A DNA stretch of 60,452 nucleotides, counting the filler. It is 3 parts of 3 records of this genome, joined end to end, with 100 filler letters (N's around TTAATTAATTAA, not from the genome) between each part and the next. Parts side by side here need not be neighbours in the genome. Positions count along the whole stretch, not along the records: positions 40,600 to 60,452 come from SRR20825006_1558; 2 more parts are not named here. One strand, given 5' to 3'. The position numbers and the translations under genes were made by a program. Shown piece after piece: positions 1-60,452 of this stretch. How positions within the stretch are numbered: the stretch's first letter is position 1; every line of letters starts with the position of its first letter. The notes beneath the pieces are model-generated. The model searched no databases. It was not told the DNA's origin and worked only from the letters and a program-made list of their open reading frames with translations.

Positions 1-1
1 C

Positions 2-142
2 CAACAAGAAGAAATACACGATTACTTTTTGGAGGCCGACACCGATTCCATATCCGCTGCCGTTGATGAATTTGATGGCGATTACGAAGATGAAGAACTC
101 CGATTGTACCGCCTTAAATTTATAAGTGAAGTGGCGAATTAA
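2..142 (+). CDS. recQ: DNA helicase RecQ, C-terminal fragment (truncated by window start)
   Basis: Frame 2 reads QQEEIHDYFLEADTDSISAAVDEFDGDYEDEELRLYRLKFISEVAN*, which resembles the C-terminus of Bacteroidota RecQ. The stop overlaps the stop of the convergent gene. Confidence 0.75.
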   Translation, partial: QQEEIHDYFLEADTDSISAAVDEFDGDYEDEELRLYRLKFISEVAN

Positions 143-450
143 AATTCGCCACTCAACTCACCTGTAGTTATTGCCGCTACGATCAATCCAAAATAAAGGA
201 TTACGAATACCAAAGAAACAAGCGCCAAAGCCAATCCTACATAAGAGAGGATTTTGCCTGTTTTTACATTGCTGTAATCCGTATAATTCTCTGGGCTTTG
301 TTCGTACAATTGGTTCGCGGTCTTAGCTTTTACCAATCCAATGATGCTAAAAATGGCACCAAATGGCCCGCAGCATACCAAAGTGAGGACAATGGAGAGT
401 ATCCCCATTGTCAACACAGTGCTTGCCCCAGGTAGGGGTTGTTGGTTCAT
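139..450 (-). CDS. CCC-motif small membrane protein (paralog 1)
   Basis: 103 aa; LPGA...MGILSIV...CCG hairpin, then KTGKIL followed by a second TM segment. Confidence 0.8.
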   Translation of the reverse strand: MNQQPLPGASTVLTMGILSIVLTLVCCGPFGAIFSIIGLVKAKTANQLYEQSPENYTDYSNVKTGKILSYVGLALALVSLVFVILYFGLIVAAITTGELSGEF

Positions 451-459
451 AAGATTATA

Positions 460-786
460 TTATTGATATTGTTCAAGAATTTCTTGCATTCTCTGCGGAT
501 CCTGTAGGGTTTCCCATCCAAAGAAAGAAAGGGCCCAAATAAAGTAGGCAAGAGCCAATACGTTGAGTATGACACCGATAATGGCAAGTATCCTACCCGT
601 TTTTACATTTTGTACTCCTTCGTACATTTCTGGGTTTTCAGCGTATAGTTTTAGAGCCTTGTTGGCCAAGATTAAACCGATTACACCAAAAATAAGTCCA
701 ATTATACCATAGCAACAGCAGGTTACTATAGAAATAATTCCGAAGACCAATATCAAGGTCGCGTTTGGAAGTTTTTGTTGTTCCAT
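460..786 (-). CDS. CCC-motif small membrane protein (paralog 2)
   Basis: 108 aa; LPNA...FGIISIVTCCCYG and KTGRILAIIG; clearly similar to 139-450. Confidence 0.85.
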   Translation of the reverse strand: MEQQKLPNATLILVFGIISIVTCCCYGIIGLIFGVIGLILANKALKLYAENPEMYEGVQNVKTGRILAIIGVILNVLALAYFIWALSFFGWETLQDPQRMQEILEQYQ

Positions 787-798
787 AATTTCAAATTT

Positions 799-1119
799 TT
801 AATTAAAGAGGTTATTCATTTTTAGTATGTAACTTATTATAACGGTACCTACGGTAAGCAATGTTAAAATCATTTTAATCTGATTTGAACGTTGAAACTT
901 AACAAAACTACTGGTGACCAGAAAAGCCAATAATACCAATATTGGATAAATGGCAGGGTACATTTGAAAAGCAGCTATGAATTCTCCATGCAGTAAGAGG
1001 TTGACCGAACGTTGCAGGCCACATCCAGGGCAATCTATGCCCGTGAGATGCTTGTTCAGGCAAGGGAGCATATAATCTTCAAGATTAAAGGCGATTATGG
1101 TCGGTGTTAGGTACATCAT
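799..1119 (-). CDS. DUF2752 family membrane protein
   Basis: MLPCLNKHLTGIDCPGCGLQRS motif followed by two TM helices; start uncertain. Confidence 0.85.
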   Translation of the reverse strand: MMYLTPTIIAFNLEDYMLPCLNKHLTGIDCPGCGLQRSVNLLLHGEFIAAFQMYPAIYPILVLLAFLVTSSFVKFQRSNQIKMILTLLTVGTVIISYILKMNNLFN

Positions 1120-1198
1120 TGTCTGTAGAGCCCGAAAATACTATTATTTTTGTATTCAAGTTTAATTTTTGGACCATTTTTGTAGTTAGAAATTAAGT

Positions 1199-1741
1199 AT
1201 GGGTAAATTTTCGATAGGTGATAGGGCAGAGGTGTTGGATGAGGCCATTTCGGGTATCATTCAAAAAGTTGATGGCAATCGGGTGACATTGATTACCGAC
1301 GATGGTTTTCCCATGCATTTTGCCAGTAGTGATCTTGTTAAGATTGGTGGCGATATATCGGTTTCCAATCATGAAGTGGCCAAAATCAAAAAGGAAAAAG
1401 AAATCCCCAAAAGGAGAAAAGCTCCTGTAATTAAGCCCAAAGAAAGGAGTGCCCCAAAAATGGAAGTTGACCTACACATCCATCAACTGGTGAAGTCAAG
1501 CAAGGGAATGAGTAACTACGATATGCTCAACATTCAATTGGATACCGCCAAAAGACAATTGGATTTTGCCATTAACAGGCGAATTCAAAAGGTGGTGTTT
1601 ATCCACGGTGTGGGAGAAGGTGTTTTAAAAGAGGAACTGCACTATCTCTTCAATCGGTACGAAAATGTGAAGTTTTACGATGCTGATTATCAAAAATATG
1701 GTTTGGGGGCTACCGAGGTCTATATTTACCAAAACACTTAG
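1199..1741 (+). CDS. Smr-domain protein with N-terminal KOW/SH3-like domain
   Basis: EVDLHI and VFIHGVGEGVLK...GATEV Smr motifs. Confidence 0.85.
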   Translation: MGKFSIGDRAEVLDEAISGIIQKVDGNRVTLITDDGFPMHFASSDLVKIGGDISVSNHEVAKIKKEKEIPKRRKAPVIKPKERSAPKMEVDLHIHQLVKSSKGMSNYDMLNIQLDTAKRQLDFAINRRIQKVVFIHGVGEGVLKEELHYLFNRYENVKFYDADYQKYGLGATEVYIYQNT

Positions 1742-2259
1742 TCCGGTACTACGGTGACTACCTCTCCAAATTCATTTATGGCCAAATTCGTAATGCGTTC
1801 CCCATTTCCGGTGACAAAAGATATGCCGCTAAGACTTATATTGTGTTCAAAACGTGTGGTATCGTTTTCTATCGGCATAGTCTCAATGATCACCATGCCT
1901 CCTTCGGCAACGACTTCGTCAATTACTTTAGGGTCCACCGTGGGGATATCGCTACAAAAATAATCCTTGTTAACAGCATCCGAGAAAACTCTGTACGTTA
2001 CTTGGGATTGTCCTGGGACCGTACTTTCGGTTATTACCGTATCTCCGGCAACCCCGCGGTTCAAGGCCCCACTTTGAAGCTCTAATATGAGGGCTTCGCT
2101 ATCATTTATTTTGAACATCAAATTTTTGGCGTCAGCAACAGGATTGACACAATATTGTATAGAGGCACTGTCAAAGTCAATGGTCTCGATTTGAAGATCC
2201 CCATCGCTACAGGAAAGGATTGTGATGCAACCAAGAATTGAAAAGATAAATTTTCTCAT
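1738..2259 (-). CDS. hypothetical lipoprotein
   Basis: Signal peptide with lipobox ILSC followed by SDGD. Confidence 0.75.
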   Translation of the reverse strand: MRKFIFSILGCITILSCSDGDLQIETIDFDSASIQYCVNPVADAKNLMFKINDSEALILELQSGALNRGVAGDTVITESTVPGQSQVTYRVFSDAVNKDYFCSDIPTVDPKVIDEVVAEGGMVIIETMPIENDTTRFEHNISLSGISFVTGNGERITNLAINEFGEVVTVVPD

Positions 2260-2336
2260 GCATCAAATTTAAAGCAATTCCATTTTAAAACACTAATCCT
2301 TAGCATCACTTTAAAAGAAATTAACTTTATTTCCTG

Positions 2337-2344
2337 TACTTTTG
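2337..2344 (+). promoter_or_regulatory. Bacteroidota primary-sigma -7 element
   Basis: TACTTTTG matches TAnnTTTG, 25 nt before ATG 2370. Confidence 0.55.
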
Positions 2345-2369
2345 CTCCTGTTAAAAAGTGAACCGAATC

Positions 2370-3518
2370 ATGCAAAAAGTCTATCTGGACAACGCTGCGA
2401 CCACGCAGGTAAGGAAAGAGGTAATTGAACGGATGCAAGAAGCTCTTGCGCAGCAATATGGCAACCCATCATCTACCCATAGCTTTGGTAGGTCGGCAAA
2501 AACCGCTGTAGAGCAAGCAAGAAAAACCATCGCGAAAACCTTGAATGCCCAACCTTCGGAAATCATTTTTACTTCGGGCGGGACCGAGGCGGACAACATG
2601 ATCCTGCGATGTGCCGTAAGAGATTTGGGGGTTCAGACCATTATCACTTCTAAAATTGAACATCATGCAGTGCTTCACACGGTGGAGGAACTGGAAAAGG
2701 AGTATGGTATCAATGTTTCGTACGTGGATTTGGATGAATTCGGAAGTCCGGACATGGAGCATTTGGAAGAATTGCTCAAAAAGGATGACACCAAAAAGTT
2801 GGTCAGCTTGATGCATGTGAACAATGAAATCGGCAATATCACTGATATCAACGCTGTAGGAGAGCTTTGCAAGGCCAATAATGCACTTTTTCATTCGGAT
2901 ACCGTACAATCGATTGGTCATTATTCGTGGGATGTGCAGGCGGTTCATGTTGATTTTATGACGGCAGCTGCCCATAAATTCCATGGCCCTAAGGGTGTTG
3001 GTTTTGCCTTTATCCGAAAAAACTCGGGTTTAAAGCCATTGATCGTAGGGGGCTCCCAAGAACGAGGGTTCCGTGCAGGTACAGAACCGTTCCATAATAT
3101 TGTTGGTCTAGAAGAAGCGTTTGTGAAAGCTTACGAGCATTTGGATGAAGAGAAAGCAGCCGTAAAGGAGCTGAAAAAGTATTTTGTGGATAAGGTCTTA
3201 AAGGAAGTTCCTGGTGCGCAGTGCAATGGTCTTTCTGGAGATTTGGAAAAAAGTACCTATACCTTGGCCAATATTCGATTGCCTTTTGATAAGCAGAAAG
3301 GATTAATGCTGTTGTTCCACTTGGATATGAAAGGAATTGCCTGTTCCAAAGGAAGTGCATGCCAATCGGGAAGCAATCAAGGTTCGCACGTGCTGAATGA
3401 GATTTTGGAAGGTGCCGAGTTGGATAAACCCAGTCTCCGCTTTTCTTTTTCCATGTATAACACGAAGGAAGAACTGGATTACACCGTTGAGATCCTAAAA
3501 GAATTTGCCAATAGCTGA
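2370..3518 (+). CDS. iscS: cysteine desulfurase (IscS/NifS family)
   Basis: VYLDNAATT, GNPSS, AAHKFHGPKG (PLP Lys) and SKGSAC (catalytic Cys). ATG 2370 preferred over GTG 2358. Confidence 0.9.
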   Translation: MQKVYLDNAATTQVRKEVIERMQEALAQQYGNPSSTHSFGRSAKTAVEQARKTIAKTLNAQPSEIIFTSGGTEADNMILRCAVRDLGVQTIITSKIEHHAVLHTVEELEKEYGINVSYVDLDEFGSPDMEHLEELLKKDDTKKLVSLMHVNNEIGNITDINAVGELCKANNALFHSDTVQSIGHYSWDVQAVHVDFMTAAAHKFHGPKGVGFAFIRKNSGLKPLIVGGSQERGFRAGTEPFHNIVGLEEAFVKAYEHLDEEKAAVKELKKYFVDKVLKEVPGAQCNGLSGDLEKSTYTLANIRLPFDKQKGLMLLFHLDMKGIACSKGSACQSGSNQGSHVLNEILEGAELDKPSLRFSFSMYNTKEELDYTVEILKEFANS

Positions 3519-4166
3519 TTAATTGCGGTTTCTTCTTTTTTCCCTGTCGTAAGGAAACTTTCTGGAAGCGGTTTTCATCATTTTATCGATAAGCTCGTTG
3601 GTGTTTTTTCCAGTTTTTTTGGAAATTTCGTTCTCATATTTCCAAAGTAACTTTCCCGTATCACCATCACTTATCTTGACCCCGATTCGTCCGTAGTTGG
3701 CATTTCCGCTGAAATAATCCAAAATACTGAAATCGGTAGGGACCCCTTCGGAAAGTAAAATATTGAGATTAAGGTTGCCACTTATGATGCCGTCCACATC
3801 CAATATTTTGCATAATTCCTGTGTGGTATAGGTGTCAATGTTGTTGTAGTTGATGTTGTTTTGGGCCAAAATAGCGTTGGTATTCATAATGTTCTGGAAA
3901 TCCACATTGAACTTTTTGCGCTTTTTCCGTTTGGAAAAATAAGTTTCCAAAGCATTTTGTACCGCATACCCTTCTTTTTCGGCCAGTACATTGAGCTCAT
4001 TGTTATCTACGGCTTTTTTAAGTTCCAAGTGGGCAATAAAGGGAACGATCGCTAAAATTTCATGGTCCTCGGTATATTCATCAAACCTTATGCTCTCATA
4101 AATGTTCTTTTGGGCCATTGCTAGCACACTGGAGAAAAGAACAAAAACAAAGACAATTTTTTTCAT
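3519..4166 (-). CDS. exported hypothetical protein
   Basis: 215 aa with signal peptide; LAIVPF...LDVDGIISG...GKLLWKY pattern of periplasmic alpha/beta proteins. Confidence 0.7.
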   Translation of the reverse strand: MKKIVFVFVLFSSVLAMAQKNIYESIRFDEYTEDHEILAIVPFIAHLELKKAVDNNELNVLAEKEGYAVQNALETYFSKRKKRKKFNVDFQNIMNTNAILAQNNINYNNIDTYTTQELCKILDVDGIISGNLNLNILLSEGVPTDFSILDYFSGNANYGRIGVKISDGDTGKLLWKYENEISKKTGKNTNELIDKMMKTASRKFPYDREKRRNRN

Positions 4167-4278
4167 TCATCAAATTTTAATTCAACAATCTTGATCTTTG
4201 GATGAGGTCGCTTTTGGATAGGTTGATTATTAGAGCTCTAAAAAAGGACATTTACTTGACTAGCCTGCTTTTCGTGTG

Positions 4279-4286
4279 CAAAAGTA
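4279..4286 (-). promoter_or_regulatory. Bacteroidota -7 element
   Basis: TACTTTTG on the minus strand upstream of gene 3519-4166. Confidence 0.45.
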
Positions 4287-4289
4287 ATG

Positions 4290-5981
4290 CTATTTCCTGA
4301 AAAAAGTGCCAGTATATGTAGTGGAGTTGCCCACATTGTCCGTAACGGTTACTTTTAGTTCACATTCCGTTTCGTTGACGATCTTATCATCAAAATTATA
4401 GGTGATGGTATTGGTTTTTGGTTCGTATTCCATCAAAATCCATTTTCCGTTGAGTGTGGCGGAATAGGAATCAATGCCGCTGAGGTCGTCCGTAATGGTC
4501 AGGCTTAGGTAGTTGTAATTGCTCAACCATTGCTTTTCTTTAAAGTTTTTCGGTCTTACTTGAGGGGCTACGCTATCCCTAACAAGGGTGTATGTGCCCA
4601 AAGTTCGGGTGCGTGTGGTAAAGGCACCGTCCCGTTTGTAAGTTTTGGAATAGGATGGTCTCAGTCTACTGTCCAAATGTGCAATAAACATCTGGTTCCT
4701 ATCTTCCATTGCATATTTTGAAGGGTCGAAACTGATTGTAAAGTTCCGGTGAGCGGCAACGCTGTTATCGTGAATGGTGATGGTATCGTTCCCTTTTTCC
4801 AAATTGATGAAGAAATCTTCATAAAATGTACTGGCAGGGAAATATACTTTAGCGGCACCTAGGTCAAAGTTGTTCGGTTTCTCCGCAATCAAATAATTCT
4901 CCGTGGTTTTGTCTTCTTTTGTTATTTTTTCCTCTTCTTTTTTGCCTTCAATCGGGATAACAAGTTTTGTGATGTTTCCTGCCAAATCCGAAATGAGCAG
5001 TTCAACGTTGTAAGACATACCCTCTTCAACATTTATTTTACCGTCGTTGTACAGTGATTTGTAAATGCTCAGGTGGTTGTACGGTTCCTTAAAGCATTTT
5101 TGAATACGCTGTCTATGATCGTAATAATGGGCATAATCAATAAGTGTATTAATGTATCGAGTCTCGGCAAAGGAGAAGGTTTCAAAATCAAACTCAGAAT
5201 AAACCCGGCCATTCACCGTTTGTTTTACAGCATAAACTCCATTCTGATTGGCGGCCATGTCCAAGCGGTCAAAAGTGTTGATTCCAAATCCAATCGTGCC
5301 GCTGGCCGTTACTTTGTCCGCCAAAAAGGAACCATCGGATTGTCTCGTATAATTCAATTGGATTTTTTCCGCACTCTTGTTTATCAATGCTCCGTCTGAA
5401 ATCGGGTAACCATACAATCCCAATAAAGTTGGGTCGGTAGCATCCCTGACCTCATAACCGTAAAGTAATGGATTGGTAGGTTTGCCGCTAACGCTGCTGC
5501 GGATTTCAAAATGAAGGTGGGGTCCGGCCGACCCTCCCGTATTGCCCGAATATGCGATTATACTGCCATTGGTCACCTTGAGTTCGCCATAATCAGGGAA
5601 CATTTCTACCTCGTAAGACTGCTTTTCGTATTGAACTTTTTTAACGTATTCCTCTATTTCCGGCCCAAACTTTTTAAGATGCGCATACACCGAAGTGTAG
5701 CCATTTGGGTGGGCCACATAAAGAGCTTTTCCATATCCCCAATGAGAAACTACGATACGCGTCACCGTACCGTCGGCGATGGCATATACTGGAAGACCTT
5801 CCCGTTGTTGCGTCTTAATGTCCATGCCGGAATGGAAATGATTGGAGCGTAGTTCACCAAAAGTGCCGGCCAAAACCAAGGGAATGTCCAAAGGGGAACC
5901 AAATACATCCTGAGGATATTCTTTTTGGGCAGATAGGTGCAATGCAATAAAAAAAGTGATAAAAAAAAGATAGAGGCGCAT
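4290..5981 (-). CDS. M23 family metallopeptidase
   Basis: HFHSGMD, YAHL and GNTGGSAGPHLHFEIR motifs; signal peptide from ATG 5981. Confidence 0.9.
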   Translation of the reverse strand: MRLYLFFITFFIALHLSAQKEYPQDVFGSPLDIPLVLAGTFGELRSNHFHSGMDIKTQQREGLPVYAIADGTVTRIVVSHWGYGKALYVAHPNGYTSVYAHLKKFGPEIEEYVKKVQYEKQSYEVEMFPDYGELKVTNGSIIAYSGNTGGSAGPHLHFEIRSSVSGKPTNPLLYGYEVRDATDPTLLGLYGYPISDGALINKSAEKIQLNYTRQSDGSFLADKVTASGTIGFGINTFDRLDMAANQNGVYAVKQTVNGRVYSEFDFETFSFAETRYINTLIDYAHYYDHRQRIQKCFKEPYNHLSIYKSLYNDGKINVEEGMSYNVELLISDLAGNITKLVIPIEGKKEEEKITKEDKTTENYLIAEKPNNFDLGAAKVYFPASTFYEDFFINLEKGNDTITIHDNSVAAHRNFTISFDPSKYAMEDRNQMFIAHLDSRLRPSYSKTYKRDGAFTTRTRTLGTYTLVRDSVAPQVRPKNFKEKQWLSNYNYLSLTITDDLSGIDSYSATLNGKWILMEYEPKTNTITYNFDDKIVNETECELKVTVTDNVGNSTTYTGTFFRK

Positions 5982-6115
5982 ATAAAAACAATAATTCCTT
6001 ACGAAAGTAACCAATGTTTTGATTTGATAAAAAGTTTTGGAGGAAACCACTTTTTACTTGAAGCAAAGCTTTAAGAATAAATCTTAAAAGTATTGCGAGG
6101 TTGTGGCAGGATCGT

Positions 6116-6123
6116 TAACTTTG
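6116..6123 (+). promoter_or_regulatory. Bacteroidota -7 element for the zapB-like/zapA/6S/rny cluster
   Basis: TAACTTTG 26 nt before ATG 6150. Confidence 0.6.
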
Positions 6124-6149
6124 TGTAATACGTATTGTTGTTTGCATAT

Positions 6150-6440
6150 ATGAGCGAACTTGTTGAGATTGTTGATTCTTTGGAGAACAAGGTGAGCAAA
6201 TTGCTTCACAAAATGGAGCTGTTGCACCAACTCAATGCCAAGTTGAAACAGGAATTGGAACTTCAAAAAGAAGAAAATGGACTTCAACAGAAGGAGCTCA
6301 ACGAATGGGAGGAAAAATATGATTCCCTAAAAATGGCAAACACAATGCTGGGTAGTAATACTAGTAAAACAGAAGCTAAGCTCAAAATAAATACATTGAT
6401 TCGCGAACTTGATGTTTGCATTGCAAAGTTGGCGGATTAA
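6150..6440 (+). CDS. coiled-coil protein (ZapB-like, upstream of zapA)
   Basis: All-helical heptad pattern; C-terminal LIRELDVCIAKL; immediately upstream of zapA. Confidence 0.75.
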   Translation: MSELVEIVDSLENKVSKLLHKMELLHQLNAKLKQELELQKEENGLQQKELNEWEEKYDSLKMANTMLGSNTSKTEAKLKINTLIRELDVCIAKLAD

Positions 6441-6454
6441 CTGGTACCGAGAAT

Positions 6455-6748
6455 ATGGACGAGAAGCTCAAAATAAAGCTTTCCATTGCTGATAGGGTGT
6501 ATCCTTTAACGATTGACCCCAAGCAAGAGGAAGGGTTGCGAAAAGCAGCCAAGAACATAGAAAATCTGGCAAAAAAGTTTGAGCAAAACTATGCCGTTCG
6601 GGACAAGCAGGATGTTTTGGCCATGTGTGCCTTACAATTTGCATCCAAAATTGAGCAAAGCGGAATAGACCGTTCGGAAAATGCAGAGGCAGCTATGCAG
6701 CGTCTCAGGGCCTTGGACGAACTGGTACATTCCAAATTGGGGGAATAA
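6455..6748 (+). CDS. zapA: cell division protein ZapA
   Basis: IKLSIADRVYPL...EEGLRKAA...DVLAMCALQFA. Confidence 0.9.
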   Translation: MDEKLKIKLSIADRVYPLTIDPKQEEGLRKAAKNIENLAKKFEQNYAVRDKQDVLAMCALQFASKIEQSGIDRSENAEAAMQRLRALDELVHSKLGE

Positions 6749-6769
6749 GTTCTTTTAAATAAAATATTG

Positions 6770-6945
6770 TTACTGCCCACATTGGTAATTTATTTTTGAC
6801 AAACTCAACACTAATATAATTAGAAAGGGTGAGTTTAGGCTGTAAAAGCAGGCCCTACTTGTATAGGGATCCTTGATCAGCTTGGTAGCCCTAAACCTGT
6901 ATTTTGGAGTTTGTACAAAACTTCTTCCGATGTGGGCTTTTTTTT
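6770..6945 (+). ncRNA. ssrS: 6S RNA (Flavobacteria type)
   Basis: Lies between zapA and rny. Closing stem 6775-6785 (GCCCACATTGG) pairs with 6927-6937 (CCGATGTGGGC), and 6799-6806 pairs with 6907-6914; central bubble and terminal T-run. Ends approximate. Confidence 0.85.
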
Positions 6946-6965
6946 TAAACTAAACACAATCAAAC

Positions 6966-8537
6966 ATGGATAATATCATAGTAATTGTTGTCGCAGCTAT
7001 AGTGGGCTTGGCAATAGGGTTCGCAATAGCCAAGATGATGGAGAAGGGCAAAGCGTCCAAGACCATTGCCAATGCAAAGAAGGAGGCTGCCTACATTGTT
7101 AAGGAGGCGAATAAAGAAGGAGAGAGCATTAAAAAGGATAAGATTTTCCAAGCCAAGGAAAAGTTTTTGGAGTTGAAGGCTGAGCATGAGAAGGTTATTA
7201 TCAACAAGGATAAAAAAATAGCTGAGGCCGAAAAACGTACCAGGGATAAAGAATCACAGGTAAGCAGCGAATTGGCCAAGAACAAAAAACTCAACGATCA
7301 ATATCAACAAAAGATAAAGGAGGTCGAGTATAAAAGTGATATTCTGGACAAGAAGCAATCCGAAGTAGAAAAACTCCATAAAAGTCAAGTGCAACAACTA
7401 GAGGTAATCTCCGGTCTTTCCGCAGAAGATGCGAAGGCACAATTGTTGGAATCTTTAAAAGAGACCGCAAAAAGCGATGCCATGGCCTATTTGCAGAATA
7501 CTCTGGAAGAAGCAAAGCTTACCGCACAACAAGAGGCACGAAAAATTGTGGTCAATACCATTCAGCGTATAGGTACCGAAGAAGCAGTGGAAAATTGTGT
7601 TTCCGTATTCAATTTGGAGTCTGATGACGTAAAGGGACGCATTATTGGCCGTGAAGGTCGAAATATACGGGCTATCGAGGCCGCTACAGGGGTCGAGATT
7701 ATTGTTGATGATACTCCAGAAGCTATTATTCTATCCTGTTTTGACTCCGTTAGAAGAGAGGTGGCACGATTGTCATTGCACCGATTGGTGACAGATGGCC
7801 GTATTCACCCTGCCCGTATTGAAGAGGTAGTGAAGAAGACCGAAAAACAAATCAACGAAGAGATAGCCGAGATAGGTAAGCGTACCGTAATCGATTTGGG
7901 AATCCATGGATTGCACCCTGAGTTGATTAAAGCGGTAGGTAGAATGAAGTATCGCTCCTCTTACGGACAAAACCTGTTACAGCACTCTCGTGAAGTTGCC
8001 AAACTTTGTGGGGTTATGGCAGCAGAACTTGGACTTAACCCTAAATTGGCCAAAAGGGCCGGTTTGTTGCACGACATAGGAAAGGTTCCCATGGCAGAGG
8101 TGGAGGTGGAAACACCGCACGCTATCTTGGGTATGCAGTGGGCCCAGAAGTTTGGTGAAAAGGATGAAGTCTGTAACGCGATAGGTGCCCACCACGATGA
8201 AATAGAGATGACTACACTATTGTCTCCAATAGTTCAGGTCTGTGATGCCATTAGTGGTGCAAGACCGGGGGCCAGAAGACAGGTGTTGGACTCCTATATC
8301 CAACGTTTAAAGGATTTGGAAGATATAGCCTTTGGTTTCCATGGAGTACAGAAAGCCTATGCCATTCAGGCCGGTAGGGAGCTGCGTGTAATCGTTGAAA
8401 GTGAAAAGGTAAACGATGACAAAGCTGCCGAGCTGTCTTTTGAGATTTCACAGAAAATCCAAACGGACATGACCTATCCTGGCCAGGTAAAAGTAACCGT
8501 AATCCGAGAAACTAGATCGGTAAACGTAGCCAAGTAA
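6966..8537 (+). CDS. rny: ribonuclease Y
   Basis: N-terminal TM, coiled coil, KH domain ([12 protein letters not shown]), HD domain (LLHDIGK) and [10 protein letters not shown]. Confidence 0.97.
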
Positions 8538-8544
8538 CCTTGCG

Positions 8545-9792
8545 CTAGTTCGCAATAACGTTTCTTAATATCCAATCAATAGGGACATCCTTATATTGTG
8601 TACTGGATCTGTTTGTGGTATTCGTTTCATTTTTGGACATCACCAAAAGCCACATACCATCTCCATAGGTTATTGTTGTAATGGAATAGCCTTTATCGGC
8701 TCGTTCTTTTATCCAGTCAAATGGATATGTTGTTTCCGTTTTCCATGTCTGTGCGCCAAGTTTTGAGCCTTGGGTCATGGTTATGGCCCAAACACCATTA
8801 CCGTAGGTGGCAGAGGTAATTGCGTAGTTCTCGTTCCAATTGTCAATAATCCAATCTCGGGGAATATCGTAACTGGTTTTCCATCTTTGGGAAATATACC
8901 CTGTGTTTTTATTCATGGCCAAGTACCAATTTCCTTTACCATACATCATTGAGGTAATTTGGTAATCATCGTTCCATTTTTCGGTGACCCAGTCCTTGGG
9001 AAAAGTATCCGATTTTTTCCATGATTGTGGCTGTAGTCCATTTCCCTTACTCATAAGAACGGTAAATTGATTTTTATATTCATCGTAATCGAAAGCCGAT
9101 ATGTTTAGGCCATTGTCCCATTCCTGTTTAATCCAGTCGCTTGGGAATTCGTTCAATGTTTTAATTTTCTGTTCGGTGTATGAAACTTTGCTCGTTTTCT
9201 CCATGGCCGCAGCCCAGACCGATTCACCATCAAAACCATTGGCCAGAACGGTTACAGCATTTGTTTTGACAGGAAAAGATAGTTCACCTTTGTTTAAATA
9301 GACAAGCAATCGGAATACATCTTCATCTTCATTAAAGTAATCGTCCAAATAGCCTTTGGTCAAAGCTTCTGGGTTTAATGCTACCCAGTATAGCATAGGC
9401 TTCATCGATTCCGTAAAGTCACCTCCTTCAAAAGTATTATCGTCTGCGGTATAGGCTGTGTAAGCACCATTGTTATCCTTTACATAAAAATTGTCCGCAC
9501 TATAGCTGGCATTGGATGGTCCACGAACAATAAAGGCATCATTCCCGTCTAAATATCTGTCCGCTGTACCATCGGACTTTGTAAAATTTTTATAGCTGCA
9601 GATATAGTTGGCCAGTTTGTCCGAACCATTGGCATAATATTTTACGCGGACCAAAGCTTCATTTTCCTCGTAAAAAATGACCAAGGCGGTGTACTTTACT
9701 TCACCGCTTACCCAGCTGGTTTCATAATAGTTTTGGGAATATCCTGAAATCGAATAAAAGAAAATCAAAAGGGGAACAAAAAAATATTTCAT
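8545..9792 (-). CDS. secreted protein with five ~46-aa Trp-rich tandem repeats
   Basis: Signal peptide; repeats of Q-x-W-K-x4-(F/I/Y)P-x-DW(I/V)-x3-W-x3-Y-x-ITS-x2-YG-x-G-x-W-x3-M. Confidence 0.85.
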   Translation of the reverse strand: MKYFFVPLLIFFYSISGYSQNYYETSWVSGEVKYTALVIFYEENEALVRVKYYANGSDKLANYICSYKNFTKSDGTADRYLDGNDAFIVRGPSNASYSADNFYVKDNNGAYTAYTADDNTFEGGDFTESMKPMLYWVALNPEALTKGYLDDYFNEDEDVFRLLVYLNKGELSFPVKTNAVTVLANGFDGESVWAAAMEKTSKVSYTEQKIKTLNEFPSDWIKQEWDNGLNISAFDYDEYKNQFTVLMSKGNGLQPQSWKKSDTFPKDWVTEKWNDDYQITSMMYGKGNWYLAMNKNTGYISQRWKTSYDIPRDWIIDNWNENYAITSATYGNGVWAITMTQGSKLGAQTWKTETTYPFDWIKERADKGYSITTITYGDGMWLLVMSKNETNTTNRSSTQYKDVPIDWILRNVIAN

Positions 9793-9940
9793 GGTGGTTG
9801 ATTGGTTTAACTGTTTAAAAATGCTTCAAACAGGACAACAAAAACAAAAAAATGAGGTGTATGGCCAAAAAAAGAATACCAAAGAGAGATTTCGATATAT
9901 TTTTTTTGACCTGTCATATTGTTGAAAGCTCAATCAACAG

Positions 9941-9952
9941 TGATATTTGTCA
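9941..9952. promoter_or_regulatory. putative Crp/Fnr-family binding site upstream of CBS gene
   Basis: TGAT-ATTT-GTCA, 23 nt before the -7-like TAACTTCA (9976-9983). Confidence 0.55.
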
Positions 9953-10007
9953 TACTTTTCCAACGGAGATAGGACTAACTTCATTCAAGGAATCCATAAA
10001 AACATGA

Positions 10008-10436
10008 ATGATGAAAAATAGTGTGCCTGTTTCAAAAATAATGACCAAAAAATTGGTGACACTTACCACCAATGACGATTTGGTGACCGCGGAAAAGTTA
10101 TTTAAAAAGCATCATATTCGGCATATTCCAGTTGTAGAAGGTAATGCCATAAAGGGTATATTGAGTTATACGGATTTGTTGCGGATTAGCTTTGCCGATG
10201 CGGTGGATGAACATGAGGAATATGTGGATACCATTGTGTACAACATGTTTACGATTCCACAGGTGATGGTCAATGATGTTGTCAGTGTAAACTCTGAAAC
10301 GTCTATCCGTGATGTGGCGCGCTTTCTTTCCAAAAAAGAGTTTCATGCGTTACCGGTTGTGGACAATGGTAAACTTGTTGGTATTGTGACCACTACGGAT
10401 TTAATCAATTATCTGTTGGAGTATATTGAAGTGTAA
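10008..10436 (+). CDS. CBS domain pair protein
   Basis: IRHIPVV...GILSYTDL and FHALPVVDNGKLVGIVTTTDL. Confidence 0.92.
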   Translation: MMKNSVPVSKIMTKKLVTLTTNDDLVTAEKLFKKHHIRHIPVVEGNAIKGILSYTDLLRISFADAVDEHEEYVDTIVYNMFTIPQVMVNDVVSVNSETSIRDVARFLSKKEFHALPVVDNGKLVGIVTTTDLINYLLEYIEV

Positions 10437-10451
10437 CTGTCCAAGAATAAG

Positions 10452-10479
10452 AAAGGACCGCCGATAAGGAGGTCCTTTT
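10452..10479. terminator. bidirectional intrinsic terminator
   Basis: AAAGGACC...GGTCCTTTT between convergent genes. Confidence 0.7.
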
Positions 10480-10506
10480 ATTGTTTTTAGAAGTTGCAAA
10501 TAGTAG

Positions 10507-12564
10507 CTATTCTTCTTCGCTACTCTCGTTTTCTTCTTCTTCGGATTCCTTGTTGAGCTTGTGTTCCAGAATATTGAGGTTTTTCATCTTTTCCTTCCAA
10601 GTTTGGAGTGCCTCTTTTTGTTTGTTCAGGTTGTTTATGACCTCCTTTACCAATGGATTGTCCTCCGAAGCGTTGGAGAAGAACTGGAGGTTGTTCTCCA
10701 ATTGACGGATTTCAGATTTGACCTCATCAATTTTACGCTTTACAAATACGCGCTCGTTGCCAATGGCATAGTTGTCCTCTGTTTTTGCCAACTCTTGGAC
10801 CTTGTTTCCGTATTTGAGCAGTTCGGATTGTTGTTTGCCAACTCCCAATTTCTTTAGCAGGGCGTCTACAATTTTATTGAACTTGCTATTGATGTGTTTT
10901 TTGTTGTAAGGAATGCGGCCATATTTTTTCCATTCGGCCAAAAAGGCTTTAATATCCTCTATATCTTTTTTCTTATCGCCACTTAGTTGGAATTCTTTTA
11001 GACGGTCGAGGCACTCACTTTTCTTTTTAAAGTTTTCAAACTCTTCTTGATGGGCCTCGTTCTTGTCCGAATGCAAACGGTCAAAATAATGGTTGCAGGC
11101 ATCCTTGAACTCTTTCCAGATTTTGTCTGAGTATTTACGGGGCACATGACCTATTTTTTTCCAGTCGCTCTGTATGCGCTTCATTTGAGGTGTTACCTCG
11201 GCCCACTCATCACTATCTTTTAAAGAGATGGCCAACTCCAACAGTTCTTTTTTCTTTTCCAGATTTTCCTGTTGTTCCTTCTTTTGGTTTTTGTAGAAGG
11301 CATTTTTGGTCCTGTTGAACTTACGAACGCTCTGTTTAAACTGGTCCCACGTCTCCTCGTTTACTCTTTGCGGAACTTTGCCTGCTTTAAAAAATGAATC
11401 CCTAAGCGCTTCAACTTCTTTTATCTGCTGTTGGATACCTCGGTGGTTGTTCGCAACATTCTCCGAAATCGAAGATATAGCAGCAATAATTTCCTGTTTT
11501 TTCTCGTAATTTTTTTCGTAGACCTTTTCCAGTTCTTGAAAGTGTTCCTGCCTGCGCTGGTGCATGGCCTTCGTGGCATTGCTGAACTTTTCCCAGATTT
11601 CCTCGCGATGCTCCTTGGCAACAGGTCCAATGTCCTCTTTCCAAATTTTGTGAAGCGTCTGTAGCTCGCGGAAGGCTTTGTTTAAATCAGGTTCGTTGGC
11701 CAATGCCTCGGCACGTTCCACCAATTTTTGTTTTTCTTCCAGATTGTGTTTAAAATCTAAATCACGCAATTCACGGTTCAAGTGAAGGAAATCGTAAAAG
11801 ATTTCCATGTGATGGTGATAAGTGCGCCAAACATCGTTGTAATTGGTACGTGGAATGGGACCGGCATTTTTCCACCGGTGCTGTAAATCTTTAAAGTTAT
11901 TATAGGTCGTGTTGATGTCTTCTTCAATATCAATAAGCCCTTTCAACTCTTCAATTATTTCCAATCTATTTTGAAGGTTGCTCTTTAGGGATTGATCTAG
12001 TTGCTTGTAATATTGGTCCCGTTTTTCACGGAAATCGGAATATACTTCGTTGAACTGCCTTTTGGCGACAGAGTTGTATCGAAAATCAATCTCGTTACCC
12101 CCTTTGGATACAAACTCCTCCTTCTTTTCATCTAAAAAATCCTGAAACTTTTGGTCAAACTCGTATTTAATGGCACTTACGTGCTTGTTGATGGCTTGGA
12201 CCTTTTCATTTTTGACCAATCTTTGTAATTCTCCTACCAGATTTTCCATGGACATGGAGTGGTAATCCAGCATGGGAATGGTATGCCTTTTTTCATTTTC
12301 GGTATCTTCCGCATCCTCTGCATTGGATTCATCTATTTCGTCCAAATGATCATTGGATTCATCGTTTTTGGCACTCGTTTCCTCATCCTTGGTTTCGGAA
12401 GAAGTTTCCTTTTCAGGTTGTTTTTCCTCTTCATTTTTAGGTGCAGTCTGCTCGGACACTTTTGCTTCGGCCTGTTCGGTCTCTTCCAAATGTGTTTTTG
12501 AACTCTCTGTTATTTCCTCTTTGCCACCTTCAGCTTGCTGAAGTTTACGATCATTTTCCTGCAT
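10507..12564 (-). CDS. DUF349 domain protein
   Basis: Acidic N-terminal extension, then repeated WK-x-(I/A)G-(P/H)-(V/I)-P...IW-x2-F helical units. Confidence 0.9.
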   Translation of the reverse strand: MQENDRKLQQAEGGKEEITESSKTHLEETEQAEAKVSEQTAPKNEEEKQPEKETSSETKDEETSAKNDESNDHLDEIDESNAEDAEDTENEKRHTIPMLDYHSMSMENLVGELQRLVKNEKVQAINKHVSAIKYEFDQKFQDFLDEKKEEFVSKGGNEIDFRYNSVAKRQFNEVYSDFREKRDQYYKQLDQSLKSNLQNRLEIIEELKGLIDIEEDINTTYNNFKDLQHRWKNAGPIPRTNYNDVWRTYHHHMEIFYDFLHLNRELRDLDFKHNLEEKQKLVERAEALANEPDLNKAFRELQTLHKIWKEDIGPVAKEHREEIWEKFSNATKAMHQRRQEHFQELEKVYEKNYEKKQEIIAAISSISENVANNHRGIQQQIKEVEALRDSFFKAGKVPQRVNEETWDQFKQSVRKFNRTKNAFYKNQKKEQQENLEKKKELLELAISLKDSDEWAEVTPQMKRIQSDWKKIGHVPRKYSDKIWKEFKDACNHYFDRLHSDKNEAHQEEFENFKKKSECLDRLKEFQLSGDKKKDIEDIKAFLAEWKKYGRIPYNKKHINSKFNKIVDALLKKLGVGKQQSELLKYGNKVQELAKTEDNYAIGNERVFVKRKIDEVKSEIRQLENNLQFFSNASEDNPLVKEVINNLNKQKEALQTWKEKMKNLNILEHKLNKESEEEENESSEEE

Positions 12565-12631
12565 TCGTTGCTTGTTTACCTAATTGATTGATGAAAGTTA
12601 TAGCCAATTTAACAACTTAATTGTCTAATAG

Positions 12632-12639
12632 CAAAAGTA
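12632..12639 (-). promoter_or_regulatory. Bacteroidota -7 element
   Basis: TACTTTTG on the minus strand upstream of the DUF349 gene. Confidence 0.5.
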
Positions 12640-12707
12640 TTGATTCTTCTTTTGCTTTAATATAATCGTTGTACATGTTGGTGGAATCGCTATATCAATA
12701 GCCGATT

Positions 12708-13460
12708 TTATACATTATTCCAGATTTCCCAAGCCTTTTCAGCTTGTCCTTTCAACATTTTTAGCCCATTGCAAATAGCGGCTCCATTGGATTCGCCCAT
12801 AGAAAGAAAACTTGTTTTTTCGGGATTGTAGATTAAGTCGTAAAGCAGGTGCTGCGTGCCGATGTGCTGGTAGGGAATTTCAGGTTTGTCCTCGACGTTG
12901 GGATGGGTTCCAAGGGGCGTGCAATTAATGATCAAGGTGTTTTTTTGAATAATACCCCTGTCCAGTTCTTCATAGGTATATTGCCCGCCTTTCTTGCTTC
13001 GCGAGACGTACGTATTGGATATTCCAAGTTCGTTGAGCACATATTGAACAGCTTTGGAGGCGCCTCCTGTTCCCAAAATCAATGCGCTTTTGTGATGAGG
13101 CTTTAAGTAGGGTTCCAGTGATTTTTGAAAACCGTGGGCATCCGTATTGAATCCCTTTAGCTTATTTCCTGAAAATTGAACGGTGTTAACGGCACCGATT
13201 TTCTCTGCTATGGAATCTAGCTCATCCAAAAAAGGAATAATTTCCTGCTTATATGGAATGGTGACATTGAGCCCTCGGATATTTTCCTGTTTAATTATAT
13301 CTTGGACTTCTTCAATTTTTTGAAGGTCAAAATTCTCGTAACTGTGGTCCTTTAGTCCTAAATCTTGGAACTTTTGGGTAAAATAACCTTGAGAAAAGGA
13401 GTAAGAGATGTTTTTACCGAGAAGGCCGTATCTGTTCATTCTTTTTTCTGTTTTTGCCAT
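12708..13460 (-). CDS. aroE: shikimate dehydrogenase
   Basis: GLNVTIPYK, GAVNT, NTD, GTGGAS and YDLIYNP motifs; alternative start 13439. Confidence 0.95.
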   Translation of the reverse strand: MAKTEKRMNRYGLLGKNISYSFSQGYFTQKFQDLGLKDHSYENFDLQKIEEVQDIIKQENIRGLNVTIPYKQEIIPFLDELDSIAEKIGAVNTVQFSGNKLKGFNTDAHGFQKSLEPYLKPHHKSALILGTGGASKAVQYVLNELGISNTYVSRSKKGGQYTYEELDRGIIQKNTLIINCTPLGTHPNVEDKPEIPYQHIGTQHLLYDLIYNPEKTSFLSMGESNGAAICNGLKMLKGQAEKAWEIWNNV

Positions 13461-14451
13461 ACCAATCCAAAATTAATAATACCAAAATCCCCATTAAAAT
13501 AAAAAGTATGGCCCACCATGTTTCAGCCTTCGCCATATCGGGGAAATAGCGGGTATAGTTTAGGATTATTTTATTTCCATTGGTATCCAAAATTGGATGA
13601 TTGGCCGGATCCAACTTGAATATGGTTTTTTTCCAAGGCCATAAAACACCTAAGGAACCAGTAATGAAACCTAGTAAAACAGCTGTAGTGGTGGATTTGT
13701 AATGTTTTAATAAATAGCTCAACAAATGTGAAAATGTGACCAAGCCAGTAATTGATCCTAAGGTAAAAACTGCCAGAATTTTTAGGGTTCTGAGACGTTC
13801 GGCATTATTTAAAAAAGTGAAATCACCTGAGAATACCTCTGAAAATGTATCGTACAGGGCATTGACGGAATCTACTAAAAGCAACACGTAATTCCCCATC
13901 AATATCAAAATAAAGGAACCGGAAAGGCCTGGAAGCGTCATTCCGGATACGCTCACGATACCGCAAAAAAAGATGAATAAAAGATTGTCATTTTCTTTTG
14001 CAGGGTTTAAAAAACTGATGGAAATACCAATAATAAGTCCAATGAGACCGGCAGGAATGGTGCGTTTGTTCCATGGGGAAAAGTCTTTTCCGATATGATA
14101 AATGGAACCGATGACCATGCCAAAAAACGTGGCCCAAACAAAAAGTTCGTTATGCTTTAAAAAGTAATCCAAAATTCGTGACACGCTAAAGTAGCTGACC
14201 AACATGCCGAAAATCAAAAGTCCCAGAAATTTAGCGTTGATATACCGGAAAAAACTCCTAAACCTTCCGTTGAAGAAAAGTTTTAGGGCCTTTGAGTTCA
14301 GTTTTTGAAGGGAATAGATAAATTCCTCGTAAAAACCGGCAACAAAAGCAACGATGCCACCGGAAACCCCTGGAACCTTGTTTGCAGCTCCCATACATAG
14401 GCCTTTGATGACCAAGAAGAAGTTGTCCAGATATGTTCTAGGTTGCTGCAT
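13414..14451 (-). CDS. DUF368 family membrane protein (putative undecaprenyl-phosphate translocase), variant motif
   Basis: KGLCMGAANKVPGVSGG and MTLPGLSGSFIL repeats; WPWK. Confidence 0.9.
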   Translation of the reverse strand: MQQPRTYLDNFFLVIKGLCMGAANKVPGVSGGIVAFVAGFYEEFIYSLQKLNSKALKLFFNGRFRSFFRYINAKFLGLLIFGMLVSYFSVSRILDYFLKHNELFVWATFFGMVIGSIYHIGKDFSPWNKRTIPAGLIGLIIGISISFLNPAKENDNLLFIFFCGIVSVSGMTLPGLSGSFILILMGNYVLLLVDSVNALYDTFSEVFSGDFTFLNNAERLRTLKILAVFTLGSITGLVTFSHLLSYLLKHYKSTTTAVLLGFITGSLGVLWPWKKTIFKLDPANHPILDTNGNKIILNYTRYFPDMAKAETWWAILFILMGILVLLILDWYGKNRKKNEQIRPSR

Positions 14452-14470
14452 GTGCCTATATAGGTTTTCC

Positions 14471-15388
14471 TTATTTTTTGGAAGCTAATCTTTCCAGGAT
14501 AAAAATAAGTGAAAAACCTAGGATGGCTAATACAATGGCGAGCATTAATTTGCTATCTCCCTCAAAAGCACCGGGGAGTACGTTCATATCGTCCACAACA
14601 ATAATCTTTTCGCCAAAAGTCTTGGTCTCCAGAACTTTTTTCCATGGCCAAATTTTGTTTAAAGAACCCAGAATGAACCCTGTCAACAATGCCAATGTGA
14701 TGTTTTTATAGTGGTTGAACATCCATTTGAGGAGTCGGGCAAAGCTCAACAGGCCGAAAATCGCACCCAGTCCGACGGTCAAGATAATTTTGATGTCGCG
14801 TTCGTGAACGGCGTCCAAAATGGTTTTGTAGGACCCTAACAGCACCAAGATAAAAGCTCCGGAAATACCAGGAAGAATCATGGCGCAAATGGCCAAAGCG
14901 CCTGATAGGAACAGATAGGGGAGGTTGTCGGTGTTATCGCTTGCGGGCAATTCGGTTATAAAAAATGCAAGGACAGCGCCCAGAATCAAAACAACAACTG
15001 AACCGATGGTCCATCTTTTGATTTCCTTGCCCACCAAAAATATGGAAGCTACTACCAATCCAAAGAAAAAGGACCAGAGAAGAATGGGTTCGTTCTCCAA
15101 GAGCCAGCTCAGGAACTTTGCCAAAGAGAGCACGCTGATGAAAATTCCTAGGAACAGGGCCAATAAAAAGTTGCCGTTTACCTTGTTCCAAACAGCCTTT
15201 ATCCCTTCTTTTCTTAAAATAGGAACTAGGGAAAGGTTGATGTTGTTGATGGAGGTGATAAGCTCTTCATAAATGCCCGAAATAAAGGCGATGGTACCTC
15301 CGGAGACACCCGGCACCACATCGGCAGCACCCATGGCCATTCCTTTAAGGGTTATGAATACGTATTGCAGTATACTACGTTCTTGCAT
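14471..15388 (-). CDS. DUF368 family membrane protein (putative undecaprenyl-phosphate translocase)
   Basis: KGMAMGAADVVPGVSGGTIA and AMILPGISGAFIL; WPWK. Confidence 0.92.
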   Translation of the reverse strand: MQERSILQYVFITLKGMAMGAADVVPGVSGGTIAFISGIYEELITSINNINLSLVPILRKEGIKAVWNKVNGNFLLALFLGIFISVLSLAKFLSWLLENEPILLWSFFFGLVVASIFLVGKEIKRWTIGSVVVLILGAVLAFFITELPASDNTDNLPYLFLSGALAICAMILPGISGAFILVLLGSYKTILDAVHERDIKIILTVGLGAIFGLLSFARLLKWMFNHYKNITLALLTGFILGSLNKIWPWKKVLETKTFGEKIIVVDDMNVLPGAFEGDSKLMLAIVLAILGFSLIFILERLASKK

Positions 15389-15410
15389 GGATTTGGATAA
15401 AATGTACCGG

Positions 15411-16811
15411 CTACTTAGCTGTTTTCCTAATTTTTGAAACCAGCGCTTTCACCCAATCTACTTCAGTGAATTCCGGGAATTCTTTTTCAAACTGTCGCAA
15501 TTTACCAATATCCAGTTTCATGGCCTTGGATAAAATCTGTTTTGATTCGGCCAAGTCATCATTTTTTAAATGTAAGCCCGCCAATTTATAGGTGAGTTCG
15601 CAATTGTCGGGGTAAAACTCCAATCCTTGGATCAGCACTTGGATGGCGGAATTATAATCTCCAATTTTGTTAAGGACCTCGCCCCAGTTTTTCCATGTGG
15701 AGAGTTCGTAGTTCCCTAGGTCCACAGCTTGCTTATAGGCAAAATCAGCTTCGTCCCAGTTTTTGAGGGCGGCATAGATCTTACCGGATTTTTTCCAATA
15801 CTTTGGGTTTTCACCATCAATATTTATGGCCTTGTTGATATAATACAGGGCTTTTTCATAATTTTTTTGTCCAAAATGAAAATCTGTAATGGCCAACCAA
15901 CCCTTGTCCAGCAAAGGGTCCTCATGAACGGTGTGATAGTAATAGTATTTTGCCAGATCGTAGTTCCCCAGTTTTTCATGACACTTTCCAAGTCGCAAGA
16001 ATGCGTAGGAGGTAGGATCTTCGATGGATATTGTGGATTCATAATTTTCGATGGCCTCATTGTACCTGCCCAATTTTTCCAAAACCTTGCCTTTTTCAAA
16101 ATAGGCCCCGATAAAGGAATCATCAGAAATCACGGCAAAATCAAAAGCGGTCAACGCTTCGATATACAATTGTTTTGCAAGGTACATTTTGCCCAGTTGA
16201 TGCCAAGCAACCTCACAATAGGGGTTTCTGTCCAAATAATCGTTCAGGTAATAGATGCTTCCATCAAAATCTTCCAAAAACTCAAAGCAGTACACCACGT
16301 TGTAAAGGGATGAATAGTCTTCGTCATCAATTTCCACACAGCGCATAAAGCTGAGCTTTGCTTGCTCATAATTATCCATGAACAGGTATTCCATGCCTAA
16401 AAGCGAGTGGATGTCAAAAGAGTGGTCCGTGATGTCCAAAGCCTCCAATAGTAAGTTGACTGCTTCTTGGTGCTTGTCTTGCTTGGAACGGATGTTCGCC
16501 CGTTGGATATAGACTTCCTCGTTGTCTGCGTTTATGTTCTGAATCTCGTCCAGAAGTGTTTCGGCAGCTTCAAATTTGTCCTCGAAAGCCAAGACCTCCA
16601 CTTGTAAAAGTTTCAATTCCATGGAATTTGGATGTTGCTCCAAACCAATCTGGATGGCTTTTTTGCCCAAGGAGATTTTACCGTTGTTCAGGTAGTGGTG
16701 AATGATTTCCTCAAAGTCCTCCGCATCAAAGAAATAGACGTCATCCGTCTTGAGCATGGACTCAAACTTACTAATGGATTTGTCTGGATATTCGTTAGAT
16801 TCTAACGCCAT
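15411..16811 (-). CDS. tetratricopeptide repeat protein
   Basis: Multiple 34-aa TPR units such as AWHQLG...ALTAFDFA and AYFEKGKVLEKLGRYNEA. Confidence 0.9.
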   Translation of the reverse strand: MALESNEYPDKSISKFESMLKTDDVYFFDAEDFEEIIHHYLNNGKISLGKKAIQIGLEQHPNSMELKLLQVEVLAFEDKFEAAETLLDEIQNINADNEEVYIQRANIRSKQDKHQEAVNLLLEALDITDHSFDIHSLLGMEYLFMDNYEQAKLSFMRCVEIDDEDYSSLYNVVYCFEFLEDFDGSIYYLNDYLDRNPYCEVAWHQLGKMYLAKQLYIEALTAFDFAVISDDSFIGAYFEKGKVLEKLGRYNEAIENYESTISIEDPTSYAFLRLGKCHEKLGNYDLAKYYYYHTVHEDPLLDKGWLAITDFHFGQKNYEKALYYINKAINIDGENPKYWKKSGKIYAALKNWDEADFAYKQAVDLGNYELSTWKNWGEVLNKIGDYNSAIQVLIQGLEFYPDNCELTYKLAGLHLKNDDLAESKQILSKAMKLDIGKLRQFEKEFPEFTEVDWVKALVSKIRKTAK

Positions 16812-16897
16812 AGGAACGTTTTTGGTTGAACTATGGACTTAAAATTAACCCTTTGAGCTACTCTTAAAGTCCATTTTAGGGGTATGTTATCAACAAA

Positions 16898-18094
16898 TTA
16901 GTTAACAGTATCGGATTTATAGTTGTTTAAAATCCCAAGGATTTGGTCGCATCCTTCCTCTATTTCTTTCATGGAAATGGTTAGGGGAGGGGAGATTCTC
17001 ACAGCTTTTGGCTCAAATAACAGCCAGAAAAGGATGAGTCCTTTTTTTGCGGCCTCGAGGACCAAATAGTCAGCTATTTCCTTGCTCTCCATAATCGGAG
17101 CGAGCATTAAACCTTTACCGCGTATTTCTTTTATTAGTGGATGTTGCAATAGTTTACGGAACAGTTTTTCCTTTTCCAGGGTTTGTGGGATAAGGTCTGT
17201 TTCGGTGATTTCTTTTAGGGTCGCCAAGCTTGCGGCTGCAATTACAGGATTGCCACCAAAAGTTGTGATGTGTCCAAATTTCGGGTTTTCTTTTAAATCG
17301 GCCATTAACTCGTGGGATGCCACAAAAGCTCCAACGGGAAGGCCCGATGCCATGCCTTTTCCAATGACCAAGATATCTGGCGGACAATCAAAGTGCTCAA
17401 AAGCGAACAATTTACCGGTACGGCCGAAGCCGGGCTGTATTTCGTCCAGAATCAACAATGCCCCCACTTCGTCGCAGCGTTTTCGTATTTTTTCCAGATA
17501 TCCATTTTCGGGCAAAATAAAGCCTGCACCACCTTGGATGGTTTCCAAGACCACAGCAGCAGTTTTTTCGGAGATGTTCTTAATTTCTTCTTCAGCATTG
17601 AACTGAATAAAACGAATATCGGGAATCAAAGGTCGAAAAGCACTTTTGCGTTCTTCCAGTCCCATAAGGCTTAAACTCCCCATGGTGTTGCCATGATAGG
17701 CATTTTTTGCGGAGATTACCTGAGAACGTCCAGTATGCCTTCGTGCCAATTTAATGGCTCCTTCCATGGCTTCCGTGCCCGAATTGACCAAATAGGTGGT
17801 ATTTAAGTTTTCGGGAAGATGGGAGGCCAATAGTTTGGAGAATTCCACGGCAGGTCGTTGAATATACTCGCCATAGACCATAACATGCATATACTGGTCC
17901 ACCTGTGTTTTGATGGCGTCCACTACCTTGGGGTGGCCGTGTCCCAAACTGCAAGCCGATACACCTGCCACAAAATCCAAATGGGCGTTCCCATCCACGT
18001 CGTAGATGTAGCTCCCCTTGGCGTGAGAAACCTCCAAGGCCAATGGATGTGGGGAGGTTTGGGCTTGGTATGTGAAAAAATCTTTTTTGGACAT
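16898..18094 (-). CDS. class III aminotransferase (ArgD/ornithine aminotransferase-like)
   Basis: NSGTEAMEGA, YHG, LILDEIQPGFGRTG and GKG motifs. Confidence 0.9.
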   Translation of the reverse strand: MSKKDFFTYQAQTSPHPLALEVSHAKGSYIYDVDGNAHLDFVAGVSACSLGHGHPKVVDAIKTQVDQYMHVMVYGEYIQRPAVEFSKLLASHLPENLNTTYLVNSGTEAMEGAIKLARRHTGRSQVISAKNAYHGNTMGSLSLMGLEERKSAFRPLIPDIRFIQFNAEEEIKNISEKTAAVVLETIQGGAGFILPENGYLEKIRKRCDEVGALLILDEIQPGFGRTGKLFAFEHFDCPPDILVIGKGMASGLPVGAFVASHELMADLKENPKFGHITTFGGNPVIAAASLATLKEITETDLIPQTLEKEKLFRKLLQHPLIKEIRGKGLMLAPIMESKEIADYLVLEAAKKGLILFWLLFEPKAVRISPPLTISMKEIEEGCDQILGILNNYKSDTVN

Positions 18095-19797
18095 TATGGT
18101 GTCTGCGCTTTCTTTTGAACAGCGGTTTTTTTGGGTTTTACCGCTTTGGTGTTGGGTGCGTTGATGGGGTCGTTCTGGTTGTTTTGTCGCTCGTTTTCCT
18201 CGGCATCAATATCTATAGGGTTGTCTATGCCCCTAATTTTTACCAGTTCGATATTGTTGTCGTCTTCATCAAAAATTTCTTCTTTTGACCTTATCCGTTC
18301 ATCGCCCCGCCAAACAAATCCTTTTAGTTTTCTGCTCTCTACGGGCAAATCGGTCTCAGGAAAGATATCTCCATCGGGATTTACAAAAAAGGTGATGTCC
18401 TCAATATCGTTGTTTGCCATGAGCAACCGTATTTTGCTACAAATGGTCTTATCGATTCCGATCAGCTCTTCGTCATCGTTGTAGACGTAGTAAATCACCT
18501 CGGTGTTTTGGACCAAATCAATGATTTTCAATTCATTTTCTATGAACTTGCCAAAGAGATTTTTACCCTTGGCCTGATTATACCCAGTTTTGCTAATGGT
18601 GTCCAAAGAAATAATGAATGCATTTTCTATGACTTTTAGGGAATCCAGTTTATCGGTTTCCATATCGGATATCAAATGGATGCTATCTCCGGTAATCTGG
18701 TTGTCCACGTTCCATAAAATAGGATTGGTAATCAATTGGGTGATTCCTGTTCTTTCCTCAAAATGGATGGAATCGCACTTGCCGCTCAAGTCGGTTTTAT
18801 AGAATTTGGCATTTCTGAAGGCCCTGAGAACACGTTCCTCTTCTTTGCCGGTAACCATTAAGGTGTCGCCATGCATGTAGAGCGAATCTTTTTCCACCAA
18901 GCTAATAGAGACCGCTCTTTTGGTAGCAAAAACAGAATCCTTGGCCTTGTGCACCTCTGCATAGTGAGCACGAATAACCCCATTATTGATGGTGTCCGTA
19001 ATCTGAATATTGTTCGTGGCCGAAGCAAATTCAGAAGCTTTGTCGAAATAAAGGCTGTCGCCCTCGATTATTTTATTGTCGTAATCGATACGGGTGTTCT
19101 TAATGCCATATCCTTGTTCGATAGTAGTGTCATAAAAACCCCGCTCGCAATAGATTTTGTACTCCTCTCCGGTAATAGTAGAAGGTCCGTACATGTAGGC
19201 GTTCTTGGAGGTGGTGTAATAGTCTAACTGCTCCGAATCAATAATGTAATCGGGATTGTCTATGTGTACGTTACGCTGGAACTGGTACTTTTTGGGCGTC
19301 ATAAAATAGGTGCCCACTTTGCTGGTAAGCACATTGGCCGAGTCTACCACTTTACCTCCGGAACGGTAATAGGCTTCTTGTTTTTCCCTATCAAAATAGA
19401 GGGTATCGGTGGTCAACCGCATTTGCCCGTTTGTGAGGTCCACTTTTTCCCATGCCTTGGCTAACTTAGTGTTTCCATCATAATCCATTTTTCCACTGTT
19501 CATTTCAATGGAGTCTCCTTGTTGCAAGCGAATGTTGCCAATGGCTTTCAAGCGGTTCTCTTCGGCATAAAAAATAGCAATATCGCACCAAAGGTCTGCA
19601 CCTTGGTGTTCAAACTGTACCTGTCGCTCATCGTCCTTGCTAAAAATGGATGCCCCTGGGAACTGAGCTTCGTCCTTGGTGAAATTGGCCCCATATACGA
19701 TGTTAATCTGTCGACCGCCTTGTGGTTGTTGGTCCTGGGCAAAAACGCTAAAAGCGAAAAGTGATAGAATGAGAAATGAAATGCTTTTCAAGTCCAT
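18094..19797 (-). CDS. OstA/LptA-like beta-jellyroll protein
   Basis: Repeated (G/T)D(S/T)LY(F/M) beta units; signal peptide from ATG 19797; TACTTTTG at 19809-19816 supports this start. Confidence 0.85.
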   Translation of the reverse strand: MDLKSISFLILSLFAFSVFAQDQQPQGGRQINIVYGANFTKDEAQFPGASIFSKDDERQVQFEHQGADLWCDIAIFYAEENRLKAIGNIRLQQGDSIEMNSGKMDYDGNTKLAKAWEKVDLTNGQMRLTTDTLYFDREKQEAYYRSGGKVVDSANVLTSKVGTYFMTPKKYQFQRNVHIDNPDYIIDSEQLDYYTTSKNAYMYGPSTITGEEYKIYCERGFYDTTIEQGYGIKNTRIDYDNKIIEGDSLYFDKASEFASATNNIQITDTINNGVIRAHYAEVHKAKDSVFATKRAVSISLVEKDSLYMHGDTLMVTGKEEERVLRAFRNAKFYKTDLSGKCDSIHFEERTGITQLITNPILWNVDNQITGDSIHLISDMETDKLDSLKVIENAFIISLDTISKTGYNQAKGKNLFGKFIENELKIIDLVQNTEVIYYVYNDDEELIGIDKTICSKIRLLMANNDIEDITFFVNPDGDIFPETDLPVESRKLKGFVWRGDERIRSKEEIFDEDDNNIELVKIRGIDNPIDIDAEENERQNNQNDPINAPNTKAVKPKKTAVQKKAQTP

Positions 19798-19892
19798 AAA
19801 ATTTTGCCCAAAAGTAGGGTTTTTAACGGAAGTGGCATGCATCGTTTAGAAAGCTTTGGGATTTCTCTGCCAAACGTTTACGGCGCTGTATT

Positions 19893-20333
19893 TTATTTTC
19901 CTCGTTTGAGAGTCAGGGTGATTTGTCCGCAATGGTAAGTTGTGTGATATAAAATATGCCCTAACAACCTGACCCTGGAAATGGGTCCGAAAAAAGGAGT
20001 GTCCAAGGTTTCTCTCCATTGGTCTTCAGAAAGATTTTCAACAAGGCCGTACAATACTTGGTAGCCGTCATCAATAAGTTGTTGACTTTCTTTCTTGTCG
20101 TAGACTTTCCCCGAGTCTGTTTGGCCCATGGTTGTGTTTTCAACATCTGTGGGAATCCCAAAAAATTGTGAGAGCAGATGTATTATTTCTCCAATATGAC
20201 GTTAAATGAATCCAACGGATGCGGTATCATCATTTAATTTTAGCACGCTGTTTTCTTGAGTGATCTCAACGAACGTATAATCACAGGTTTTTTTGTTCTG
20301 CGCGATTAAATCCTTAAGAATGTCTTTGGTCAT
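19893..20333 (-). pseudogene. DinB-family protein interrupted by an in-frame TAA
   Basis: ATG 20333 gives MTKDILKDL...TASVGFI*RHIGE..., with the stop at 20202-20204. The same frame continues to ...HILYHTTYHCGQI. Confidence 0.85.
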
Positions 20334-20338
20334 ATAAG

Positions 20339-20818
20339 TTATTGATTGAGGTATGCCGAGTACATCCAAATCAGTTTTTCCTGCTCGCGGATGTAGTCGC
20401 TCATCAATGCATTGGTGCCTTCATCATTGGACTCGCCTGACAGTTCTAAAAGTTCTCTTTCCAAAGGCAATAGCACTTCATATCCTTTTAATATCAGCTG
20501 AATGGCCTCGGTGCCATTCGATATATTTTTGGCGACCTTTATTTTTGACAGCTCTATATAATCCCCAAAGGTATGTGGGGGAGTAAAGCCCAAAGTCAAG
20601 ATTCGTTCAGCAATTTCATCAATTTTAACCAATGAATCGTTATAGAGTTCTTCGAACTTAAGGTGGAGTTCAAAAAACTTCTCACCTTTAATGTTCCAAT
20701 GAAATCCACGGGCATTCATGTAGAATATCTGATAATTGGCCAGCAACTCATTTAGTTTATCTGCCAAGTCATTGGAAGCTGTTCTATCGAGTCCTATTTG
20801 ATTTAGATTTTGTTTCAT
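20339..20818 (-). CDS. dps: DNA starvation/stationary phase protection protein Dps
   Basis: FHWNIKG-x2-FFELHLKFEE...DEIAERI. Confidence 0.96.
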   Translation of the reverse strand: MKQNLNQIGLDRTASNDLADKLNELLANYQIFYMNARGFHWNIKGEKFFELHLKFEELYNDSLVKIDEIAERILTLGFTPPHTFGDYIELSKIKVAKNISNGTEAIQLILKGYEVLLPLERELLELSGESNDEGTNALMSDYIREQEKLIWMYSAYLNQ

Positions 20819-20871
20819 TTCGCTTCAATTTTAAATCTATTTAAAGGTAAAGTAAACGAACGTTCCTTAAA

Positions 20872-20885
20872 GTGACATTGGTCAC
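20872..20885. promoter_or_regulatory. putative Crp/Fnr-family binding site upstream of dps
   Basis: GTGAC-ATTG-GTCAC palindrome; its core lies 23 nt before the minus-strand TACCTTTA (20849-20842). Confidence 0.6.
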
Positions 20886-20916
20886 ATAAAGCTAATCTGA
20901 CACAAATAAAATAGGT

Positions 20917-22185
20917 CTACCGATGAATGGTCTGGAGCCTGTCCGGACCTACCGATACAATCTTAATTGGAACGTTCAGTTGTTCTTCCAAAAAGGCGAT
21001 GTAATCATTCAAAGTAGCCGGTAAATCCTCCGCTTTGGAAAGTTGGGTTAAATCTTGCGACCATCCCTTCATTTCCTTGTAGATAGGGGTGACATATTCC
21101 TCTTCTATGCTGTATGGAAGGTGCTTAATTTCCTCTCCTTTGTACTTGTAAGCGGTACATACCTTGATGGTGTCAAAACCACTAAGCACATCGGCTTTCA
21201 TCATCATCAATTCTGTTACACCGTTAATTTGAACGGCGTATTTCAAGGCAACCAAATCCAACCAACCACAACGTCGGGGTCTTCCTGTTGTTGCACCAAA
21301 TTCGTTTCCGACTTTGGCCATGGTAGCACCGTCTTCATCAAATAATTCGGTAGGGAAGGGGCCGCTTCCCACTCTGGTGGTATAGGCCTTGAAAATTCCC
21401 AACACATTTTTGATATTGTTAGGAGCAACGCCTAAACCGGTACAGGCACCGGCAGCGGTAGTGTTTGACGATGTTACGAATGGATAGGTTCCAAAATCAA
21501 TGTCCAAAAGAGAGCCTTGTGCTCCCTCTGCCAATATTTTTTTGCCTTCGGTCTGTGCCTTGAAGATATATTCCTCACTATCAATGAAGGTTAATTTTTT
21601 CAATGTTTCCACACCTTCGCAGAACTCGGCTTCTAATTCATCAAGGTTGTATTGGATGTCCACATTGTAAAAATCAATCATGGCTTCGTGTTTGTCGGCA
21701 AGGGCTCGGTATTTTGTTTTCCAGTCGTCGAACTCCAAATCACCTACTCGCATACCGTTACGGCCAGTTTTGTCCATATAGGTGGGGCCGATACCCTTTA
21801 GGGTAGAACCGATTTTTGCTTTTCCTTTGGAAGCCTCAGAAGCCGCATCTAACAATCGGTGTGTTGGTAAAATCAAATGAGCTTTACGTGAAATAAAGAG
21901 CTTGGTTTCGATGTCTATATTGAATTTCTCCAAGTTATCGAGCTCCTTTTTAAATATTACGGGGTCGATTACGACTCCGTTACCTACCACATTGATGGCA
22001 TTTTTGTGAAATATTCCGGAGGGAATGGTGTGCAAAACGTGTTTTATACCATCAAATTCCAAAGTGTGCCCTGCATTTGGACCTCCTTGAAATCTGGCGA
22101 TAATATCGTATTCCTTGGTCAGTACATCAACAATTTTTCCTTTTCCTTCGTCTCCCCATTGGAGTCCAAGCAATAAATCTACCAT
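20917..22185 (-). CDS. purA: adenylosuccinate synthetase
   Basis: QWGDEGKGK, GGPNAGHT and GATTGRPRRCGW. Confidence 0.98.
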   Translation of the reverse strand: MVDLLLGLQWGDEGKGKIVDVLTKEYDIIARFQGGPNAGHTLEFDGIKHVLHTIPSGIFHKNAINVVGNGVVIDPVIFKKELDNLEKFNIDIETKLFISRKAHLILPTHRLLDAASEASKGKAKIGSTLKGIGPTYMDKTGRNGMRVGDLEFDDWKTKYRALADKHEAMIDFYNVDIQYNLDELEAEFCEGVETLKKLTFIDSEEYIFKAQTEGKKILAEGAQGSLLDIDFGTYPFVTSSNTTAAGACTGLGVAPNNIKNVLGIFKAYTTRVGSGPFPTELFDEDGATMAKVGNEFGATTGRPRRCGWLDLVALKYAVQINGVTELMMMKADVLSGFDTIKVCTAYKYKGEEIKHLPYSIEEEYVTPIYKEMKGWSQDLTQLSKAEDLPATLNDYIAFLEEQLNVPIKIVSVGPDRLQTIHR

Positions 22186-22197
22186 GTAATATGTGGG

Positions 22198-22653
22198 TTA
22201 TTCAGTTAGGTTTTTTTCTTTGTTTCGGGTTCCGTAGAAGTATAATGAGTGGTTACTGATTTTTATGTCAAAGACCTCCTCAATGGTTTTTTTGATGGAT
22301 TGAATGCGTGGGTCACAAAATTCTACCACCTCTCCGGTATCGGTCAGTATCACATGGTCGTGCTGACGGTCAAAATAGGATTTCTCGTACTGTGCCTGAT
22401 TTTTTCCGAATTGGTGCTTTCTGACCAATTTACATTCCAATAAAAGTTCGATGGTATTGTAAAGCGTTGCACGACTCACCCTATAATTCTTGGTTTTCAT
22501 TTTAATGTAAAGGGATTCTACGTCAAAATGATCGTCACTTTCATAAATTTCCTGTAAAATGGCGTAGCGTTCAGGTGTTTTGCGGTGTCCTTTTTCCTCA
22601 AGAAAGGCCGTGAACACGTTTTTTACAATTTCCTGATTTTTATTATTTCCCAT
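22198..22653 (-). CDS. fur: Fur family transcriptional regulator
   Basis: [19 protein letters not shown] and HDH; TACCTTTG -7 element at 22677-22684. Confidence 0.88.
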
Positions 22654-22694
22654 GGCTTTCTACCTATGCTAATGCACAAAGGTACAGTTAAAAT

Positions 22695-24899
22695 TTAAAT
22701 TCTGGTCACTTTATCTATACCTTCGACCTGCTTTAAATTGTTCATCAGCCGTTGTAGGATATTATTGTTTTTTACCACGAGCGTAATTTTTCCCTTGAAG
22801 GTTCCGCCATCTGCACTAAAATTGAGGTTCCTCATATTTACGTGCATATTTTCCGAAATAATTTTGGTGATATCCTTTACCAGACCCATGTTGTCGATGC
22901 CCGTGATTTGGATGTCGACGGAAAATTCTTCTTGAGATGAATCTATCCATTTTGCACTAATGATGCGGTAGGCATAGTTGGACTGAAGTGAAATAGCATT
23001 GGGACAGTTCTTTTTATGAACTTTAATGCCATCGTTTACACTTACGAAGCCAAATACCTCGTCCCCAGGTATGGGGTTGCAGCATTGTGACAATTTATAG
23101 TTGAGCCTTTCTTCCTCTTTACCAAAAACAAGCAGATCGTATTTGGTGGTAATCTCATTTCTGTCAACATCTTTTGGGGTAGGACTTTTACGTATCCTGT
23201 TTTTGAAGAAATTGATAAATGCGTTGTGATAGGACGAAGAGAAATCTTTCAACTTGTCGTTGTCAATGACCCCTATGCCGACCCGGTAGAAAAGGTCCAA
23301 ACTGGTTTTTAGTTTGAAAAAGGTCACCAATTTGTTCACGGTGTCCTCGTTCAGGTTAATTTTCTGTGCCTTGAGTTTGCGGCGTAGAATTTCCTTCCCT
23401 TCTTCGGCGACTTCTTTTTTCTCCTCGCTTAGCGATGATTTGATTTTGGAACGTGCGCGGGCCGTTTCGGCATAGTCCAACCATGTTTGTGTAGGTTTGG
23501 CACTTTCGGAGGTGATGATCTCAACCTGATCGCCACTTCTTAGTTTTGTTCCCAGCGGAACCAATTTTCCATTGACCTTGGCACCACGGGTCTTCATCCC
23601 AATTTCCGTATGGATATTGAAAGCGAAATCCAAAGCCGTCGCCCCTTTCGGCATGGATTTTAAATCTCCTTTGGGAGTGAATACGAATATTTCTTTGGAG
23701 TAAAGGTTGAGCTTAAATTCCTCCACAAAATCAACCGCGTTGCCATTGGCGCTTTCCAATGCTTCCTGTAATTTGTTCAGCCACTCCTCGATACCTTGCT
23801 CTTTTTGCGCTCCGTGCTTGTATTTAAAGTGGGCGGCATATCCTTTTTCGGCAATCTCGTGCATGCGCTCACTTCGAATCTGTACTTCTACCCATTTGCC
23901 CTTGGGGCCCATAACGGTAATGTGAAGTGCTTCGTAACCCGTAGATTTTGGTGAGGTAATCCAGTCGCGTAAACGGATAGGGTTGGGAGTAAAGTGATCG
24001 GTAACTATGGAGTAAATTTTCCAGGCAAGGAACTTTTCGTTTTTCTTGTCCGATTTATAGATGATACGGATTGCGAATTTGTCATATACTTCATCAAAGG
24101 TGACGTTTTGTGTCTTCATCTTTTTACGGATGGAGAAAATGGACTTCATCCTGCCCTTGATAAAATAATTGAGTCCCTCTTTATCCAAAGATGTCCTGAT
24201 CACATTGGAAAAATCCTCGATATAGGCCAAGCTCTCTTCTTCGGTGTCCTCTATTTTGGCATAAATGTCGTTGTAGACCTCTGGTTCCGTATACTTTAGG
24301 GAAAGGTCCTCCAAATGGGTTTTGATGTTGTACAGCCCAATTCTATGGGCCAGTGGCGCATAGATGTAGAGGGTTTCCGACGCAATCTTCACTTGTTTGT
24401 GCTCCGGCATGGAATCCATGGTGAGCATATTGTGGTAACGGTCGGCTATCTTGATGATGATTACCCGAACGTCATCATGCAGGGTCAGCAGCATTTTACG
24501 GAAGTTTTCCGCTTGCTGACTTATATCCTTGTCCTTTTTAAGGTGAGCAATTTTGGTGAGTCCATCCACAATCCGGGCAACCGTCTCACCGAACATCCGC
24601 TCAATATCGGCCAATGTATAGGCGGTATCCTCAACTACATCGTGCAGCAGGGCAGAGGAAATGGAAACGGCATCCAGGCCTATTTCCGAAGCTACGATCT
24701 TAGCCACGGCAATGGGGTGGAAGATGTAGGCTTCCCCGGATTTTCTTCGCTGGTCCTTGTGGGCGTCAACGGCCACATCAAAGGCGGAACGAATCAACTT
24801 CTTGTCCTCGTCCGTCAATGTTTGGTAGCTTATGCGAAGTAATTCCTTGTACTGCTTCGCAATCTCCTTGTTCTCTTTTTCAATAGCAGCCTCTGTCAT
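22695..24899 (-). CDS. relA: bifunctional (p)ppGpp synthetase/hydrolase
   Basis: HD domain (LLHDVVED), synthetase (GYEALH, EVQIR), TGS, ZFD and ACT domains. Confidence 0.95.
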   Translation of the reverse strand: MTEAAIEKENKEIAKQYKELLRISYQTLTDEDKKLIRSAFDVAVDAHKDQRRKSGEAYIFHPIAVAKIVASEIGLDAVSISSALLHDVVEDTAYTLADIERMFGETVARIVDGLTKIAHLKKDKDISQQAENFRKMLLTLHDDVRVIIIKIADRYHNMLTMDSMPEHKQVKIASETLYIYAPLAHRIGLYNIKTHLEDLSLKYTEPEVYNDIYAKIEDTEEESLAYIEDFSNVIRTSLDKEGLNYFIKGRMKSIFSIRKKMKTQNVTFDEVYDKFAIRIIYKSDKKNEKFLAWKIYSIVTDHFTPNPIRLRDWITSPKSTGYEALHITVMGPKGKWVEVQIRSERMHEIAEKGYAAHFKYKHGAQKEQGIEEWLNKLQEALESANGNAVDFVEEFKLNLYSKEIFVFTPKGDLKSMPKGATALDFAFNIHTEIGMKTRGAKVNGKLVPLGTKLRSGDQVEIITSESAKPTQTWLDYAETARARSKIKSSLSEEKKEVAEEGKEILRRKLKAQKINLNEDTVNKLVTFFKLKTSLDLFYRVGIGVIDNDKLKDFSSSYHNAFINFFKNRIRKSPTPKDVDRNEITTKYDLLVFGKEEERLNYKLSQCCNPIPGDEVFGFVSVNDGIKVHKKNCPNAISLQSNYAYRIISAKWIDSSQEEFSVDIQITGIDNMGLVKDITKIISENMHVNMRNLNFSADGGTFKGKITLVVKNNNILQRLMNNLKQVEGIDKVTRI

Positions 24900-24943
24900 A
24901 GTATATTAAATTTACTATAATCTTATTATCTAAACAACAAAAA

Positions 24944-26176
24944 CTATGCCTTTAGGTTTCGGATACGTTCCACTAAAGGGGGGTGCGAATAGTGCACAAA
25001 TACGTAAGCTGGGTGAGGTGTTAAATTGCTCAAACTCTTTTTGGACAACTTTTTTAAGGAAGAGACCAAAGGGGTTGCCGCAAAAGTATTTTTCGCAAAG
25101 TCATCCGCCTGAAATTCGAATTTTCGAGATAAATAGTTCATAATCAATCCAGTGACTTCGGATATTGGACTGTATAACAATGCAAACCCGACCAATGCCG
25201 CATGGAAACTTGGTGTGGAGACCCCAATGGCCAAGGATATTTCTGGATGGTTGATGAACAATGAAAGAACGAACAACGTCAAACCTGTGGTCAATAGCGA
25301 AACTACAAGATTTACAATAATATGGTTGCGTTTATAGTGACCTACTTCGTGAGCTAATACAGCCACAATTTCATCTTCGCTAAGGTCGTTGATCAAGGTG
25401 TCGAACAAAGTGATTCTTTTCTCTTTTCCAAATCCTGAAAAATAGGCATTTGCTTTTGTGGATCGCTTGGAACCATCGATCACAAATATATTTTGAAGCT
25501 CGAACCCGACTTTTTGCGCATAATTTTCAATGGAACTTTTTAGACTACCATCTTCAAGCGGTGTCTGTTTGTTGAAGATGGGAACAATCAATCGGCTATA
25601 AAATAGGTTGATAAACAAAATGAAGATTCCAACGGCAATCCATGCGTAGATCCAAAAATATTGCCCTGTGGATTGATAGAACAACATGAACAATGTCAAA
25701 ATCCCTCCTCCAAGAACAACGGTTAGAATGCTGCCCTTAATTTTATCGGTGAAAAAAGTGGATTTTGTTGTTTTGTTGAACCCATATTCTTCCTCGATCA
25801 CAAATGTTCGGTAATAAGAGAATGGAAGTCCCAAAATGGCACTTCCCAGCATAACGATTCCAAAGAAAATCAATGCCATCGGAATGGGTTTTTCAGTGAT
25901 GGAACGCGTGAGTTGGTCCACCCATTCAAAACCTCCTAAAGCAAGAAAGCAGATGGTCAGAATCAATGAAAAGCCATCCGAAATGACTCCAAATTTATAA
26001 TTGATTTTCTTGTATTGTTGCGATTTTTGATATTCCTGTTCATCAAACACATCGGCAAGTTCTGGTGGCAAAGCCGATTTGAAACGCTTGGCATTCAAGT
26101 GTTCCAAATACTGGTGAGCCAGGTATTGGACCACAAGTATGGCCAGAATGATATAAAAGAGTACATTTTTTTCCAT
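24944..26176 (-). CDS. M48 family (Ste24-like) membrane zinc metallopeptidase
   Basis: NAYFSG, LAHEVGH, EFQAD and YSHPPL motifs. Confidence 0.93.
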   Translation of the reverse strand: MEKNVLFYIILAILVVQYLAHQYLEHLNAKRFKSALPPELADVFDEQEYQKSQQYKKINYKFGVISDGFSLILTICFLALGGFEWVDQLTRSITEKPIPMALIFFGIVMLGSAILGLPFSYYRTFVIEEEYGFNKTTKSTFFTDKIKGSILTVVLGGGILTLFMLFYQSTGQYFWIYAWIAVGIFILFINLFYSRLIVPIFNKQTPLEDGSLKSSIENYAQKVGFELQNIFVIDGSKRSTKANAYFSGFGKEKRITLFDTLINDLSEDEIVAVLAHEVGHYKRNHIIVNLVVSLLTTGLTLFVLSLFINHPEISLAIGVSTPSFHAALVGFALLYSPISEVTGLIMNYLSRKFEFQADDFAKNTFAATPLVSSLKKLSKKSLSNLTPHPAYVFVHYSHPPLVERIRNLKA

Positions 26177-26179
26177 AGC

Positions 26180-26980
26180 TTAAAATCCGCGCTGGCGCTT
26201 CGCCTCAAATATAAGTATTGCAGCGGATACCGAAACATTCATGGAGTCTATTTCTCCTTGCATCGGTATAATTATGTTTTGGTCGGAATTTTGAAGCCAT
26301 TTTTCTGTCAATCCAGTAGCTTCCGTACCCATTACAAGGGCAGAAGCGGCTTTAAAATCGCACTCCACATAATTTTTGGAAGCGGTGAGGGCGGCACAGT
26401 AGATTTTGATTTGGTTGGTTTGTAAAAAATCAATGATTTCGTCCGTTGTTCCTACGCCAATCTGATTGGTAAACAGGCAGCCCACGCTGGAACGGATAAT
26501 ATTCGGACTATATAGGTCTGATTTGGGGTTTGCTATTAAAACGGCATCCACGGCTGCGGCATCCGCAGTGCGCAAAAGCGCGCCGATGTTTCCTGGTTTT
26601 TCTGTGGCTTCGGCCACCAGTACCAAAGGTGTTTCATCTTTGAAAACGATGTTTGCCAGCGTATGGTCTTTGGAACGCATCAAGCCCATGATGCCTTCGG
26701 TGGTCCCCCGATGGGCAATTTTACCGTAAACACTTTCGGAAACTTGGATAATTTCTTGGTCGGAAGTCTTGGTAAAAGCTTCAACGGAGCTGGAACCCAT
26801 CAGTTCTGGACAATAGAGAAGCGTTTGCAAAACATAGCCTCCCTTTTGCGCCAATTCAATCTCCCGTTGGCCTTCTACCACAAAAACTCCTGCTTTTCTT
26901 CGTTCACGGGACTTTTCTTTGAGTTGCAGAATCTTTTTTACCAAGGGATTCTGGGCACTGCTGATGAATTTAGCTTCCAT
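26180..26980 (-). CDS. TrmH/SpoU family RNA methyltransferase
   Basis: KPGNIGALLRTA, GTEATGL and IPMQGEIDSMNVS. Confidence 0.93.
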   Translation of the reverse strand: MEAKFISSAQNPLVKKILQLKEKSRERRKAGVFVVEGQREIELAQKGGYVLQTLLYCPELMGSSSVEAFTKTSDQEIIQVSESVYGKIAHRGTTEGIMGLMRSKDHTLANIVFKDETPLVLVAEATEKPGNIGALLRTADAAAVDAVLIANPKSDLYSPNIIRSSVGCLFTNQIGVGTTDEIIDFLQTNQIKIYCAALTASKNYVECDFKAASALVMGTEATGLTEKWLQNSDQNIIIPMQGEIDSMNVSVSAAILIFEAKRQRGF

Positions 26981-27002
26981 AGGGGGTAAAAATAGCCATT
27001 CC

Positions 27003-27031
27003 TGTAATTATAAAAAGGGCTTTTCGACCAA
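27003..27031 (+). promoter_or_regulatory. possible ECF-sigma promoter
   Basis: TGTAAT-N16-CGACCAA ending 17 nt before ATG 27049. Confidence 0.4.
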
Positions 27032-27048
27032 CTGGTAAAATTTAATCC

Positions 27049-27852
27049 ATGAACAAATTAACCATCCTATTACTTTTTATTGGCCTAACCGCCTGTAAAC
27101 AAAATCTCAAAACAGAAAAAAATGAAACGCCAGTTCAGCAGGAACTGCTTGTTGATGAAGCTGTTTACCCTGATGCCTTGACGAAAGTTTTTGATGCACA
27201 TGGAGGTTTGAAACAATGGAAGTCGCAACGAACAATATCCTTTGTGCTGCCAAAACCAAACCAGTCCGAAACCCATACCATTGATTTATGGTCCCGAAAG
27301 GATAGAATTGACACGGAACAATTTTCGATGGGTTTTGACGGAGAACAAGCTTGGCTCTTGAATGAAAGTGGGAACTATGAAGGCGATGCAGGCTTTTATC
27401 ATAATTTGATGTTTTACTTTTATGCCATGCCCTTTGTGTTGGCAGACGAAGGTATCCTATATTCTGCTACCGAAGATTTAGAATATGATGGCAAAAAGTA
27501 TCCTGGTCTTCAAATAGCCTATGAGTCGGGTGTTGGCGCTTCATCCAAAGATGAATATTTTATTTATTATGATCCAGAGAGCCACCAGATGGCTTGGTTG
27601 GGTTATACCGTGACCTATCGTTCTGGGGAAAGTTCGGATAATGTAAAATGGATTCACTACGATAACTGGCAAGAAGTGAATGGACTGGTGCTGCCAAAAT
27701 CGATTACATGGCATAAGTATGAAGGCAGAACGATTATGGAACCGGCAAGCACGGTCAATTTTGAAGAAGTTATGCTGAGTGAGGATGCCAAACCGAGTGC
27801 GTTTTACGAAAAACCAGAAAATGGAGAGTACGTTCCCATTAAGATGAATTAA
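27049..27852 (+). CDS. lipoprotein (DUF6503-like)
   Basis: Lipobox LTAC; AHGGL-x2-W and FYFYAMPFVL motifs. Confidence 0.75.
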   Translation: MNKLTILLLFIGLTACKQNLKTEKNETPVQQELLVDEAVYPDALTKVFDAHGGLKQWKSQRTISFVLPKPNQSETHTIDLWSRKDRIDTEQFSMGFDGEQAWLLNESGNYEGDAGFYHNLMFYFYAMPFVLADEGILYSATEDLEYDGKKYPGLQIAYESGVGASSKDEYFIYYDPESHQMAWLGYTVTYRSGESSDNVKWIHYDNWQEVNGLVLPKSITWHKYEGRTIMEPASTVNFEEVMLSEDAKPSAFYEKPENGEYVPIKMN

Positions 27853-27863
27853 TTCACAAAAAC

Positions 27864-27893
27864 AAAAAAGGCGCTCAATTGAGCGCCTTTTTT
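27864..27893. terminator. intrinsic terminator (perfect 30-bp palindrome)
   Basis: AAAAAAGGCGCTCAATTGAGCGCCTTTTTT right after the stop codon, at the contig end. Confidence 0.85.
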
Positions 27894-27993
27894 NNNNNNN
27901 NNNNNNNNNNNNNNNNNNNNNNNNNNNNNNNNNNNNNTTAATTAATTAANNNNNNNNNNNNNNNNNNNNNNNNNNNNNNNNNNNNNNNNNNNN
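27894..27993. other. artificial contig linker
   Basis: 44 N + TTAATTAATTAA (stops in all six frames) + 44 N. Confidence 0.99.
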
Positions 27994-27994
27994 C

Positions 27995-28423
27995 AACACA
28001 TCCCCGATGCTTGAAAAAATCGCGGATGGTCAGGTTGTGCTTGGCTACAATCTTCTAGGGTCTTATGCCGAAACCTTTAGCCAACGGAACCAAAACCTTG
28101 GCGTGATCCTGCCAGACGACTTTATCGTGGTTTATTCGCGAATTGCCATCATCCCGCGTGATGCGAGAAACCCGAATTTAGGCGCGCGTTTTCTTGACTT
28201 CATCCTGTCCGTCAAAGGCCAAACCGTTCTGCAAAATGATGGCAACTTCAACCCGGTGCGAACTGACGTTCCACCAAGTTCGTTTTCGTCGCTGATCTTT
28301 GACCGTTACGGCGAACGTGTACGTTCATTCCCGGTTGGGCCCGGCTTGCTGGTTTACCTTGATCAGGCCAAACGCCAGCGTTTCATTCGCCGGTGGCAGG
28401 ATGCCTTGCTCAACCGTCGCTAA
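27995..28423 (+). CDS. ABC-type solute-binding protein, C-terminal fragment
   Basis: LGYNLLGSYA and ARNPNLGARFLDFILSVKGQ; frame open back to the contig edge. Confidence 0.8.
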   Translation, partial: NTSPMLEKIADGQVVLGYNLLGSYAETFSQRNQNLGVILPDDFIVVYSRIAIIPRDARNPNLGARFLDFILSVKGQTVLQNDGNFNPVRTDVPPSSFSSLIFDRYGERVRSFPVGPGLLVYLDQAKRQRFIRRWQDALLNRR

Positions 28424-28449
28424 GCCACCCTGCCCTGATTTACCCAGCT

Positions 28450-29298
28450 TTATGAAGTCTTTGCGCTATCAGGAACAGGGCGGCGTTCTGGCCCGGTATA
28501 GTTCCAGATCATTCGCCGTGGAATCGGCCCCTTGTTTCGACCACCTTGCTGTGTTTGTTCCCACGCATGGGCCAATATTCCAACCGATCGCGACAAACAA
28601 AACAATCCACGCGCCAATTCCGGGGCAAAACCAAGCTCGGCATAGATCACTGCCGTTGCGCCATCAATATTCATCGGAATGCGTTTACCCTTGCGCGCGA
28701 GAATCTCTTCTTCAACCGCGCTGGCAATCACCCCGAATTGACCACTGACCTGACCATTTGCGGCCGCCTGTTTGACAAGCGCCAACAGTCTTGGAGCACG
28801 CGGGTCAATGGGGTGAAACCTGTGACCAAATCCCGGGATATGTTTGCCATGTTCAGCAATCTGGTGATCCAGTCCGGATGCAACGGCTTCGCCCAGTGAT
28901 GCGCCAGATTTCATACGAGACGCGATGTCATGATAAAGCCCAACGGCCTGTTCGCCTGCACCACCATGAACATCGCCCAACACATTCACCGCACTTGCCA
29001 TGGCATTGTTCAATCCAACGCCACAGGTCGCGGCCATACGGGCGATTGCAATGCTTGGGGCCTGTGGTCCGTGATCAACCGCTGCCACAAGGGCTGCTTC
29101 AAGAAGCTTCGCCTGTTCAGGTGATGGCAGATCGCCGCGTGTCATCAACCAAATCATGATTGGAAAGCTGATATTTCCGATCAGGTCTTCAATCGCATAG
29201 CCACCATAGTGAATTTTGCCCGGCTCCATATCAATGATGGCGGTTTGCCACCAGTCACTGACTTCGTTTTCAATATCGGTTGCGGTTTTATCGCTCAC
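28450..29298 (-). CDS. citryl-CoA lyase-like protein (citrate synthase fold)
   Basis: VDHG, DVHGGA, PGFGHRFH-x2-DPR and NIDG catalytic motifs in a short 282-aa protein. Confidence 0.88.
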   Translation of the reverse strand: MSDKTATDIENEVSDWWQTAIIDMEPGKIHYGGYAIEDLIGNISFPIMIWLMTRGDLPSPEQAKLLEAALVAAVDHGPQAPSIAIARMAATCGVGLNNAMASAVNVLGDVHGGAGEQAVGLYHDIASRMKSGASLGEAVASGLDHQIAEHGKHIPGFGHRFHPIDPRAPRLLALVKQAAANGQVSGQFGVIASAVEEEILARKGKRIPMNIDGATAVIYAELGFAPELARGLFCLSRSVGILAHAWEQTQQGGRNKGPIPRRMIWNYTGPERRPVPDSAKTS

Positions 29299-30512
29299 AA
29301 CACGCCCTCCTGCGAAAGAATTTCGATCTCGCTCTTTGAAAAACCAAGAGATGTAAGAATGTCGTCATTGTCTTGGCCAAGTTCTGGCGGTGGTGCGTCC
29401 ACCGATGGCGCCTTGCCATCCATCTTGATCCCGGTACGCAACACGCGAATATCGCAATCTGCACCCGGCACATTTTCAAATGATGCCATCATCCCGCGAT
29501 CGGCAATCTGCGGCAGTGCCAAGGCCTGTGGCACTGTCAAAACAGCCCCGGCAGGAACTCCGACGGCATTAAACTTTTCCACCCAATGATCCGTCATGTT
29601 GGTGCGCAAAACATCTTCAAGAAGGCCTGTCAGAACCGTACGGTTTTCCAGTCGTTCCTTGCGAGAAGTAAAGCGGACATCAGAAATCAGATGGTCAAGA
29701 TCCAGCACCAGGCACAGGGCCTCGAACTGTTCTTGTTTGTTGGCCGCAATATTGATCTGTCCGTCACCAGTTCTAAACGCCCCTGATGGGGACGAGGTAA
29801 AGTTGTCATTGCCATTGGCCGTCGGTTCTTTGCCCGCCACAAGGTAATTCGAAACAACCCAGCCCATTGTCGCAATTACGGATTCCAGCATGGAAATATC
29901 GATGAAGCTGCCTTTGCCGTCATTGTTGCTAAGTGCCCGCCCGGCCAAGGCGGAGCTAATGGCAAATGCGGCTGTCATCCCGCCGATCGTATCCGCCATG
30001 GGATAACCCACACGATATGTTCCGGTATCTTCTTCACCGGTGATGGTCATGATCCCCGACAGGCCCTGAACAATCTGATCATAGGCAGGCAGCTTTTTCA
30101 TCGGGCCGGTTTGACCGAAACCGGAAATCGCACAGTAAACAAGCCCCGGATTAACCTTGGAAAGAACGTCATATCCCAACTCAAGCCGGTCCATAACGCC
30201 CGGGCGAAAATTCTCGACCAGAACATCTGCGCGCTCGACAAGCTTTTTAAGGATTTCCTTGCCGCGCGGATCTTTCAGATTAAGCGTCACCGACCGCTTA
30301 CCTGCATTCTGCGCCATGAATGAAATGCCCATCAGCTTTTCATTCAATTCCATATCCGCGCCAAGCTGACGGGCAAGGTCACCACGCCCCGGTGCTTCGA
30401 CCTTGATGACCTCTGCCCCCAAATGCGCAAGCTGATGGCAACAAAATGGCCCGGCCAGAACATTTGTCAGGTCCAAAACTGTCATCCCGGAAAGTGATTG
30501 TGGTCCGTTCAT
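29295..30512 (-). CDS. family III CoA-transferase (CaiB/BaiF)
   Basis: VLAGPF, GAEVIKVE, ENFRPG, ISGFGQTGP and catalytic AD; overlaps the lyase gene by 4 nt. Confidence 0.95.
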   Translation of the reverse strand: MNGPQSLSGMTVLDLTNVLAGPFCCHQLAHLGAEVIKVEAPGRGDLARQLGADMELNEKLMGISFMAQNAGKRSVTLNLKDPRGKEILKKLVERADVLVENFRPGVMDRLELGYDVLSKVNPGLVYCAISGFGQTGPMKKLPAYDQIVQGLSGIMTITGEEDTGTYRVGYPMADTIGGMTAAFAISSALAGRALSNNDGKGSFIDISMLESVIATMGWVVSNYLVAGKEPTANGNDNFTSSPSGAFRTGDGQINIAANKQEQFEALCLVLDLDHLISDVRFTSRKERLENRTVLTGLLEDVLRTNMTDHWVEKFNAVGVPAGAVLTVPQALALPQIADRGMMASFENVPGADCDIRVLRTGIKMDGKAPSVDAPPPELGQDNDDILTSLGFSKSEIEILSQEGVL

Positions 30513-30526
30513 GAAAAATCCTTAAA

Positions 30527-30561
30527 TTCTGTCTAGTAGAATTATGTTCTATTATATAGAA
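30527..30561. promoter_or_regulatory. tandem IclR-type operators
   Basis: TTCTGTCTAGTAGAA (30527-30541) and TTCTATTATATAGAA (30547-30561) between the divergent CoA-transferase and IclR genes. Confidence 0.7.
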
Positions 30562-30631
30562 TATTGGATGATCACGAAACGCCAACCACACCCATACGGG
30601 GCATTACCCCAGCACCGGAAGTACATTTTTC

Positions 30632-31312
30632 ATGTCGGAACAAAATGTTAGTGCCGTTGAACGGGCCTTGAAAATTCTTGATGTTTTCACGGATCAGGAC
30701 CCTGACCTGTCCCTAAAAGAACTGGCAGAACGCACCGGCATGTATAAAAGCACCATTTCAAGACTGGCGGGAACTCTGGAGTCTTGCGGTTTCCTGATGC
30801 TGTCCGGTCGTGGACGATATCGACTTGGTCCTGCCCTGTGGCGCTTGGGATCCATTTATCGGCGGTCTTATCGCATGGATGATATTGTCCGCCCTTATCT
30901 GTCCATACTGGTCAAGGAAAGCGGTGAAACAGCATCGTTTTACGTCCCCGAAGGATCCAACCGTCTGTGCCTGTTTCGCGAAAATTCACCCAGCAGCCTT
31001 CGCCATCATCTCGAAGAAGGTGCCATATTGCCCTGTGATCGCGGTGCCGCCGGCCATGTCATTCGTGCCTGGGGGGATGGTGTCGATGACCGTGCAATAG
31101 AAGTCCTCGGTGACAGGTTCGCCCAAAGCGAAGGGGAACGCGATCCTGATATCTCTGCAATCGCAGTCCCTGTCCTTGATCGCCAGAACCATCTTTTAGG
31201 CGTTTTAACTTTATCCGGACCAAGCAGCCGGTTCACCAAAGATAAGCGCGACAACCTGTTGGTATCATTGCAAAGACATGCAACGGATTGCGGCAAACAA
31301 CTATCCGCATAA
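30632..31312 (+). CDS. IclR family transcriptional regulator
   Basis: AVERALKIL HTH, SGETA, GAAG and AIAVPV...LTLSGPSSRF. Confidence 0.95.
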   Translation: MSEQNVSAVERALKILDVFTDQDPDLSLKELAERTGMYKSTISRLAGTLESCGFLMLSGRGRYRLGPALWRLGSIYRRSYRMDDIVRPYLSILVKESGETASFYVPEGSNRLCLFRENSPSSLRHHLEEGAILPCDRGAAGHVIRAWGDGVDDRAIEVLGDRFAQSEGERDPDISAIAVPVLDRQNHLLGVLTLSGPSSRFTKDKRDNLLVSLQRHATDCGKQLSA

Positions 31313-31383
31313 TCCGCCATATTCTGTCACCTGTGCCCACATTGCATATATCATGTGAACTTTTTTCACCCAATTGCGCGCAA

Positions 31384-31416
31384 TGACAGGTTGATGACAG
31401 GTTCTGCTGCTAACGT
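31384..31416 (+). promoter_or_regulatory. OmpR-type (TctD-like) direct repeat plus -10 element
   Basis: TGACAGGTT at 31384 and 31395 (11-bp period), then TGC-TAACGT at 31408-31416. Confidence 0.6.
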
Positions 31417-31632
31417 CTTCGCACTGCCGATCCGGGAGTTCAAAAGAACCCCTTGGAATAAACAAAAAGAATATCGGCAAGGGAGATCATCATCAAATCC
31501 GCAGACACAGAGCACAAATGCATCTGAAACGCGGGGATTGGGTTCTTCCTTGCTGAAGTTTTGTTCCTAACGATCGGCCGGCCACCACACGGGTGGCTGG
31601 GGAAAATGCTTTAGTGTCTGGAGGAGACCCTG

Positions 31633-32631
31633 ATGAACAAGCTGACGATGTTCTCACGTCGCGGATTTATTGCTGCAGCAACTGTTGTTGCTGTTTCGAC
31701 TGCTGCATTTGGCGCAATGCATGCCAAAGCTGCAGAAATGGATGAACTTCACTTCGTCATTCCGGGCGGCGCTGGCGGCGGCTGGGACGGTACGGCACGT
31801 GGTACTGGCGAAGCCCTGACCAAATCCGGTCTGGTTGGCACTGCATCTTACGAAAACATGTCTGGCGGCGGCGGCGGTAAAGCCATTGCTTACATGATCG
31901 AAGCAGCCGACCGTCTTGATAAGACCCTTATGGTCAACTCGACCCCGATCATCGTACGTTCGTTGACCGGTGTCTTCCCGCAGTCCTTCCGTGACCTGAC
32001 CCCGATTGCAGCAGTTGTTGCTGAATATGCAGCTTTTGCCGTTGCAGCAGACAGCCCATACCAGTCCTTTACCGAAGTTGTTGATGCCGTCAAAGCAGAC
32101 CCAAGCTCGGTTAAGTTCGGTGGTGGTTCTGTGCGCGGTGGTATGGACCATATCGTAGCTGCCTATGCAGTTCAGAAAGGCGGCGGCGACGCCAAACAGG
32201 TTAAATACATTCCGTATGATGCTGGCGGTAAAGCAATTGCTGGTCTTCTGTCGGGTGAAACCGAAGTTCTTTCAACGGGTCTTGGCGAACTTCTTGAACT
32301 GGCCAAAGCTGGTCAAATCCGCATCCTTGCAGTGACCTCGACCGAACGCGTTGAAGCAGCGCCAGACGTACCGTCGCTTGGTGAACTTGGCATTGATGCC
32401 GAGTTTGTTAACTGGCGCGGTTACTTTGGCTCCCCGTCTCTGTCTGACGACAAAGCGGATGCCTATGCAGCTGTTCTCAAAGACGTTCAGGCAACTGAAG
32501 CATGGGAAACCGTTCGTAAGCGTAACGGCTGGGAAAAAATCTACAAAGGTCGCGCAGAATTTTCCTCCTTCATGGAAAATCAGGAAAAGGTCGTTGGCGA
32601 TCTGATGCGTGATCTCGGCTTCCTGAAATAA
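31633..32631 (+). CDS. tctC: tripartite tricarboxylate transporter substrate-binding protein
   Basis: PGGAGGGWDGTAR, YIPYDAGG and NWRG motifs; Tat-like SRRGFI signal; GGAGGAG SD. Confidence 0.93.
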   Translation: MNKLTMFSRRGFIAAATVVAVSTAAFGAMHAKAAEMDELHFVIPGGAGGGWDGTARGTGEALTKSGLVGTASYENMSGGGGGKAIAYMIEAADRLDKTLMVNSTPIIVRSLTGVFPQSFRDLTPIAAVVAEYAAFAVAADSPYQSFTEVVDAVKADPSSVKFGGGSVRGGMDHIVAAYAVQKGGGDAKQVKYIPYDAGGKAIAGLLSGETEVLSTGLGELLELAKAGQIRILAVTSTERVEAAPDVPSLGELGIDAEFVNWRGYFGSPSLSDDKADAYAAVLKDVQATEAWETVRKRNGWEKIYKGRAEFSSFMENQEKVVGDLMRDLGFLK

Positions 32632-32674
32632 GCCTTTAAAACACAAGTAAAAGATCTCCGAAGGAAACCACGCC

Positions 32675-33163
32675 ATGTCCATCAATCGCGACAAATTCGG
32701 CGCACTGCTATTTCTATGTCTTGCGCTGATTTATGGCTTCTACGTAAGTGACATTCCACTGCTGTTTGGTGACGAGGATGCCCCGTTTAATGCCAGAACC
32801 CTCCCTAATGCCCTTGCCTGGATACTGGGCGTGGTTTCCTTCATCCAATTGGTAATGCCGGCCAATCAAGAGGCCGGCAGCCTTTCCAACGCCTTTCGCG
32901 GACTGAAATGGGGACGCGTTGTCGTCCTCGCCATTCTGATGGTGTTTTACGGTCTGACGATCCGCCAACTTGGTTTTCCGATTTCAACATCGCTGTTCTT
33001 GATGGGTGGCTTTTATACCCTTGGCGAACGGCGTCCTCATGTTCTGATTTTGACGGCGGTTCTGGTCACGCTCGCATTCTGGGGATTGCTTTATGCGATG
33101 GGCATTTACCTGACCCCGGGTGATTTCTTCTACTATCTTGGTTGGATCTCAAACGATGCTTGA
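32675..33163 (+). CDS. tctB: TTT small membrane subunit
   Basis: Hydrophobic multi-TM protein with LGFPIST, between tctC and tctA. Confidence 0.88.
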   Translation: MSINRDKFGALLFLCLALIYGFYVSDIPLLFGDEDAPFNARTLPNALAWILGVVSFIQLVMPANQEAGSLSNAFRGLKWGRVVVLAILMVFYGLTIRQLGFPISTSLFLMGGFYTLGERRPHVLILTAVLVTLAFWGLLYAMGIYLTPGDFFYYLGWISNDA

Positions 33164-34691
33164 TGGAATTTTTGCAGGTCTTTCGACCGCTGTTATGCCA
33201 ATCAACCTTTTGATGGTTGCCGTTGGCTGTTTCGCAGGCACCTTTATCGGGATGCTTCCCGGTCTTGGCCCAATCACCGCCATTGCCCTTATGATCCCGA
33301 TCACCTACGGGTTTGATCCGTCAACCGGTCTGATCTTGATGGCCGGTGTGTATTACGGGGCAATCTTTGGTGGCTCCACCTCATCCATTCTGATTAATGC
33401 ACCGGGTGTTGCCGGCACGGTGGCAACCGCTTTTGACGGCTATCCGATGGCGCAAAAAGGCCAAGCCGGTAAGGCATTGGCGATTGCTGCCTATTCGTCC
33501 TTCTCGGGCGGAACGATTGCCGCGATCTTCCTGTTGGTCGCAGCCCCGGTCTTGGCATCTGTGTCGCTTTCGTTCCAGTCGGGTGATTATTTTGCCCTGA
33601 TGGTTCTGGGTTTGACGGCGGTATCTGCGTTTGCAGGCAAAGGTCAGGTTCTCAAAGCAATCACCATGACCCTGTTTGGGATCATGCTTTCAACCATCGG
33701 GACTGATCCGGCTGCCGGTGTCGCACGCTTTACCTTTGGCAGTGTCGATCTTATTGACGGTATCAGCTTCCTGTTGCTTGCCATGTCGACCTTTGCCCTG
33801 TCCGAGGCACTTCTATCGATCCTGCGCCCGACCAAAGATACGCGCAGTGCTGAAGAAAAGGCGCTTAAAAGCCTTGGCTCGATGAAGCTGTCCAAGGAAG
33901 AAGTAAAGATTATGGTGCCGGTCATCGGTCGCTCGTCGATCCTTGGCTTCTTTACCGGTGTTCTTCCGGGTGCCGGTGCGACCATTGCGTCGTTCCTTGC
34001 CTATGGCATGGAACGTAATCTGGCTTCGGCCAAAGAAAAGCTGAAATTCGGCAAAGGATCAATCCGTGGTCTGTGCGCACCTGAAACCGCAAATAACGCG
34101 GCATGTTCTGGTTCGTTCGTACCGCTCCTGACCCTTGGTATTCCCGGCTCTGGAACGACGGCCGTGATGATGGGCGCGCTGATTTCATATGGCGTTCAGC
34201 CCGGCCCGCGTCTGTTTGTTGAACAGCCTGCCGTTTTTTGGTCAGTAATCATTTCGATGTATATCGGCAATGTGGTGCTTCTGGTTCTGAACCTGCCGCT
34301 TATCCCGTATATCTCGCGTTTGCTTGCCCTGCCCCAGCAACTGCTGGTGCCGTTCGTTCTGTTCTTCTCGTTGGTTGGTGTTTATCTGGTGACCTTTAAC
34401 ACCATGGACATCCACATGATGGTGCTTGCTGCGGCGATCGCAATCGGCCTGCGACTTCTGAACTATCCGATGGCGCCGATGCTGCTTGGCTTCATTCTTG
34501 GCAAAATGATGGAAGAAAACCTGCGCCGTGCACTGGCGATTAGTGACGGGTCGCTGTCGTTCCTTTGGGAACGCCCGATTACGCTGGTTATTTTGATCAT
34601 CAGTGCTGTTTTCCTTGCTGCACCGCTTATTGGCAATCTTCGTGAGTGGAAGCGCAGCCGGAAAACCGTTCCCAATGACGGCGAACTCTAA
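33156..34691 (+). CDS. tctA: TTT large membrane subunit
   Basis: GMLPGLG, YYGAIFGGS, PETANNA and LTLGIPGS. Confidence 0.95.
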   Translation: MLDGIFAGLSTAVMPINLLMVAVGCFAGTFIGMLPGLGPITAIALMIPITYGFDPSTGLILMAGVYYGAIFGGSTSSILINAPGVAGTVATAFDGYPMAQKGQAGKALAIAAYSSFSGGTIAAIFLLVAAPVLASVSLSFQSGDYFALMVLGLTAVSAFAGKGQVLKAITMTLFGIMLSTIGTDPAAGVARFTFGSVDLIDGISFLLLAMSTFALSEALLSILRPTKDTRSAEEKALKSLGSMKLSKEEVKIMVPVIGRSSILGFFTGVLPGAGATIASFLAYGMERNLASAKEKLKFGKGSIRGLCAPETANNAACSGSFVPLLTLGIPGSGTTAVMMGALISYGVQPGPRLFVEQPAVFWSVIISMYIGNVVLLVLNLPLIPYISRLLALPQQLLVPFVLFFSLVGVYLVTFNTMDIHMMVLAAAIAIGLRLLNYPMAPMLLGFILGKMMEENLRRALAISDGSLSFLWERPITLVILIISAVFLAAPLIGNLREWKRSRKTVPNDGEL

Positions 34692-34726
34692 GACCACACG
34701 CTAAAAGGCGCGAAGGATACTGGTAG

Positions 34727-36409
34727 ATGCGTTTTCTTGATAATCTGTCGATTGGGCCCAAAACACTTTTGGTTCCGGTCTTCCTTATGATCGTCATTAT
34801 CGCGATGGGTATTGCAACAGTTGCAACTCTTCAAAGCGAGAAAGACACGCTCACCAGCCTTCGCGTCGAAGCATATGAACGGCGATCTGATGCGCTGACA
34901 CTCAGCAACGCACTGAACGAAGCTCACGGATCGCTGTTTCGAATTCTCACTTGGGATTCCAATGGCATTAATGCCGCTGTGGTTCCCGAGTTACGGGAAA
35001 CCGTTAGTAAGCTCTCAGCCGAACTGGCACCAATGGCTGAACGGCTTTCGGTTGTTGGCGGTGATGGTTTCACGGAAAATTACGCAAAATACATGGAACA
35101 GGTTGACCAGTTCCTTGTTGAAAGCGAAATGAACATCTATGGCGCGTTGGAAGTCATCGCAAAAGCAGATGAAACCTTTCAGGCCCTTCAGGTGCCGCTG
35201 AACGAAATCCTTGTCCAGTCTCATGACGTCGCCACCACCTCATTTGCAGCCGCCTACTCACAGGCCGAGGCACTGCAACGTGTCTTCGTTATCGTTGCCA
35301 TTCTGGTGGTTGTTATTGCGGGAATTTTTTCGATTTTCGTGTCACGCCGCATTTCACGACCGATGACCACGATCGCCAAACTGATCGAACAAATCTCCAA
35401 TGGTGATCTTGATGTCAATATTGCGGGTGGACAGCGTGGCGATGAAATCGGAACTGTTGCCCGCTCGGTCACCGTGCTGCGCGATCAGTCCAAAGAAGCC
35501 GAATTGCTGCGTCAGGAGCGTGAGCGTATCCGTGCTGTTGAAAGCCAACGTCAACAAAACCTGATCGAAGCAACCAATCATTTCCAGCGTTCCGTTCAGG
35601 AAGCCCTGTCCGGATTTGACCGTGAATTTGGATCGCTCAATGGCTCGGCCAGCGACATGGAACAAATCGCCACCCATGCAAGTGCACGCTCTGCCGATGC
35701 CAACCAGCATTCCGAACAGGTTCTTCACCATATCGAAGCAGTGTCCCATACAACGGCTAGTTTGTCCGAAGCCATCGCTGAAATCGGTCAGCAGGCCCAA
35801 AACTCCGCCGAAGTTGCCGGTCGCGCACGGTCTGAAAGTGAAAATTCCCGCGCGCTGTTTGAACAATTGACCAACGCCACCCAACGGATTGGCGATATTG
35901 TCGGTCTGATCGAAGAAATTGCCAGTCAAACCAATCTGCTTGCGCTCAACGCCACCATCGAAGCAGCCCGTGCAGGCGATGCAGGCAAAGGATTTGCAGT
36001 CGTCGCTGGCGAGGTTAAAAACCTTGCATCCCAAACCGCACGCGCGACCGAAGACATTGCAAACCAGGTCGAAGAAATTCGCGGCCTGACCGATAACGTG
36101 GTCTCAGCCCTTCATAGCGTTGCTGATGTCATTGGCGAGGTCGATCAATCCGCTGCGGCGATTGCAGCAGCCGTTGAAGAACAACAGGCATCAACAGCTG
36201 GTATTTCCGAAAGTATTCAGGATGCCAATGGCGGCATGCGCACAGTTGCCGAGGCCGTCGGGGCCCTTGATAATGAAACCGCACGCGTTCATAACGGGTC
36301 GGAAAACGTCACGCGCGCGACCAGCACGCTGAATACCGAAGCATCCCGCCTGCGCGACGCGATTGACGGTTTCCTTGAACAGATCAACAAGAACAAGGCC
36401 AGCGCGTAA
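34727..36409 (+). CDS. methyl-accepting chemotaxis protein
   Basis: Two TMs around a helical sensor domain, HAMP, and [30 protein letters not shown]. Confidence 0.96.
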
Positions 36410-37530
36410 TGAGCGAAACACAGGACGGTCCATCCAAAGACAGTTGGATCAATCGATTTTCCAGTGTTTTGACACCGCGCTTTTTCAAAAACCTGTCCAT
36501 CGCCCTTGGGATTGGTCTTGTGGGTGGCCTGATCGCTCATTCTATCAATATGCCACTGGCTTGGATGATGGGGCCAATGTTGGCCACCTTCGTCGCAAGC
36601 TTGCTGCGTGTGCCGATGGGGGTTCCGATGCAGTTTCGGTCCGTCATTCTGGGCGTAATCGGTGTGTTCCTTGGCGCATCCTTTACCCCGGACACGCTTG
36701 AACAGGCGGCGCGCTGGCCGATCAGCATGATTGCCGTTCTACTATATGTCCCGATCATCACCCTGTTTATCACCTGGTTTTATACCAAGATCGCCCGCCT
36801 TGATCCGGCAACCGCCCTGTTTTCCGCCACCCCGGGTGGCCTAACGCCGATGGTGGTTCTTGGTGCGGCCGCAGGTGGCAATGAACAGGAAATCGCCCTG
36901 ACACAAGGTTTGCGGGTTTTGTTGCTTGTGATGTCGGCCCCCTTGATCATCCTTCTGATGACCGGGGTTGTCGCAAGCGGACATGGCGATAGCCAAGCCG
37001 TGCAAATGACGCTTAACGAAGGCCTGCTTACAGCCGTTTGTGCCGTCATTACCGTTTTGGTGTTTCGTAAGCTTCGCATTCCGGCCGCCTATATGACGGG
37101 TGCAATGGCCGCCAGCATGGTTTTGCATGTGACCGGGACCGTCGAAGGTAACCTTCCTGACTGGTTGCTTGCCGGAAGCTTGCTGATCCTTGGATCGGCA
37201 ATTGGCAGCCGGTTTTCCGGGGTGAAGCTTGCGGTTTTGGGGCGGCTTGCCGGTTATTCGATTGTTGCCACTGTCGTTGTTCTTGCCTTTACCGGTGGTG
37301 TGGCATGGTTTGTTTCACAGTGGCTTGATCTTGATTTCATTGCTGTGTTGCTGGCATTCGCACCAGGTGGCGTTGCCGAGATGTCTTTGATTGCGCTTGC
37401 CCTGAATGTCGAGCCAAGCTTTGTTGCATTCCACCATATTGTGCGCATTTTCGAAATCGTGCTGCTGGCACCGATTATGGCCAAGTGGTTCCAGCGTCAT
37501 ATGCAACGCAAGTCAGGCACAACAATCTAG
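36409..37530 (+). CDS. AbrB-family (AidB regulator type) duplicated membrane protein
   Basis: Internal duplication PLAWMMGPM/PAAYMTGAM and SATPGGL/AFAPGGV; start overlaps the MCP stop (TAATG). Confidence 0.88.
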   Translation: MSETQDGPSKDSWINRFSSVLTPRFFKNLSIALGIGLVGGLIAHSINMPLAWMMGPMLATFVASLLRVPMGVPMQFRSVILGVIGVFLGASFTPDTLEQAARWPISMIAVLLYVPIITLFITWFYTKIARLDPATALFSATPGGLTPMVVLGAAAGGNEQEIALTQGLRVLLLVMSAPLIILLMTGVVASGHGDSQAVQMTLNEGLLTAVCAVITVLVFRKLRIPAAYMTGAMAASMVLHVTGTVEGNLPDWLLAGSLLILGSAIGSRFSGVKLAVLGRLAGYSIVATVVVLAFTGGVAWFVSQWLDLDFIAVLLAFAPGGVAEMSLIALALNVEPSFVAFHHIVRIFEIVLLAPIMAKWFQRHMQRKSGTTI

Positions 37531-37626
37531 GGTCCAGACGTCAGTTTAACGCCCTGCCGTGCCAATATTTTCAGAAGAGCCAATTTCGATGGACTGCCCA
37601 CAAGGGCGCTAAAGCGACCGACTGTT

Positions 37627-38106
37627 TTAGTCGCGCTTCTCAACGATGACGTCATGATCAAGAACCGGTGCAACATCGATATCGCTGGCATCCATCATGC
37701 CGGATACGCGCTGCAAGGCCGCAATCAGGAACGTTTGTTCCCATTCTTCCAGACCGTTGAAATTATCGGAAAAACGGTCATGTAGCGCCATTGGCGCACG
37801 GTCAAGAATGGTCCGTCCGTGATCCGTCAGGCGGACAAACACTTTACGCTTGTCGCTATCCCCTCGTTCACGGGTCACAATTTCCATCGCCTGAAGTTTA
37901 TCAACCAACGAAGTTGTTGATGCTTGCGCAAGATTGACCTTGGCAGCAATCTGCCCGACCGTCATTTCACCGAATTCTTCCAGAGACTGCAGAACCAGAA
38001 GCTGCGAGGTTTTTAACCCGGTGATTTTACCAAGTTTTTTGGCGTGGATATCGCTCGCACGTAGAATACGGCGAATAGAAATCAACGCTTCATGCAATTT
38101 ATCCAT
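37627..38106 (-). CDS. ectR: MarR-family ectoine biosynthesis regulator
   Basis: GLKTSQLLVL, DKRKVFVRLT and FLIAALQRV; divergent from ectA. Confidence 0.85.
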   Translation of the reverse strand: MDKLHEALISIRRILRASDIHAKKLGKITGLKTSQLLVLQSLEEFGEMTVGQIAAKVNLAQASTTSLVDKLQAMEIVTRERGDSDKRKVFVRLTDHGRTILDRAPMALHDRFSDNFNGLEEWEQTFLIAALQRVSGMMDASDIDVAPVLDHDVIVEKRD

Positions 38107-38197
38107 TATGACGTTCCGGGCATCAATTATTGTTCTGTTGCAACTGACCTTTTAGCTCCAGAACCGGTAATCCGCAACGGTTTAAGCACAATATCCT

Positions 38198-38409
38198 TCG
38201 ATGTACGATATTTTATTTCATCGATTTTCGTTATTTTAATGAAAGAATGTTTCCTGTGGTGGGGTATATTAGTATCGACGGTCGATAAATTATTCTTTCT
38301 ATATATTTCAGTTACTTAGCCGCCTTTACAGGAAATTCATAGTCAGGGGGTTGATCAATTTACATCGTTATTCTATACATCTCTCGCGACATAAATGATC
38401 GCATATCGA
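38198..38409. promoter_or_regulatory. repeated TCG-N5-CGA boxes (putative EctR operators)
   Basis: 38198-38208, 38273-38287 (TATCGACGGTCGATA), 38399-38409; near-match at 38221-38231. Confidence 0.55.
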
Positions 38410-38430
38410 AATAACAGAGCAGGCAGACCG

Positions 38431-38979
38431 ATGAAAATTGCCAACACAAACGGCAATACCGGCCACAAAGCCAACCTGATTATCCGAAAACCCAAGGCCA
38501 CTGATGGTGCGGCAGTCAACAATCTGATCGCCGAGTGCAAGCCTTTGGACGAAAATTCAATGTATTGCAACTTGCTGCAGTGCTCGCATTTTGCGGACAC
38601 ATGCGCGGTTGCCGAACTGGATGGCGAAGCCGTTGGCTTTGTGTCTGGCTACATCGTCCCAAACAAACCTGAGCAGCTTTTTATCTGGCAGGTTGCCGTT
38701 TCCCCGAAAGCCCGTGGCCTTCGGCTCGCGAAACGCCTGATCCTTGACATTCTGGATCGCTCGGCATGCCATAACGTGAATCAGCTGAACACGACGATTA
38801 CGTCGACGAATGCCCCGTCGCAGGGTGTATTCCGTTCCGTCGCACGTGAACTTGGCGCTGACGTTAAACGCAGAGTTCAGTTCGAACGTGAAACGCACTT
38901 CGAAGGTGCCGCTGCCAGTGAAATTCTGTGGCAGATCGGTCCGTTCGAGCGCGAAGACGTCGAACGCGTCGCGGCCTGA
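38431..38979 (+). CDS. ectA: diaminobutyrate acetyltransferase
   Basis: PLDENSMYCNLLQCSHF, LFIWQVAV and TTITSTN. Confidence 0.95.
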   Translation: MKIANTNGNTGHKANLIIRKPKATDGAAVNNLIAECKPLDENSMYCNLLQCSHFADTCAVAELDGEAVGFVSGYIVPNKPEQLFIWQVAVSPKARGLRLAKRLILDILDRSACHNVNQLNTTITSTNAPSQGVFRSVARELGADVKRRVQFERETHFEGAAASEILWQIGPFEREDVERVAA

Positions 38980-39106
38980 TCCGACCGAACCCATTTTCAC
39001 CACCTTGATGAACAAAACGGCGTTGTCCGTCGATGGAACATCCGGTCCGCCGGAACGTTTGGCATGACAGGTGGACTTGACTTTTCCCAATCTGAAAGAG
39101 GGAACT

Positions 39107-40390
39107 ATGACTGTATTTGATCGCCTTGAATCGGAAGTTCAGAGCTACGCACGCTCCTTCCCTGTCACCTTTGATAATGCCGAAGGTGCATGGCTCACCG
39201 ACCTTGATGGCAACCGTTATCTTGATTTCCTTGCTGGTGCTGGCAGCCTTAACTATGGCCACAACCATCCGGTCCTGCAGGAAAAGCTGATTGATTACAT
39301 CAAATCAAACGGCATTACCCATGGTCTGGACATGCATACCAAGGCCAAGGAAGCCTTTCTGACCGCGCTTGAAACCAAAATATTCAAACCGCGTGACATG
39401 GAATACAAAGTTCAGTTCACCGGCCCGACCGGCACCAACGCTGTCGAAGCCGCCCTGAAACTTGCGCGCCGTGTCAAAGGCCGTGAAACCATCATTTCGT
39501 TCACCAACGGCTTCCATGGTTGCACGCTTGGTTCACTTGCCATTACCGGTAATGAGCACCATCGTGGTGCCGCTGGCGTATCGCTTGATAATGCTGTTGC
39601 GGTTCCGTTTGATGGCTATATGGGCGATGGCGCAGATACCACCGAGTATCTTGATCGCGTTCTTTCGGACAATTCCAGCGGTATCGCCCTTCCGGCTGCA
39701 GTGATTGTTGAAACCCTTCAGGGTGAAGGTGGTCTGAACGCTGCTGATTTCGGCTGGTTAAAAAACCTTGAGAAAGTCTGCCGCAAACACGACATCCTGC
39801 TGATTGTCGATGACATTCAGGCTGGTTGTGGTCGTACCGGCACGTTCTTCAGCTTCGAACCGGCCGGCATCAAGCCGGACATGATCACGCTGTCGAAGTC
39901 GCTGTCGGCCTATGGCCTTCCGCTTGCAGTTGTTCTGATCAAGCCGGAATTCGATGTTTGGCATCCGGGTGAACATAACGGCACCTTCCGTGGTAACAAC
40001 CACGCGTTCGTAACTGCCGCGACCGCCCTTGATCATTTCTGGTCAGATGACAAATTTGCAGCCGATGTGCGTGACAAGGCCGAATTCCTTGGCAACCGCC
40101 TTGATGAGATCGCCGAACGTTATGGCGATGGCAAGCTTTATCGCAAAGGCCGCGGCCTGATGCAGGGTATCTGCTTTGAAAGCGGCGAACTGGCATCAAA
40201 AGTCACCAAGGAATGCTTCAAGCATAATCTTGTGATTGAAACCAGTGGTCCGGAAGATGAGGTTGTCAAATGCCTTGTACCGTTGATCATCACCAAGCAA
40301 GATCTTGCACATGGTCTGGACATCCTTGAATTGGCAACGGCCAAAGCCATGGGCAAGGATGTTGTACCAGCCAAAGCAGCAGCTGAATAA
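39107..40390 (+). CDS. ectB: diaminobutyrate--2-oxoglutarate transaminase
   Basis: ESEVQSYARSFP, FTGPTGTNAVEAA and PGEHNGTFRGNN; GAGGG SD before ATG 39107. Confidence 0.97.
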   Translation: MTVFDRLESEVQSYARSFPVTFDNAEGAWLTDLDGNRYLDFLAGAGSLNYGHNHPVLQEKLIDYIKSNGITHGLDMHTKAKEAFLTALETKIFKPRDMEYKVQFTGPTGTNAVEAALKLARRVKGRETIISFTNGFHGCTLGSLAITGNEHHRGAAGVSLDNAVAVPFDGYMGDGADTTEYLDRVLSDNSSGIALPAAVIVETLQGEGGLNAADFGWLKNLEKVCRKHDILLIVDDIQAGCGRTGTFFSFEPAGIKPDMITLSKSLSAYGLPLAVVLIKPEFDVWHPGEHNGTFRGNNHAFVTAATALDHFWSDDKFAADVRDKAEFLGNRLDEIAERYGDGKLYRKGRGLMQGICFESGELASKVTKECFKHNLVIETSGPEDEVVKCLVPLIITKQDLAHGLDILELATAKAMGKDVVPAKAAAE

Positions 40391-40399
40391 AACAAGTTT

Positions 40400-40423
40400 G
40401 GGCGATGCTTGCGGGCATCGCCC
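40400..40423 (+). other. GC-rich intercistronic hairpin without U-tract
   Basis: GGGCGATGC...GCATCGCCC between ectB and ectC. Confidence 0.6.
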
Positions 40424-40457
40424 TGCCCCACACACCAAATAATTCAAAGAGTTAAAT

Positions 40458-40499
40458 ATGATTGTTCGCACACTGAAAGAATGTGAAGCATCCGGTCGC
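40458..40499 (+). CDS. ectC: ectoine synthase, N-terminal fragment
   Basis: MIVRTLKECEASGR immediately after ectB; truncated by the linker. Confidence 0.85.
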
Positions 40500-40599
40500 N
40501 NNNNNNNNNNNNNNNNNNNNNNNNNNNNNNNNNNNNNNNNNNNTTAATTAATTAANNNNNNNNNNNNNNNNNNNNNNNNNNNNNNNNNNNNNNNNNNNN
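40500..40599. other. artificial contig linker
   Basis: 44 N + TTAATTAATTAA + 44 N. Confidence 0.99.
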
Positions 40600-41724
40600 A
40601 AATCTATCGATGCGATGATTCCTGTAGGTCGTGGTCAGCGTGAGCTTGTAATTGGTGACCGTCAGACAGGTAAGACTACTGTTTGTATTGATACCATTTT
40701 GAATCAAAAAGAATTTTATGATGCTGGAGAGCCTGTTTATTGTATCTACGTTGCTGTAGGTCAAAAGGCTTCTACTGTAGCTGGTATCGCTAGTGTACTT
40801 GAAGAAAAAGGTGCAATGGCTTATACTACAATCGTAGCTGCAAATGCATCAGATCCTGCTCCTATGCAGGTATACGCTCCATTCGCAGGTGCTGCAATTG
40901 GAGAGTATTTCAGAGATACAGGTCGTCCTGCTTTAATCATCTATGATGATTTATCTAAGCAAGCGGTTGCCTATCGTGAGGTTTCACTTTTATTACGTCG
41001 TCCACCGGGTCGTGAGGCGTATCCTGGAGACGTTTTCTTCCTGCACTCTCGTTTATTAGAGCGTGCTGCAAAAGTGATTGCTGATGATGATATCGCAAAG
41101 AACATGAACGATCTTCCTGATAGCTTGAAGCCTATCGTTAAAGGTGGAGGATCATTAACAGCGCTTCCAATTATCGAAACTCAAGCAGGGGACGTTTCAG
41201 CATATATCCCAACAAACGTAATCTCGATTACTGATGGTCAGATCTTCCTTGATGGTGACTTATTCAACTCAGGTGTACGTCCGGCGATTAACGTAGGTAT
41301 TTCAGTATCACGTGTGGGTGGTTCTGCTCAGATCAAGTCGATGAAGAAAGTATCTGGTACGCTTAAGTTAGACCAGGCAGCTTTCCGTGAACTAGAAGCA
41401 TTTGCTAAGTTTGGTTCAGACCTTGATGCAGCTACCTTGAGTGTAATTGAAAAAGGTAAGCGTAATGTTGAGATCTTAAAGCAAGCGGAAAACACACCGT
41501 ATACTGTAGAAGATCAAATCGCGATTATCTACGCAGGTTCTAAAAACCTATTGCGCAATGTGCCTATCGATAAAGTAAAAGAGTTTGAAACAGACTATCT
41601 TGAACTTTTGAATGCTAAGCACAGAGCTACTTTAGATACGCTGAAAGCAGGTAAGCTTACAGATGAGGTGATCGATACCTTGACTACTGTAGCAAATGAC
41701 CTTGCTGCTCGATATAAGAAGTAA
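40600..41724 (+). CDS. atpA: ATP synthase F1 alpha subunit (5'-truncated)
   Basis: [21 protein letters not shown] and [13 protein letters not shown]. Confidence 0.98.
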
Positions 41725-41729
41725 TTCTA

Positions 41730-42118
41730 AATTCTGAATGTAGAATTTAGATGGCTTATGTTCCTAGAAATAATGCGATAGTTGATAAATCCTTTCATTT
41801 TGCGTGTGAAATAGTTGTTTACACACAACAATTAAAAGCCAAAGGTTTTTATGAGATTGGATCACAACTTTTAAAATCTGGAACAAGTATTGGTGCTAAT
41901 GTGCGTGAATCGCAACGCGCAGTAAGTACCAAAGATTTTAAGAATAAATTGAGTATAGCTTTAAAAGAAGCAGAAGAAACTCAATATTGGTTGCAAATTA
42001 TTGAACATACTGAAATAGCTGAAGTATCTAAAGCTCTTTCGGAAAACTGTGAGGAATTAATTAGGTTGTTGGTTAGTATAATCAAAAACTCATAATTCTC
42101 AATTCAACATTTTGAATT
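41730..42118. mobile_element. candidate four-helix-bundle gene cassette bounded by imperfect 22-bp inverted repeats
   Basis: 41730-41751 vs 42097-42118 are 18/22 reverse-complementary; interrupts the usual atpA-atpG adjacency. Mobility is inferred. Confidence 0.5.
41751..42095 (+). CDS. four helix bundle protein (23S rRNA IVS protein / Avd-like family)
   Basis: QLLKSGTSIGANVRESQ...DFKNKLSIALKEAEETQYWL. Confidence 0.93.
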   Translation: MAYVPRNNAIVDKSFHFACEIVVYTQQLKAKGFYEIGSQLLKSGTSIGANVRESQRAVSTKDFKNKLSIALKEAEETQYWLQIIEHTEIAEVSKALSENCEELIRLLVSIIKNS

Positions 42119-42124
42119 AAATAA

Positions 42125-43000
42125 ATGGCAAATTTAAAGGAAATACGTAACCGAATTTCATCAGTATCTTCAACGATGCAGATCACAAGCGCTATGAAAA
42201 TGGTGTCGGCTGCTAAGTTGAAGAAGGCTCAAGATGCTATTACAGCAATGCGCCCTTATTCTGATAAATTAACCGAGTTGCTTCAAAATCTTAGCGCTTC
42301 GATGGAAGGAGACAGCGGAAGCCGTTTTGCTGAAGAGCGTCCTGTTGAAAAAGTGCTTGTAATTGCGATCTCTTCAAATAGAGGTCTTGCAGGGGCTTTC
42401 AACTCAAACATCGTAAAAGAAGCTAAGAACATTGCAGATACTGTTTACGCCGGTAAAGAAGTTCACTTCTTAACCATTGGTAAAAAAGCAAATGACATTC
42501 TGAAGAAATCACACACAGTGATTTTTAATGATAGTGAGATCTTTGATGATTTAACGTTTGAGAATGTTGAAGCAATTGCTGAGCGTGCAATGAATTTATT
42601 TACCGAAGGAACTTACGATAAAGTTGAATTGCTTTACAATTTCTTCAAAAATGCCGCTACACAAATTGTTACTCGCGAGCAGTTTTTACCTATTGTTCCT
42701 TTAAAAGAGCAATTTGAAGAGGTAGCTCCGGCAAACACTACAGATTATATCTTTGAGCCTTCTAAAGAAGAGATTGTAAAGCAGCTTATACCTAAAGCTT
42801 TAAAAACACAATTCTTCAAAGGAATAAGAGATTCTGTAGCAAGTGAGCACGGTGCACGTATGACAGCGATGCACAAAGCAACAGATAATGCGACTGAGTT
42901 GAGAGATCAGCTTAAACTAACGTATAACAAAGCGCGTCAGGCTGCAATTACTAACGAGATCCTTGAGATCGTAGGTGGTGCAGAAGCATTAAACAACTAG
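42125..43000 (+). CDS. atpG: ATP synthase F1 gamma subunit
   Basis: QITSAMKMVSAAK, SEHGARMTAM and RQAAITNEILEI. Confidence 0.98.
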   Translation: MANLKEIRNRISSVSSTMQITSAMKMVSAAKLKKAQDAITAMRPYSDKLTELLQNLSASMEGDSGSRFAEERPVEKVLVIAISSNRGLAGAFNSNIVKEAKNIADTVYAGKEVHFLTIGKKANDILKKSHTVIFNDSEIFDDLTFENVEAIAERAMNLFTEGTYDKVELLYNFFKNAATQIVTREQFLPIVPLKEQFEEVAPANTTDYIFEPSKEEIVKQLIPKALKTQFFKGIRDSVASEHGARMTAMHKATDNATELRDQLKLTYNKARQAAITNEILEIVGGAEALNN

Positions 43001-43022
43001 AAATTATTTTATTTCATATCTT

Positions 43023-43052
43023 AAAGCCTTGCAATTGCTGCAAGGCTTTTTT
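43023..43052 (+). terminator. intrinsic terminator
   Basis: AAAGCCTTGCA-attgc-TGCAAGGCTTTTTT. Confidence 0.85.
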
Positions 43053-43177
43053 GTTGGTACAATCGCAGCGCTTAATATCCAGTTATGATGGCTATTGCGA
43101 TGCCCAGAGATAGTTTATCTATTGTATACGACCTAAACAATCCATACGTTAGCTTTGTAAACCCAATCTAAGCACTT

Positions 43178-43600
43178 ATGAAAAACATATTATCAGCTTT
43201 GTTCTTATTTACTTTATTCTCTTGTGGGGGAAGCAACCAACTCGTTAAGAACCCGCCTTTTGAGATTGAAAAAACGACTCGTAAATCTGGGGTTAAGGGC
43301 CTCGAAAACATTCGTTTTGTAGCCAAAAATATTCCCCAAGAGGTAAGCTTTGAATCTTTATATTTTCAGCAGAAAAAATCTAAAGTACTTTGGGAAGATA
43401 CCAATCTGTATTATGCCACTTTCTCGACAGTGCCTGCGAATAGTAAAGACCGCGTATTATCAGTAAATCGTGAAGATGAAGCGAAAAATCCTTTACCGCA
43501 AATTCCGGTTGAAGTGCCTTTTAAAATCAAAGCAAATGAAGCCTTATTAGAATACAAAGTAGGAGATAAGACCTTTTATACCGTTCTGGAGGTTAAATAG
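43178..43600 (+). CDS. hypothetical lipoprotein
   Basis: Lipobox LFSC; TAGCTTTG -7 element at 43150-43157. Confidence 0.75.
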   Translation: MKNILSALFLFTLFSCGGSNQLVKNPPFEIEKTTRKSGVKGLENIRFVAKNIPQEVSFESLYFQQKKSKVLWEDTNLYYATFSTVPANSKDRVLSVNREDEAKNPLPQIPVEVPFKIKANEALLEYKVGDKTFYTVLEVK

Positions 43601-43672
43601 GAGAAAGCGTTGCAGTCTCGGTTTTGGATTGCTTCCGAATAGTTATTTTTAAATGGAAAAAATCGAACTTCT

Positions 43673-45109
43673 TTGAGCGTACTTAAAGGTTTTGTAAAAG
43701 ATACGGCGGTTTATGGGTTGGCCACTATTCTCCCCAGATTGATGAACCTGTTTCTGATCAGTCTGCACACCGATAGTTTGGAAACTTCGGGCTATGCAGA
43801 TAATACAGCCTTTTATGTGGGGGCGGCATTTTTAAATGTCTTGTTGGCTTATGGTATGGAAACGGCCTTCTTCCGTTTTTTTTCTAAAGCCGAAGATGAA
43901 AATAAGGTGTACAGCACGGTGCTGATAGCACTTACTGTAACCTCTTTAATTGCGTTCGCCGTACTGTATGCATTGCGTGAACCCATTTGCGAGGCTTTAG
44001 AGCTTCCTGTTGAATATTTTGGATACTTACTAGGGGTCACCATTTTAGACGCGCTTGTAGTAGCTCCTTTTGCGTATTTGCGAGCAAAAGGTAAAGCGTT
44101 GCGCTTTACAGGCATAAAAATTACCAATCTTGCGATCTATGTTGTGCTCAATATCTTCTTTCTTTGGGCAATTCCAGAATTTAATATGCAGTTTAGTTGG
44201 TACGACCCAACTGCTTTACTCACGTATATTTTTGCGGCCAATTTAGCTGCGAGCGCGGTGACTTTTCTCTTGATCGCGCCTGATTTTTTTAAGATCAAAC
44301 TTGTATTTGATAAGCAGTTATTCGGTCAGTTGTGGCAATATGGTTGGCCGGTACTTGTTGCGGGTTTGGCTTTTGTAGTAAATGAGAATTTAGACAAGCT
44401 TCTAATAGGGAATATGCTCGATAAGGATATCATGGGCGCCTATTCAGGATGTTATAAGTTGGCGGTTTTTATGACCATTTTTATACAGGCATTTCGCTTG
44501 GGAGCAGAACCTTTTTTCTTCAGTCATGCTAAAAACAAAAACGCTCCAACTACCTATGCTACCATTCTAAAATATTTTGTGGTTGTGGGTGCTGCTGGAT
44601 TACTTTTTATCGTGTGCTTTATTGACTTTTTTAAAGCACTTCTCATTAGTGACTCGAGCTATTTTAAAGCCATTGAGATCGTTCCTTATATTCTATTGGC
44701 TAATTTATTTTTAGGAATCTATCACAACTTATCGGTGTGGTATAAACTTACCGATAAAACCCGGTATGGAATGTATTTCTCAATTCTAGGCGCAGCACTT
44801 ACCATTGCGCTCAATTGGTATTTTATACCGCTAATTGGTTTTATGGCTTCGGCATATACGACGGTTGTAGCTTATGGTACGATGATGCTGATTTCGTACT
44901 TTTACGGCCAAAAATATTATCGGATCCCCTACAACGTAAGCAGAATAAGTATGTACCTTATTCTGGCTACCAGTGGAGCTTTGGTCTCCTTTTATTTTTT
45001 CAGATCAAATTATTGGGTGAATAGTATCATATTTCTGGCTTTTGCGGCATTGACGCTCCTGCTGGAACAAAAAGAATTAAAAGCCATTTTAGGGCGAAAT
45101 AAAAAATAG
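43673..45109 (+). CDS. oligosaccharide flippase (MOP superfamily)
   Basis: Many TM segments; DTAVYGL, YGMETAFFRF and EPFFF; TTG start. Confidence 0.88.
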   Translation: MSVLKGFVKDTAVYGLATILPRLMNLFLISLHTDSLETSGYADNTAFYVGAAFLNVLLAYGMETAFFRFFSKAEDENKVYSTVLIALTVTSLIAFAVLYALREPICEALELPVEYFGYLLGVTILDALVVAPFAYLRAKGKALRFTGIKITNLAIYVVLNIFFLWAIPEFNMQFSWYDPTALLTYIFAANLAASAVTFLLIAPDFFKIKLVFDKQLFGQLWQYGWPVLVAGLAFVVNENLDKLLIGNMLDKDIMGAYSGCYKLAVFMTIFIQAFRLGAEPFFFSHAKNKNAPTTYATILKYFVVVGAAGLLFIVCFIDFFKALLISDSSYFKAIEIVPYILLANLFLGIYHNLSVWYKLTDKTRYGMYFSILGAALTIALNWYFIPLIGFMASAYTTVVAYGTMMLISYFYGQKYYRIPYNVSRISMYLILATSGALVSFYFFRSNYWVNSIIFLAFAALTLLLEQKELKAILGRNKK

Positions 45110-45141
45110 AAATTCCACAGCGTGGAACTTAAAAGCACATT

Positions 45142-45576
45142 ATGCAAATAAACATTATCAATACATCTAATCACGCATTACCGCATTACGAAACCGAAGC
45201 TTCTGCAGGAATGGATCTTCGCGCAGCGCTTGATGCACCGGTGACCTTAAAACCTTTAGAACGCGCGATCATCAAAACAGGTTTGTTCATTGAACTCCCT
45301 GTGGGTATCGAGGCCCAGGTGCGCCCTAGAAGTGGTCTGGCAGCAAAAAAAGGAATTACCGTACTCAACGCTCCGGGAACCATTGATGCAGATTATCGTG
45401 GGGAAATCGGCGTGATACTAGTCAACCTATCTAACGAAGATTTTACGATCGAAAATGGCGAGCGCATTGCCCAACTAGTCATCGCAAAGCACGAGCGTGC
45501 TGATTGGAATGAAGTTGAAGTTTTAAGTGAAACAGCTCGCGGCGCTGGAGGTTTCGGAAGTACCGGAACCAAATAA
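45142..45576 (+). CDS. dut: dUTP diphosphatase
   Basis: [22 protein letters not shown] and [10 protein letters not shown]. Confidence 0.98.
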
Positions 45577-45669
45577 TGAGCTAATGATTTAAGAGGCCTT
45601 CACCAAAAACACGCCTTTTAAATTTTAATAACGGTTCTTTTTGCAGAGAACAACCAGAAATTTAAACGT

Positions 45670-46680
45670 ATGAAAATCATAGTCCCTATGGCAGGTCGTG
45701 GATCACGACTACGGCCGCATACCTTAACCATTCCAAAACCGTTAATCCCTATTGCGGGCAAACCTATTGTGCAACGTTTGGTAGAAGATATCGCAAGCGT
45801 TCTGGATGAGAAAATCGAAGAAGTAGCGTATGTGATCGCAGAGGATTTTGGTAAAGAAACCGAAGAAAACCTCAAACAAATCGCACAAAATTTAGGCGCA
45901 AAAGGAAGCATTTATTATCAAGATAAACCCTTAGGAACCGGGCACGCCATTATGTGCGCGCAACAATCTTTGAGCGGCCCGTGTGTAATTGCTTATGCAG
46001 ATACACTCTTTAGAGCAGATTTTACGTTAGATAAAGAAGCAGACAGTGTGATCTGGGTAAAACAGGTTAAAAATCCTGAAGCCTATGGCGTGGTTTCGCT
46101 AAATGAAAACAATGAAATCGAAGGTCTGGTAGAAAAACCCAAGGATTTTGTTTCAGATCTTGCGGTTATAGGCATTTACTATTTTAAAGATGGAGCGGTG
46201 CTCAAAGGCGAATTGCAGGCGGTTTTAGATGCTAAATTGATGCACGGTGGCGAGTATCAGATTAACGACGGGATCAAGCAAATGCAGGCGAAAGGTTACA
46301 CGTTTAAACCCGGAAAAATCGATGAGTGGATGGACTGTGGCAATAAAAACGTAACTGTAGAGACCAACGGAAGAATGCTTCAGTTTTTGCACAAAGAAGG
46401 TGCGTACCTAGTTGCTTCTTCAGCTCAACTAGAGAATGCATCGGTGATTCCGCCATGTTATATTGGTGAAAATGCGGTGATAAAAGATGCTACCATTGGC
46501 CCAAATGTCTCTGTAGGTGAGGGCACGGTTATTAAAAACAGCACCATTGAAGAAAGTTTGATTCAGAATTATAGCCAGGTTACTAATGCGCAGTTAAAAA
46601 ATGCTATGATTGGTAATTATGCTAAATTCGATGGTAACTTTACGGCAATCAGTATAGGAGACTATTCTGAGTTGGTTTAA
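45670..46680 (+). CDS. sugar-phosphate nucleotidyltransferase with C-terminal hexapeptide repeats
   Basis: MAGRGSRLRP...PKPL, PLGTGHA, VEKP and WMDCG. Confidence 0.92.
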   Translation: MKIIVPMAGRGSRLRPHTLTIPKPLIPIAGKPIVQRLVEDIASVLDEKIEEVAYVIAEDFGKETEENLKQIAQNLGAKGSIYYQDKPLGTGHAIMCAQQSLSGPCVIAYADTLFRADFTLDKEADSVIWVKQVKNPEAYGVVSLNENNEIEGLVEKPKDFVSDLAVIGIYYFKDGAVLKGELQAVLDAKLMHGGEYQINDGIKQMQAKGYTFKPGKIDEWMDCGNKNVTVETNGRMLQFLHKEGAYLVASSAQLENASVIPPCYIGENAVIKDATIGPNVSVGEGTVIKNSTIEESLIQNYSQVTNAQLKNAMIGNYAKFDGNFTAISIGDYSELV

Positions 46681-46689
46681 AAGTTTAAA

Positions 46690-48036
46690 ATGAAAAGATT
46701 CGCGTTTTTAGGAATGTTGCTTTTGTTTTCGCCTTTGGCGGAAGCCCAAGAGCCTACACCTTTGCAAGACGTGAATGTAGATCAGTTGGAAGATGTTACA
46801 GACGCTTTTCAAGAATCTTTTTTTGAAGCGCTGAAGCAAAAAGGAATCGAGAACTATGATCGCGCGATCGTAGCATTAGATAAATGCATCGCATTACGGC
46901 CGCAAGAGTCTATTTTATATTTTGAAAAAGGTAAAAATGAGGCGGCTTTGGGCAACACTCAAGAAGCCGAAAACAATTACCTGAAAGCACTTCAGCTTAA
47001 ACCCAATCAGCGCGATATAATGGAGGCTTTATACGAAGTGTACTATGCGCGTCAGGATTTTGATCAAGCAATAGATCTCGTACAAGACCTGGCTAAGTTT
47101 GACATTAAGTATAAAGAAGATCTAGCGCGTATTTATGTGCGTAAGGGAGCCTTTAAAGAAGCCTTAGACGTTTTAGATGAGCTGGATGAAGCGTTGGGTA
47201 AAGATGCTTATCGCAATCAGATCAGAGAACAGGCTATGGCATTGAGCGGAGGGGATTTTAAAGAAAAAATGCTTCTAGACGCGATTGCTCAAAATCCGCA
47301 AAACGAAAAAAATTACCTGAATCTTATTTATATCTATAGTGAACAAGGTAAAACACAACAGGCTTATGCTACTGCACAAAAGTTACTTAAAGTAAACCCA
47401 AAGGCAGATGAAGTGCATTTGGCGCTGTACAAATTTCATTTAGAACAGAATGATGTAGCGCGCGCTTTTCAATCTTTAGAACGCGTGATGAAAAGTTCAA
47501 AAGTTGAAGCCAAAGCAAAACATAGCGTCCTTAATGATTTTTTAATCTTTGTAGATCGCAATCCGGAGTTTGAACCAGAATTAGAACAAGCGATCGCTTT
47601 ATTTTCTGAGGAAGAGGCGACTGATGTTAATGAAGAATTAGGAGCTTATTATCTAAAGAATAATGATAAAACAAAGGCGTTAGCTTATTATGAGGCTGCT
47701 TATAAAAAAAATCCTGACGATGTAAATGTGCTGCGTAATTTGGTACTCTTGCAATTACAGGCACAGCAGTTTGAGAATGCTGCTGCGTTAAGTGAAGAAG
47801 CGCTGGCATTTTATCCGGCGCAGGCGGTATTTTATTTAGTTTATGGGGTAGCGCAAAACGCTTTAGGAAAAGCGCAGAACGCGGTAGATTATTTAGAGAT
47901 GGGGATTGATTATGTAATTGAAAATCCTAAAATGCAAGCCGATTTTTATAGCGAACTTGCGCGCGCTTACGAAACGCTGGGAAATGCCGAAAAGGCAGCA
48001 GCGTATCGCAAGCGATTAACAAATTTGACACAATAG
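46690..48036 (+). CDS. exported TPR protein
   Basis: Signal peptide followed by multiple TPR units. Confidence 0.88.
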   Translation: MKRFAFLGMLLLFSPLAEAQEPTPLQDVNVDQLEDVTDAFQESFFEALKQKGIENYDRAIVALDKCIALRPQESILYFEKGKNEAALGNTQEAENNYLKALQLKPNQRDIMEALYEVYYARQDFDQAIDLVQDLAKFDIKYKEDLARIYVRKGAFKEALDVLDELDEALGKDAYRNQIREQAMALSGGDFKEKMLLDAIAQNPQNEKNYLNLIYIYSEQGKTQQAYATAQKLLKVNPKADEVHLALYKFHLEQNDVARAFQSLERVMKSSKVEAKAKHSVLNDFLIFVDRNPEFEPELEQAIALFSEEEATDVNEELGAYYLKNNDKTKALAYYEAAYKKNPDDVNVLRNLVLLQLQAQQFENAAALSEEALAFYPAQAVFYLVYGVAQNALGKAQNAVDYLEMGIDYVIENPKMQADFYSELARAYETLGNAEKAAAYRKRLTNLTQ

Positions 48037-48037
48037 T

Positions 48038-48805
48038 ATGCAATTGATATATCGAGGAATTTTAGTGCTAACGCTTATAGGTCTTGTGGGATGTAAGGCG
48101 ACCAAAAATGCAGCATCTACAGAAGATTTAGCTTCGGCAAAAATCATCAAAGCGCATTATGACACGCACCCTGAATTTGAGACGTTGGCAGCACGGCTTA
48201 AAATTCGTTACTCAGATCCTGAGACCACACAAAACGTAACGGTAAGTCTAAGAATGAAACAAGGAGAAACCATCTGGATGAGTGCTTCGGTGTTAGGAAT
48301 TTCTTTAGCGAAAGCAATGATCACTAAAGACCGCGTTCAATTCTACGAGAAAATTGACGGAACTTACTTTGACGGCGACTTTGAATTATTAAGTGATTTA
48401 CTAGGCACAGAGCTAGATTATGACCAAGTGGAAGCTTTACTGCTGGGGCAACCTATTTACGATTTAAGAAGTGGGGGCTTTAGCGCCGGCGCAACCTCCT
48501 CGCGCTATTTGGTAGCACCGCGCAAGCAATCTGCCTTGTTTGATCTGTTTTTCTTTCTTAACAGCGGGGCGTTTACGCTGCAAGAACAGCGACTGGCGCA
48601 GCGGGAAGCTCAGCGCGACCTCACTATTTCCTACGGAGATTATATCGAGGAGCAACAAGGCTTTTTTCCTTCAGAAATCCACGTGAAAGCACAAGAGGCA
48701 GAAAAAACCACAACTATTGACATCACATACCGCGGTTTAGATTTTAATTCTGAAGTGAGTTTTCCGTTTAATATTCCCGGTGGTTTAAAAGAAATCCAAC
48801 TTTAA
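48038..48805 (+). CDS. DUF4292 family lipoprotein
   Basis: Lipobox LVGC; IWMS...YFDGDF...FPFNIP; lies upstream of the envC-like gene. Confidence 0.8.
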   Translation: MQLIYRGILVLTLIGLVGCKATKNAASTEDLASAKIIKAHYDTHPEFETLAARLKIRYSDPETTQNVTVSLRMKQGETIWMSASVLGISLAKAMITKDRVQFYEKIDGTYFDGDFELLSDLLGTELDYDQVEALLLGQPIYDLRSGGFSAGATSSRYLVAPRKQSALFDLFFFLNSGAFTLQEQRLAQREAQRDLTISYGDYIEEQQGFFPSEIHVKAQEAEKTTTIDITYRGLDFNSEVSFPFNIPGGLKEIQL

Positions 48806-50058
48806 TGCAGTTGAAGCTGAAATTGAAATACACCCTATTTTTTGGACTTTTGCTAAGTTCGTTACTCGCTGTTGCCCAAAATGACAAACAAGCTGAGCTG
48901 GAGCGCCAGCGTCGCGCGCTGATGAGTCAGATTGAAGAGTTGAGCAAGTTGCGACAAAGCAATAAGAAGAAGGAAATCAACGTGCTGAGCCAGGTTGAAG
49001 ATTTAGCTTCAAAAATAAAAACCCGGGAAAACCTCATAAGGGTAACCAACAGTCAGGCGAATTTGCTCACCCAAAAGATCAATCAAAACATCAATAAAAT
49101 CAGTGAGCTGAGAGCCGAATTATCAAAGCTTAAAGAAGATTACGCGGCGATGGTGCAAAAGTCCTACAAGAGTAAAAGCAGTCAGAGCCGTATTATGTTT
49201 TTGCTGTCTTCAGAGAGTTTTTTACAAGCCTATAAGCGGGTGCAGTATATGAAGCAATACAGCAATTACCGCAAAAAACAAGGCGATCAGATTAAAGAGC
49301 GTACGACACTTTTACAAGAAACAAATACCAAGCTCATAGATCAAAAAGAAGAAAAACAGCAATTGATCGCTCAAAACAAAAGAGAGCAAGAAAAGCTTGA
49401 AGATGAGAAAAAACAGCAAGATGCGTTGATCGCGACCATACGTGAGAAAGAATCTTCTTATGCTGCTCAGATCAATAAAAAACAAGCCGAAGCCAATCGC
49501 ATTGACCGGGAGATAGACCGATTGATTCGGGAAGCGATCGCTGCTTCTAAAAAGGAAAGTGGCGCTACCACTACTTCTGAAACAGAGATCAAAAAGGGAG
49601 CGATGCCTACTTTTGCGTTGACTCCGGCGGCAAAAGCACTTGCTAATGATTTTGCCTCTAATAAAGGGAGAATGGACTGGCCTGTGGAACGAGGCAGGGT
49701 ATATAAAAAATTCGGAACCTCAAAGCATCCTACGCTTCCTAATATTACCACATACAATAGTGGTGTCGAGATTGAGACTGCACCCGGTAGTGTTGCGCGT
49801 GCAGCATTTAAAGGCACTGTACAACAAGTGCAGTTAATACGAGGCGGCGGCTATACGATACTCATTCGTCACGGTAATTACCTCACGGTGTATCAAAATT
49901 TAAAAAACCTTAAGGTTAAGGTGAACGATCAAGTTTCAACAAAACAAGCCTTAGGAGAAATTGCCGAGAACTCATTCAACGGAAAAACCATTTTGAAATT
50001 TCTAGTCTATAAAGATTCAGAGCGCTTGAATCCTGAAGACTGGATTTACAATATGTAG
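48805..50058 (+). CDS. envC: murein hydrolase activator EnvC family
   Basis: Long coiled coil plus degenerate M23 domain (KGRMDWPV, IRHGNYLTVYQNL). Confidence 0.88.
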   Translation: MQLKLKLKYTLFFGLLLSSLLAVAQNDKQAELERQRRALMSQIEELSKLRQSNKKKEINVLSQVEDLASKIKTRENLIRVTNSQANLLTQKINQNINKISELRAELSKLKEDYAAMVQKSYKSKSSQSRIMFLLSSESFLQAYKRVQYMKQYSNYRKKQGDQIKERTTLLQETNTKLIDQKEEKQQLIAQNKREQEKLEDEKKQQDALIATIREKESSYAAQINKKQAEANRIDREIDRLIREAIAASKKESGATTTSETEIKKGAMPTFALTPAAKALANDFASNKGRMDWPVERGRVYKKFGTSKHPTLPNITTYNSGVEIETAPGSVARAAFKGTVQQVQLIRGGGYTILIRHGNYLTVYQNLKNLKVKVNDQVSTKQALGEIAENSFNGKTILKFLVYKDSERLNPEDWIYNM

Positions 50059-50126
50059 TAGAGTATAGCTCGTAAAATCAGATTGTTGTATTTTAGAAGT
50101 GCACAAATTCTTCAAACTGATTTTAT

Positions 50127-51545
50127 ATGAAAAAAACTACCTTCCTTTTTACGTGTTTACTCTCCACGATTCTTTTCGCCCAAAACAAACAAGAGCAAGT
50201 TTTAGAACAGCTTGATCAAAACACCCAAGCCTACGGCGAGATCGCCCATAAAATATGGTCTTTTGCCGAAATGGGATATCAAGAAGAACAAAGCGTTGCT
50301 TTACTTCAAAAAACTTTAAAAGAAGAAGATTTTACCATCGAAGCCGGCGTGGCAGGAATGCCTACGGCTTTTATCGCGAGTTATGGTTCGGGAAAGCCGA
50401 TCATTGCGGTTTTAGGTGAGTACGATGCATTGCCCGGATTATCGCAAAAAGCCGTTGCGCATAAAGAATCTAATGGCGGTGTAGCCGGGCACGCGTGCGG
50501 GCATCATTTGTTTGGTACAGCATCTGCGGCCGCGGCGATTTCAATAAAACGCTATCTGGAAAATACAGGAACATCAGGAACCATTCGTTTTTACGGTTGC
50601 CCTGCCGAAGAAGGAGGTTCGGGTAAGGTGTATTTAACGCGCGCCGGACTTTTTGATGATGTGGATGCGGTGATCAATTGGCATCCGGGAAATTCCAACG
50701 GCGCTGATCCCGGAGCAGCATTAGCAAACAAATCGGCTAAATTTAGATTTCACGGAATTGCCGCACACGCTGCCGGTGCTCCTGAGAAAGGGCGCTCAGC
50801 ACTTGATGGTGTAGAGGCGATGAATTATATGGTCAATATGATGCGCGAGCATGTACCCGAAGATACCCGTATTCATTATGTGATCACTGATGGCGGAAAG
50901 GCGCCAAATGTTGTGCCTGATTTTGCTGAGGTGTATTATTATGCGCGCCACACGACCCGAGATGTGGTGATCGATGTGTTTGACCGAGTGGTTAAAGCAG
51001 CTGAAGGAGCAGCACTAGGAACCGGTACAACAATGGATTATGAAATGATTGGCGGTACGCACGAATTGCTACCCAATCTTACGCTACAGAAACTTATGTA
51101 TGACAACTTGAAAGAGGTTGGTGGGTATACCTATACGCCCGAAGAACGTGAGTTTGCCGAAGAAATTGCCAAAAGCTTGAATACAGACCTTGATGTAAAA
51201 AATGTAGAAGGTATAAGTGAGTACAATCCTATTCCTGAAGCGGGTGGCTCTACTGATGTGGGTGACGTGAGTTTTACCGTACCTACCGTTGGCCTGTATA
51301 CGGCTACTTGGGTACCGGGAACACCTGCACACAGTTGGCAAGCAGTGGCAGCGGGTGGAACCAGTATAGGCACCAAAGGAATGATGGTCGCGGCAAAAAC
51401 CATGGCTAAAACCGGTATGGACTTATTTGACCAACCCGAAATTCTTAAAGCAGCTTGGACTGAATTTGAAGAAAAGCGTGGCGAAGATTTTGAGTATATC
51501 CCTTTGTTGGGAGATCGAGAACCGGCACTAGATTATAGAAACTAG
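50127..51545 (+). CDS. M20 amidohydrolase (AbgB-like) with signal peptide
   Basis: GEYDALPG, GHACGH, PAEEGG, GSTDVGDVS and PAHSWQ. Confidence 0.9.
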   Translation: MKKTTFLFTCLLSTILFAQNKQEQVLEQLDQNTQAYGEIAHKIWSFAEMGYQEEQSVALLQKTLKEEDFTIEAGVAGMPTAFIASYGSGKPIIAVLGEYDALPGLSQKAVAHKESNGGVAGHACGHHLFGTASAAAAISIKRYLENTGTSGTIRFYGCPAEEGGSGKVYLTRAGLFDDVDAVINWHPGNSNGADPGAALANKSAKFRFHGIAAHAAGAPEKGRSALDGVEAMNYMVNMMREHVPEDTRIHYVITDGGKAPNVVPDFAEVYYYARHTTRDVVIDVFDRVVKAAEGAALGTGTTMDYEMIGGTHELLPNLTLQKLMYDNLKEVGGYTYTPEEREFAEEIAKSLNTDLDVKNVEGISEYNPIPEAGGSTDVGDVSFTVPTVGLYTATWVPGTPAHSWQAVAAGGTSIGTKGMMVAAKTMAKTGMDLFDQPEILKAAWTEFEEKRGEDFEYIPLLGDREPALDYRN

Positions 51546-51560
51546 AATACCTACTAAACA

Positions 51561-51588
51561 AAAAGGGGAAGCAGCTGCTTCCCCTTTT
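51561..51588. terminator. bidirectional intrinsic terminator
   Basis: Perfect palindrome AAAAGGGGAAGCAGCTGCTTCCCCTTTT between convergent genes. Confidence 0.85.
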
Positions 51589-51607
51589 ATTTTATGATTG
51601 AATTGGC

Positions 51608-52117
51608 TTACTCAAAAAGCGCTTTTAATTCAGTAGCTTCTTTAGCTTCCATCTTTCCGGCGAGAACAAGACTGAGTTGTTTTCTGCGTAAAGCGGCATC
51701 ATAACGCTGGATTTCTTTTTCGGTTTCCGGTTTAATTTGAGGGATAGGTACCGGCATTCCGGTTTCATCTACGGCAACAAAGGTGTAAATCGCATCGTTT
51801 GCTTTTGATTTAAGGCCGTTTTCACGGTCTTCTACCCATACATCAATTACAACTTCCATAGAGGTCTTAAAAGCTCTGGAAATCGAAGCTTCTACAGTCA
51901 CCACACTCCCCAACGGAATCGCTTTATTAAACGCCACGTGATTTACCGATGCAGTAACTACAATTCGGCGTGAATGTCTTCTGGCGGTAATACTCGCAAC
52001 ACGATCCATACGTGCAAGAAGTTCGCCTCCAAACATATTGTTTAAAGGGTTCGTTTCATTGGGCAAAACCAGATCGGTTTGCGTGGTACGCGATTCAGAA
52101 GGCGTTTTTGCTTTCAT
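51608..52117 (-). CDS. acyl-CoA thioesterase (hotdog fold)
   Basis: PNETNPLNNMFGGELL, VVTASV, TSMEV and TFVAVD. Confidence 0.93.
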   Translation of the reverse strand: MKAKTPSESRTTQTDLVLPNETNPLNNMFGGELLARMDRVASITARRHSRRIVVTASVNHVAFNKAIPLGSVVTVEASISRAFKTSMEVVIDVWVEDRENGLKSKANDAIYTFVAVDETGMPVPIPQIKPETEKEIQRYDAALRRKQLSLVLAGKMEAKEATELKALFE

Positions 52118-52163
52118 AGTTTGATTTTCGGCAAAAATAGGAAGAAAAAGCCGGTAGAAAATT

Positions 52164-52191
52164 AAAAAAGCCTCCTAGTTTGGAGGCTTTT
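52164..52191 (-). terminator. intrinsic terminator after SPOR gene
   Basis: AAAAAAGCCTCC-tagttt-GGAGGCTTTT. Confidence 0.75.
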
Positions 52192-52216
52192 GCATATTAA
52201 TCTTAAAAAGAGATCT

Positions 52217-53149
52217 TTAATTCAATTCCTGGATCAGCATCCAAGCATTGGGATTATCTGTGTTACGTATGTTGCGTAATTCTTTTAAAGCTTCGGTGCG
52301 ATCTGTGTAACTTCCGTAAACCACCTGATGCAAGCCGTATTTGTTTTCACCTAAAGTGCGTGCTTTATAACCGGCTTCGCGCAGTTGATTTACACGTGTT
52401 TCAGCATTTTCAGGAATTCTAAAAGCACCTGCTACGATGTGAAAATTTCCTTTTGGTTTAAAGGCATTCAAAGTAACGGCAGGCAACGGATTATCAATTG
52501 TGAAGGTCGCGTGCTGAATAGTATTTTCGATCTGACTTTCTGCCTTTTGTTTTTCGGCAAAATTATGATCTGCAATATCCTTGAAATATAAAAAGCCTAA
52601 TGCTCCAGATAAACCTATGGTAAGCAATCCTACTGCGGCATACTTCATCCAGCCGTTTGAGCGGCGGGCAGGAGTGAGGTGTATAGGCGCTTTCTCTTCA
52701 ATAGCTTCGGCTTCTTGCGCTAATACTTCGCGTGTCACCGGTTGAGCGGTATACGAGGCAAGACCAAAAGCTTCGGTTAAATAATTGGTAGATTGCTCAG
52801 GCTCAAAACTCAAGTTTCCGGCTTCATTTTGAGACAAGGTACCAATTTTATCAAATACAAGCGTTTCTTCAGCATTCAATTTTTGCTGAACATTCACAGC
52901 GAATTCTTGCACTTTTAGTAATGCACTTTCATAGCTTAAATGCTCTGCCGAAGCGACATAATTAGCTAATAGTCCATCATTTTCTTTCAATTGTGCATTA
53001 AAAGAAATACGTTTTTTAGGTGGGAAAAAGGCCTGTGCGGTTTCGTCGTGATATGCAGAAACGCGGTGTGCTAAAAACGCTCCGAAGCCGGGAACGATCA
53101 CGCACTCGTATCTATAAAGTAAGTCGCTGATGTAATTTGAAAAATGCAT
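52217..53149 (-). CDS. HU-like (CCDC81-type) domain + TM + SPOR domain protein
   Basis: ECVIVPGFGAF...FFPP N-terminus and FHIVAGAF...AWML SPOR domain. Confidence 0.88.
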   Translation of the reverse strand: MHFSNYISDLLYRYECVIVPGFGAFLAHRVSAYHDETAQAFFPPKKRISFNAQLKENDGLLANYVASAEHLSYESALLKVQEFAVNVQQKLNAEETLVFDKIGTLSQNEAGNLSFEPEQSTNYLTEAFGLASYTAQPVTREVLAQEAEAIEEKAPIHLTPARRSNGWMKYAAVGLLTIGLSGALGFLYFKDIADHNFAEKQKAESQIENTIQHATFTIDNPLPAVTLNAFKPKGNFHIVAGAFRIPENAETRVNQLREAGYKARTLGENKYGLHQVVYGSYTDRTEALKELRNIRNTDNPNAWMLIQELN

Positions 53150-53244
53150 AAAGTAAAATTAAAAAAAAATGCTACCGCCTTTAGAAAGTTGTTCGTGATT
53201 TGTTAACAATTTTGCAATACCTTTATTAACAGCAATTTAAAATA

Positions 53245-54345
53245 ATGAAAGAAGACGAACTTCACGCATTTTTGACCTTACAGCGTATTCCTAATTTAGG
53301 AGACACATCGATCAAAAGACTTATTGCGCGATTTGAAACTGCACAACAAGTGCTAGATCAAAAGAAAGAAAGCCTTTTAAAACTAGACGGAATCGGCGCT
53401 TTTAAGTTGAAAGCTTTTTTTGAAAAGGAACACAGGCTTGCGGCAGAAGAAGAATTAAAATTCATTCAAGAGCATAACATTGATTACTGCAGTTATAAAG
53501 ATCAAAACTATCCTGAGCGATTAAAGCACTGCATCGACGGGCCAATTTTGCTTTTTAAACGCGGAAGTAAAGATTTTTCTCAGCAGCGAATAATCTCTAT
53601 TGTAGGAACGCGTAAAGTCACCAATCACGGAGTAGACTTTATAAAGCAGTTTGTAGAGGACCTTGCACCTTTAAATCCGCTTGTGGTTTCGGGGTTTGCT
53701 TACGGAGTAGATATTACTGCGCATCGCGCAGCGCTAGATCAAGGTTTAGATACGATTGCGGTGTTAGCCCACGGTTTGAACCAGATCTATCCTAAGGTTC
53801 ATGCTAAGTATGTAAAACTTGTTGAAGCGCAAGGCGCATTCATCACTGATTTTTGGAGTAGTGATGCGTTTGACCGAACGAACTTTTTACGTAGAAATCG
53901 CATCATTGCCGGGATGAGTGAAGCTACGGTAGTAATCGAAAGTGCCGAAAAAGGAGGCTCGCTCGTAACGGCAGATATCGCAAATTCTTACAACAGGGAT
54001 GTTTTTGCAGTCCCCGGAAGGCCCGGGGATGCACAAAGTTTGGGCTGTAATAATTTAATCAAAACTCAGAAAGCACAGTTGATCACCAGCGCAGCAGATT
54101 TAATTTATCTGCTCAATTGGCAAATAGAAGAGGAGCTCAAACCTGTGCAAAAGCAACTTTTTGTAGAACTCAATGCGGAAGAAAAAGTGATCTGCAATTT
54201 TTTATCAGACGTGGGCAAAGAGCAACTTGATTTGATCGCACTGCATTGCAAAATGCCCACGTTTAAAGTAGCCAGTATTCTACTTAATATGGAATTAAAA
54301 GGAGTAGTAAGACCCTTGCCCGGAAAACAGTTTGAACTGACTTAG
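53245..54345 (+). CDS. dprA: DNA processing protein DprA
   Basis: IVGTR, VSGFAYGVD, RRNRIIAG, GGSLVTA and VFAVPG. Confidence 0.96.
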   Translation: MKEDELHAFLTLQRIPNLGDTSIKRLIARFETAQQVLDQKKESLLKLDGIGAFKLKAFFEKEHRLAAEEELKFIQEHNIDYCSYKDQNYPERLKHCIDGPILLFKRGSKDFSQQRIISIVGTRKVTNHGVDFIKQFVEDLAPLNPLVVSGFAYGVDITAHRAALDQGLDTIAVLAHGLNQIYPKVHAKYVKLVEAQGAFITDFWSSDAFDRTNFLRRNRIIAGMSEATVVIESAEKGGSLVTADIANSYNRDVFAVPGRPGDAQSLGCNNLIKTQKAQLITSAADLIYLLNWQIEEELKPVQKQLFVELNAEEKVICNFLSDVGKEQLDLIALHCKMPTFKVASILLNMELKGVVRPLPGKQFELT

Positions 54346-55310
54346 TATCCTACTTTCTTACGTACGCGATCTAGAACTTCGTTTGCAATTACTCGAGCTT
54401 TTTCTGCTCCAACACTTAGTGCGGCATCCAATTCATCAAGATTGTCCATATAATGGTTGTACAACGCGCGCTCTTTTTCAAACTTGTTTAAGACAAGTTC
54501 GTATAAAGCTTTTTTAGCGTGACCGTATCCATAACCACCGGCTTCATAATTTATACGCATTTGAGCAACTTCATCTTTTGAAGCTAATAACTTATAAATG
54601 CCAAAAACATTACAAGTATCAGGATCTTTAGGATCTTCGAGCGGCGTGCTATCAGTTTCGATACTCATAATTTGTTTTTTCAATGCTTTGTCAGATTGAA
54701 AAATTATGATGGTGTTGCCTTTGCTCTTACTCATTTTGGCACCGTCGGTTCCCGGGATATACATCGTTTCCTCGTGAAGTTTCAGCTCAGGAATTACAAA
54801 AGTTTCACCCATTTGTGCGTGAAAACGTGAAGCGACATCGCGCGTCATCTCAAGGTGCTGAGATTGATCTTTACCTACCGGAACAATTTCGGCATCATAC
54901 AACAAGATATCAGCCGCCATAAGCATCGGGTAGGTAAAAAGTCCGGCATTTACATCTTCCAGTCTATCTGCTTTGTCTTTAAAACTATGTGCTAACGTTA
55001 AGCGCTGATACGGAAAAAAACAGCTTAAATACCAAGTAAGCTCTGTGGTTTGTGGGATATCGCTTTGGCGGTAGAAAACCGTTTTTTCAATATCAAGACC
55101 ACAAGCAAGCCATGTCGCGGCAGTAGAATAGGTGTTGTGTCTTAAGGTTTCGCCATTTTTAATCTGAGTAAGCGAGTGCATATCTGCGATGAATAAAAAG
55201 GATTCATTTTCAGGCTGATTAGCCATATTGATCGCAGGGATTATAGCTCCTAATAAGTTACCTAAATGTGGTGTTCCCGTACTTTGAACACCTGTTAAAA
55301 TTCGTGACAT
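54342..55310 (-). CDS. trpS: tryptophan--tRNA ligase
   Basis: HLGN, YPMLMAADIL, VPVGKDQ and KMSKS. Confidence 0.98.
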   Translation of the reverse strand: MSRILTGVQSTGTPHLGNLLGAIIPAINMANQPENESFLFIADMHSLTQIKNGETLRHNTYSTAATWLACGLDIEKTVFYRQSDIPQTTELTWYLSCFFPYQRLTLAHSFKDKADRLEDVNAGLFTYPMLMAADILLYDAEIVPVGKDQSQHLEMTRDVASRFHAQMGETFVIPELKLHEETMYIPGTDGAKMSKSKGNTIIIFQSDKALKKQIMSIETDSTPLEDPKDPDTCNVFGIYKLLASKDEVAQMRINYEAGGYGYGHAKKALYELVLNKFEKERALYNHYMDNLDELDAALSVGAEKARVIANEVLDRVRKKVGY

Positions 55311-55425
55311 GGTTCATTTAAATTTTGCGTAAAGTTACCCCTTTTCAAGTATTAACTCCTTTTAAAATGTCTATTTTTGAGACGTCGGTTTGTATCTGCA
55401 AGTCGGCAGAAATCCTATACTGTTG

Positions 55426-56181
55426 ATGTTAAGACTGCTTCAGAAATTACTGATTTTACTTTGGCGCATATGGTTCTATGTGCTCATCATAGTGCCCATT
55501 ATCATATTGTTGCCCTTCCTACTTATTTCGGTAGCAAAAGACTCCTGGTATCCTTACTTTTTTAAAATGGCTAGGTTGTGGGCGCGCATTATTTTATACG
55601 GAATGGGCTTTTGGCCAGAGGTTAAACGTCTTGAAAAAACAGAACAGGGTAAAAGCTATATGTATATCGCTAATCACACCTCAATGACAGATATAATGTT
55701 GATGCTGAGTAGTGTGCGTAACCCTTTTGTATTTGTTGGAAAACAAGAACTTGCAAAATTTCCACTGTTTGGATATTTCTACAAACAAACGTGTATTCTG
55801 GTAGACCGCGGGGATCCTAAAAGCAGAAGAGCGGTATTTGAAAGTGCCCAAAACAGACTCAACCAGGGGCTTAGTATTTGTATTTTTCCTGAAGGTGGCG
55901 TGCCCGATGACACCAGCATTGTGCTTGATACGTTTAAAGACGGAGCATTCAGGCTAGCGATAGATCACCAAGTACCTATTGTACCGATGGTGTTTTATGA
56001 TAACAAAAAGCGTTTTTCTTATGAATTTTTCACCGGTACACCGGGATTGATGCGCGTAAAAGTCTTGCCATTTATTCAAACCAAAGGCCTAAAAGCGATA
56101 GATCGAAAAACTGTAAAAGAGCAGGCTTTTAAAGCCATTCATGCCGAATTGCTAAAAGATCAAGCCTACGCGGAAACCTAA
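55426..56181 (+). CDS. plsC: 1-acyl-sn-glycerol-3-phosphate acyltransferase
   Basis: NHTSMTD, IFPEGG and FKDGAF; ATG 55426 downstream of TATTTTTG at 55372-55379. Confidence 0.9.
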   Translation: MLRLLQKLLILLWRIWFYVLIIVPIIILLPFLLISVAKDSWYPYFFKMARLWARIILYGMGFWPEVKRLEKTEQGKSYMYIANHTSMTDIMLMLSSVRNPFVFVGKQELAKFPLFGYFYKQTCILVDRGDPKSRRAVFESAQNRLNQGLSICIFPEGGVPDDTSIVLDTFKDGAFRLAIDHQVPIVPMVFYDNKKRFSYEFFTGTPGLMRVKVLPFIQTKGLKAIDRKTVKEQAFKAIHAELLKDQAYAET

Positions 56182-56214
56182 AAAAGTCGCCCTAACCACA
56201 AGGCGACTTTTTTT
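56180..56214. terminator. bidirectional intrinsic terminator
   Basis: AAAAAAGTCGCC...GGCGACTTTTTTT. Confidence 0.85.
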
Positions 56215-56385
56215 CATCATTGCATATGCAATAATTAACCTAACCAACTAAAAAACTAACCTAACTTCCTGTGCACTGTTAGTTGGCAGTACACAGTTTC
56301 TTTTAAAGTTTGAAGATTAAACCAAAGTCCGGCCGGTTGAAATACAGCCAAACTTTGGTTATCTCATCTTCCCCTTTCATATATT
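56180..56385 (-). ncRNA. candidate structured 3'-region RNA of the ECF operon
   Basis: Two hairpins whose C-A mismatches on + become G-U pairs on -; an 8-nt loop complementary to a downstream segment; GUUAG repeats; terminator. Confidence 0.55.
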
Positions 56386-57825
56386 TTAAAACCGAATGCT
56401 TAAACCGGTGTAAAGACCTAAATAATAGGGTCTGAAATCGCTCACCGATTTGGTATAGGCATTCAGTTGGTATTTAAACATAGGTTCCAGATTGAATTGA
56501 ATGTGAGGCGTGAATTTATAATCTAAGCCCAAACCAACGTTGGTACTGAAACTAGTATTATTAAGACTGTTTGACGACCCGATGCGTGAAACCAAATTAT
56601 TATTTTCTTCAAGTGAAATAGAATTGTCGTTTAAGAATAGGGTGCTAAAACCACCAATCACTTGAATACCGAATTTACGATTGAGCAAAGCATATTCTGC
56701 TTCAAAAGGAACCTCAATGTAGCCTAATTCTTGACGCAGAGCATTGTTTATACTCGTACCCGCAACTGAAGCATTACTCGCAAATTCTGCTGCTGAAGAA
56801 GCCAGACTTTTATTAGCATCTGCCACCTGAATCAACTGTGAATTTTGATTATAATCTATACTGCTAATAGATTGCCCCTGAATGCTGGGAGCAAAGTTTA
56901 CTTGTTCCGTACGGTAACCTAAATCAACTTTATTTACTCCGGAGCGCACCGTAAGCCTGTCGTTAATGGCATAACTTACTTGAACCCCATAGCTAAAATT
57001 CACATCGCCACTTTTCTTGTTATCGGCAAATTCTGCTGCGATCCCAGAGCCACCAAAACTGTTGTAATACACGGGAGCCACCATAGGCGTAATACCCCAG
57101 CGTGATGCATCTTGAGATGCTGTATTTGAAGTTTCAGTATCCGCTAGAGCTTCTTCCTCATTTTGCGCGTTTGCGATTTCTTCCAATGAGGGTAATTCAT
57201 CTGCCGCAGTATTTTCTTGGGATTCGTTTTCAGTGGCGGCTATAGCGGCTGTGTTCTGTTCTGTGCTTGCAGTATGGTCATCCTGTGTAGCATTTGCATC
57301 ATTGCCTTGGTCAGCGGTAGCAATACCTGTTGAAGCAGCAGTGCTACCTGATTTTTTCGACTCTGAATTATTTCGGTTTTGAGTTGTGTTTGATGCGTTA
57401 CTTTTTACTTGATTTGCTTCCGTGGCTGAAGTAGAAGCAACAGTAGTTGCTTTAGTACTTGGATTAGATTCAGCCTTCTTTTGAGAATTAGAATCTTCAG
57501 TGCTTTTTTCTTCGGAAGAAACCACGGCATTGTCCGCAGTTTGCTCAATAGTTTTAGGTGTGCGCTGGTCTTGCTCAGGCGTTTCAGTTTCCTCTAAAAC
57601 CACTTCAACATCTTGCGCATCTGATGTTGAGAATATAAGGTTACCGGCGAGAAGGATTAGGACTAAGACAGCTGCTGCGCCGCTCAATTGAAGCCATAGC
57701 GGGATAATTGCGCGTTTTTTCTGCTGCTTGTCTACAATGCCAGCCCAGACTTTGTCATCAGGCATTGCCTCAAAGTCTTTAAACTTTTCCTGAAACAGGC
57801 GGTCTATGTTTTTTTGCTCTTTCAC
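56386..57825 (-). CDS. putative dual-membrane-spanning anti-sigma factor (N-terminal sigma-binding segment, TM, disordered linker, C-terminal OM beta-barrel)
   Basis: IDRLFQEKF...PDDKVW, then TM, ~160-aa S/T/N/Q/E-rich linker and beta-strands ending YTGLSIRF; GTGA overlap with the ECF sigma gene. Confidence 0.8.
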   Translation of the reverse strand: MKEQKNIDRLFQEKFKDFEAMPDDKVWAGIVDKQQKKRAIIPLWLQLSGAAAVLVLILLAGNLIFSTSDAQDVEVVLEETETPEQDQRTPKTIEQTADNAVVSSEEKSTEDSNSQKKAESNPSTKATTVASTSATEANQVKSNASNTTQNRNNSESKKSGSTAASTGIATADQGNDANATQDDHTASTEQNTAAIAATENESQENTAADELPSLEEIANAQNEEEALADTETSNTASQDASRWGITPMVAPVYYNSFGGSGIAAEFADNKKSGDVNFSYGVQVSYAINDRLTVRSGVNKVDLGYRTEQVNFAPSIQGQSISSIDYNQNSQLIQVADANKSLASSAAEFASNASVAGTSINNALRQELGYIEVPFEAEYALLNRKFGIQVIGGFSTLFLNDNSISLEENNNLVSRIGSSNSLNNTSFSTNVGLGLDYKFTPHIQFNLEPMFKYQLNAYTKSVSDFRPYYLGLYTGLSIRF

Positions 57826-58370
57826 CGTGTTGAGGATTGTAGGGTTTCACTCTGCTGATAATTTTCAACTTTTTCTTTTAAAATCATTCGGGCACGCGCC
57901 AGATTAGATTTACTGGTTCCTTCGCTAATGCTTAGCATTTGCGCGATTTCTTTGTGCGGGTAACCGTCTAGAACATAAAGGTTAAACACCAGCCTATAGC
58001 GGTCTGGTAATTCTTGTATTATTTTTAAAAGAAATTGAAGCGAGATCTCATTGGTGTCAACAAGAACCTCTTCCTGCTCAATCTGTTCTTCATTTACAAG
58101 TTCAAACAAACTCTGTTTACGATACCGTTGCAAAGCGGTATTGATCACAATACGCTTTAACCATCCTTCAAAAGAGCCTTTGCCTTTGTACTGATGTACT
58201 TTTTTAAAAATGGTTAAAAAAGCATCCTGAAGGTTATCTTCAGCCTCCTCGTAATTACGAGAATACTTAAGGGAAACCCCAAAGAGCGTGCGAGCGTACA
58301 AAGTGTACAATTCGGCCTGCGCTTTGGGTTTTTCCTTAGTTAAACCTTTTAAGAGCTTTTCTAAACTCAC
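57822..58370 (-). CDS. ECF RNA polymerase sigma factor
   Basis: AEDNLQDAF, SFEGWLKRIVIN and LPDRYRLVFNL...EIAQML...GTSKSNLARAR. Confidence 0.96.
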   Translation of the reverse strand: MSLEKLLKGLTKEKPKAQAELYTLYARTLFGVSLKYSRNYEEAEDNLQDAFLTIFKKVHQYKGKGSFEGWLKRIVINTALQRYRKQSLFELVNEEQIEQEEVLVDTNEISLQFLLKIIQELPDRYRLVFNLYVLDGYPHKEIAQMLSISEGTSKSNLARARMILKEKVENYQQSETLQSSTR

Positions 58371-58387
58371 ATTGTTACGTGCTTAAA

Positions 58388-58804
58388 TTACGGTTGCTCT
58401 ACAGGAACTTCTTGAGTTTCATAAATAGGCTCACCATTTTCATCATCGCCTTTATACATTTTAAAGACGTAGGTGTAGCGGTAAATTACATCGAAATTTA
58501 AAAAAGTGGAAATCGTGTCGTTTGGTGTGTCTGTACACATATCACTTTCTAAAACCTGACTTATGGCATACACAAAACGGGTGCTGTCTTCTCTAGCGGC
58601 TTCAAAATTGTAAAACTCGTGGCACGTTGTAGGTAATACAAACGAAACCGGCAATTGATAGCGCTCGCCGTAGACAAAACTTTCTGGTAACTCATAATCT
58701 GCAATTGGGAGCGCTTCATAGCTCACCACTTGCCCTTCATCATCCAGTGAACAACTGGTTATTAAACCTAATAAACCAATTAATAAAAAAACCTTTTTCA
58801 TCAT
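58388..58804 (-). CDS. lipoprotein, first gene of the ECF operon
   Basis: Lipobox ITSC followed by acidic SLDDE; two further Cys. Confidence 0.8.
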   Translation of the reverse strand: MMKKVFLLIGLLGLITSCSLDDEGQVVSYEALPIADYELPESFVYGERYQLPVSFVLPTTCHEFYNFEAAREDSTRFVYAISQVLESDMCTDTPNDTISTFLNFDVIYRYTYVFKMYKGDDENGEPIYETQEVPVEQP

Positions 58805-58827
58805 TAAAATTATCTGCTTTTTGTAAG

Positions 58828-58854
58828 TAGATACTTTAAGATGAAAAAGGTTGC
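58828..58854 (-). promoter_or_regulatory. putative ECF-sigma promoter (autoregulatory)
   Basis: GCAACC-N14-GTATCTA, 23 nt upstream of the lipoprotein ATG. Confidence 0.7.
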
Positions 58855-58875
58855 GTAAGCCGTTTAAAAATTTTT

Positions 58876-59886
58876 CTAAGCTTCTTTAGCTATTTTAATG
58901 GCTTCTTTGATTTTAACTTCAAGTTCTTCTAGGAGATCAGGGTTGTCTTTTAAGATGGCTTTTACTGCATCACGTCCTTGTCCTAGTTTGGTATCTTGAT
59001 AACTAAACCAAGAACCGCTCTTTTTGATGATTTCATAATCAACACCAATATCAAGGATTTCACCAACTTTAGAAACGCCTTCGCCATACATTATATCAAA
59101 TTCTGCCTGACGGAACGGAGGCGCAACTTTATTTTTAACCACTTTTACACGGGTTTTGTTTCCTTGTACTTCGCCGTTAGAATCTTTGATCTGTGTAGAA
59201 CGACGAATATCAAGACGTACCGAAGCATAAAACTTAAGTGCATTACCACCGGTAGTTGTCTCTGGGTTACCAAACATCACCCCGATCTTCTCACGCAATT
59301 GGTTGATGAAGATAACAGTACAGTTGGTTTTGCTGATAGATCCCGTAAGTTTACGTAAGGCTTGAGACATCAAACGAGCATGTAATCCCATTTTAGAATC
59401 TCCCATTTCTCCTTCGATCTCACTCTTTGGAGTTAATGCAGCAACAGAGTCAACAACAATAATGTCAATAGCTCCGGAGCGAATTAAATTATCTGTAATT
59501 TCTAGTGCTTGTTCCCCATTATCCGGTTGTGAAATGATGAGGTTTTCTATATCTACACCAAGTTTTTCAGCATAAAAACGATCAAAGGCGTGCTCCGCAT
59601 CAATAAAGGCTGCAATACCACCTTTCTTTTGCGCTTCTGCAATAGCGTGTAAAGTCAAGGTTGTTTTACCTGAAGATTCAGGACCATAGATCTCGATGAT
59701 TCTACCTTTAGGCAAACCACCAACGCCTAATGCCATATCAAGACCAAGCGAACCTGTAGAAATAGATTCAACTTCAACGATCGCGTTATCACCCATCTTC
59801 ATTACTGTACCCTTTCCGTAGGTTTTATCCATTTTATCAAGGGTAAGCTTCAGGGCTTTTAATTTAGCTTCTTGTTCTTTGCTCAT
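58876..59886 (-). CDS. recA: recombinase RecA
   Basis: [15 protein letters not shown] and [17 protein letters not shown]; start at ATG 59886 (MSKEQ). Confidence 0.99.
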
Positions 59887-60014
59887 AGTTTTTGTCTTTG
59901 ACGCTGATTTTGAGTGCGTTTTTAAAGAATCACTACTAACTATAGATTCTTTATTCCACGCTGCTAAAGTACTATTTCTTTTAATGCACACCAATGAAAT
60001 CAATCCAAATTATT

Positions 60015-60077
60015 GGAAAAATTCCTATTTAATTGAAATTTTAAAGAGATTGAACACCTAGAGGCGGAATATTTCCG
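60015..60077. promoter_or_regulatory. two GGA-N5-TCC boxes (putative Bacteroidota SOS boxes)
   Basis: GGAAAAATTCC at 60015-60025 and CGGAATATTTCCG at 60065-60077, upstream of recA. Confidence 0.6.
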
Positions 60078-60100
60078 AATAAAATTTAACATCTACCAAA

Positions 60101-60127
60101 GCAACCTCTTGCGTAAGTATGTATCTA
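60101..60127 (+). promoter_or_regulatory. second copy of the putative ECF promoter
   Basis: GCAACC-N14-GTATCTA, same boxes and spacing as 58828-58854. Confidence 0.7.
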
Positions 60128-60132
60128 AATGT

Positions 60133-60325
60133 AAAACCTTATGTACTATGGTGCAGAAAGTTAAGCAAATACATTGCGTAAATAAGGGCTGCGTCGGCAT
60201 TCCTTATTTTTGCAATATAAGATTGGACGGCGGTTAGCGGTGTTATGTTGATGAAATCAAATAATATATAACCTGAATTAGCCGTTCAAGAAAAATGCCC
60301 CCGAGAAACTCGCGGGCATTTTTTT
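60133..60325 (+). ncRNA. candidate ECF-dependent small RNA
   Basis: Promoter, hairpins at 60173-60216 and 60223-60289 with G-U pairs on +, and a terminator; no ORF over 29 aa found. 5' end approximate. Confidence 0.6.
60291..60325 (+). terminator. intrinsic terminator
   Basis: AAAAATGCCC-c-CGAG-aaa-CTCG-c-GGGCATTTTTTT. Confidence 0.8.
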
Positions 60326-60429
60326 GTTTTGTAGTGAGACAAGTTTTAAAACACACGGAGCTATTCTTGCAGCTAATGACTTAAAAATGCTACTTTTGCG
60401 CCACTTTTAACCTTAAAATTAAGTATAGC

Positions 60430-60452
60430 ATGCAACTGTACAACAAATTAAG
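60430..60452 (+). CDS. start of next gene, possibly rhodanese-related tRNA hydroxylase (TrhO-like)
   Basis: Only MQLYNKL is visible; TACTTTTG -7 element at 60391-60398. Confidence 0.45.

Follow-up and report, generated by a model that had tools for sequence, protein, structure and literature searches.

A four-helix-bundle gene between heptamer arrays at the atpA-atpG junction of Flavobacteriaceae: a candidate operon-borne counterpart of 23S rRNA intervening sequences

In the 60,452-nt stretch of DNA analysed here (the window), the junction of the ATP synthase genes atpA and atpG holds a 403-bp insert. We give about even weight to the reading that this insert is an old and conserved cassette of the operon transcript, akin to an intervening sequence (IVS), that has often been lost and occasionally been swapped. 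It consists of a four-helix-bundle (4HB) gene between two short, mutually reverse-complement 7-nt arrays, and whether this amounts to an operon-borne counterpart of the ORF-carrying IVSs of 23S rRNA is, in our estimate, likewise an even call.

The 4HB ORF lies on the same strand as atpA and atpG, 26 nt from the former and 29 nt from the latter, and both spacers are made of AATTCnn-type 7-nt units (Table 1). As the original prediction had stated, the ORF is richer in AT than the atp genes (GC content 31.9%, against 42.3% for the atpA part and 38.9% for atpG) and, being the only one in the insert, leaves a minimal cassette free of a transposase; a nuclease or recombinase domain is likewise absent from its sole gene. 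The atpA gene is partial, truncated by the start of its contig behind an N linker that runs up to position 40599, while AtpG is 89–90% identical to the AtpG proteins of Flavimarina and Leeuwenhoekiella. An Rfam scan at gathering thresholds of the window and four loci returned no match at the junction and no rRNA match in the window: the ORF sits between atpA and atpG, not in helix 25 or 45 of 23S rRNA. By tblastn, the 60,452 nt contain no second copy of the 4HB protein gene.

Table 1. Features at the atpA-atpG junction, in window positions
Feature	Position	Strand	Basis
atpA, 3' part (ATP synthase alpha subunit)	40600..41724	+	PF00006 8.4e-71, PF00306 3.3e-41 (Pfam)
Left arm: atpA stop, AATTCnn-type heptamers, 4HB-gene ATG, hairpin 41726-41751	41722..41753	+	lag-7, TRF, folding
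4HB gene, 114 aa, '23S rRNA intervening sequence protein' family	41751..42095	+	PF05635 / TIGR02436
Right arm: 4HB-gene stop, AATTCnn-type heptamers, atpG ATG, weak hairpin 42101-42118	42093..42127	+	lag-7, folding
atpG (ATP synthase gamma subunit)	42125..43000	+	PF00231 2e-97

What kind of protein does the insert encode? Its family matches far exceed the curated cut-offs (PF05635: 79.3 bits, cut-off 33.8, E 2.9e-22; TIGR02436: 94.8 bits, cut-off 24, E 3.5e-27), and its AF2 model (pLDDT 91) comprises four helices (residues 9–30, 34–55, 60–87 and 94–113). In sequence and fold it resembles two uncharacterised four-helix bundles of the 'S23 ribosomal protein family', BT_0352 (PDB 2RLD; sequence E 7.2e-23, model TM 0.85–0.90) and Xcc0516 (PDB 2GSC; model TM 0.78); the 2RLD entry holds five chains, and Xcc0516 is described as a homopentameric toroid (PMC4990558). 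As noted beforehand, the family includes proteins encoded in 23S rRNA IVSs, such as Coxiella S23p (PMC4990558), and is related to the DGR protein Avd: homology of PF05635 with Avd is stated in PMC10053308, and the model reaches a TM of 0.65–0.69 to 4DWL and to Avd in the ribonucleoprotein 8UB7, a weak match by Foldseek (E 0.3, 13–15% identity). Unlike in a DGR, the immediate neighbours of the 4HB gene are atpA and atpG, with no reverse transcriptase or template/variable repeat adjacent. The 4HB family is large, comprising 7,356 representative clusters at E ≤ 1e-3. PADLOC gave no match for the protein, and in a phage collection just two records, both of uncultured phages, match it.

The arms of the insert are related to one another in several ways. 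Lag-7 identity is 0.68 in the left flank (0.26 at other lags) and 0.45 in the right (0.31 at other lags), which bears out the AATT(C/T)nn-like heptamers described for both tiny flanks; TRF calls period-7 arrays in the left flank only (41723–41739 and 41736–41751). The inverted repeat between 41730–41751 and the reverse complement of 42097–42118 was reproduced at 18 of 22 positions. As the palindrome GAATTC lies within the unit, the flanks are equally direct and inverted repeats of one another. The predicted left-right RNA duplex spans 19 bp (−15.2 kcal/mol), with none of 200 shuffles as good. That each flank also forms a hairpin of its own held for the left (41726–41736 with 41741–41751, including the A of the ATG; −10.1 kcal/mol, z −5.2, 0/200 shuffles as good), whereas the right hairpin is present but weak (42101–42107 with 42112–42118; −3.2 kcal/mol, z −1.7, 16/200 shuffles as good). 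Both the MFE and the centroid fold of the window copy, in which the arms are short, contain these two local hairpins and no long-range stem. The shared motif TAATTCTnAATTC was recovered on both preceding stop codons (41722 and 42093), its only two occurrences in the 60,452-nt window, where 0.02 would be expected by chance and no shuffle out of 100 contained two or more.

Is the insert peculiar to this genome? Among 80 related Flavobacteriaceae loci sampled alongside the window, a 4HB homologue sits at exactly the atpA-atpG junction in 16, three of them broken, and the window protein is 60–70% identical to the 13 intact homologues. The junction is empty in the other 64, including the two closest relatives of the window locus, which supplies the empty sites that the original prediction had proposed to look for. 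In all 17 filled junctions (the window and 16 loci), tandem heptamers on the left run into the ATG and reverse-complement heptamers begin on the stop codon, and in each of the 14 intact copies the left and right arms pair better than at least 195 of 200 shuffled versions. In seven of nine group-B loci, 16–19 of 21 positions pair, the G of the ATG against the C of ..TCATAA, as compared to 3–11 positions at out-of-phase offsets. For L052 and L021, the MFE and centroid folds give a stem of ~30 bp that encloses the whole ORF. These two folds favour the earlier suggestion that the ends pair to loop the ORF out; for the window copy it is weakened by a fold that keeps two local hairpins, next to the 19-bp pairing that is possible there.

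The empty junctions carry repeats as well. Most contain hairpins without an ORF, often heptamer-built (z ≤ −2 in 50 of the 64 spacers), with period 7 in 29 of the 64, and period-7 arrays are also found upstream of atpA and of other genes. The arms could hence belong to the host spacer, with the gene merely lying in it. In the two closest relatives without the 4HB gene (L001 and L002), the 36-nt atpA-atpG spacer is full of AATTCnn heptamers, which therefore belong to the spacer of this lineage and not just to the insert. The core of the left arm closely resembles the empty-site hairpin of L002, and the empty group-A sites of L002 and L049 read like a filled form in which the beginning of the left arm is fused to the final part of the right arm. 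Since TAATTCTnAATTC falls within heptamers that the empty site has at either end, it does not qualify as a clean target-site duplication.

A single tblastn search yielded 18 independent plasmid-borne 4HB loci from five phyla (12 of them cyanobacterial), and every one has inverted heptamer arrays by eye. By TRF, arrays lie on both sides in 16/18 and consist of reverse-complement-related units in 15/18 (not so in L089, L099 and L100); in 16/18, pairing between the left and right arrays outdoes at least 198 of 200 shuffles (not so in L084 and L096). Heptamer inverted repeats thus flank other family members too, and gene plus arms form a recurring unit at the filled junctions and plasmid loci alike. 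Control sequence totalling 150 kb contains 15 period-7 arrays, ten of them no more than 350 nt away from its four 4HB genes. The ORF comes with inverted heptamers across unrelated operons and phyla, and also within a 23S rRNA IVS, which indicates that the arms go with the gene rather than with atp. The plasmid genes reside in restriction-modification, CRISPR, efflux and mobile-element operons, to which the proposed targeting of highly expressed operons does not extend. Four of the 18 are antisense to both neighbours, so that co-transcription with a host operon is not universal. Three identical copies in N. flagelliforme, considered as independent insertions, have the same neighbours and were rejected as segmental duplications.

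How did the cassette come by its patchy distribution? On the AtpA+AtpG tree, presence and absence imply 13 changes, at least ten of them forced by starred branches. The Flavobacteriaceae 4HB copies form one clade (98/94) that contains both heptamer unit types, and within this monophyletic cassette lineage the two arms change in concert (AATTCnn versus GAGTnnn/nnnACTC type). Their gene tree broadly follows the host tree, and at synonymous sites they have diverged about as far as the atp genes on either side (third-position identity 0.488 for the cassette versus 0.472 for the flanks, the cassette being higher in 53 of 91 pairs). One clade with atp-like synonymous divergence fits a single old arrival and many losses better than the repeated targeting of gene boundaries originally envisaged. 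Judged from a dN/dS of 0.02–0.08 within groups, the intact ORFs are under strong purifying selection. Two further ideas were dropped: lateral transfer of the L063 cassette (the AU test does not reject the host-congruent placement, p 0.055, and its group was picked after viewing the tree), and a tight code between protein and heptamer unit at this depth (the AATTC type occurs in three separate clades, or 3 changes, and close relatives share units).

Which known systems does the cassette resemble? The 23S rRNA IVS of Coxiella burnetii has a 28-bp stem whose loop carries the S23p ORF, and is excised by RNase III; two to three tandem heptamers, in copy numbers differing among strains, precede the ATG, and S23p is thought not to be made (PMC4990558, which also cites ORF-bearing 23S rRNA IVSs of Leptospira, Xanthomonas and Brucella). 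The likeness extends from the PF05635 family and an ORF on the sense strand of the (there abundant) host transcript, over complementary termini that pair into a long stem (of 28 bp in Coxiella, and of ~30 bp by prediction for L052 and L021), to heptamers directly 5' of the ATG, a decay-prone ORF and sporadic presence. In contrast to 23S rRNA, the host transcript here is a protein-coding operon, and strong purifying selection acts on the junction ORF, whose start and stop codons are embedded in the arms. Moreover, RNase III cleavage has been demonstrated for IVSs and is a prediction for the junction cassette, and the arms of the window copy are short and able to fold locally.

The arms are also reminiscent of the TAACTGA heptamer repeats (MacGregor 2015, PMC4679880) and the 7-bp STRR hairpins of cyanobacteria (PMC2670836), known from Cyanobacteria, Bacteroidetes and others: tandem 7-nt units of variable copy number directly 5' of starts or in intercistronic hairpins. 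The window arms are of this type, with tandem 7-nt units in a spacer, by a start codon and, on the left, in a hairpin (z −5.2), and the empty atpA-atpG spacers resemble such repeats; at the cassette, in contrast, the arrays are an inverted pair around an ORF. In the available parts of PMC4679880 and PMC2670836 we found no link between repeats and 4HB genes, and the phrase 'four helix bundle protein' is absent from the former. Likewise, within the available portions of the literature, heptamers were linked to the 4HB family only in the single-organism description of Coxiella and in no general statement. From transposons, IS elements and MITEs the insert differs in having no transposase, no identical copies (in the window or the 1.5 Mb of loci) and no clean target-site duplication.

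Together, this suggests a scenario in which the cassette reached the atpA-atpG spacer a single time, in an ancestor of these Flavobacteriaceae; about ten or more losses and an occasional exchange through recombination would have followed. It would be transcribed together with atpA and atpG, the arms providing a stop-to-start context for serial reading of atpA, the 4HB ORF and atpG. In the transcript, the arms may form double-stranded RNA, in relatives a stem of ~30 bp that extends between the AUG and the stop codon; either arm of the AATTC-type copy in the window might also fold upon itself. Such a stem could serve processing, stability or the gating of translation and, by analogy with IVSs, would most likely be an RNase III substrate; it would let the insert occupy an essential operon harmlessly. 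The 4HB protein, a relative of Avd that would form pentamers, is likely to bind RNA or DNA of the repeats.

A first alternative, which we consider rather unlikely, is that ORF and arms move as DNA: the heptamer arrays would be the sites of recombination or recognition, perhaps folded into hairpins or cruciforms, with the 4HB protein as mobility factor and the ORF-less heptamer hairpins as non-autonomous derivatives. Besides the forced changes on the tree, it could account for the presence of 4HB genes within numerous unrelated operons across five phyla and for a four helix bundle gene of F. columnare between gmk and nadD (gaps of 35 and 33 nt; PMC5524665, Table 5), and it agrees with an older proposal, cited in PMC4990558, that the IVS ORF is a component of mobility. 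Likewise, two sister Maribacter genomes that are ~95% identical in atpA/atpG differ in the entire spacer (an 81-nt AGTACTG-type hairpin versus a 393-nt GAGTTAT-armed cassette), with flanks nearest to each other right up to the gene ends. At L008, aligned windows were compared because indels make ungapped identity rankings misleading; in this search for an imported recombination tract around the cassette, the flanks are nearest to the empty sister L003 and only the last ~100 nt of atpA are ambiguous, a result compatible with site-specific as well as with homologous exchange. Against movement as DNA, there was no sign of recent mobility: an HMM of the 14 junction proteins, run on 4,349 ORFs (80 loci and the window, 1.5 Mb of loci), found only the junction copies below E 0.1, with no near-identical copy at another site therein. 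The segmental duplication of the N. flagelliforme copies, the flank-like third-position identity and the unrejected host-congruent placement of L063 also count against such movement, as does the absence of a nuclease or recombinase domain and of a clear target-site duplication.

Alternatively, and to our minds no more probable, the 4HB gene may be a resident, its product an accessory or regulator kept for the benefit of the host. The heptamer hairpin would then be a regular intercistronic feature of the atp operon that predates the gene in its loop and serves translational coupling, mRNA stability or the alpha:gamma ratio, much as transcript stability or translational coupling was proposed for 7-bp-repeat hairpins between hupS and hupL (PMC2670836). 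The hairpins of most empty relatives, the arrays ahead of atpA, the purifying selection on the ORF and a single origin with a broadly host-like gene tree all agree with this. However, the same combination of ORF and inverted heptamers in unrelated operons, phyla and a 23S rRNA IVS, together with the clustering of control-region arrays at 4HB genes, would be unexpected, and the absence from 64/80 relatives, along with three broken copies, makes an important role for the host less likely. A chance or assembly artefact, with AT-rich low complexity and a spurious or misassembled ORF, we regard as practically negligible: although the window joins contigs, one apparently from another organism, and the right-flank hairpin alone is non-significant, the junction lies well within its contig, the HMM scores are far above the curated cut-offs, and the reading is refuted by the TAATTCTnAATTC count, by the return of the insert to this very junction in 16 independent genomes and by heptamer flanks in 17/17.

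Beyond the IVS-like cassette favoured here, one may speculate, with less confidence than in either of the first two alternatives, that 4HB 'IVS proteins' and heptamer hairpins belong together as the halves of a single selfish and transposase-free system that is widespread. Ring-shaped RNA-binding proteins bind spaced triplets. By extension, a pentameric 4HB ring might bind about four or five 7-nt units and make, maintain or move hairpins in the loops of host transcripts (rRNA, operon spacers). ORF-bearing cassettes would then be the autonomous form, and STRR-type repeats, ORF-less IVSs and the 'empty' atpA-atpG hairpins the non-autonomous one. If true, this would define a class of transposase-free elements and account for repeats that PMC4679880 and PMC2670836, as far as available, leave unexplained.

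Three matters have been kept separate in the literature available to us: ORFs within 23S rRNA IVSs, the heptamer repeats and hairpins in intergenic regions of Cyanobacteria, Bacteroidota and others, and a large 4HB family without assigned function. The locus described here and its relatives unite them, as 4HB genes are found wrapped in heptamers in rRNA and in ATP synthase, restriction, CRISPR and efflux operons. Cultivable marine Flavobacteriaceae offer natural pairs of filled and empty sister strains; candidates with a filled junction are Flagellimonas pacifica DSM 25885, Aquimarina rubra KCTC 52274, Croceitalea dokdonensis DOKDO 023 and Maribacter sp. IgM3_T14_3. Our data suggest that IVS-like elements can live in essential mRNAs, which bears on the annotation of operons, the reading of intercistronic hairpins and the spread of small genes without a transposase.

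What kind of element lies between atpA and atpG? The genes, the gaps (26 nt to atpA, 29 nt to atpG), the inverted repeat, the hairpins, the stop-codon motif and the AT-richness listed in the original prediction were all recovered, albeit with a weak right-hand hairpin. The TAATTCTnAATTC motif occurs just twice in the window, both times on a stop codon (0.02 expected by chance), and the open reading frame (ORF) has 31.9% GC, as compared to 42.3% in the atpA part and 38.9% in atpG. Since GAATTC is part of the unit, each flank is a direct as well as an inverted repeat of the other. The window arms are shorter than those of the relatives' loci L052 and L021; a 19-bp long-range pairing is possible (-15.2 kcal/mol), but the predicted fold of the cassette retains the two local hairpins. 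Just 3′ of atpG lies an ORF with a lipoprotein-like N-terminus, for which Pfam and NCBIfam gave no match.

Coordinates of features in the window and, where a locus is named, in relatives or plasmids
Feature	Position	Remarks
6S-Flavo RNA (RF01685)	6803-6912 (+)	102.6 bits; gathering score 85
N runs	27894-27993; 40500-40599	
Middle contig	27994-40499	52% GC
EctA	38395-38979	
EctB	39071-40390	
Third contig	40600-60452	~40% GC
atpA end	41724	
Left hairpin	41726-41751	11 bp, takes in A of ATG; -10.1 kcal/mol, z -5.2
Inverted repeat	41730-41751; 42097-42118	18/22 positions agree with reverse complement
114-aa ORF	41751-42095	
Right hairpin	42101-42118	-3.2 kcal/mol; 16/200 shuffles equally good
atpG start	42125	
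140-aa ORF	43178-43600 (+)	
Arrays upstream of atpA	L006:8302-8333; L009:1175-1206; L025:1623-1648; L053:8298-8328; and others	
TGATGTC x11 beside TGAAAGT x12	L034:12195-12480	
GGGAGTT/GAGTTAn runs	L017:20759-20858	
Inverted pair AAGAGCC...TCTTGGC	L038:384-477	
Broken four-helix-bundle frame	L087:998-1339	Monoglobus plasmid
TAACTGA x5.1	L102:2752-2787	Bernardetia plasmid

The assembly itself calls for some caution. The 60,452-nt window is made up of three contigs. The joints between them consist of N44, the 12-nt all-frame stop linker TTAATTAATTAA and N44, and the middle contig, which encodes EctA and EctB, differs in GC content from its Flavobacteriia-like neighbours of ~40%, so that the assembly probably combines more than one organism, perhaps through contamination of the bin. 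The cassette is unaffected, since it sits ~1.1 kb within its own contig, which begins within atpA. A 6S-Flavo RNA match supports the flavobacterial origin of the first contig.

The ORF product matches PF05635 (2.9e-22) and TIGR02436, 'four helix bundle protein' (3.5e-27), both well over the curated cut-offs, and 2RLD is its sole sequence match among solved structures (7.2e-23). Modelled by AlphaFold from 14 junction homologues (pLDDT 91), the protein has four helices and superposes on 2RLD (BT_0352) with a TM of 0.85–0.90 and on 2GSC (Xcc0516) with 0.78. Superposition on Avd, the protein of diversity-generating retroelements (DGRs), is looser (TM 0.65–0.69, E 0.3), and kinship of PF05635 with Avd is also asserted in PMC10053308. 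By analogy to Avd and the pentameric ring, we suspect that the protein may bind the heptamer repeats. None of the PADLOC models matches it. The family comprises 7,356 representative clusters at E <= 1e-3 and 1,361 at <= 1e-10; with just two at <= 1e-30, the atp-junction subfamily is narrow.

A single AtpG scan yielded 80 Flavobacteriaceae loci (1.5 Mb in total), across which the cassette is patchily distributed. In 16 of them the junction is filled by a homologue sharing 63–70% identity with the window protein. These loci come from Aquimarina, Maribacter, Flagellimonas, Croceitalea, Confluentibacter, Aestuariivivens, Altibacter and four MAGs, and three carry broken copies (L022 and L046 by frameshift, L030 disrupted). 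The other 64 junctions are empty, among them those of the two nearest relatives, Flavimarina (L001) and Leeuwenhoekiella (L002), whose AtpG proteins are 90% and 89% identical. Both states occur within the same genera. No further family member was detected elsewhere in this 1.5 Mb or in the window.

The architecture is conserved. All filled loci share one layout: on the left, tandem 7-nt units end in the ATG, and on the right a reverse-complement run begins on the stop codon (e.g. ..TCATAACTCA.. or ..TCATAATTC..), with GAGTTAT/GAGTGCA units in one group of loci and GAATTCA/GAATTCT in the other. In the 14 intact junction copies, identity at lag 7 is 0.45–0.80 on the left and 0.39–0.83 on the right, compared to 0.16–0.32 at other lags, and each left-right duplex outdoes at least 195 of 200 shuffles. 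When the arms are aligned so that the ATG's G faces the C of the last TCA codon, 16–19 of 21 positions pair in seven of nine group-B loci, as opposed to 3–11 at arm offsets other than multiples of 7. Whole-cassette folds of L052 and L021, both minimum free energy and centroid, predict a stem of ~30 bp enclosing the ORF from start to stop.

Selection and compensatory arm change are both evident. For the ORF, dN/dS lies at 0.02–0.08 inside groups and at 0.17 between the window and L058, another relative. Among 31 family members all Flavobacteriaceae copies form a single clade (98/94) that holds both unit types, meaning that both arms changed sequence together. We take this joint change as the strongest evidence for selection on complementarity.

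Empty spacers measure 12–125 nt (median 81); 50 of the 64 fold at z <= -2 and 29 show a clear period of 7, the usual form being a hairpin with AGTACTG-, AGTATTG- or GTATATT-type arm units. In six Flagellimonas/Muricauda-type loci (L011, L020, L023, L032, L068 and L074) the junction is occupied by a MITE-like palindrome of ~100 nt, GTCATTCC...GGAATGACA. Hairpin elements seem to have a hot spot in the atpA-atpG spacer. Tandem arrays with period 7 (TRF, at least 2.9 copies) reach 4.48 per kb in junctions versus 0.041 per kb elsewhere in the 1.5 Mb, and twelve of the 62 arrays outside junctions sit just 5′ of atpA. In at least ten relatives, G-poor TCTAACA-type arrays abut the atpA start codon on its upstream side, which makes the atpH-atpA spacer heptamer-built too. 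Long arrays also occur off the atp operon in L034, L017 and L038, with no four-helix-bundle gene detected nearby in the stretches retrieved. The search for empty sites proposed in the original prediction produced a clean filled/empty pair: the 36-nt spacer of L002, from the window's own lineage, carries the AATTCnn units of the window arms and reads like the start of the left arm fused to the end of the right, and L049 relates likewise to L021. A domesticated host regulator located in a hairpin that existed beforehand appears to us a less likely description of the cassette.

On the AtpA+AtpG tree (79 rows; L031 and L055 were omitted as their atpA is incomplete), the filled state requires 13 changes, of which well-supported branches force 10 or more; with random labels the mean was 15.6, and 15 of 500 shuffles were as low as observed. 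The proteins of the 14 intact copies split into two supported groups, broadly in line with host clades. Third-position identity of the cassette is about equal to that of the flanking genes (means 0.488 and 0.472; cassette higher in 53 of 91 pairs), and most copies are therefore as old as the species splits. Two exceptions point to exchange of cassettes. Between L021 (Aquimarina sp. SS2-1) and L028 (A. rubra), the cassette has dS 0 and dN 0.004 versus a dS of 0.48 in the adjacent atpG, with atpA 97.5–98.8% identical, which indicates a recombination breakpoint within atpG that carried the cassette along. L008 is filled and nested among Maribacter bearing a homologous ORF-less hairpin; its whole spacer differs from that of its ~95% identical sister L003, and no clear imported tract was found around its cassette. 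For a single suspected transfer, that of the L063 cassette, the AU test gave p 0.055. Our reading is a single old arrival, many losses and, now and then, recombinational replacement.

Do other family members carry such arms? A tblastn search with the window protein matched 32 plasmid records, of which 20 were examined and two proved segmental duplicates of a third, leaving 18 independent loci (12 cyanobacterial, two from Cytophagia, one each from Treponema, Monoglobus and Chlorohelix, and a second Nostoc punctiforme plasmid). Inspection by eye shows the ORF of each of the 18 lying between tandem heptamers and their reverse-complement counterparts, and the unit differs at each locus (e.g. TTAGTGA x15, GTCGGAG, CCAGTGA, GAAAGnn x41, AATTCAA). 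An objective TRF rule finds two-sided arrays in 16 and reverse-complement-related units in 15, where ~2 would be estimated to pass by chance, and in 16 loci, all but L084 and L096, the left-right duplex outperforms 198 or more of 200 shuffles. Three 50-kb plasmid regions with 119 annotated genes served as a control; they contain 15 period-7 arrays, 10 of which are no more than 350 nt away from the four four-helix-bundle genes there. Both neighbours are on the same strand as the ORF in 10 loci, the downstream one only in four and neither in four; host operons include RND efflux, type I restriction, helicase-methylase, DUF1156/DUF499, cas1/cas2 and xisH/xisI. In plasmids of Nostoc (L095) and Anabaena (L096), a heptamer-armed copy lies antisense between cas2 and cas1, and a figure legend of PMC10910872 names '23S rRNA IVP' among CRISPR-linked domains; further copies adjoin xisH/xisI, a tyrosine recombinase and Tn7-like genes. 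In the Monoglobus plasmid, the hsdS and hsdR genes of a type I restriction system are separated by an unannotated, apparently broken frame that retains inverted arms (AATTAGG/AATTCCT). The Bernardetia plasmid holds, 22 kb away from its four-helix-bundle gene, an array of TAACTGA, exactly the heptamer of MacGregor 2015 (PMC4679880).

There are published parallels. In the Coxiella 23S intervening sequence (IVS), an S23p ORF of the same family occupies the loop that results when terminal inverted repeats pair as a 28-bp stem, two or three tandem GACAGAT heptamers, depending on the strain, abut its ATG, and RNase III excises the whole (PMC4990558). TAACTGA and other heptamer direct repeats occur 5′ of start codons in Beggiatoaceae, Cyanobacteria and five Bacteroidetes, with no function assigned (PMC4679880, whose text lacks the phrase 'four helix bundle protein'), and hairpins of 7-bp repeats in the hupS-hupL spacer were proposed to serve stability or translational coupling (PMC2670836). 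In F. columnare, a four helix bundle gene is flanked by gmk and nadD at gaps of 35 and 33 nt (PMC5524665, Table 5), and F. psychrophilum transcribes a family member (PMC5787105). That the IVS ORF is a mobility factor is an older idea cited in PMC4990558; we think it less likely that the cassette is a mobile element acting at the DNA level.

On balance, we read the cassette as an IVS-type element in an mRNA. The atp transcript would include the cassette, and the arms would supply a tight stop-to-start context for three cistrons. Pairing of the arms as double-stranded RNA may then act as a gate for processing, stability or translation, as in IVS excision, and such a gate could explain how an insert is tolerated within an essential operon. 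The original interpretation stands in part: its cassette and its IVS analogy are supported, but not the idea that highly expressed operons are actively targeted. In the open-access literature searched, no paper was found that ties this gene family in general to inverted heptamer arrays; what the cassette displays, a four-helix-bundle gene together with inverted heptamer arrays, is a regularity of the family as a whole.

Follow-up and report, generated by a model that had tools for sequence, protein, structure and literature searches.

Does the 3′ end of an ECF sigma factor operon in marine Flavobacteriaceae carry an RNA of its own, and what might such an RNA do? The question arises from a stretch of DNA of 60,452 nt (the window), for which a preliminary description had proposed an uncatalogued structured RNA, encoded by the minus strand where the operon ends. 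A script reading of the window located stems (a) and (b), the complement of the loop of stem (b), the palindrome, the terminator and the 25-codon open reading frame exactly where they had been placed (Table 1). Comparison with other genomes showed that the last gene of the operon is followed on this strand by a conserved structured RNA element of approximately 88–90 nt. When positions 55800–56800 were searched against Rfam 15 with E values up to 10, only enterobacterial sRNA and snoRNA models were returned at 14–20 bits, well short of the thresholds set for these models. A search of 15 diverse homologous loci (E up to 0.1) gave nothing on the element beyond terminator-type matches below threshold in L145. 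No description of the motif was found in the literature covered, which leaves aside subscription journals, and short strings from the core and its complement gave only unrelated papers among the matches listed. We conclude that a Flavobacteriaceae-wide RNA, uncatalogued before, forms the 3′ untranslated end of an operon encoding a lipoprotein, an ECF sigma factor and a presumed anti-sigma/beta-barrel protein.

The putative lipoprotein encoded by the first gene has no match in Pfam and NCBIfam. Upstream of the sigma gene, the stretch coding for the C-terminus of this protein is conserved in different genera, and the conserved GAAGTNCC at this place, considered as a promoter motif, was rejected because it is this coding sequence. 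There is a 4-nt overlap between the stop of the sigma gene and the start of the third gene. In the 479-aa product of this third gene, a short N-terminal domain and one membrane helix are followed by a low-complexity linker of about 190 aa, and an outer-membrane beta-barrel makes up the C-terminal part. The separate anti-sigma and beta-barrel genes of the preliminary description are thus one open reading frame; judging from the position of the gene, the protein is presumably the anti-sigma factor. No clear Bacteroidota −7/−33 promoter motif was recognized by eye before the core of the element, and a sigma-70 scanner, whose scope does not extend to Bacteroidota promoters, reported none within the element.

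Table 1. Coordinates of the operon, its neighbour and the RNA features in the window
Feature	Position	Strand	Basis or remarks
Putative lipoprotein gene (138 aa), first gene of the operon	58388–58804	−	Signal peptide with Cys in the sequence
ECF-type sigma factor gene	57822–58370	−	Pfam Sigma70_r2, r4_2 and Sigma70_ECF; TIGR02937, 93 bits
479-aa gene before the element	56386–57825	−	Pfam OMP_b-brl_2 and OMP_b-brl at residues 235–447; TAA stop at 56388–56386
25-codon open reading frame, judged not to be a gene	56303–56380	−	ATG 5 nt past the stop of the preceding gene
Stem (a), 16 bp including 3 G-U pairs (56360–56345 with 56335–56320), and flanking 6-bp helix (56366–56371 with 56312–56317)	56312–56371	−	Three genomes
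Stem (b), 10 bp (56296–56287 with 56278–56269), loop CCAACTAA at 56286–56279 complementary to the core	56269–56296	−	
Family-wide RNA element	56179–56267	−	G/U-rich unpaired region followed by hairpin 1 and the intrinsic terminator; model R1 score 109.3 bits
Upstream repeat GTTAGGTTAG	56256–56265	−	Kept in closer Leeuwenhoekiella species only
Invariant unpaired 15-mer TTTTTAGTTGGTTAG, putative seed or binding site, includes TTAGTTGG	56240–56254	−	Conservation
Hairpin 1, 8 bp, includes palindrome ATTGCATATGCAAT at 56219–56232	56216–56235	−	Covariation
Intrinsic terminator hairpin and U tract, GGTTAG in loop	56180–56214	−	Predicted fold
Convergent acyltransferase gene, 3′ neighbour	55390–56181	+	Pfam Acyltransferase; TIGR00530

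The minus-strand fold of the 216-nt RNA has an energy of −74.5 kcal/mol, compared with −44.6 ± 4.0 kcal/mol for 200 shuffled sequences, none of which folded as well (z = −7.4); the plus strand gave −52.4 kcal/mol (z = −5.7). The strongest evidence that the features go beyond chance is their conservation and covariation in other genomes, on which the preliminary description had staked its claim beforehand. Using a plain MAFFT alignment of eight sequences, RNAalifold found 20 pairs, none of them broken and five with compensatory changes. In model-fitted alignments, which lean towards the structure and contain related genomes as non-independent samples, 99.5% of the cells were paired and 15 of the 20 pairs had changed on both sides with 22 rows, and 99.2% and 14 of 20, respectively, with 31 rows. 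None of 500 shuffles reached the observed values, and slid controls were paired in 39–67% of cells. Hairpin 1, whose loop varies from 4 to about 30 nt among the sequences, showed 99.6% paired cells and changes on both sides in four of its eight pairs (31 sequences). The terminator, a 15-bp hairpin followed by U6 and hence of the intrinsic (Rho-independent) type, was paired in 98.9% of cells in the same set, with 10 of 12 model pairs changed on both sides. Its absence from the output of a simple consensus scanner is probably due to the loop-size and tail rules of that program.

These data bear on the idea that the region has no function as RNA and represents either a bidirectional terminator with chance hairpins or a site acting at the DNA level, for example an operator bound by a protein or a recombination site resembling dif. 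The element does lie between convergent genes, and its terminator is flanked on either side by runs of A and T and adjoins the stop codon of the acyltransferase gene, so that it probably serves both strands; a single copy per genome is also what a dif-like site would show. Compensatory changes would, however, be unexpected in a DNA site, and so would the many G-U pairs in hairpin 1, which are A-C mismatches on the plus strand. Moreover, the core has no dyad symmetry, the element is found anywhere from about 3% to 97% along single-contig or near-complete records, and the terminator does not include the conserved unpaired 15-mer. We therefore consider this explanation very improbable.

The covariance model detected the element in 18 of 23 Leeuwenhoekiella genomes, once in each, and in 63 of 151 sampled Flavobacteriaceae; elsewhere in the order, only 3 of 150 genomes had it. 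Matches to the model were nearly always single, and BLASTN confirmed a single copy in five genomes. By BLAST, the 204 nt had no match in 40 of 41 genomes of another genus (that of G001; recA approximately 73% identical at the nucleotide level). Since the conserved part is single copy in these five genomes, and the 5′ module with stems (a) and (b) in G078 and G084, a dispersed repeat or MITE was ruled out; repeats inside the window were artefacts of the N linkers.

The location of the element is equally constant. It follows a homologue of the anti-sigma/beta-barrel gene on the same strand in all 18 Leeuwenhoekiella loci, the alignment spanning to the gene end in 14 of them, and in all 14 family loci, with the acyltransferase gene as convergent neighbour in 17 of 18 and 14 of 14, respectively. 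In six other Leeuwenhoekiella species, the nucleotide identity of the element was 81–87%, compared with 57–64% for the preceding coding sequence and 65–76% for its last 150 nt. Thus, as for RNAs of the CpxQ type, the element occupies the 3′UTR on the strand of its parent gene, shares the terminator of this gene and is more conserved than the coding sequence. Between stop codon and core, the median distance was 8 nt in 38 of the best 40 family matches, and in another genus it was 10 nt (28 of 28 loci). Such a gap leaves no room for an intergenic promoter, which fits an origin from the 3′UTR.

The same short distance is compatible with an element acting in cis, which would act on the stability of the operon mRNA, on its termination or on its translation-coupled decay and might pair with the mRNA itself near the sigma start, giving feedback without a free sRNA. 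At 8–10 nt past the stop codon, the core is within reach of the terminating ribosome in most genera, and the linkage to the one anti-sigma/beta-barrel gene is strict. In some genera (e.g. L040, L043, L049, L152 and L179), the first codons of the sigma gene or the sequence immediately ahead of them contain sites complementary to the core, and another genus has an invariant TTGACCAACAT immediately 5′ of the sigma start codon. Across 34 related loci, the mean duplex energy of the core with the sigma start region was slightly better than that of the controls (−9.8 versus −8.6 kcal/mol; 4 of 34 loci at p < 0.05), with a Wilcoxon p of approximately 0.001 that is overstated through the kinship of the genomes. 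The sigma start region of the window itself, however, offers no good site for the core (−7.6 kcal/mol, p 0.7). In Leeuwenhoekiella, the stop-to-core distance ranges from 29 to 139 nt, yet the core is unchanged, and the 15-mer does not vary between genera, although pairing purely in cis would leave room for co-variation. Finally, three genomes (L096, L141 and L145) have copies of seed and terminator, lacking hairpin 1, at unrelated loci; these fit a unit working in trans, at scores of only 37–39 bits to which the generic terminator contributes much. Altogether, a role purely in cis appears possible but unlikely.

If the element pairs with other mRNAs, the sequence searches point to no particular target. 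The complement of a 13-mer with up to three mismatches occurred 12 times in the 60-kb window compared with 16.5 expected, and a duplex scan of the window found nothing above background except the element's own antisense. In five Leeuwenhoekiella genomes, the complement of an 11-mer of the seed with at most one mismatch was not enriched and was rarer than the reversed control; the five exact 11-mer sites in G079 and G080 had no common gene context.

The most conserved part of the element is the 15-mer. Across 31 sequences from many genera (alignment consensus), conservation is 90% or more at each of its positions, and it is unpaired in the consensus structure. The preliminary description had drawn attention to GUUAG repeats in this region. 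Their UUAGUUGGUUAG core is invariant throughout the family; the upstream repeat and the GGUUAG of the terminator loop, on the other hand, are mainly restricted to the genus. In other genera, the position of the upstream repeat is taken by the stop-codon context AAGTTTTAG. The loop sequence GGUUAG occurs in most Leeuwenhoekiella and a few other genera and is mostly replaced by GTGCCAAG or another sequence elsewhere. This distribution is relevant for the suggestion that the RNA acts as a protein-binding or sponge RNA, in which GGUUAG or UUGGUUAG repeats (in Leeuwenhoekiella an unpaired one and another in the loop of the terminator) would bind, for instance, an RRM-type protein and so titrate this protein or recruit it to the mRNA. 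The motif is indeed concentrated here, with three GGTTAG sites in the 204 nt compared with 0.013 expected from the window-wide rate; on both strands of the 60 kb there are eight sites, fewer than the average of 19 in shuffled sequence. An invariant unpaired sequence is also the expected appearance of a protein site, which explains the 15-mer as well as a seed does, and the Bacteroides RRM protein RbpB binds single-stranded parts of sRNAs, according to PMC11697453. However, outside the genus the upstream repeat is lost and the loop has mostly changed, so that just one family-wide copy of the motif is left, too few to make a good sponge. We rate this possibility as decidedly unlikely.

Stems (a) and (b), which the preliminary description had listed first, are real but lineage-specific. 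They form an insertion that the window shares with G078 (L. palythoae) and G084 alone, and the family-wide unit consists of the core, the palindrome hairpin and the terminator. Compared with G084, three pairs of stem (a) are changed on both sides and three on one side in a wobble-compatible manner, its terminal pair is broken in G084 and its flanking 6-bp helix is invariant; stem (b) shows one double and three wobble-compatible changes. With four double and six wobble-compatible changes in total, both stems are maintained. The loop of stem (b) is the exact complement of the TTAGTTGG at 56251–56244 within the core. Seven of these eight pairs are invariant and one A-U pair is a G-U pair in G084, the sole divergent relative; this one informative substitution, from A to G in the loop, is compatible with the pairing. 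Full pairing of loop and core as an H-type pseudoknot is doubtful, because an 8-nt loop without an unpaired linker would be strained.

The open reading frame overlapping stem (a) begins shortly after the preceding stop, as had been described, and its frame is open for 25 codons, which would be compatible with a small protein. It is not conserved in relatives, though: read by eye, the corresponding frames have 13 codons in L038, 4 in L039 and, starting from TTG, 5 in L040, with unrelated sequence. In addition, the substitutions in G084 preserve RNA pairing and not the reading frame, and in most genera the core comes so soon after the stop codon (about 8 nt) that such a frame has no room. That this frame encodes a protein is extremely improbable.

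That transcription continues past the beta-barrel gene was an expectation of the preliminary description. In agreement with this, contigs of X1, X3 and X5, which are RNA libraries of three studies (metatranscriptomes), bridge the 3′ end of the gene, stems (a) and (b) and the element with no visible stop, as contigs that cannot give ends, strand or level and in which DNA carry-over is possible. The X4 and X5 contigs stop at the terminator, at 56213 and 56207, which is a weak hint only. The acyltransferase side had no contig cover in X3, X4 and X5, and this was counted as no finding; runs X6–X12 contained small shares only.

Among known systems, the closest parallel is CpxQ. According to PMC9438474, CpxQ spans the 3′UTR of cpxP, is better conserved than cpxP and obtains its 5′ end by cleavage near the stop codon. 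Both RNAs are short, lie in the 3′UTR of a gene for a negative regulator of envelope stress (a presumed one in the case of the element) and share the terminator of that gene; both are better conserved than the coding sequence, have their 5′ boundary, putative for the element, at the stop codon and contain an unpaired conserved stretch (PMC9438474). They differ in that there is no sequence relation, the phylum is another one and the parent is a three-gene ECF sigma operon here compared with the monocistronic cpxP; dependence on Hfq and RNase E cannot be assumed for the element. Another type of non-coding arm is represented by MicA, RybB and MicL of the enterobacterial envelope-stress ECF factor sigma-E, which have their own sigma-E promoters at other loci; MicL is produced from within or behind another gene. 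All three are mentioned as sigma-E-dependent sRNAs in PMC9438474. In contrast to them, the element is the tail of the sigma operon itself and no promoter is visible.

Within the same phylum, GibS and FopS are known from Bacteroides thetaiotaomicron; in PMC11697453, FopS is described as binding an RRM protein and its predicted targets as enriched in mRNAs for outer-membrane (SusC-like) proteins. FopS, however, has 14 paralogues, which are independent genes with their own promoters (PMC11697453), whereas the element is single copy in a 3′UTR, and its seed sequence differs from those of FopS and GibS. The element also gave no match in Rfam 15, where FopS has been deposited according to the authors of that paper, and we do not assign it to this family. 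A non-coding RNA linked to an ECF sigma gene is further known in the same bacterial group from the guide RNAs of dCas12f–sigmaE systems, which in Bacteroidota include an orthologue in L. palythoae (PMC13472631). In these guides, a scaffold is followed by a variable 3′ guide, whereas the element has its conserved part at the 5′ side and the terminator at the end; its operon contains no Cas12f-like gene and belongs to a different sigma locus.

Most likely, the element is a regulatory small RNA, and as the best reading we infer a 3′-derived sRNA that serves as a non-coding arm of the sigma regulon, as the preliminary description had suggested. That it is a base-pairing sRNA of the CpxQ kind within an envelope-related sigma response, an assignment by analogy, seems to us about evenly balanced between right and wrong. 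Under this proposal the element would be transcribed from the operon promoter, and it would for this reason be produced whenever the sigma factor is active. The RNA might then be freed by cleavage near the stop codon or last as a stable 3′ end, and would base-pair in trans with its targets, the invariant stretch being the putative seed. In the lineage of the window, two extra hairpins have been inserted between stop codon and seed, and the loop of the second, being complementary to the seed, may mask it in the unprocessed transcript. In its most far-reaching form, the proposal would describe a family-wide riboregulator within the ECF sigma operon mRNA, the 15-nt seed of which would control a conserved set of envelope mRNAs and which in the L. 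palythoae lineage would have become a self-inhibited precursor sRNA. The precursor would owe its self-inhibition to a 5′ pro-sequence gained in this lineage, with a hairpin loop that covers the seed up to the processing of the 3′UTR. We put this extended version forward tentatively and think it rather unlikely as a whole.

With the family-wide riboregulator, if true, a non-coding arm of an ECF response would be described for the first time in Bacteroidota, a phylum in which post-transcriptional control beyond the gut Bacteroides is almost unmapped. To our knowledge, Bacteroidota lack the classical chaperone Hfq. The candidate is well defined, being a single-copy element with strong covariation and an invariant unpaired stretch of 15 nt, linked to a single sigma/anti-sigma operon in a large proportion of the marine Flavobacteriaceae. 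It thus offers a handle on the regulated set of this ECF system, on the making of 3′UTR-derived sRNAs without Hfq and on the gain of modules by sRNAs, and its addition to catalogues of RNA families would improve the annotation of hundreds of genomes.

The RNA element lies on the minus strand at the 3′ end of an operon encoding an ECF-type sigma factor. The window organism belongs to Leeuwenhoekiella and is close to L. palythoae DSM 19859, with protein identities of 96% (479-aa protein) and 99.6% (acyltransferase). Genome G001, from a different genus, shares 44% of sampled words, yet its recA/trpS identity is only about 70–73%. The window consists of at least three contigs chained by N/TTAATTAATTAA six-frame-stop linkers, and these linkers account for the 103-nt 'repeat' found in the window repeat search.

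Coordinates of the operon genes, the RNA element and related features (L096, L141 and L145 are loci in other genomes)
Feature	Coordinates	Strand	Remark
Putative lipoprotein gene, 138 aa	58388-58804	-	First in operon, upstream of sigma gene
Core-like ATTGGTTTATTAGGTTTAA	58755-58790	-	Signal-peptide coding part of lipoprotein gene
ECF-type sigma factor gene	57822-58370	-	Stop overlapped by start of 479-aa ORF
479-aa ORF	56386-57825	-	N-terminal domain, helix, linker, C-terminal outer-membrane beta-barrel
Gap between two convergent genes	56182-56385		204 nt, holds element
Stem (a)	56360-56345 with 56335-56320	-	16 bp
Stem (b)	56296-56287 with 56278-56269	-	10 bp
Conserved 3′ part	56179-56267	-	
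Core	56240-56254	-	Unpaired 15-mer
Hairpin 1	56216-56235	-	8 bp
Terminator	56180-56214	-	
1-acylglycerol-3-phosphate acyltransferase-like gene	End at 56181	+	Convergent neighbour
Contig linkers	27894-27996; 40500-40602		
Extra short copy, L096	1498-1569	-	Terminator directly after core
Extra short copy, L141	2001-2068	+	Terminator directly after core
Extra short copy, L145	2001-2069	-	Terminator directly after core

All elements listed in the preliminary description were recovered from the window sequence at the coordinates given there. The minus-strand RNA fold (−74.5 kcal/mol, z = −7.4 versus shuffles) is stronger than the plus-strand fold (−52.4 kcal/mol, z = −5.7), and GGTTAG, though rare across the window, occurs three times within the 204 nt. 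The proposed 25-codon ORF was not conserved in relatives, and the genes taken separately for an anti-sigma factor and a beta-barrel protein are in fact a single 479-aa ORF.

The region downstream of this gene was aligned among other Leeuwenhoekiella species, which divided the gap into a conserved 3′ part and a 5′ part that carries stems (a) and (b) and is missing in the six aligned species. The 3′ part shows 81–87% nucleotide identity to these six species, compared with 57–64% nucleotide and 40–55% protein identity for the homologous coding sequence. It opens with a G/U-rich stretch that is unpaired; an 8-bp hairpin (the palindrome described previously) follows, and a short spacer rich in A separates this from the terminator. 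Within the unpaired stretch, every position of the core, TTTTTAGTTGGTTAG, is at least 90% conserved among 31 sequences.

RNAalifold, applied to a plain MAFFT alignment of eight sequences, returned two helices with no pair broken and 5 compensatory pairs. In model-fitted alignments of 22 and 31 rows, 99.5% and 99.2% of the cells were paired, with both-side changes at 15 of 20 and 14 of 20 pairs, respectively; sliding the 3′ partners as a control lowered pairing to 39–67%. None of 500 shuffles matched the observed values, a count that is not readable as a probability because the alignments favour the model and the genomes share ancestry; even so, the pattern is evident in the raw alignment rows. 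G-U pairs are frequent in hairpin 1 (among the 31 sequences, one pair occurs 19 times as U-G, 10 times as U-A and twice as C-G); as they would be mismatches on the opposite strand, the RNA strand is that of the operon. The suspected unannotated structured RNA is thus borne out by compensatory changes in both conserved helices. Rfam 15 contains no family matching the window or 15 diverse homologues, and the RNA belongs to no catalogued family.

A covariance model built from eight sequences (R1) gave one strong match (52–114 bits) in 18 of 23 genus genomes; two of the remaining genomes had weak matches only and three had none. In a family sample of 151 genomes, R1 matched 45. With a second model (R2), based on 31 sequences spanning many genera, this number rose to 63, nearly always with a single match per genome; among 150 further genomes sampled from the order, R2 matched just 3. 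BLASTN found a single copy in five genomes. Another genus (30 loci) carries a more divergent form, scoring only 15–30 bits, in which core and terminator are present but the hairpin differs.

At all 18 Leeuwenhoekiella loci and all 14 family loci, the element lies downstream of the homologous gene and shares its strand; for 14 of the 18, the protein alignment extends to the end of the gene. The convergent neighbour is the acyltransferase in 17/18 and 14/14, respectively. Each of the best 40 family matches had an identifiable gene end and 38 of them the core, whose median distance past the stop codon was 8 nt; 28/28 loci of the other genus gave a median of 10 nt. The spacer in Leeuwenhoekiella measures 29–139 nt, that of the window being nearly the longest. 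A core so near the stop codon leaves no room for an intergenic promoter in most genera, and no Bacteroidota-type promoter motif was seen by eye ahead of it. This fits an RNA that arises as the final portion of the operon's transcript.

Of 17 listed sequencing runs, 15 contain part of the stretch (10 recorded as RNA), and four were examined, all as Logan contigs. Contigs of X1 (55858-56584), X3 (56243-56479) and X5 (56207-56834) bridge the gene end and the element through stems (a) and (b), while one of X4 (56213-56361) lies inside the gap; the X4 and X5 contigs end inside the terminator hairpin. These contigs, which are silent on ends, strand and level and may include DNA carry-over, at most hint at co-transcription of gene and element. 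One X1 metatranscriptome contig lacks 17 nt at 56202, inside the terminator hairpin; the cause is either strain variation or collapse of the inverted repeat during assembly.

Stems (a) and (b), on which the preliminary description laid most emphasis, were found once per genome and only in the window, L. palythoae and one other genome (G084). Relative to G084 (79% identity), stem (a) shows three both-side changes, three wobble-compatible single changes and one lost terminal pair, and stem (b) one double and three wobble-compatible changes. Both are therefore maintained as RNA; they are a recent add-on and not part of the family-wide structure. The sole change in the loop of stem (b), A to G, keeps its pairing with the core as G-U, and this one substitution is compatible with a pseudoknot or 'anti-seed' pairing. 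Different insertions at the same site in other species (L081, L085) indicate that the spacer tolerates extra hairpins.

The combination of an invariant unpaired stretch, a covarying hairpin and a terminator, present in single copy in a 3′UTR that is conserved above the gene and bounded by the stop codon, points to a 3′UTR-derived regulatory RNA. With CpxQ and cpxP mRNA as described in a review (PMC9438474), a 3′UTR element better conserved than its gene and a boundary at the stop codon are shared, which by analogy points to a comparable mode of action. The architecture also resembles that outlined for the Bacteroides sRNAs GibS and FopS (PMC11697453). The dCas12f–sigmaE guide RNAs recently described in Bacteroidota, including an L. 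palythoae orthologue (PMC13472631), are unrelated to the element, and this operon contains no Cas12f-like gene. Conserved sRNAs are listed for the Flavobacterium psychrophilum transcriptome; the available portion of that text (PMC9723704) makes no mention of the motif.

Three genomes contain core and terminator without hairpin 1 at places that have no relation to the sigma operon; in one of these genomes, sp. A16, the operon copy (L041) is degenerate. These matches are modest (37–39 bits) and agree with a trans-acting unit. Target signals for the core were absent or weak in the window, five genomes and the sigma start region, so that the element may instead have a cis or a protein-binding role. 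In another Flavobacteriaceae genus (loci L002–L031), the sigma gene's TTG start is immediately preceded (about 10 nt) by TTGACCAACAT in nearly all 30 species; this sequence includes ACCAAC, the complement of GTTGGT in the core. In L. marinoflava (L197; G079:C22, about 19731), an intergenic gap contains a 14-nt exact core complement, seen on the opposite strand as a core-like copy approximately 120 nt behind a 224-aa gene; it may be a target or another copy.

The 138-aa putative lipoprotein has no family match in Pfam or NCBIfam, and in many genera its C-terminal coding sequence (..EVPV..) is kept immediately ahead of the sigma gene. The core-like sequence in its signal-peptide coding part has the same sense as the core, not the complement, and is probably a coincidence of codon usage. 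In the 479-aa protein, roughly 40 conserved N-terminal residues are followed by a single hydrophobic membrane helix, a linker of low complexity (about 190 aa, rich in S/T/E/N/A) and the beta-barrel, a layout unusual for a neighbour of an ECF sigma factor; the protein is conserved across Flavobacteriaceae, where the linker varies (479–569 aa).

The preliminary description is thus confirmed as an observation and supported in part as an interpretation: the RNA at the end of the ECF sigma operon is a new, widely distributed RNA family. If the protein encoded directly ahead of it is an anti-sigma factor, as presumed only from gene position, it would reach from the cytoplasm to the outer membrane.

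What the first reader, a model, noticed from the sequence alone, without database searches (positions are those of the whole stretch)
60133..60325. Self-contained ~190-nt candidate small RNA under the ECF promoter
Seen: after the promoter, hairpin 1 (60173-60192 with 60197-60216) has 18/20 positions paired, including 2 G-U. Hairpin 2 is closed by UUGGACGGC/GCCGUUCAA (60223-60231 with 60281-60289), with inner GGUUA/UAACC, GUGUUAU/AUAAUAU and UUGAU/AUCAA stems. An intrinsic terminator follows. The G-U pairs favour the plus strand, matching promoter and terminator orientation. The next gene has its own -7 element, so this is not its leader. The ORFs found are 7 aa (60141) and 29 aa (60148, three Cys). 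It shares GGUUAG (60232-60237) with the 56.2-kb element. Inference: an envelope-stress sRNA analogous in role to sigmaE-dependent MicA/RybB; with the anti-sigma operon it is the best candidate here for an undescribed system.
Basis: partly seen in the sequence, partly recalled or inferred. Interest (0 to 1): 0.8.

Follow-up and report, generated by a model that had tools for sequence, protein, structure and literature searches.

The report
Tiny ECF-sigma-controlled gene near recA
The candidate small RNA is real and conserved, but it carries a previously unannotated gene for a 29-amino-acid peptide followed by a conserved RNA hairpin, and it appears to be switched on by the neighbouring stress sigma factor in marine Leeuwenhoekiella bacteria.

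Summary
The hairpins, terminator and ORFs are in the sequence as described. This part of the window is 97% identical to Leeuwenhoekiella palythoae.

The unit lies between recA and trhO in 17 of 23 genus genomes, one further family genome and 13 metagenome loci.

- **Promoter.** GCAACC-N15-TATCTA (60101-60127) is the motif found upstream of the adjacent lipoprotein/ECF-sigma/anti-sigma operon in 24 of 24 genomes. In one genome these two sites are the only strict matches.
- **Coding.** The 29-codon ORF (60148-60237) is open in 18 of 18 sequences. The other five frames carry stops in 14-18 of 18. Pooled pN/pS is 0.34, against 0.83 and 1.07 in shifted frames.
- **RNA structure.** Hairpin 2 and the terminator are conserved with covariation. 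Hairpin 1 lies inside the ORF and is clade-specific.
- **Expression.** RNA-library contigs from three studies cover the unit.
- **Databases.** No Rfam, Pfam, NCBIfam or PDB match.

Verdict: an unannotated, ECF-dependent small-protein gene with a structured 3' end. It may also act as RNA, but it is not a purely non-coding MicA/RybB analogue.

The parts
60101..60127 (+). ECF-type promoter: -35 GCAACC (60101-60106), 15-nt spacer, -10 TATCTA (60122-60127)
   Evidence: GCAACC is invariant and the -10 nearly so in 18 aligned sequences. The same motif and spacing lie upstream of the sigma operon. The window holds 2 matches against 0.15 expected.
60133..60136 (+). Predicted transcription start (inferred, not mapped)
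   Evidence: Inferred from the usual 6-8 nt distance after a -10 element. An RNA-library contig of run X16 begins at 60138, but contigs cannot prove a start.
60148..60237 (+). Small ORF: 29 codons plus TAG, MVQKVKQIHCVNKGCVGIPYFCNIRLDGG
   Evidence: Open in 18 of 18 sequences; the other five frames carry stops in 14-18 of 18. pN/pS is 0.34 against 0.83 and 1.07 in shifted frames. M1, C22, D27, G28 and G29 are invariant. It is 28-30 aa in all 13 metagenome loci.
60173..60216 (+). Hairpin 1, inside the ORF (codons 9-23); its closing stem is made of the two TTGCA(A) Cys-codon contexts
   Evidence: 18 pairs. A hairpin is predicted in most of the 18 sequences, z about -2.4 to -6.6 in 15 of them. 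The closing stem shows some compensatory changes. It is weak and non-homologous in clade 2, z -1.2 to -2.5.
60223..60289 (+). Hairpin 2: the basal helix pairs the last ORF codons (UUGGACGGC) with GCCGUUCAA; the apical stem is variable
   Evidence: Covariance model R1 scores 58-88 bits in 18 of 18 sequences. Covariation score is 0.209 against 0.120 when shuffled (0 of 500 shuffles reach it) and at most 0.080 when slid.
60274..60288 (+). Nearly invariant 3' strand TGAATTAGCCGTTCA. Its TTAGCC part can alternatively pair with GGTTAG (last Gly codon plus stop)
   Evidence: TGAATTAGCC and TTC are invariant in all 18 sequences; G151 is nearly invariant (A in G132). GAATTAGCCGTTC is also present in G158, found by the model and not by pattern. 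The alternative register was read from the sequences and is seen in the clade-2 MFE folds.
60290..60325 (+). Intrinsic, bidirectional-type terminator
   Evidence: A 14-17-pair stem with a 5-8 U run is present in 22 of 22 distinct sequences, and the inner stem sequences differ.
58829..58854 (-). Same promoter motif upstream of the lipoprotein/ECF sigma/anti-sigma operon (presumed autoregulated promoter)
   Evidence: Conserved upstream of the operon in 24 of 24 genomes.
56386..58804 (-). Operon: lipoprotein (58388-58804), ECF sigma (57822-58370), and a putative anti-sigma with a C-terminal OMP beta-barrel-like domain (56386-57825)
   Evidence: ORFs. Pfam Sigma70_r2/r4_2 and NCBIfam TIGR02937 are above cut-off for the sigma; OMP_b-brl_2 for the 479-aa protein. 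Synteny with recA holds in 24 of 24 genomes.
60391..60452 (+). Own promoter (-7 box TACTTTTG, 60391-60398) and start (ATG 60431) of the trhO-like rhodanese gene; not part of the unit
   Evidence: This block alone matches in 86 of 101 genomes of another genus that lack the element.

Best explanation
This is a stand-alone, roughly 190-nt transcription unit that belongs to the regulon of the ECF sigma factor encoded on the other side of recA. Its main product is a 29-amino-acid cytoplasmic peptide, with a conserved Cys (C22) and an invariant ...(R/K)(L/V/M)DGG C-terminus.

Proposed mechanism:
1. When the anti-sigma factor releases the sigma, RNA polymerase starts at the GCAACC-N15-TATCTA promoter, about 60133-60136.
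2. After a leader of roughly 13 nt the ORF 60148-60237 is translated.
3. The last four codons and the stop lie in the basal helix of a conserved 3' hairpin. A terminating ribosome must open that helix.
4. An intrinsic terminator ends the RNA at about 60325.

Shown by comparison: the shared promoter motif, the coding constraint, the conserved hairpin 2 and terminator, and presence in RNA libraries.

Inferred: sigma dependence in vivo, the exact start, translation itself, and what the peptide does. My guess is that it acts in or on the same envelope-signalling pathway. I take the 3' hairpin to be an mRNA element for stability, termination context or control of translation termination. Its strict conservation follows from pairing with a strand that is also constrained by coding.
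For: **Promoter**
- The window has 2 motif matches, the unit and the sigma operon, against 0.15 expected.
- GCAACC is invariant upstream of the ORF in 18 of 18 sequences and in 13 of 13 metagenome loci.
- The same motif precedes the sigma operon in 24 of 24 genomes.
- In L. palythoae G126 there are 13 matches against 6 in the control. The 6 intergenic ones precede the sigma operon, four further lipoprotein genes and this ORF, each with an ATG 5-31 nt after the -10.
- With a stricter pattern the controls give 0. In G158 the only 2 matches are the operon and this unit.

**Coding**
- 0 of 18 sequences have a stop in frame; 17, 15, 14, 18 and 15 of 18 do in the other five frames.
- Length is 29 codons in 17 of 18, 28 in one and 30 in clade 2. 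Hairpin 2 has indels that are not multiples of three.
- Pooled over 7 independent pairs, pS is 0.564 and pN 0.193, ratio 0.34. The shifted frames give 0.83 and 1.07.
- L145 against L152 shows 16 synonymous and 10 non-synonymous differences.
- Synonymous variants occur in the conserved tail: TTG/CTG/TTA, GAC/GAT, GGC/GGT/GGA, TGC/TGT.

**RNA**
- Hairpin 2 covaries, and terminators are present in 22 of 22.
- The plus strand folds better than the minus.
- Natural variants 60192 C>T, 60242 G>A and 60302 C>T keep pairs on the plus strand. Two of them would give A-C on the minus strand.

**Expression**
- Contigs of three RNA libraries from three studies cover 60138-60369, 60165-60296 and 60196 to beyond 60452.

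**Phylogeny**
- The six genus genomes without the unit form one clade (support 99/97), which fits a single loss.
Against: - No experiment shows a transcription start, sigma dependence or translation.
- The RNA evidence is from assembled contigs, which cannot show strand, ends or level and could include DNA carry-over. Two contigs run past the terminator, one of them into trhO.
- Residues 11-21 of the peptide are very variable. In clade 1 that stretch seems shaped more by an RNA hairpin than by the peptide.
- The UGAAUUA internal loop is invariant but is not needed for the main helix. This hints at an RNA-level function that the small-protein reading does not require.
- The peptide has no known family or fold, so its function is a guess.
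- L. palythoae may have other ECF sigmas with a similar promoter specificity. Assigning the unit to the adjacent sigma rests on the shared motif with its own operon.
Confidence: 0.6

Rival explanations
1. Dual-function RNA. The peptide is made, and the same RNA also acts in trans by base pairing through the invariant 3' strand (UGAAUUAGCCGUUCA). That strand is masked by the ORF's last codons and exposed when a ribosome reads through them.
For: TGAATTAGCC and TTC are invariant in 18 of 18 sequences. That includes the 7-nt UGAAUUA loop, which is unpaired in the clade-1 MFE folds. The segment is retained in G158, which was found by the model. Hairpin 2 covaries. A hairpin followed by a terminator is the usual sRNA 3' architecture (established knowledge).
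Against: The 3' strand can pair with the coding strand in two registers: GGACGGC with GCCGUUC, and GGYUAR with UUAGCC. Coding constraint plus pairing could therefore explain its invariance without a trans target; in clade-2 folds the 'loop' is paired. No specific complementarity to the sigma-operon leader was found, mean z -0.2 over 17 species. No genome-wide target search was done.
Confidence: 0.2
2. Cis-acting regulatory (arrest or leader) peptide. The nascent 29-30-aa chain would still lie within the exit tunnel, assuming the usual 30-40-residue tunnel (recalled). It stalls the ribosome at ...RLDGG-stop, and the stalled ribosome holds hairpin 2 open. This would control the fate of the transcript or read-through towards trhO.
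For: The conservation pattern is that of arrest peptides: an invariant C-terminal core next to the stop and a variable region before it (compare the passages read in PMC12992588). The stop codon and last codons lie inside the conserved helix. One RNA-library contig bridges the unit and trhO.
Against: The motif is not RAPP-like, and no stalling is known for it. No alternative antiterminator pairing was found by inspection. trhO keeps its own promoter, which is conserved where the unit is absent. In G136 and G132 a convergent VOC-like gene lies between the unit and trhO, and the distance to trhO varies from about 65 to 740 nt. The clade-2 N-terminus (MKFLRRNIIL) is conserved through many synonymous changes, which suggests a folded or binding peptide.
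Confidence: 0.1
3. One reading: a purely non-coding, trans-acting envelope-stress sRNA analogous to MicA/RybB. The ORF would be an accident of the hairpin sequence.
For: An ECF-type promoter, strong structure, a terminator and no Rfam match. In clade 1, hairpin 1 is kept while its sequence changes. The two Cys codons coincide with the palindromic TTGCAA arms of its closing stem.
Against: The frame is open in 18 of 18 sequences against 0-4 of 18 for the other five frames. Indels occur only in whole codons. pN/pS is 0.34 in frame only. Synonymous changes break RNA pairs while keeping residues, for example TTG>TTA in G144 and GGC>GGA in L152. Hairpin 1 is not conserved in clade 2.
Confidence: 0.06

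Closest known systems
SigmaE-dependent sRNAs of enterobacteria (MicA, RybB, MicL) and FoxI/FoxJ of Fusobacterium (the latter seen only as a search listing and abstract start, PMC11005410 and PMC9546586)
   Same: A short, terminator-ended transcript driven by an extracytoplasmic-function sigma promoter, as a small non-operon member of the sigma's regulon.
   Different: No sequence or structure match in Rfam. It carries a selected 29-codon ORF. It comes from a different phylum, which is not known to use Hfq (recalled). No seed or target has been identified.
Dual-function sRNAs (SgrS/SgrT, SR1/SR1P, RNAIII/hld; recalled from general knowledge)
   Same: One short RNA combines a small ORF with conserved structured non-coding parts.
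   Different: Here only the coding half is supported by evidence; a base-pairing function is untested. The ORF end itself forms half of the conserved helix.
Regulatory arrest or leader peptides (TnaC, SecM, RAPP-type ApdA/ApdP; passages of PMC12992588 read)
   Same: Very short ORFs with an invariant C-terminal core at the stop and a variable preceding region, next to RNA structure.
   Different: The core is (R/K)(L/V/M)DGG, not RAPP-like. There is no regulated downstream cistron without its own promoter. Stalling is untested.
dCas12f-sigmaE guide RNAs of Bacteroidetes, including L. palythoae (passages of PMC13472631 read)
   Same: Small RNAs linked to ECF sigma factors in the same species.
   Different: Those gRNAs lie immediately downstream of dcas12f, are 85-105 nt with a 3' guide, and act without promoter motifs. 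This unit lies between recA and trhO, has a canonical -35/-10 shared with a sigma/anti-sigma operon, and encodes a peptide.

Membership tests
MicA / RybB type sigmaE-dependent sRNA (Rfam families) | Match to the family covariance model | tested here: not met
   No Rfam family reaches its gathering score in the region. At E up to 10 only terminator-level hits appear, best 20.9 bits against a cut-off of 50, and neither MicA nor RybB is among them.
MicA / RybB type sigmaE-dependent sRNA (Rfam families) | Non-coding: no ORF under selection | tested here: not met
   The ORF is open in 18 of 18 sequences and pN/pS is 0.34 in frame only.
MicA / RybB type sigmaE-dependent sRNA (Rfam families) | Transcribed from the stress sigma's promoter | tested here: met
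   By motif comparison only. The same -35, spacer and -10 occur as at the sigma operon, conserved in 18 of 18 and 24 of 24. There is no in-vivo test.
MicA / RybB type sigmaE-dependent sRNA (Rfam families) | Base-pairs with outer-membrane-protein mRNAs | not tested
   Only the sigma-operon leader was tried, with no signal.
Regulon of the adjacent ECF sigma factor | Promoter motif shared with the sigma's own (autoregulated) operon, placed upstream of a start codon | tested here: met
   The ATG lies 21 nt after the -10, as for the lipoprotein genes (5-31 nt).
Regulon of the adjacent ECF sigma factor | Sigma-dependent transcription in vivo | not testable with these tools
   Needs sigma over-expression or anti-sigma deletion with RNA measurement.
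Small protein-coding gene | Reading frame, start and stop conserved; indels in whole codons | tested here: met
Small protein-coding gene | Excess of synonymous change in the correct frame only | tested here: met
   The ratio is 0.34 against 0.83 and 1.07 in shifted frames.
Small protein-coding gene | Peptide or ribosome footprints detected | not testable with these tools
   No Ribo-seq or proteome data were at hand.
Leader-peptide transcription attenuator (trp/thr/phe leader type) | Match to a leader model; regulatory codons; alternative antiterminator; no separate promoter for the downstream gene | tested here: not met
   Thr/Phe/Trp leader hits score 15-19 bits against cut-offs of 41-55 and cover only the terminator. 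trhO has its own conserved promoter. A convergent gene intervenes in 2 species. No antiterminator was seen by inspection.
RAPP-type arrest peptides | C-terminal RAPP/RGPP-like core | tested here: not met
   The core is (R/K)(L/V/M)DGG. The motif definition was taken from passages of PMC12992588.
dCas12f-associated guide RNA | Encoded immediately downstream of dcas12f next to rpoE | tested here: not met
   The neighbours are recA and trhO. The adjacent sigma is followed by a putative anti-sigma gene (a membrane protein with an OMP beta-barrel-like C-terminus, no anti-sigma family hit). The definition comes from passages of PMC13472631. The rest of the contig was not screened for dcas12f.

The most novel reading that the evidence does not exclude
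The unit is a translation-gated riboregulator. The invariant ...RLDGG-stop peptide, which would still lie inside the exit tunnel, pauses the terminating ribosome on the basal helix of hairpin 2. Translation, and whatever the nascent chain senses, would then decide whether the invariant 3' strand (UGAAUUAGCCGUUCA) is masked or free to act on other RNAs or proteins. This would couple an ECF envelope signal to a cytoplasmic cue through a 29-codon sensor ORF.
Probability: 0.1. Interest if true: 0.8.

Novelty: new variant of a known kind. Interest (0 to 1): 0.6.

Why it matters
ECF sigma factors are very numerous in Bacteroidota, but their outputs are mostly unknown. Small proteins and sRNAs of marine flavobacteria are almost unexplored.

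In this case a conserved sigma/anti-sigma module has a very small predicted regulon. In one genome the strict motif occurs only at the sigma operon and at this 30-codon gene. The tiny gene may therefore be a principal output of the pathway.

Annotation has missed it. Among 1.84 billion representative proteins only three unnamed 29-30-aa members were found, and the window's own peptide is absent from the 15-billion-protein collection.

The unit is short, has a defined promoter, and sits in a culturable, non-pathogenic type strain. Peptide and RNA functions can therefore be separated directly by start-codon and synonymous-recoding mutants.

It is also a cautionary example. A very convincing 'sRNA' (promoter, two hairpins, terminator) turned out to be coding once relatives were compared.

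Tried and rejected
1. **Rfam.** Nothing beyond terminator look-alikes.

2. **Search among the relatives the tools first offered.**
- In G001's genus, 0 of 101 genomes matched 60133-60325.
- Among 61 relatives, 6 gave short hits of 22-43 nt.
- The covariance model confirmed none of the 7 loci L001-L007; the best was E = 0.64.
- This was misleading, because the window is a concatenation of contigs from different organisms.

3. **A Bacteroidetes-type -7 box, TATTTTTG at 60205-60212, inside hairpin 1.** I first took it for the promoter of a shorter RNA of about 100 nt. It is present only in the window and G126 and is not conserved. Rejected.

4. **Sigma-70 consensus scan.** 2 hits against 2.4 expected, both on the minus strand. 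Uninformative.

5. **The shared GGUUAG with the 56.2-kb element.** Chance level and on the opposite strand.

6. **Peptide families and relatives.**
- No match in Pfam, NCBIfam or PDB profiles.
- The search for homologous proteins does not accept queries under 40 aa.

7. **Complementarity of the 3' domain to the sigma-operon leader.** Mean z -0.2 over 17 species.

8. **Parts of the stretch without RNA-contig cover (59796-60137).** Not used as evidence, because contigs cannot show absence.

9. **Adapter-like loose ends on both sides of the X15 contig (60165-60296).**
- The orientation of these ends would fit a plus-strand RNA if the library was dUTP-stranded.
- That rests on my recollection of adapter orientation and on an unknown protocol, so it is not counted.

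10. **A weak second model hit in G158** (23 bits, E = 0.145 genome-wide). Treated as chance.

11. **Earlier findings of this scan.** Nothing on record.

Full report
**1. What is in the sequence**

The region was read and folded.
- The plus strand of 60133-60325 folds to -65.7 kcal/mol (z = -6.21; 0 of 200 shuffles fold as well).
- It gives hairpin 2 (UUGGACGGC/GCCGUUCAA closing GGUUA/UAACC, GUGUUAU/AUAAUAU and UUGAU/AUCAA).
- It ends in an A-run/stem/U-run terminator at 60290-60324.
- The minus strand folds less well (-56.4 kcal/mol).
- The 29-codon ORF from ATG 60148 is.
- Rfam gives nothing but terminator-level look-alikes.

**2. Where the sequence comes from**

The tools' "nearest genome", G001, is 99-100% identical to window 1-27884. 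It is only 67-77% identical to the last 20 kb.

The window holds two linkers of N44-TTAATTAATTAA-N44, at 27894-27993 and 40500-40599. It is therefore three contigs joined end to end.
- The third contig (40600-60452) is 97% identical along its whole length to G126.
- G126 is the genome that holds locus L074, whose record title is Leeuwenhoekiella palythoae DSM 19859.
- The middle contig matches neither genome.

This explains why the first comparisons found nothing. They covered 61 relatives of G001 and then 101 genomes of G001's genus. In that other genus recA and trhO are also divergent neighbours, but the spacer is only about 264-290 nt in 13 of 14 loci that I could read in the window's orientation. 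Here it is 544 nt. Only the trhO promoter and start block (about 60391-60452) matches there, in 86 of 101 genomes.

**3. Conservation in the right genus**

Distribution:
- All 23 genomes of G126's genus match part of the spacer.
- The part 60210-60329 is found by BLAST between recA and trhO in 17 of 23.
- The six others have no covariance-model hit at that locus.
- They also have none anywhere in their genomes at E up to 1. Three positive-control genomes did match.
- In a recA tree these six form one clade (support 99/97). One loss therefore suffices. This is a single-gene tree rooted at the midpoint.
- In an even sample of 151 family genomes only G126 and G158 match. G158 shows the same promoter, ORF, hairpin and terminator between recA and trhO.
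- A metagenome pattern scan gave 13 loci. All 13 have the promoter motif, an open 28-30-codon ORF and recA upstream. The sigma gene is seen in the 10 loci that reach far enough.
- The unit is single-copy in the genomes checked.

**4. The promoter**

The alignment of 18 sequences shows an invariant GCAACC and a nearly invariant (T/C)ATCT(A) 15 nt later. In the window these are at 60101-60106 and 60122-60127.

The same motif, with the same spacing, lies on the other strand at 58829-58854, in front of the lipoprotein/ECF sigma/anti-sigma operon. The window has 2 matches against 0.15 expected; 3 of 100 shuffles reach 2.

The operon is next to recA in 24 of 24 genomes, and the motif precedes it in 24 of 24.

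Genome-wide counts:
- In G126 the pattern has 13 matches against 6 for the reversed control.
- Seven of the 13 lie inside long ORFs.
- The six intergenic ones, which also share T-rich bases after the -35, precede the sigma operon, four other lipoprotein genes and this ORF. Each has an ATG 5-31 nt after the -10.
- With the stricter pattern the controls are 0. G158 has 2 matches (operon and this unit), G145 has 4 and G135 has 2.

The sigma has Sigma70_r2/r4_2 domains and passes the ECF superfamily model. The 479-aa partner has a C-terminal OMP beta-barrel-like domain.

I conclude that the unit belongs to this sigma's regulon. This rests on motif comparison and not on an experiment.

**5. The ORF is under selection**

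Frame and length:
- From the conserved ATG the frame runs 29 codons to the stop in 17 of 18 sequences and 28 in one. Clade 2 has 30.
- No sequence has an in-frame stop. The other two forward frames have stops in 17 and 15 of 18, and the three reverse frames in 14, 18 and 15 of 18.
- Between ATG and stop the only length changes are whole codons. Hairpin 2 has many indels that are not multiples of three.

Substitution pattern:
- Over seven phylogenetically independent pairs, pS is 0.564 and pN 0.193, ratio 0.34.
- The same computation in the two shifted frames gives 0.83 and 1.07.

Peptide:
- Clade 1 reads M(V/M)QK...(Y/H)C...C(N/S/T)x(R/K)(L/M)DGG.
- Clade 2 reads MKFL(R/K)(R/K)N(I/M)I...SC(R/K)VDGG.
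- M1, C22, D27, G28 and G29 are invariant in 18 sequences.
- The conserved tail shows synonymous variants (TTG/CTG/TTA, GAC/GAT, GGC/GGT/GGA, GGT/GGC, TGC/TGT).
- Some of these weaken RNA pairs while keeping the residue.

Database status:
- No Pfam, NCBIfam or PDB relative was found.
- In 1.84 billion representative proteins a profile found 4 hits at E up to 0.001.
- Three of these are unnamed 29-30-aa family members.
- The fourth is a 743-aa repetitive protein matched only at profile positions 3-13, which I regard as spurious.
- The window's own peptide is not in the 15-billion-protein collection.

**6. The RNA parts**

Hairpin 2:
- It folds the same way in all 18 genus sequences and in the four clade-2 sequences (z -1.8 to -7.1 and -4.2 to -4.9).
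- It has a conserved basal helix, a variable apical stem and an asymmetric internal loop.
- A covariance model of it scores 58-88 bits on 18 of 18.
- On the model-fitted alignment the covariation score is 0.209, against 0.120 for shuffles (0 of 500 reach it) and at most 0.080 for slid partners.
- That alignment leans towards the structure, so I weight the per-sequence folds more.

The 5' strand of the basal helix is the ORF's last codons. In the nearly invariant 3' strand, UUAGCC can also pair with GGYUAR, the last Gly codon plus the stop. This is my reading, and it is seen in the clade-2 MFE folds. A strand locked by coding, paired in two registers, would explain the near-invariance of TGAATTAGCCGTTCA without a trans target, but it does not exclude one.

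Hairpin 1:
- It lies inside the ORF, and its closing stem is built from the two palindromic TTGCA(A) Cys-codon contexts.
- Most clade-1 sequences keep a hairpin there with different inner sequences, with some compensatory changes.
- Clade 2 does not keep it (z -1.2 to -2.5, non-homologous).

The terminator is present in 22 of 22 distinct sequences, with differing inner stems.

**7. Expression**

The stretch or a part of it is held by 19 listed runs from 15 studies. Thirteen hold at least half of its sampled words, and six are RNA libraries with 0.08-0.21 of the words.

I laid four RNA runs.
- X16 has a 232-nt contig covering exactly 60138-60369.
- X15 has a contig covering 60165-60296.
- X14 has a contig from 60196 to beyond 60452.
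- X17 covers only from 60364 on.

Contigs show presence in RNA libraries of three studies. They do not show strand, ends or level, and two of them run past the terminator.

Their variants fit the plus-strand structure.
- 60192 C>T turns C-G into U-G.
- 60242 G>A turns G-U into A-U.
- 60302 C>T turns C-G into U-G.
- 60219 A>C is in a linker.

**8. Rivals**

An attenuator of trhO is unlikely.
- trhO keeps its own promoter where the unit is absent.
- The distance to trhO varies from about 65 to 740 nt.
- In G136 and G132 a convergent VOC-like gene lies in between.

A purely non-coding sRNA is contradicted by section 5.

Two further readings cannot be excluded, and they are the interesting ones: a dual-function RNA, and an arrest-type peptide that gates hairpin 2. 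The conservation pattern (invariant C-terminal core, variable body) resembles that described for arrest peptides in the passages of PMC12992588 that I read, but the motif differs.

The dCas12f-sigmaE guide RNAs reported for L. palythoae (passages of PMC13472631) have a different location and architecture.

The F. psychrophilum transcriptome paper (passages of PMC9723704) reports an ECF-type motif with a CGT -10 box, and sRNAs such as Rfp18. It reports nothing like this unit.

My four literature searches found no description of it. Supplementary tables of those papers, which I could not see, might list unnamed transcripts.

**9. Verdict**

This is a real, conserved, unannotated unit. It has an ECF-type promoter, a 29-codon gene, a conserved 3' hairpin and a terminator.

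It is a new variant of a known kind: a small gene or RNA in a stress-sigma regulon. Its unusual feature is the overlap of coding and structural constraint at the ORF's end.

Noticed in passing
window 27894-27993 and 40500-40599: The window is three contigs joined by N44-TTAATTAATTAA-N44 linkers. Contig 1 (1-27893) is 99-100% identical to G001, which belongs to a different genus. Contig 3 (40600-60452) is 97% identical to L. palythoae G126. Contig 2 matches neither. The source assembly therefore mixes organisms, and 'relatives' offered for the window can be the wrong genus.
   Followed up: yes
window 6803-6912 (+): 6S-Flavo RNA (RF01685), 102.6 bits, full length. It lies in the G001-like contig.
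   Followed up: no
window 60015-60025 and 60066-60076: Two GGAA-N3-TTCC palindromes, GGAAAAATTCC and GGAATATTTCC, lie between recA and the ECF promoter. They are conserved in most of the 18 aligned spacers. They may be operators for recA (SOS-type) or for the small gene.
   Followed up: no
G126 loci L107, L112, L116, L117; G135 locus L160: Other intergenic matches to the ECF promoter motif all precede small lipoprotein genes with signal peptide plus Cys, 113-397 aa. The predicted regulon is thus lipoproteins plus the 29-aa gene.
   Followed up: partly
G145 locus L166: A further strict promoter match precedes a 37-codon hydrophobic ORF, MSIFFIILGTLLIINLLLFQFSS.... It may be a second sigma-dependent small membrane protein.
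   Followed up: no
window 56186-56261 (-): Downstream of the anti-sigma gene there are three GGTTAG copies within 70 nt on the minus strand, followed by a clear terminator, AAAAAAAGTCGCC...GGCGACTTTTTT. They are unrelated to the finding; model R1 has no hit there.
   Followed up: partly
spacers of G136 (L098) and G132 (L099); G138 and G141: In G136 and G132 a convergent VOC/glyoxalase-like gene of 125-158 aa sits between the unit's terminator and trhO. G138 and G141 lack the unit and have 1.4-kb spacers without long ORFs.
   Followed up: partly
window 60205-60212: A Bacteroidetes-type -7 box look-alike, TATTTTTG, lies in the 3' arm of hairpin 1. It is present only in the window and G126 and not in other species.
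   Followed up: yes
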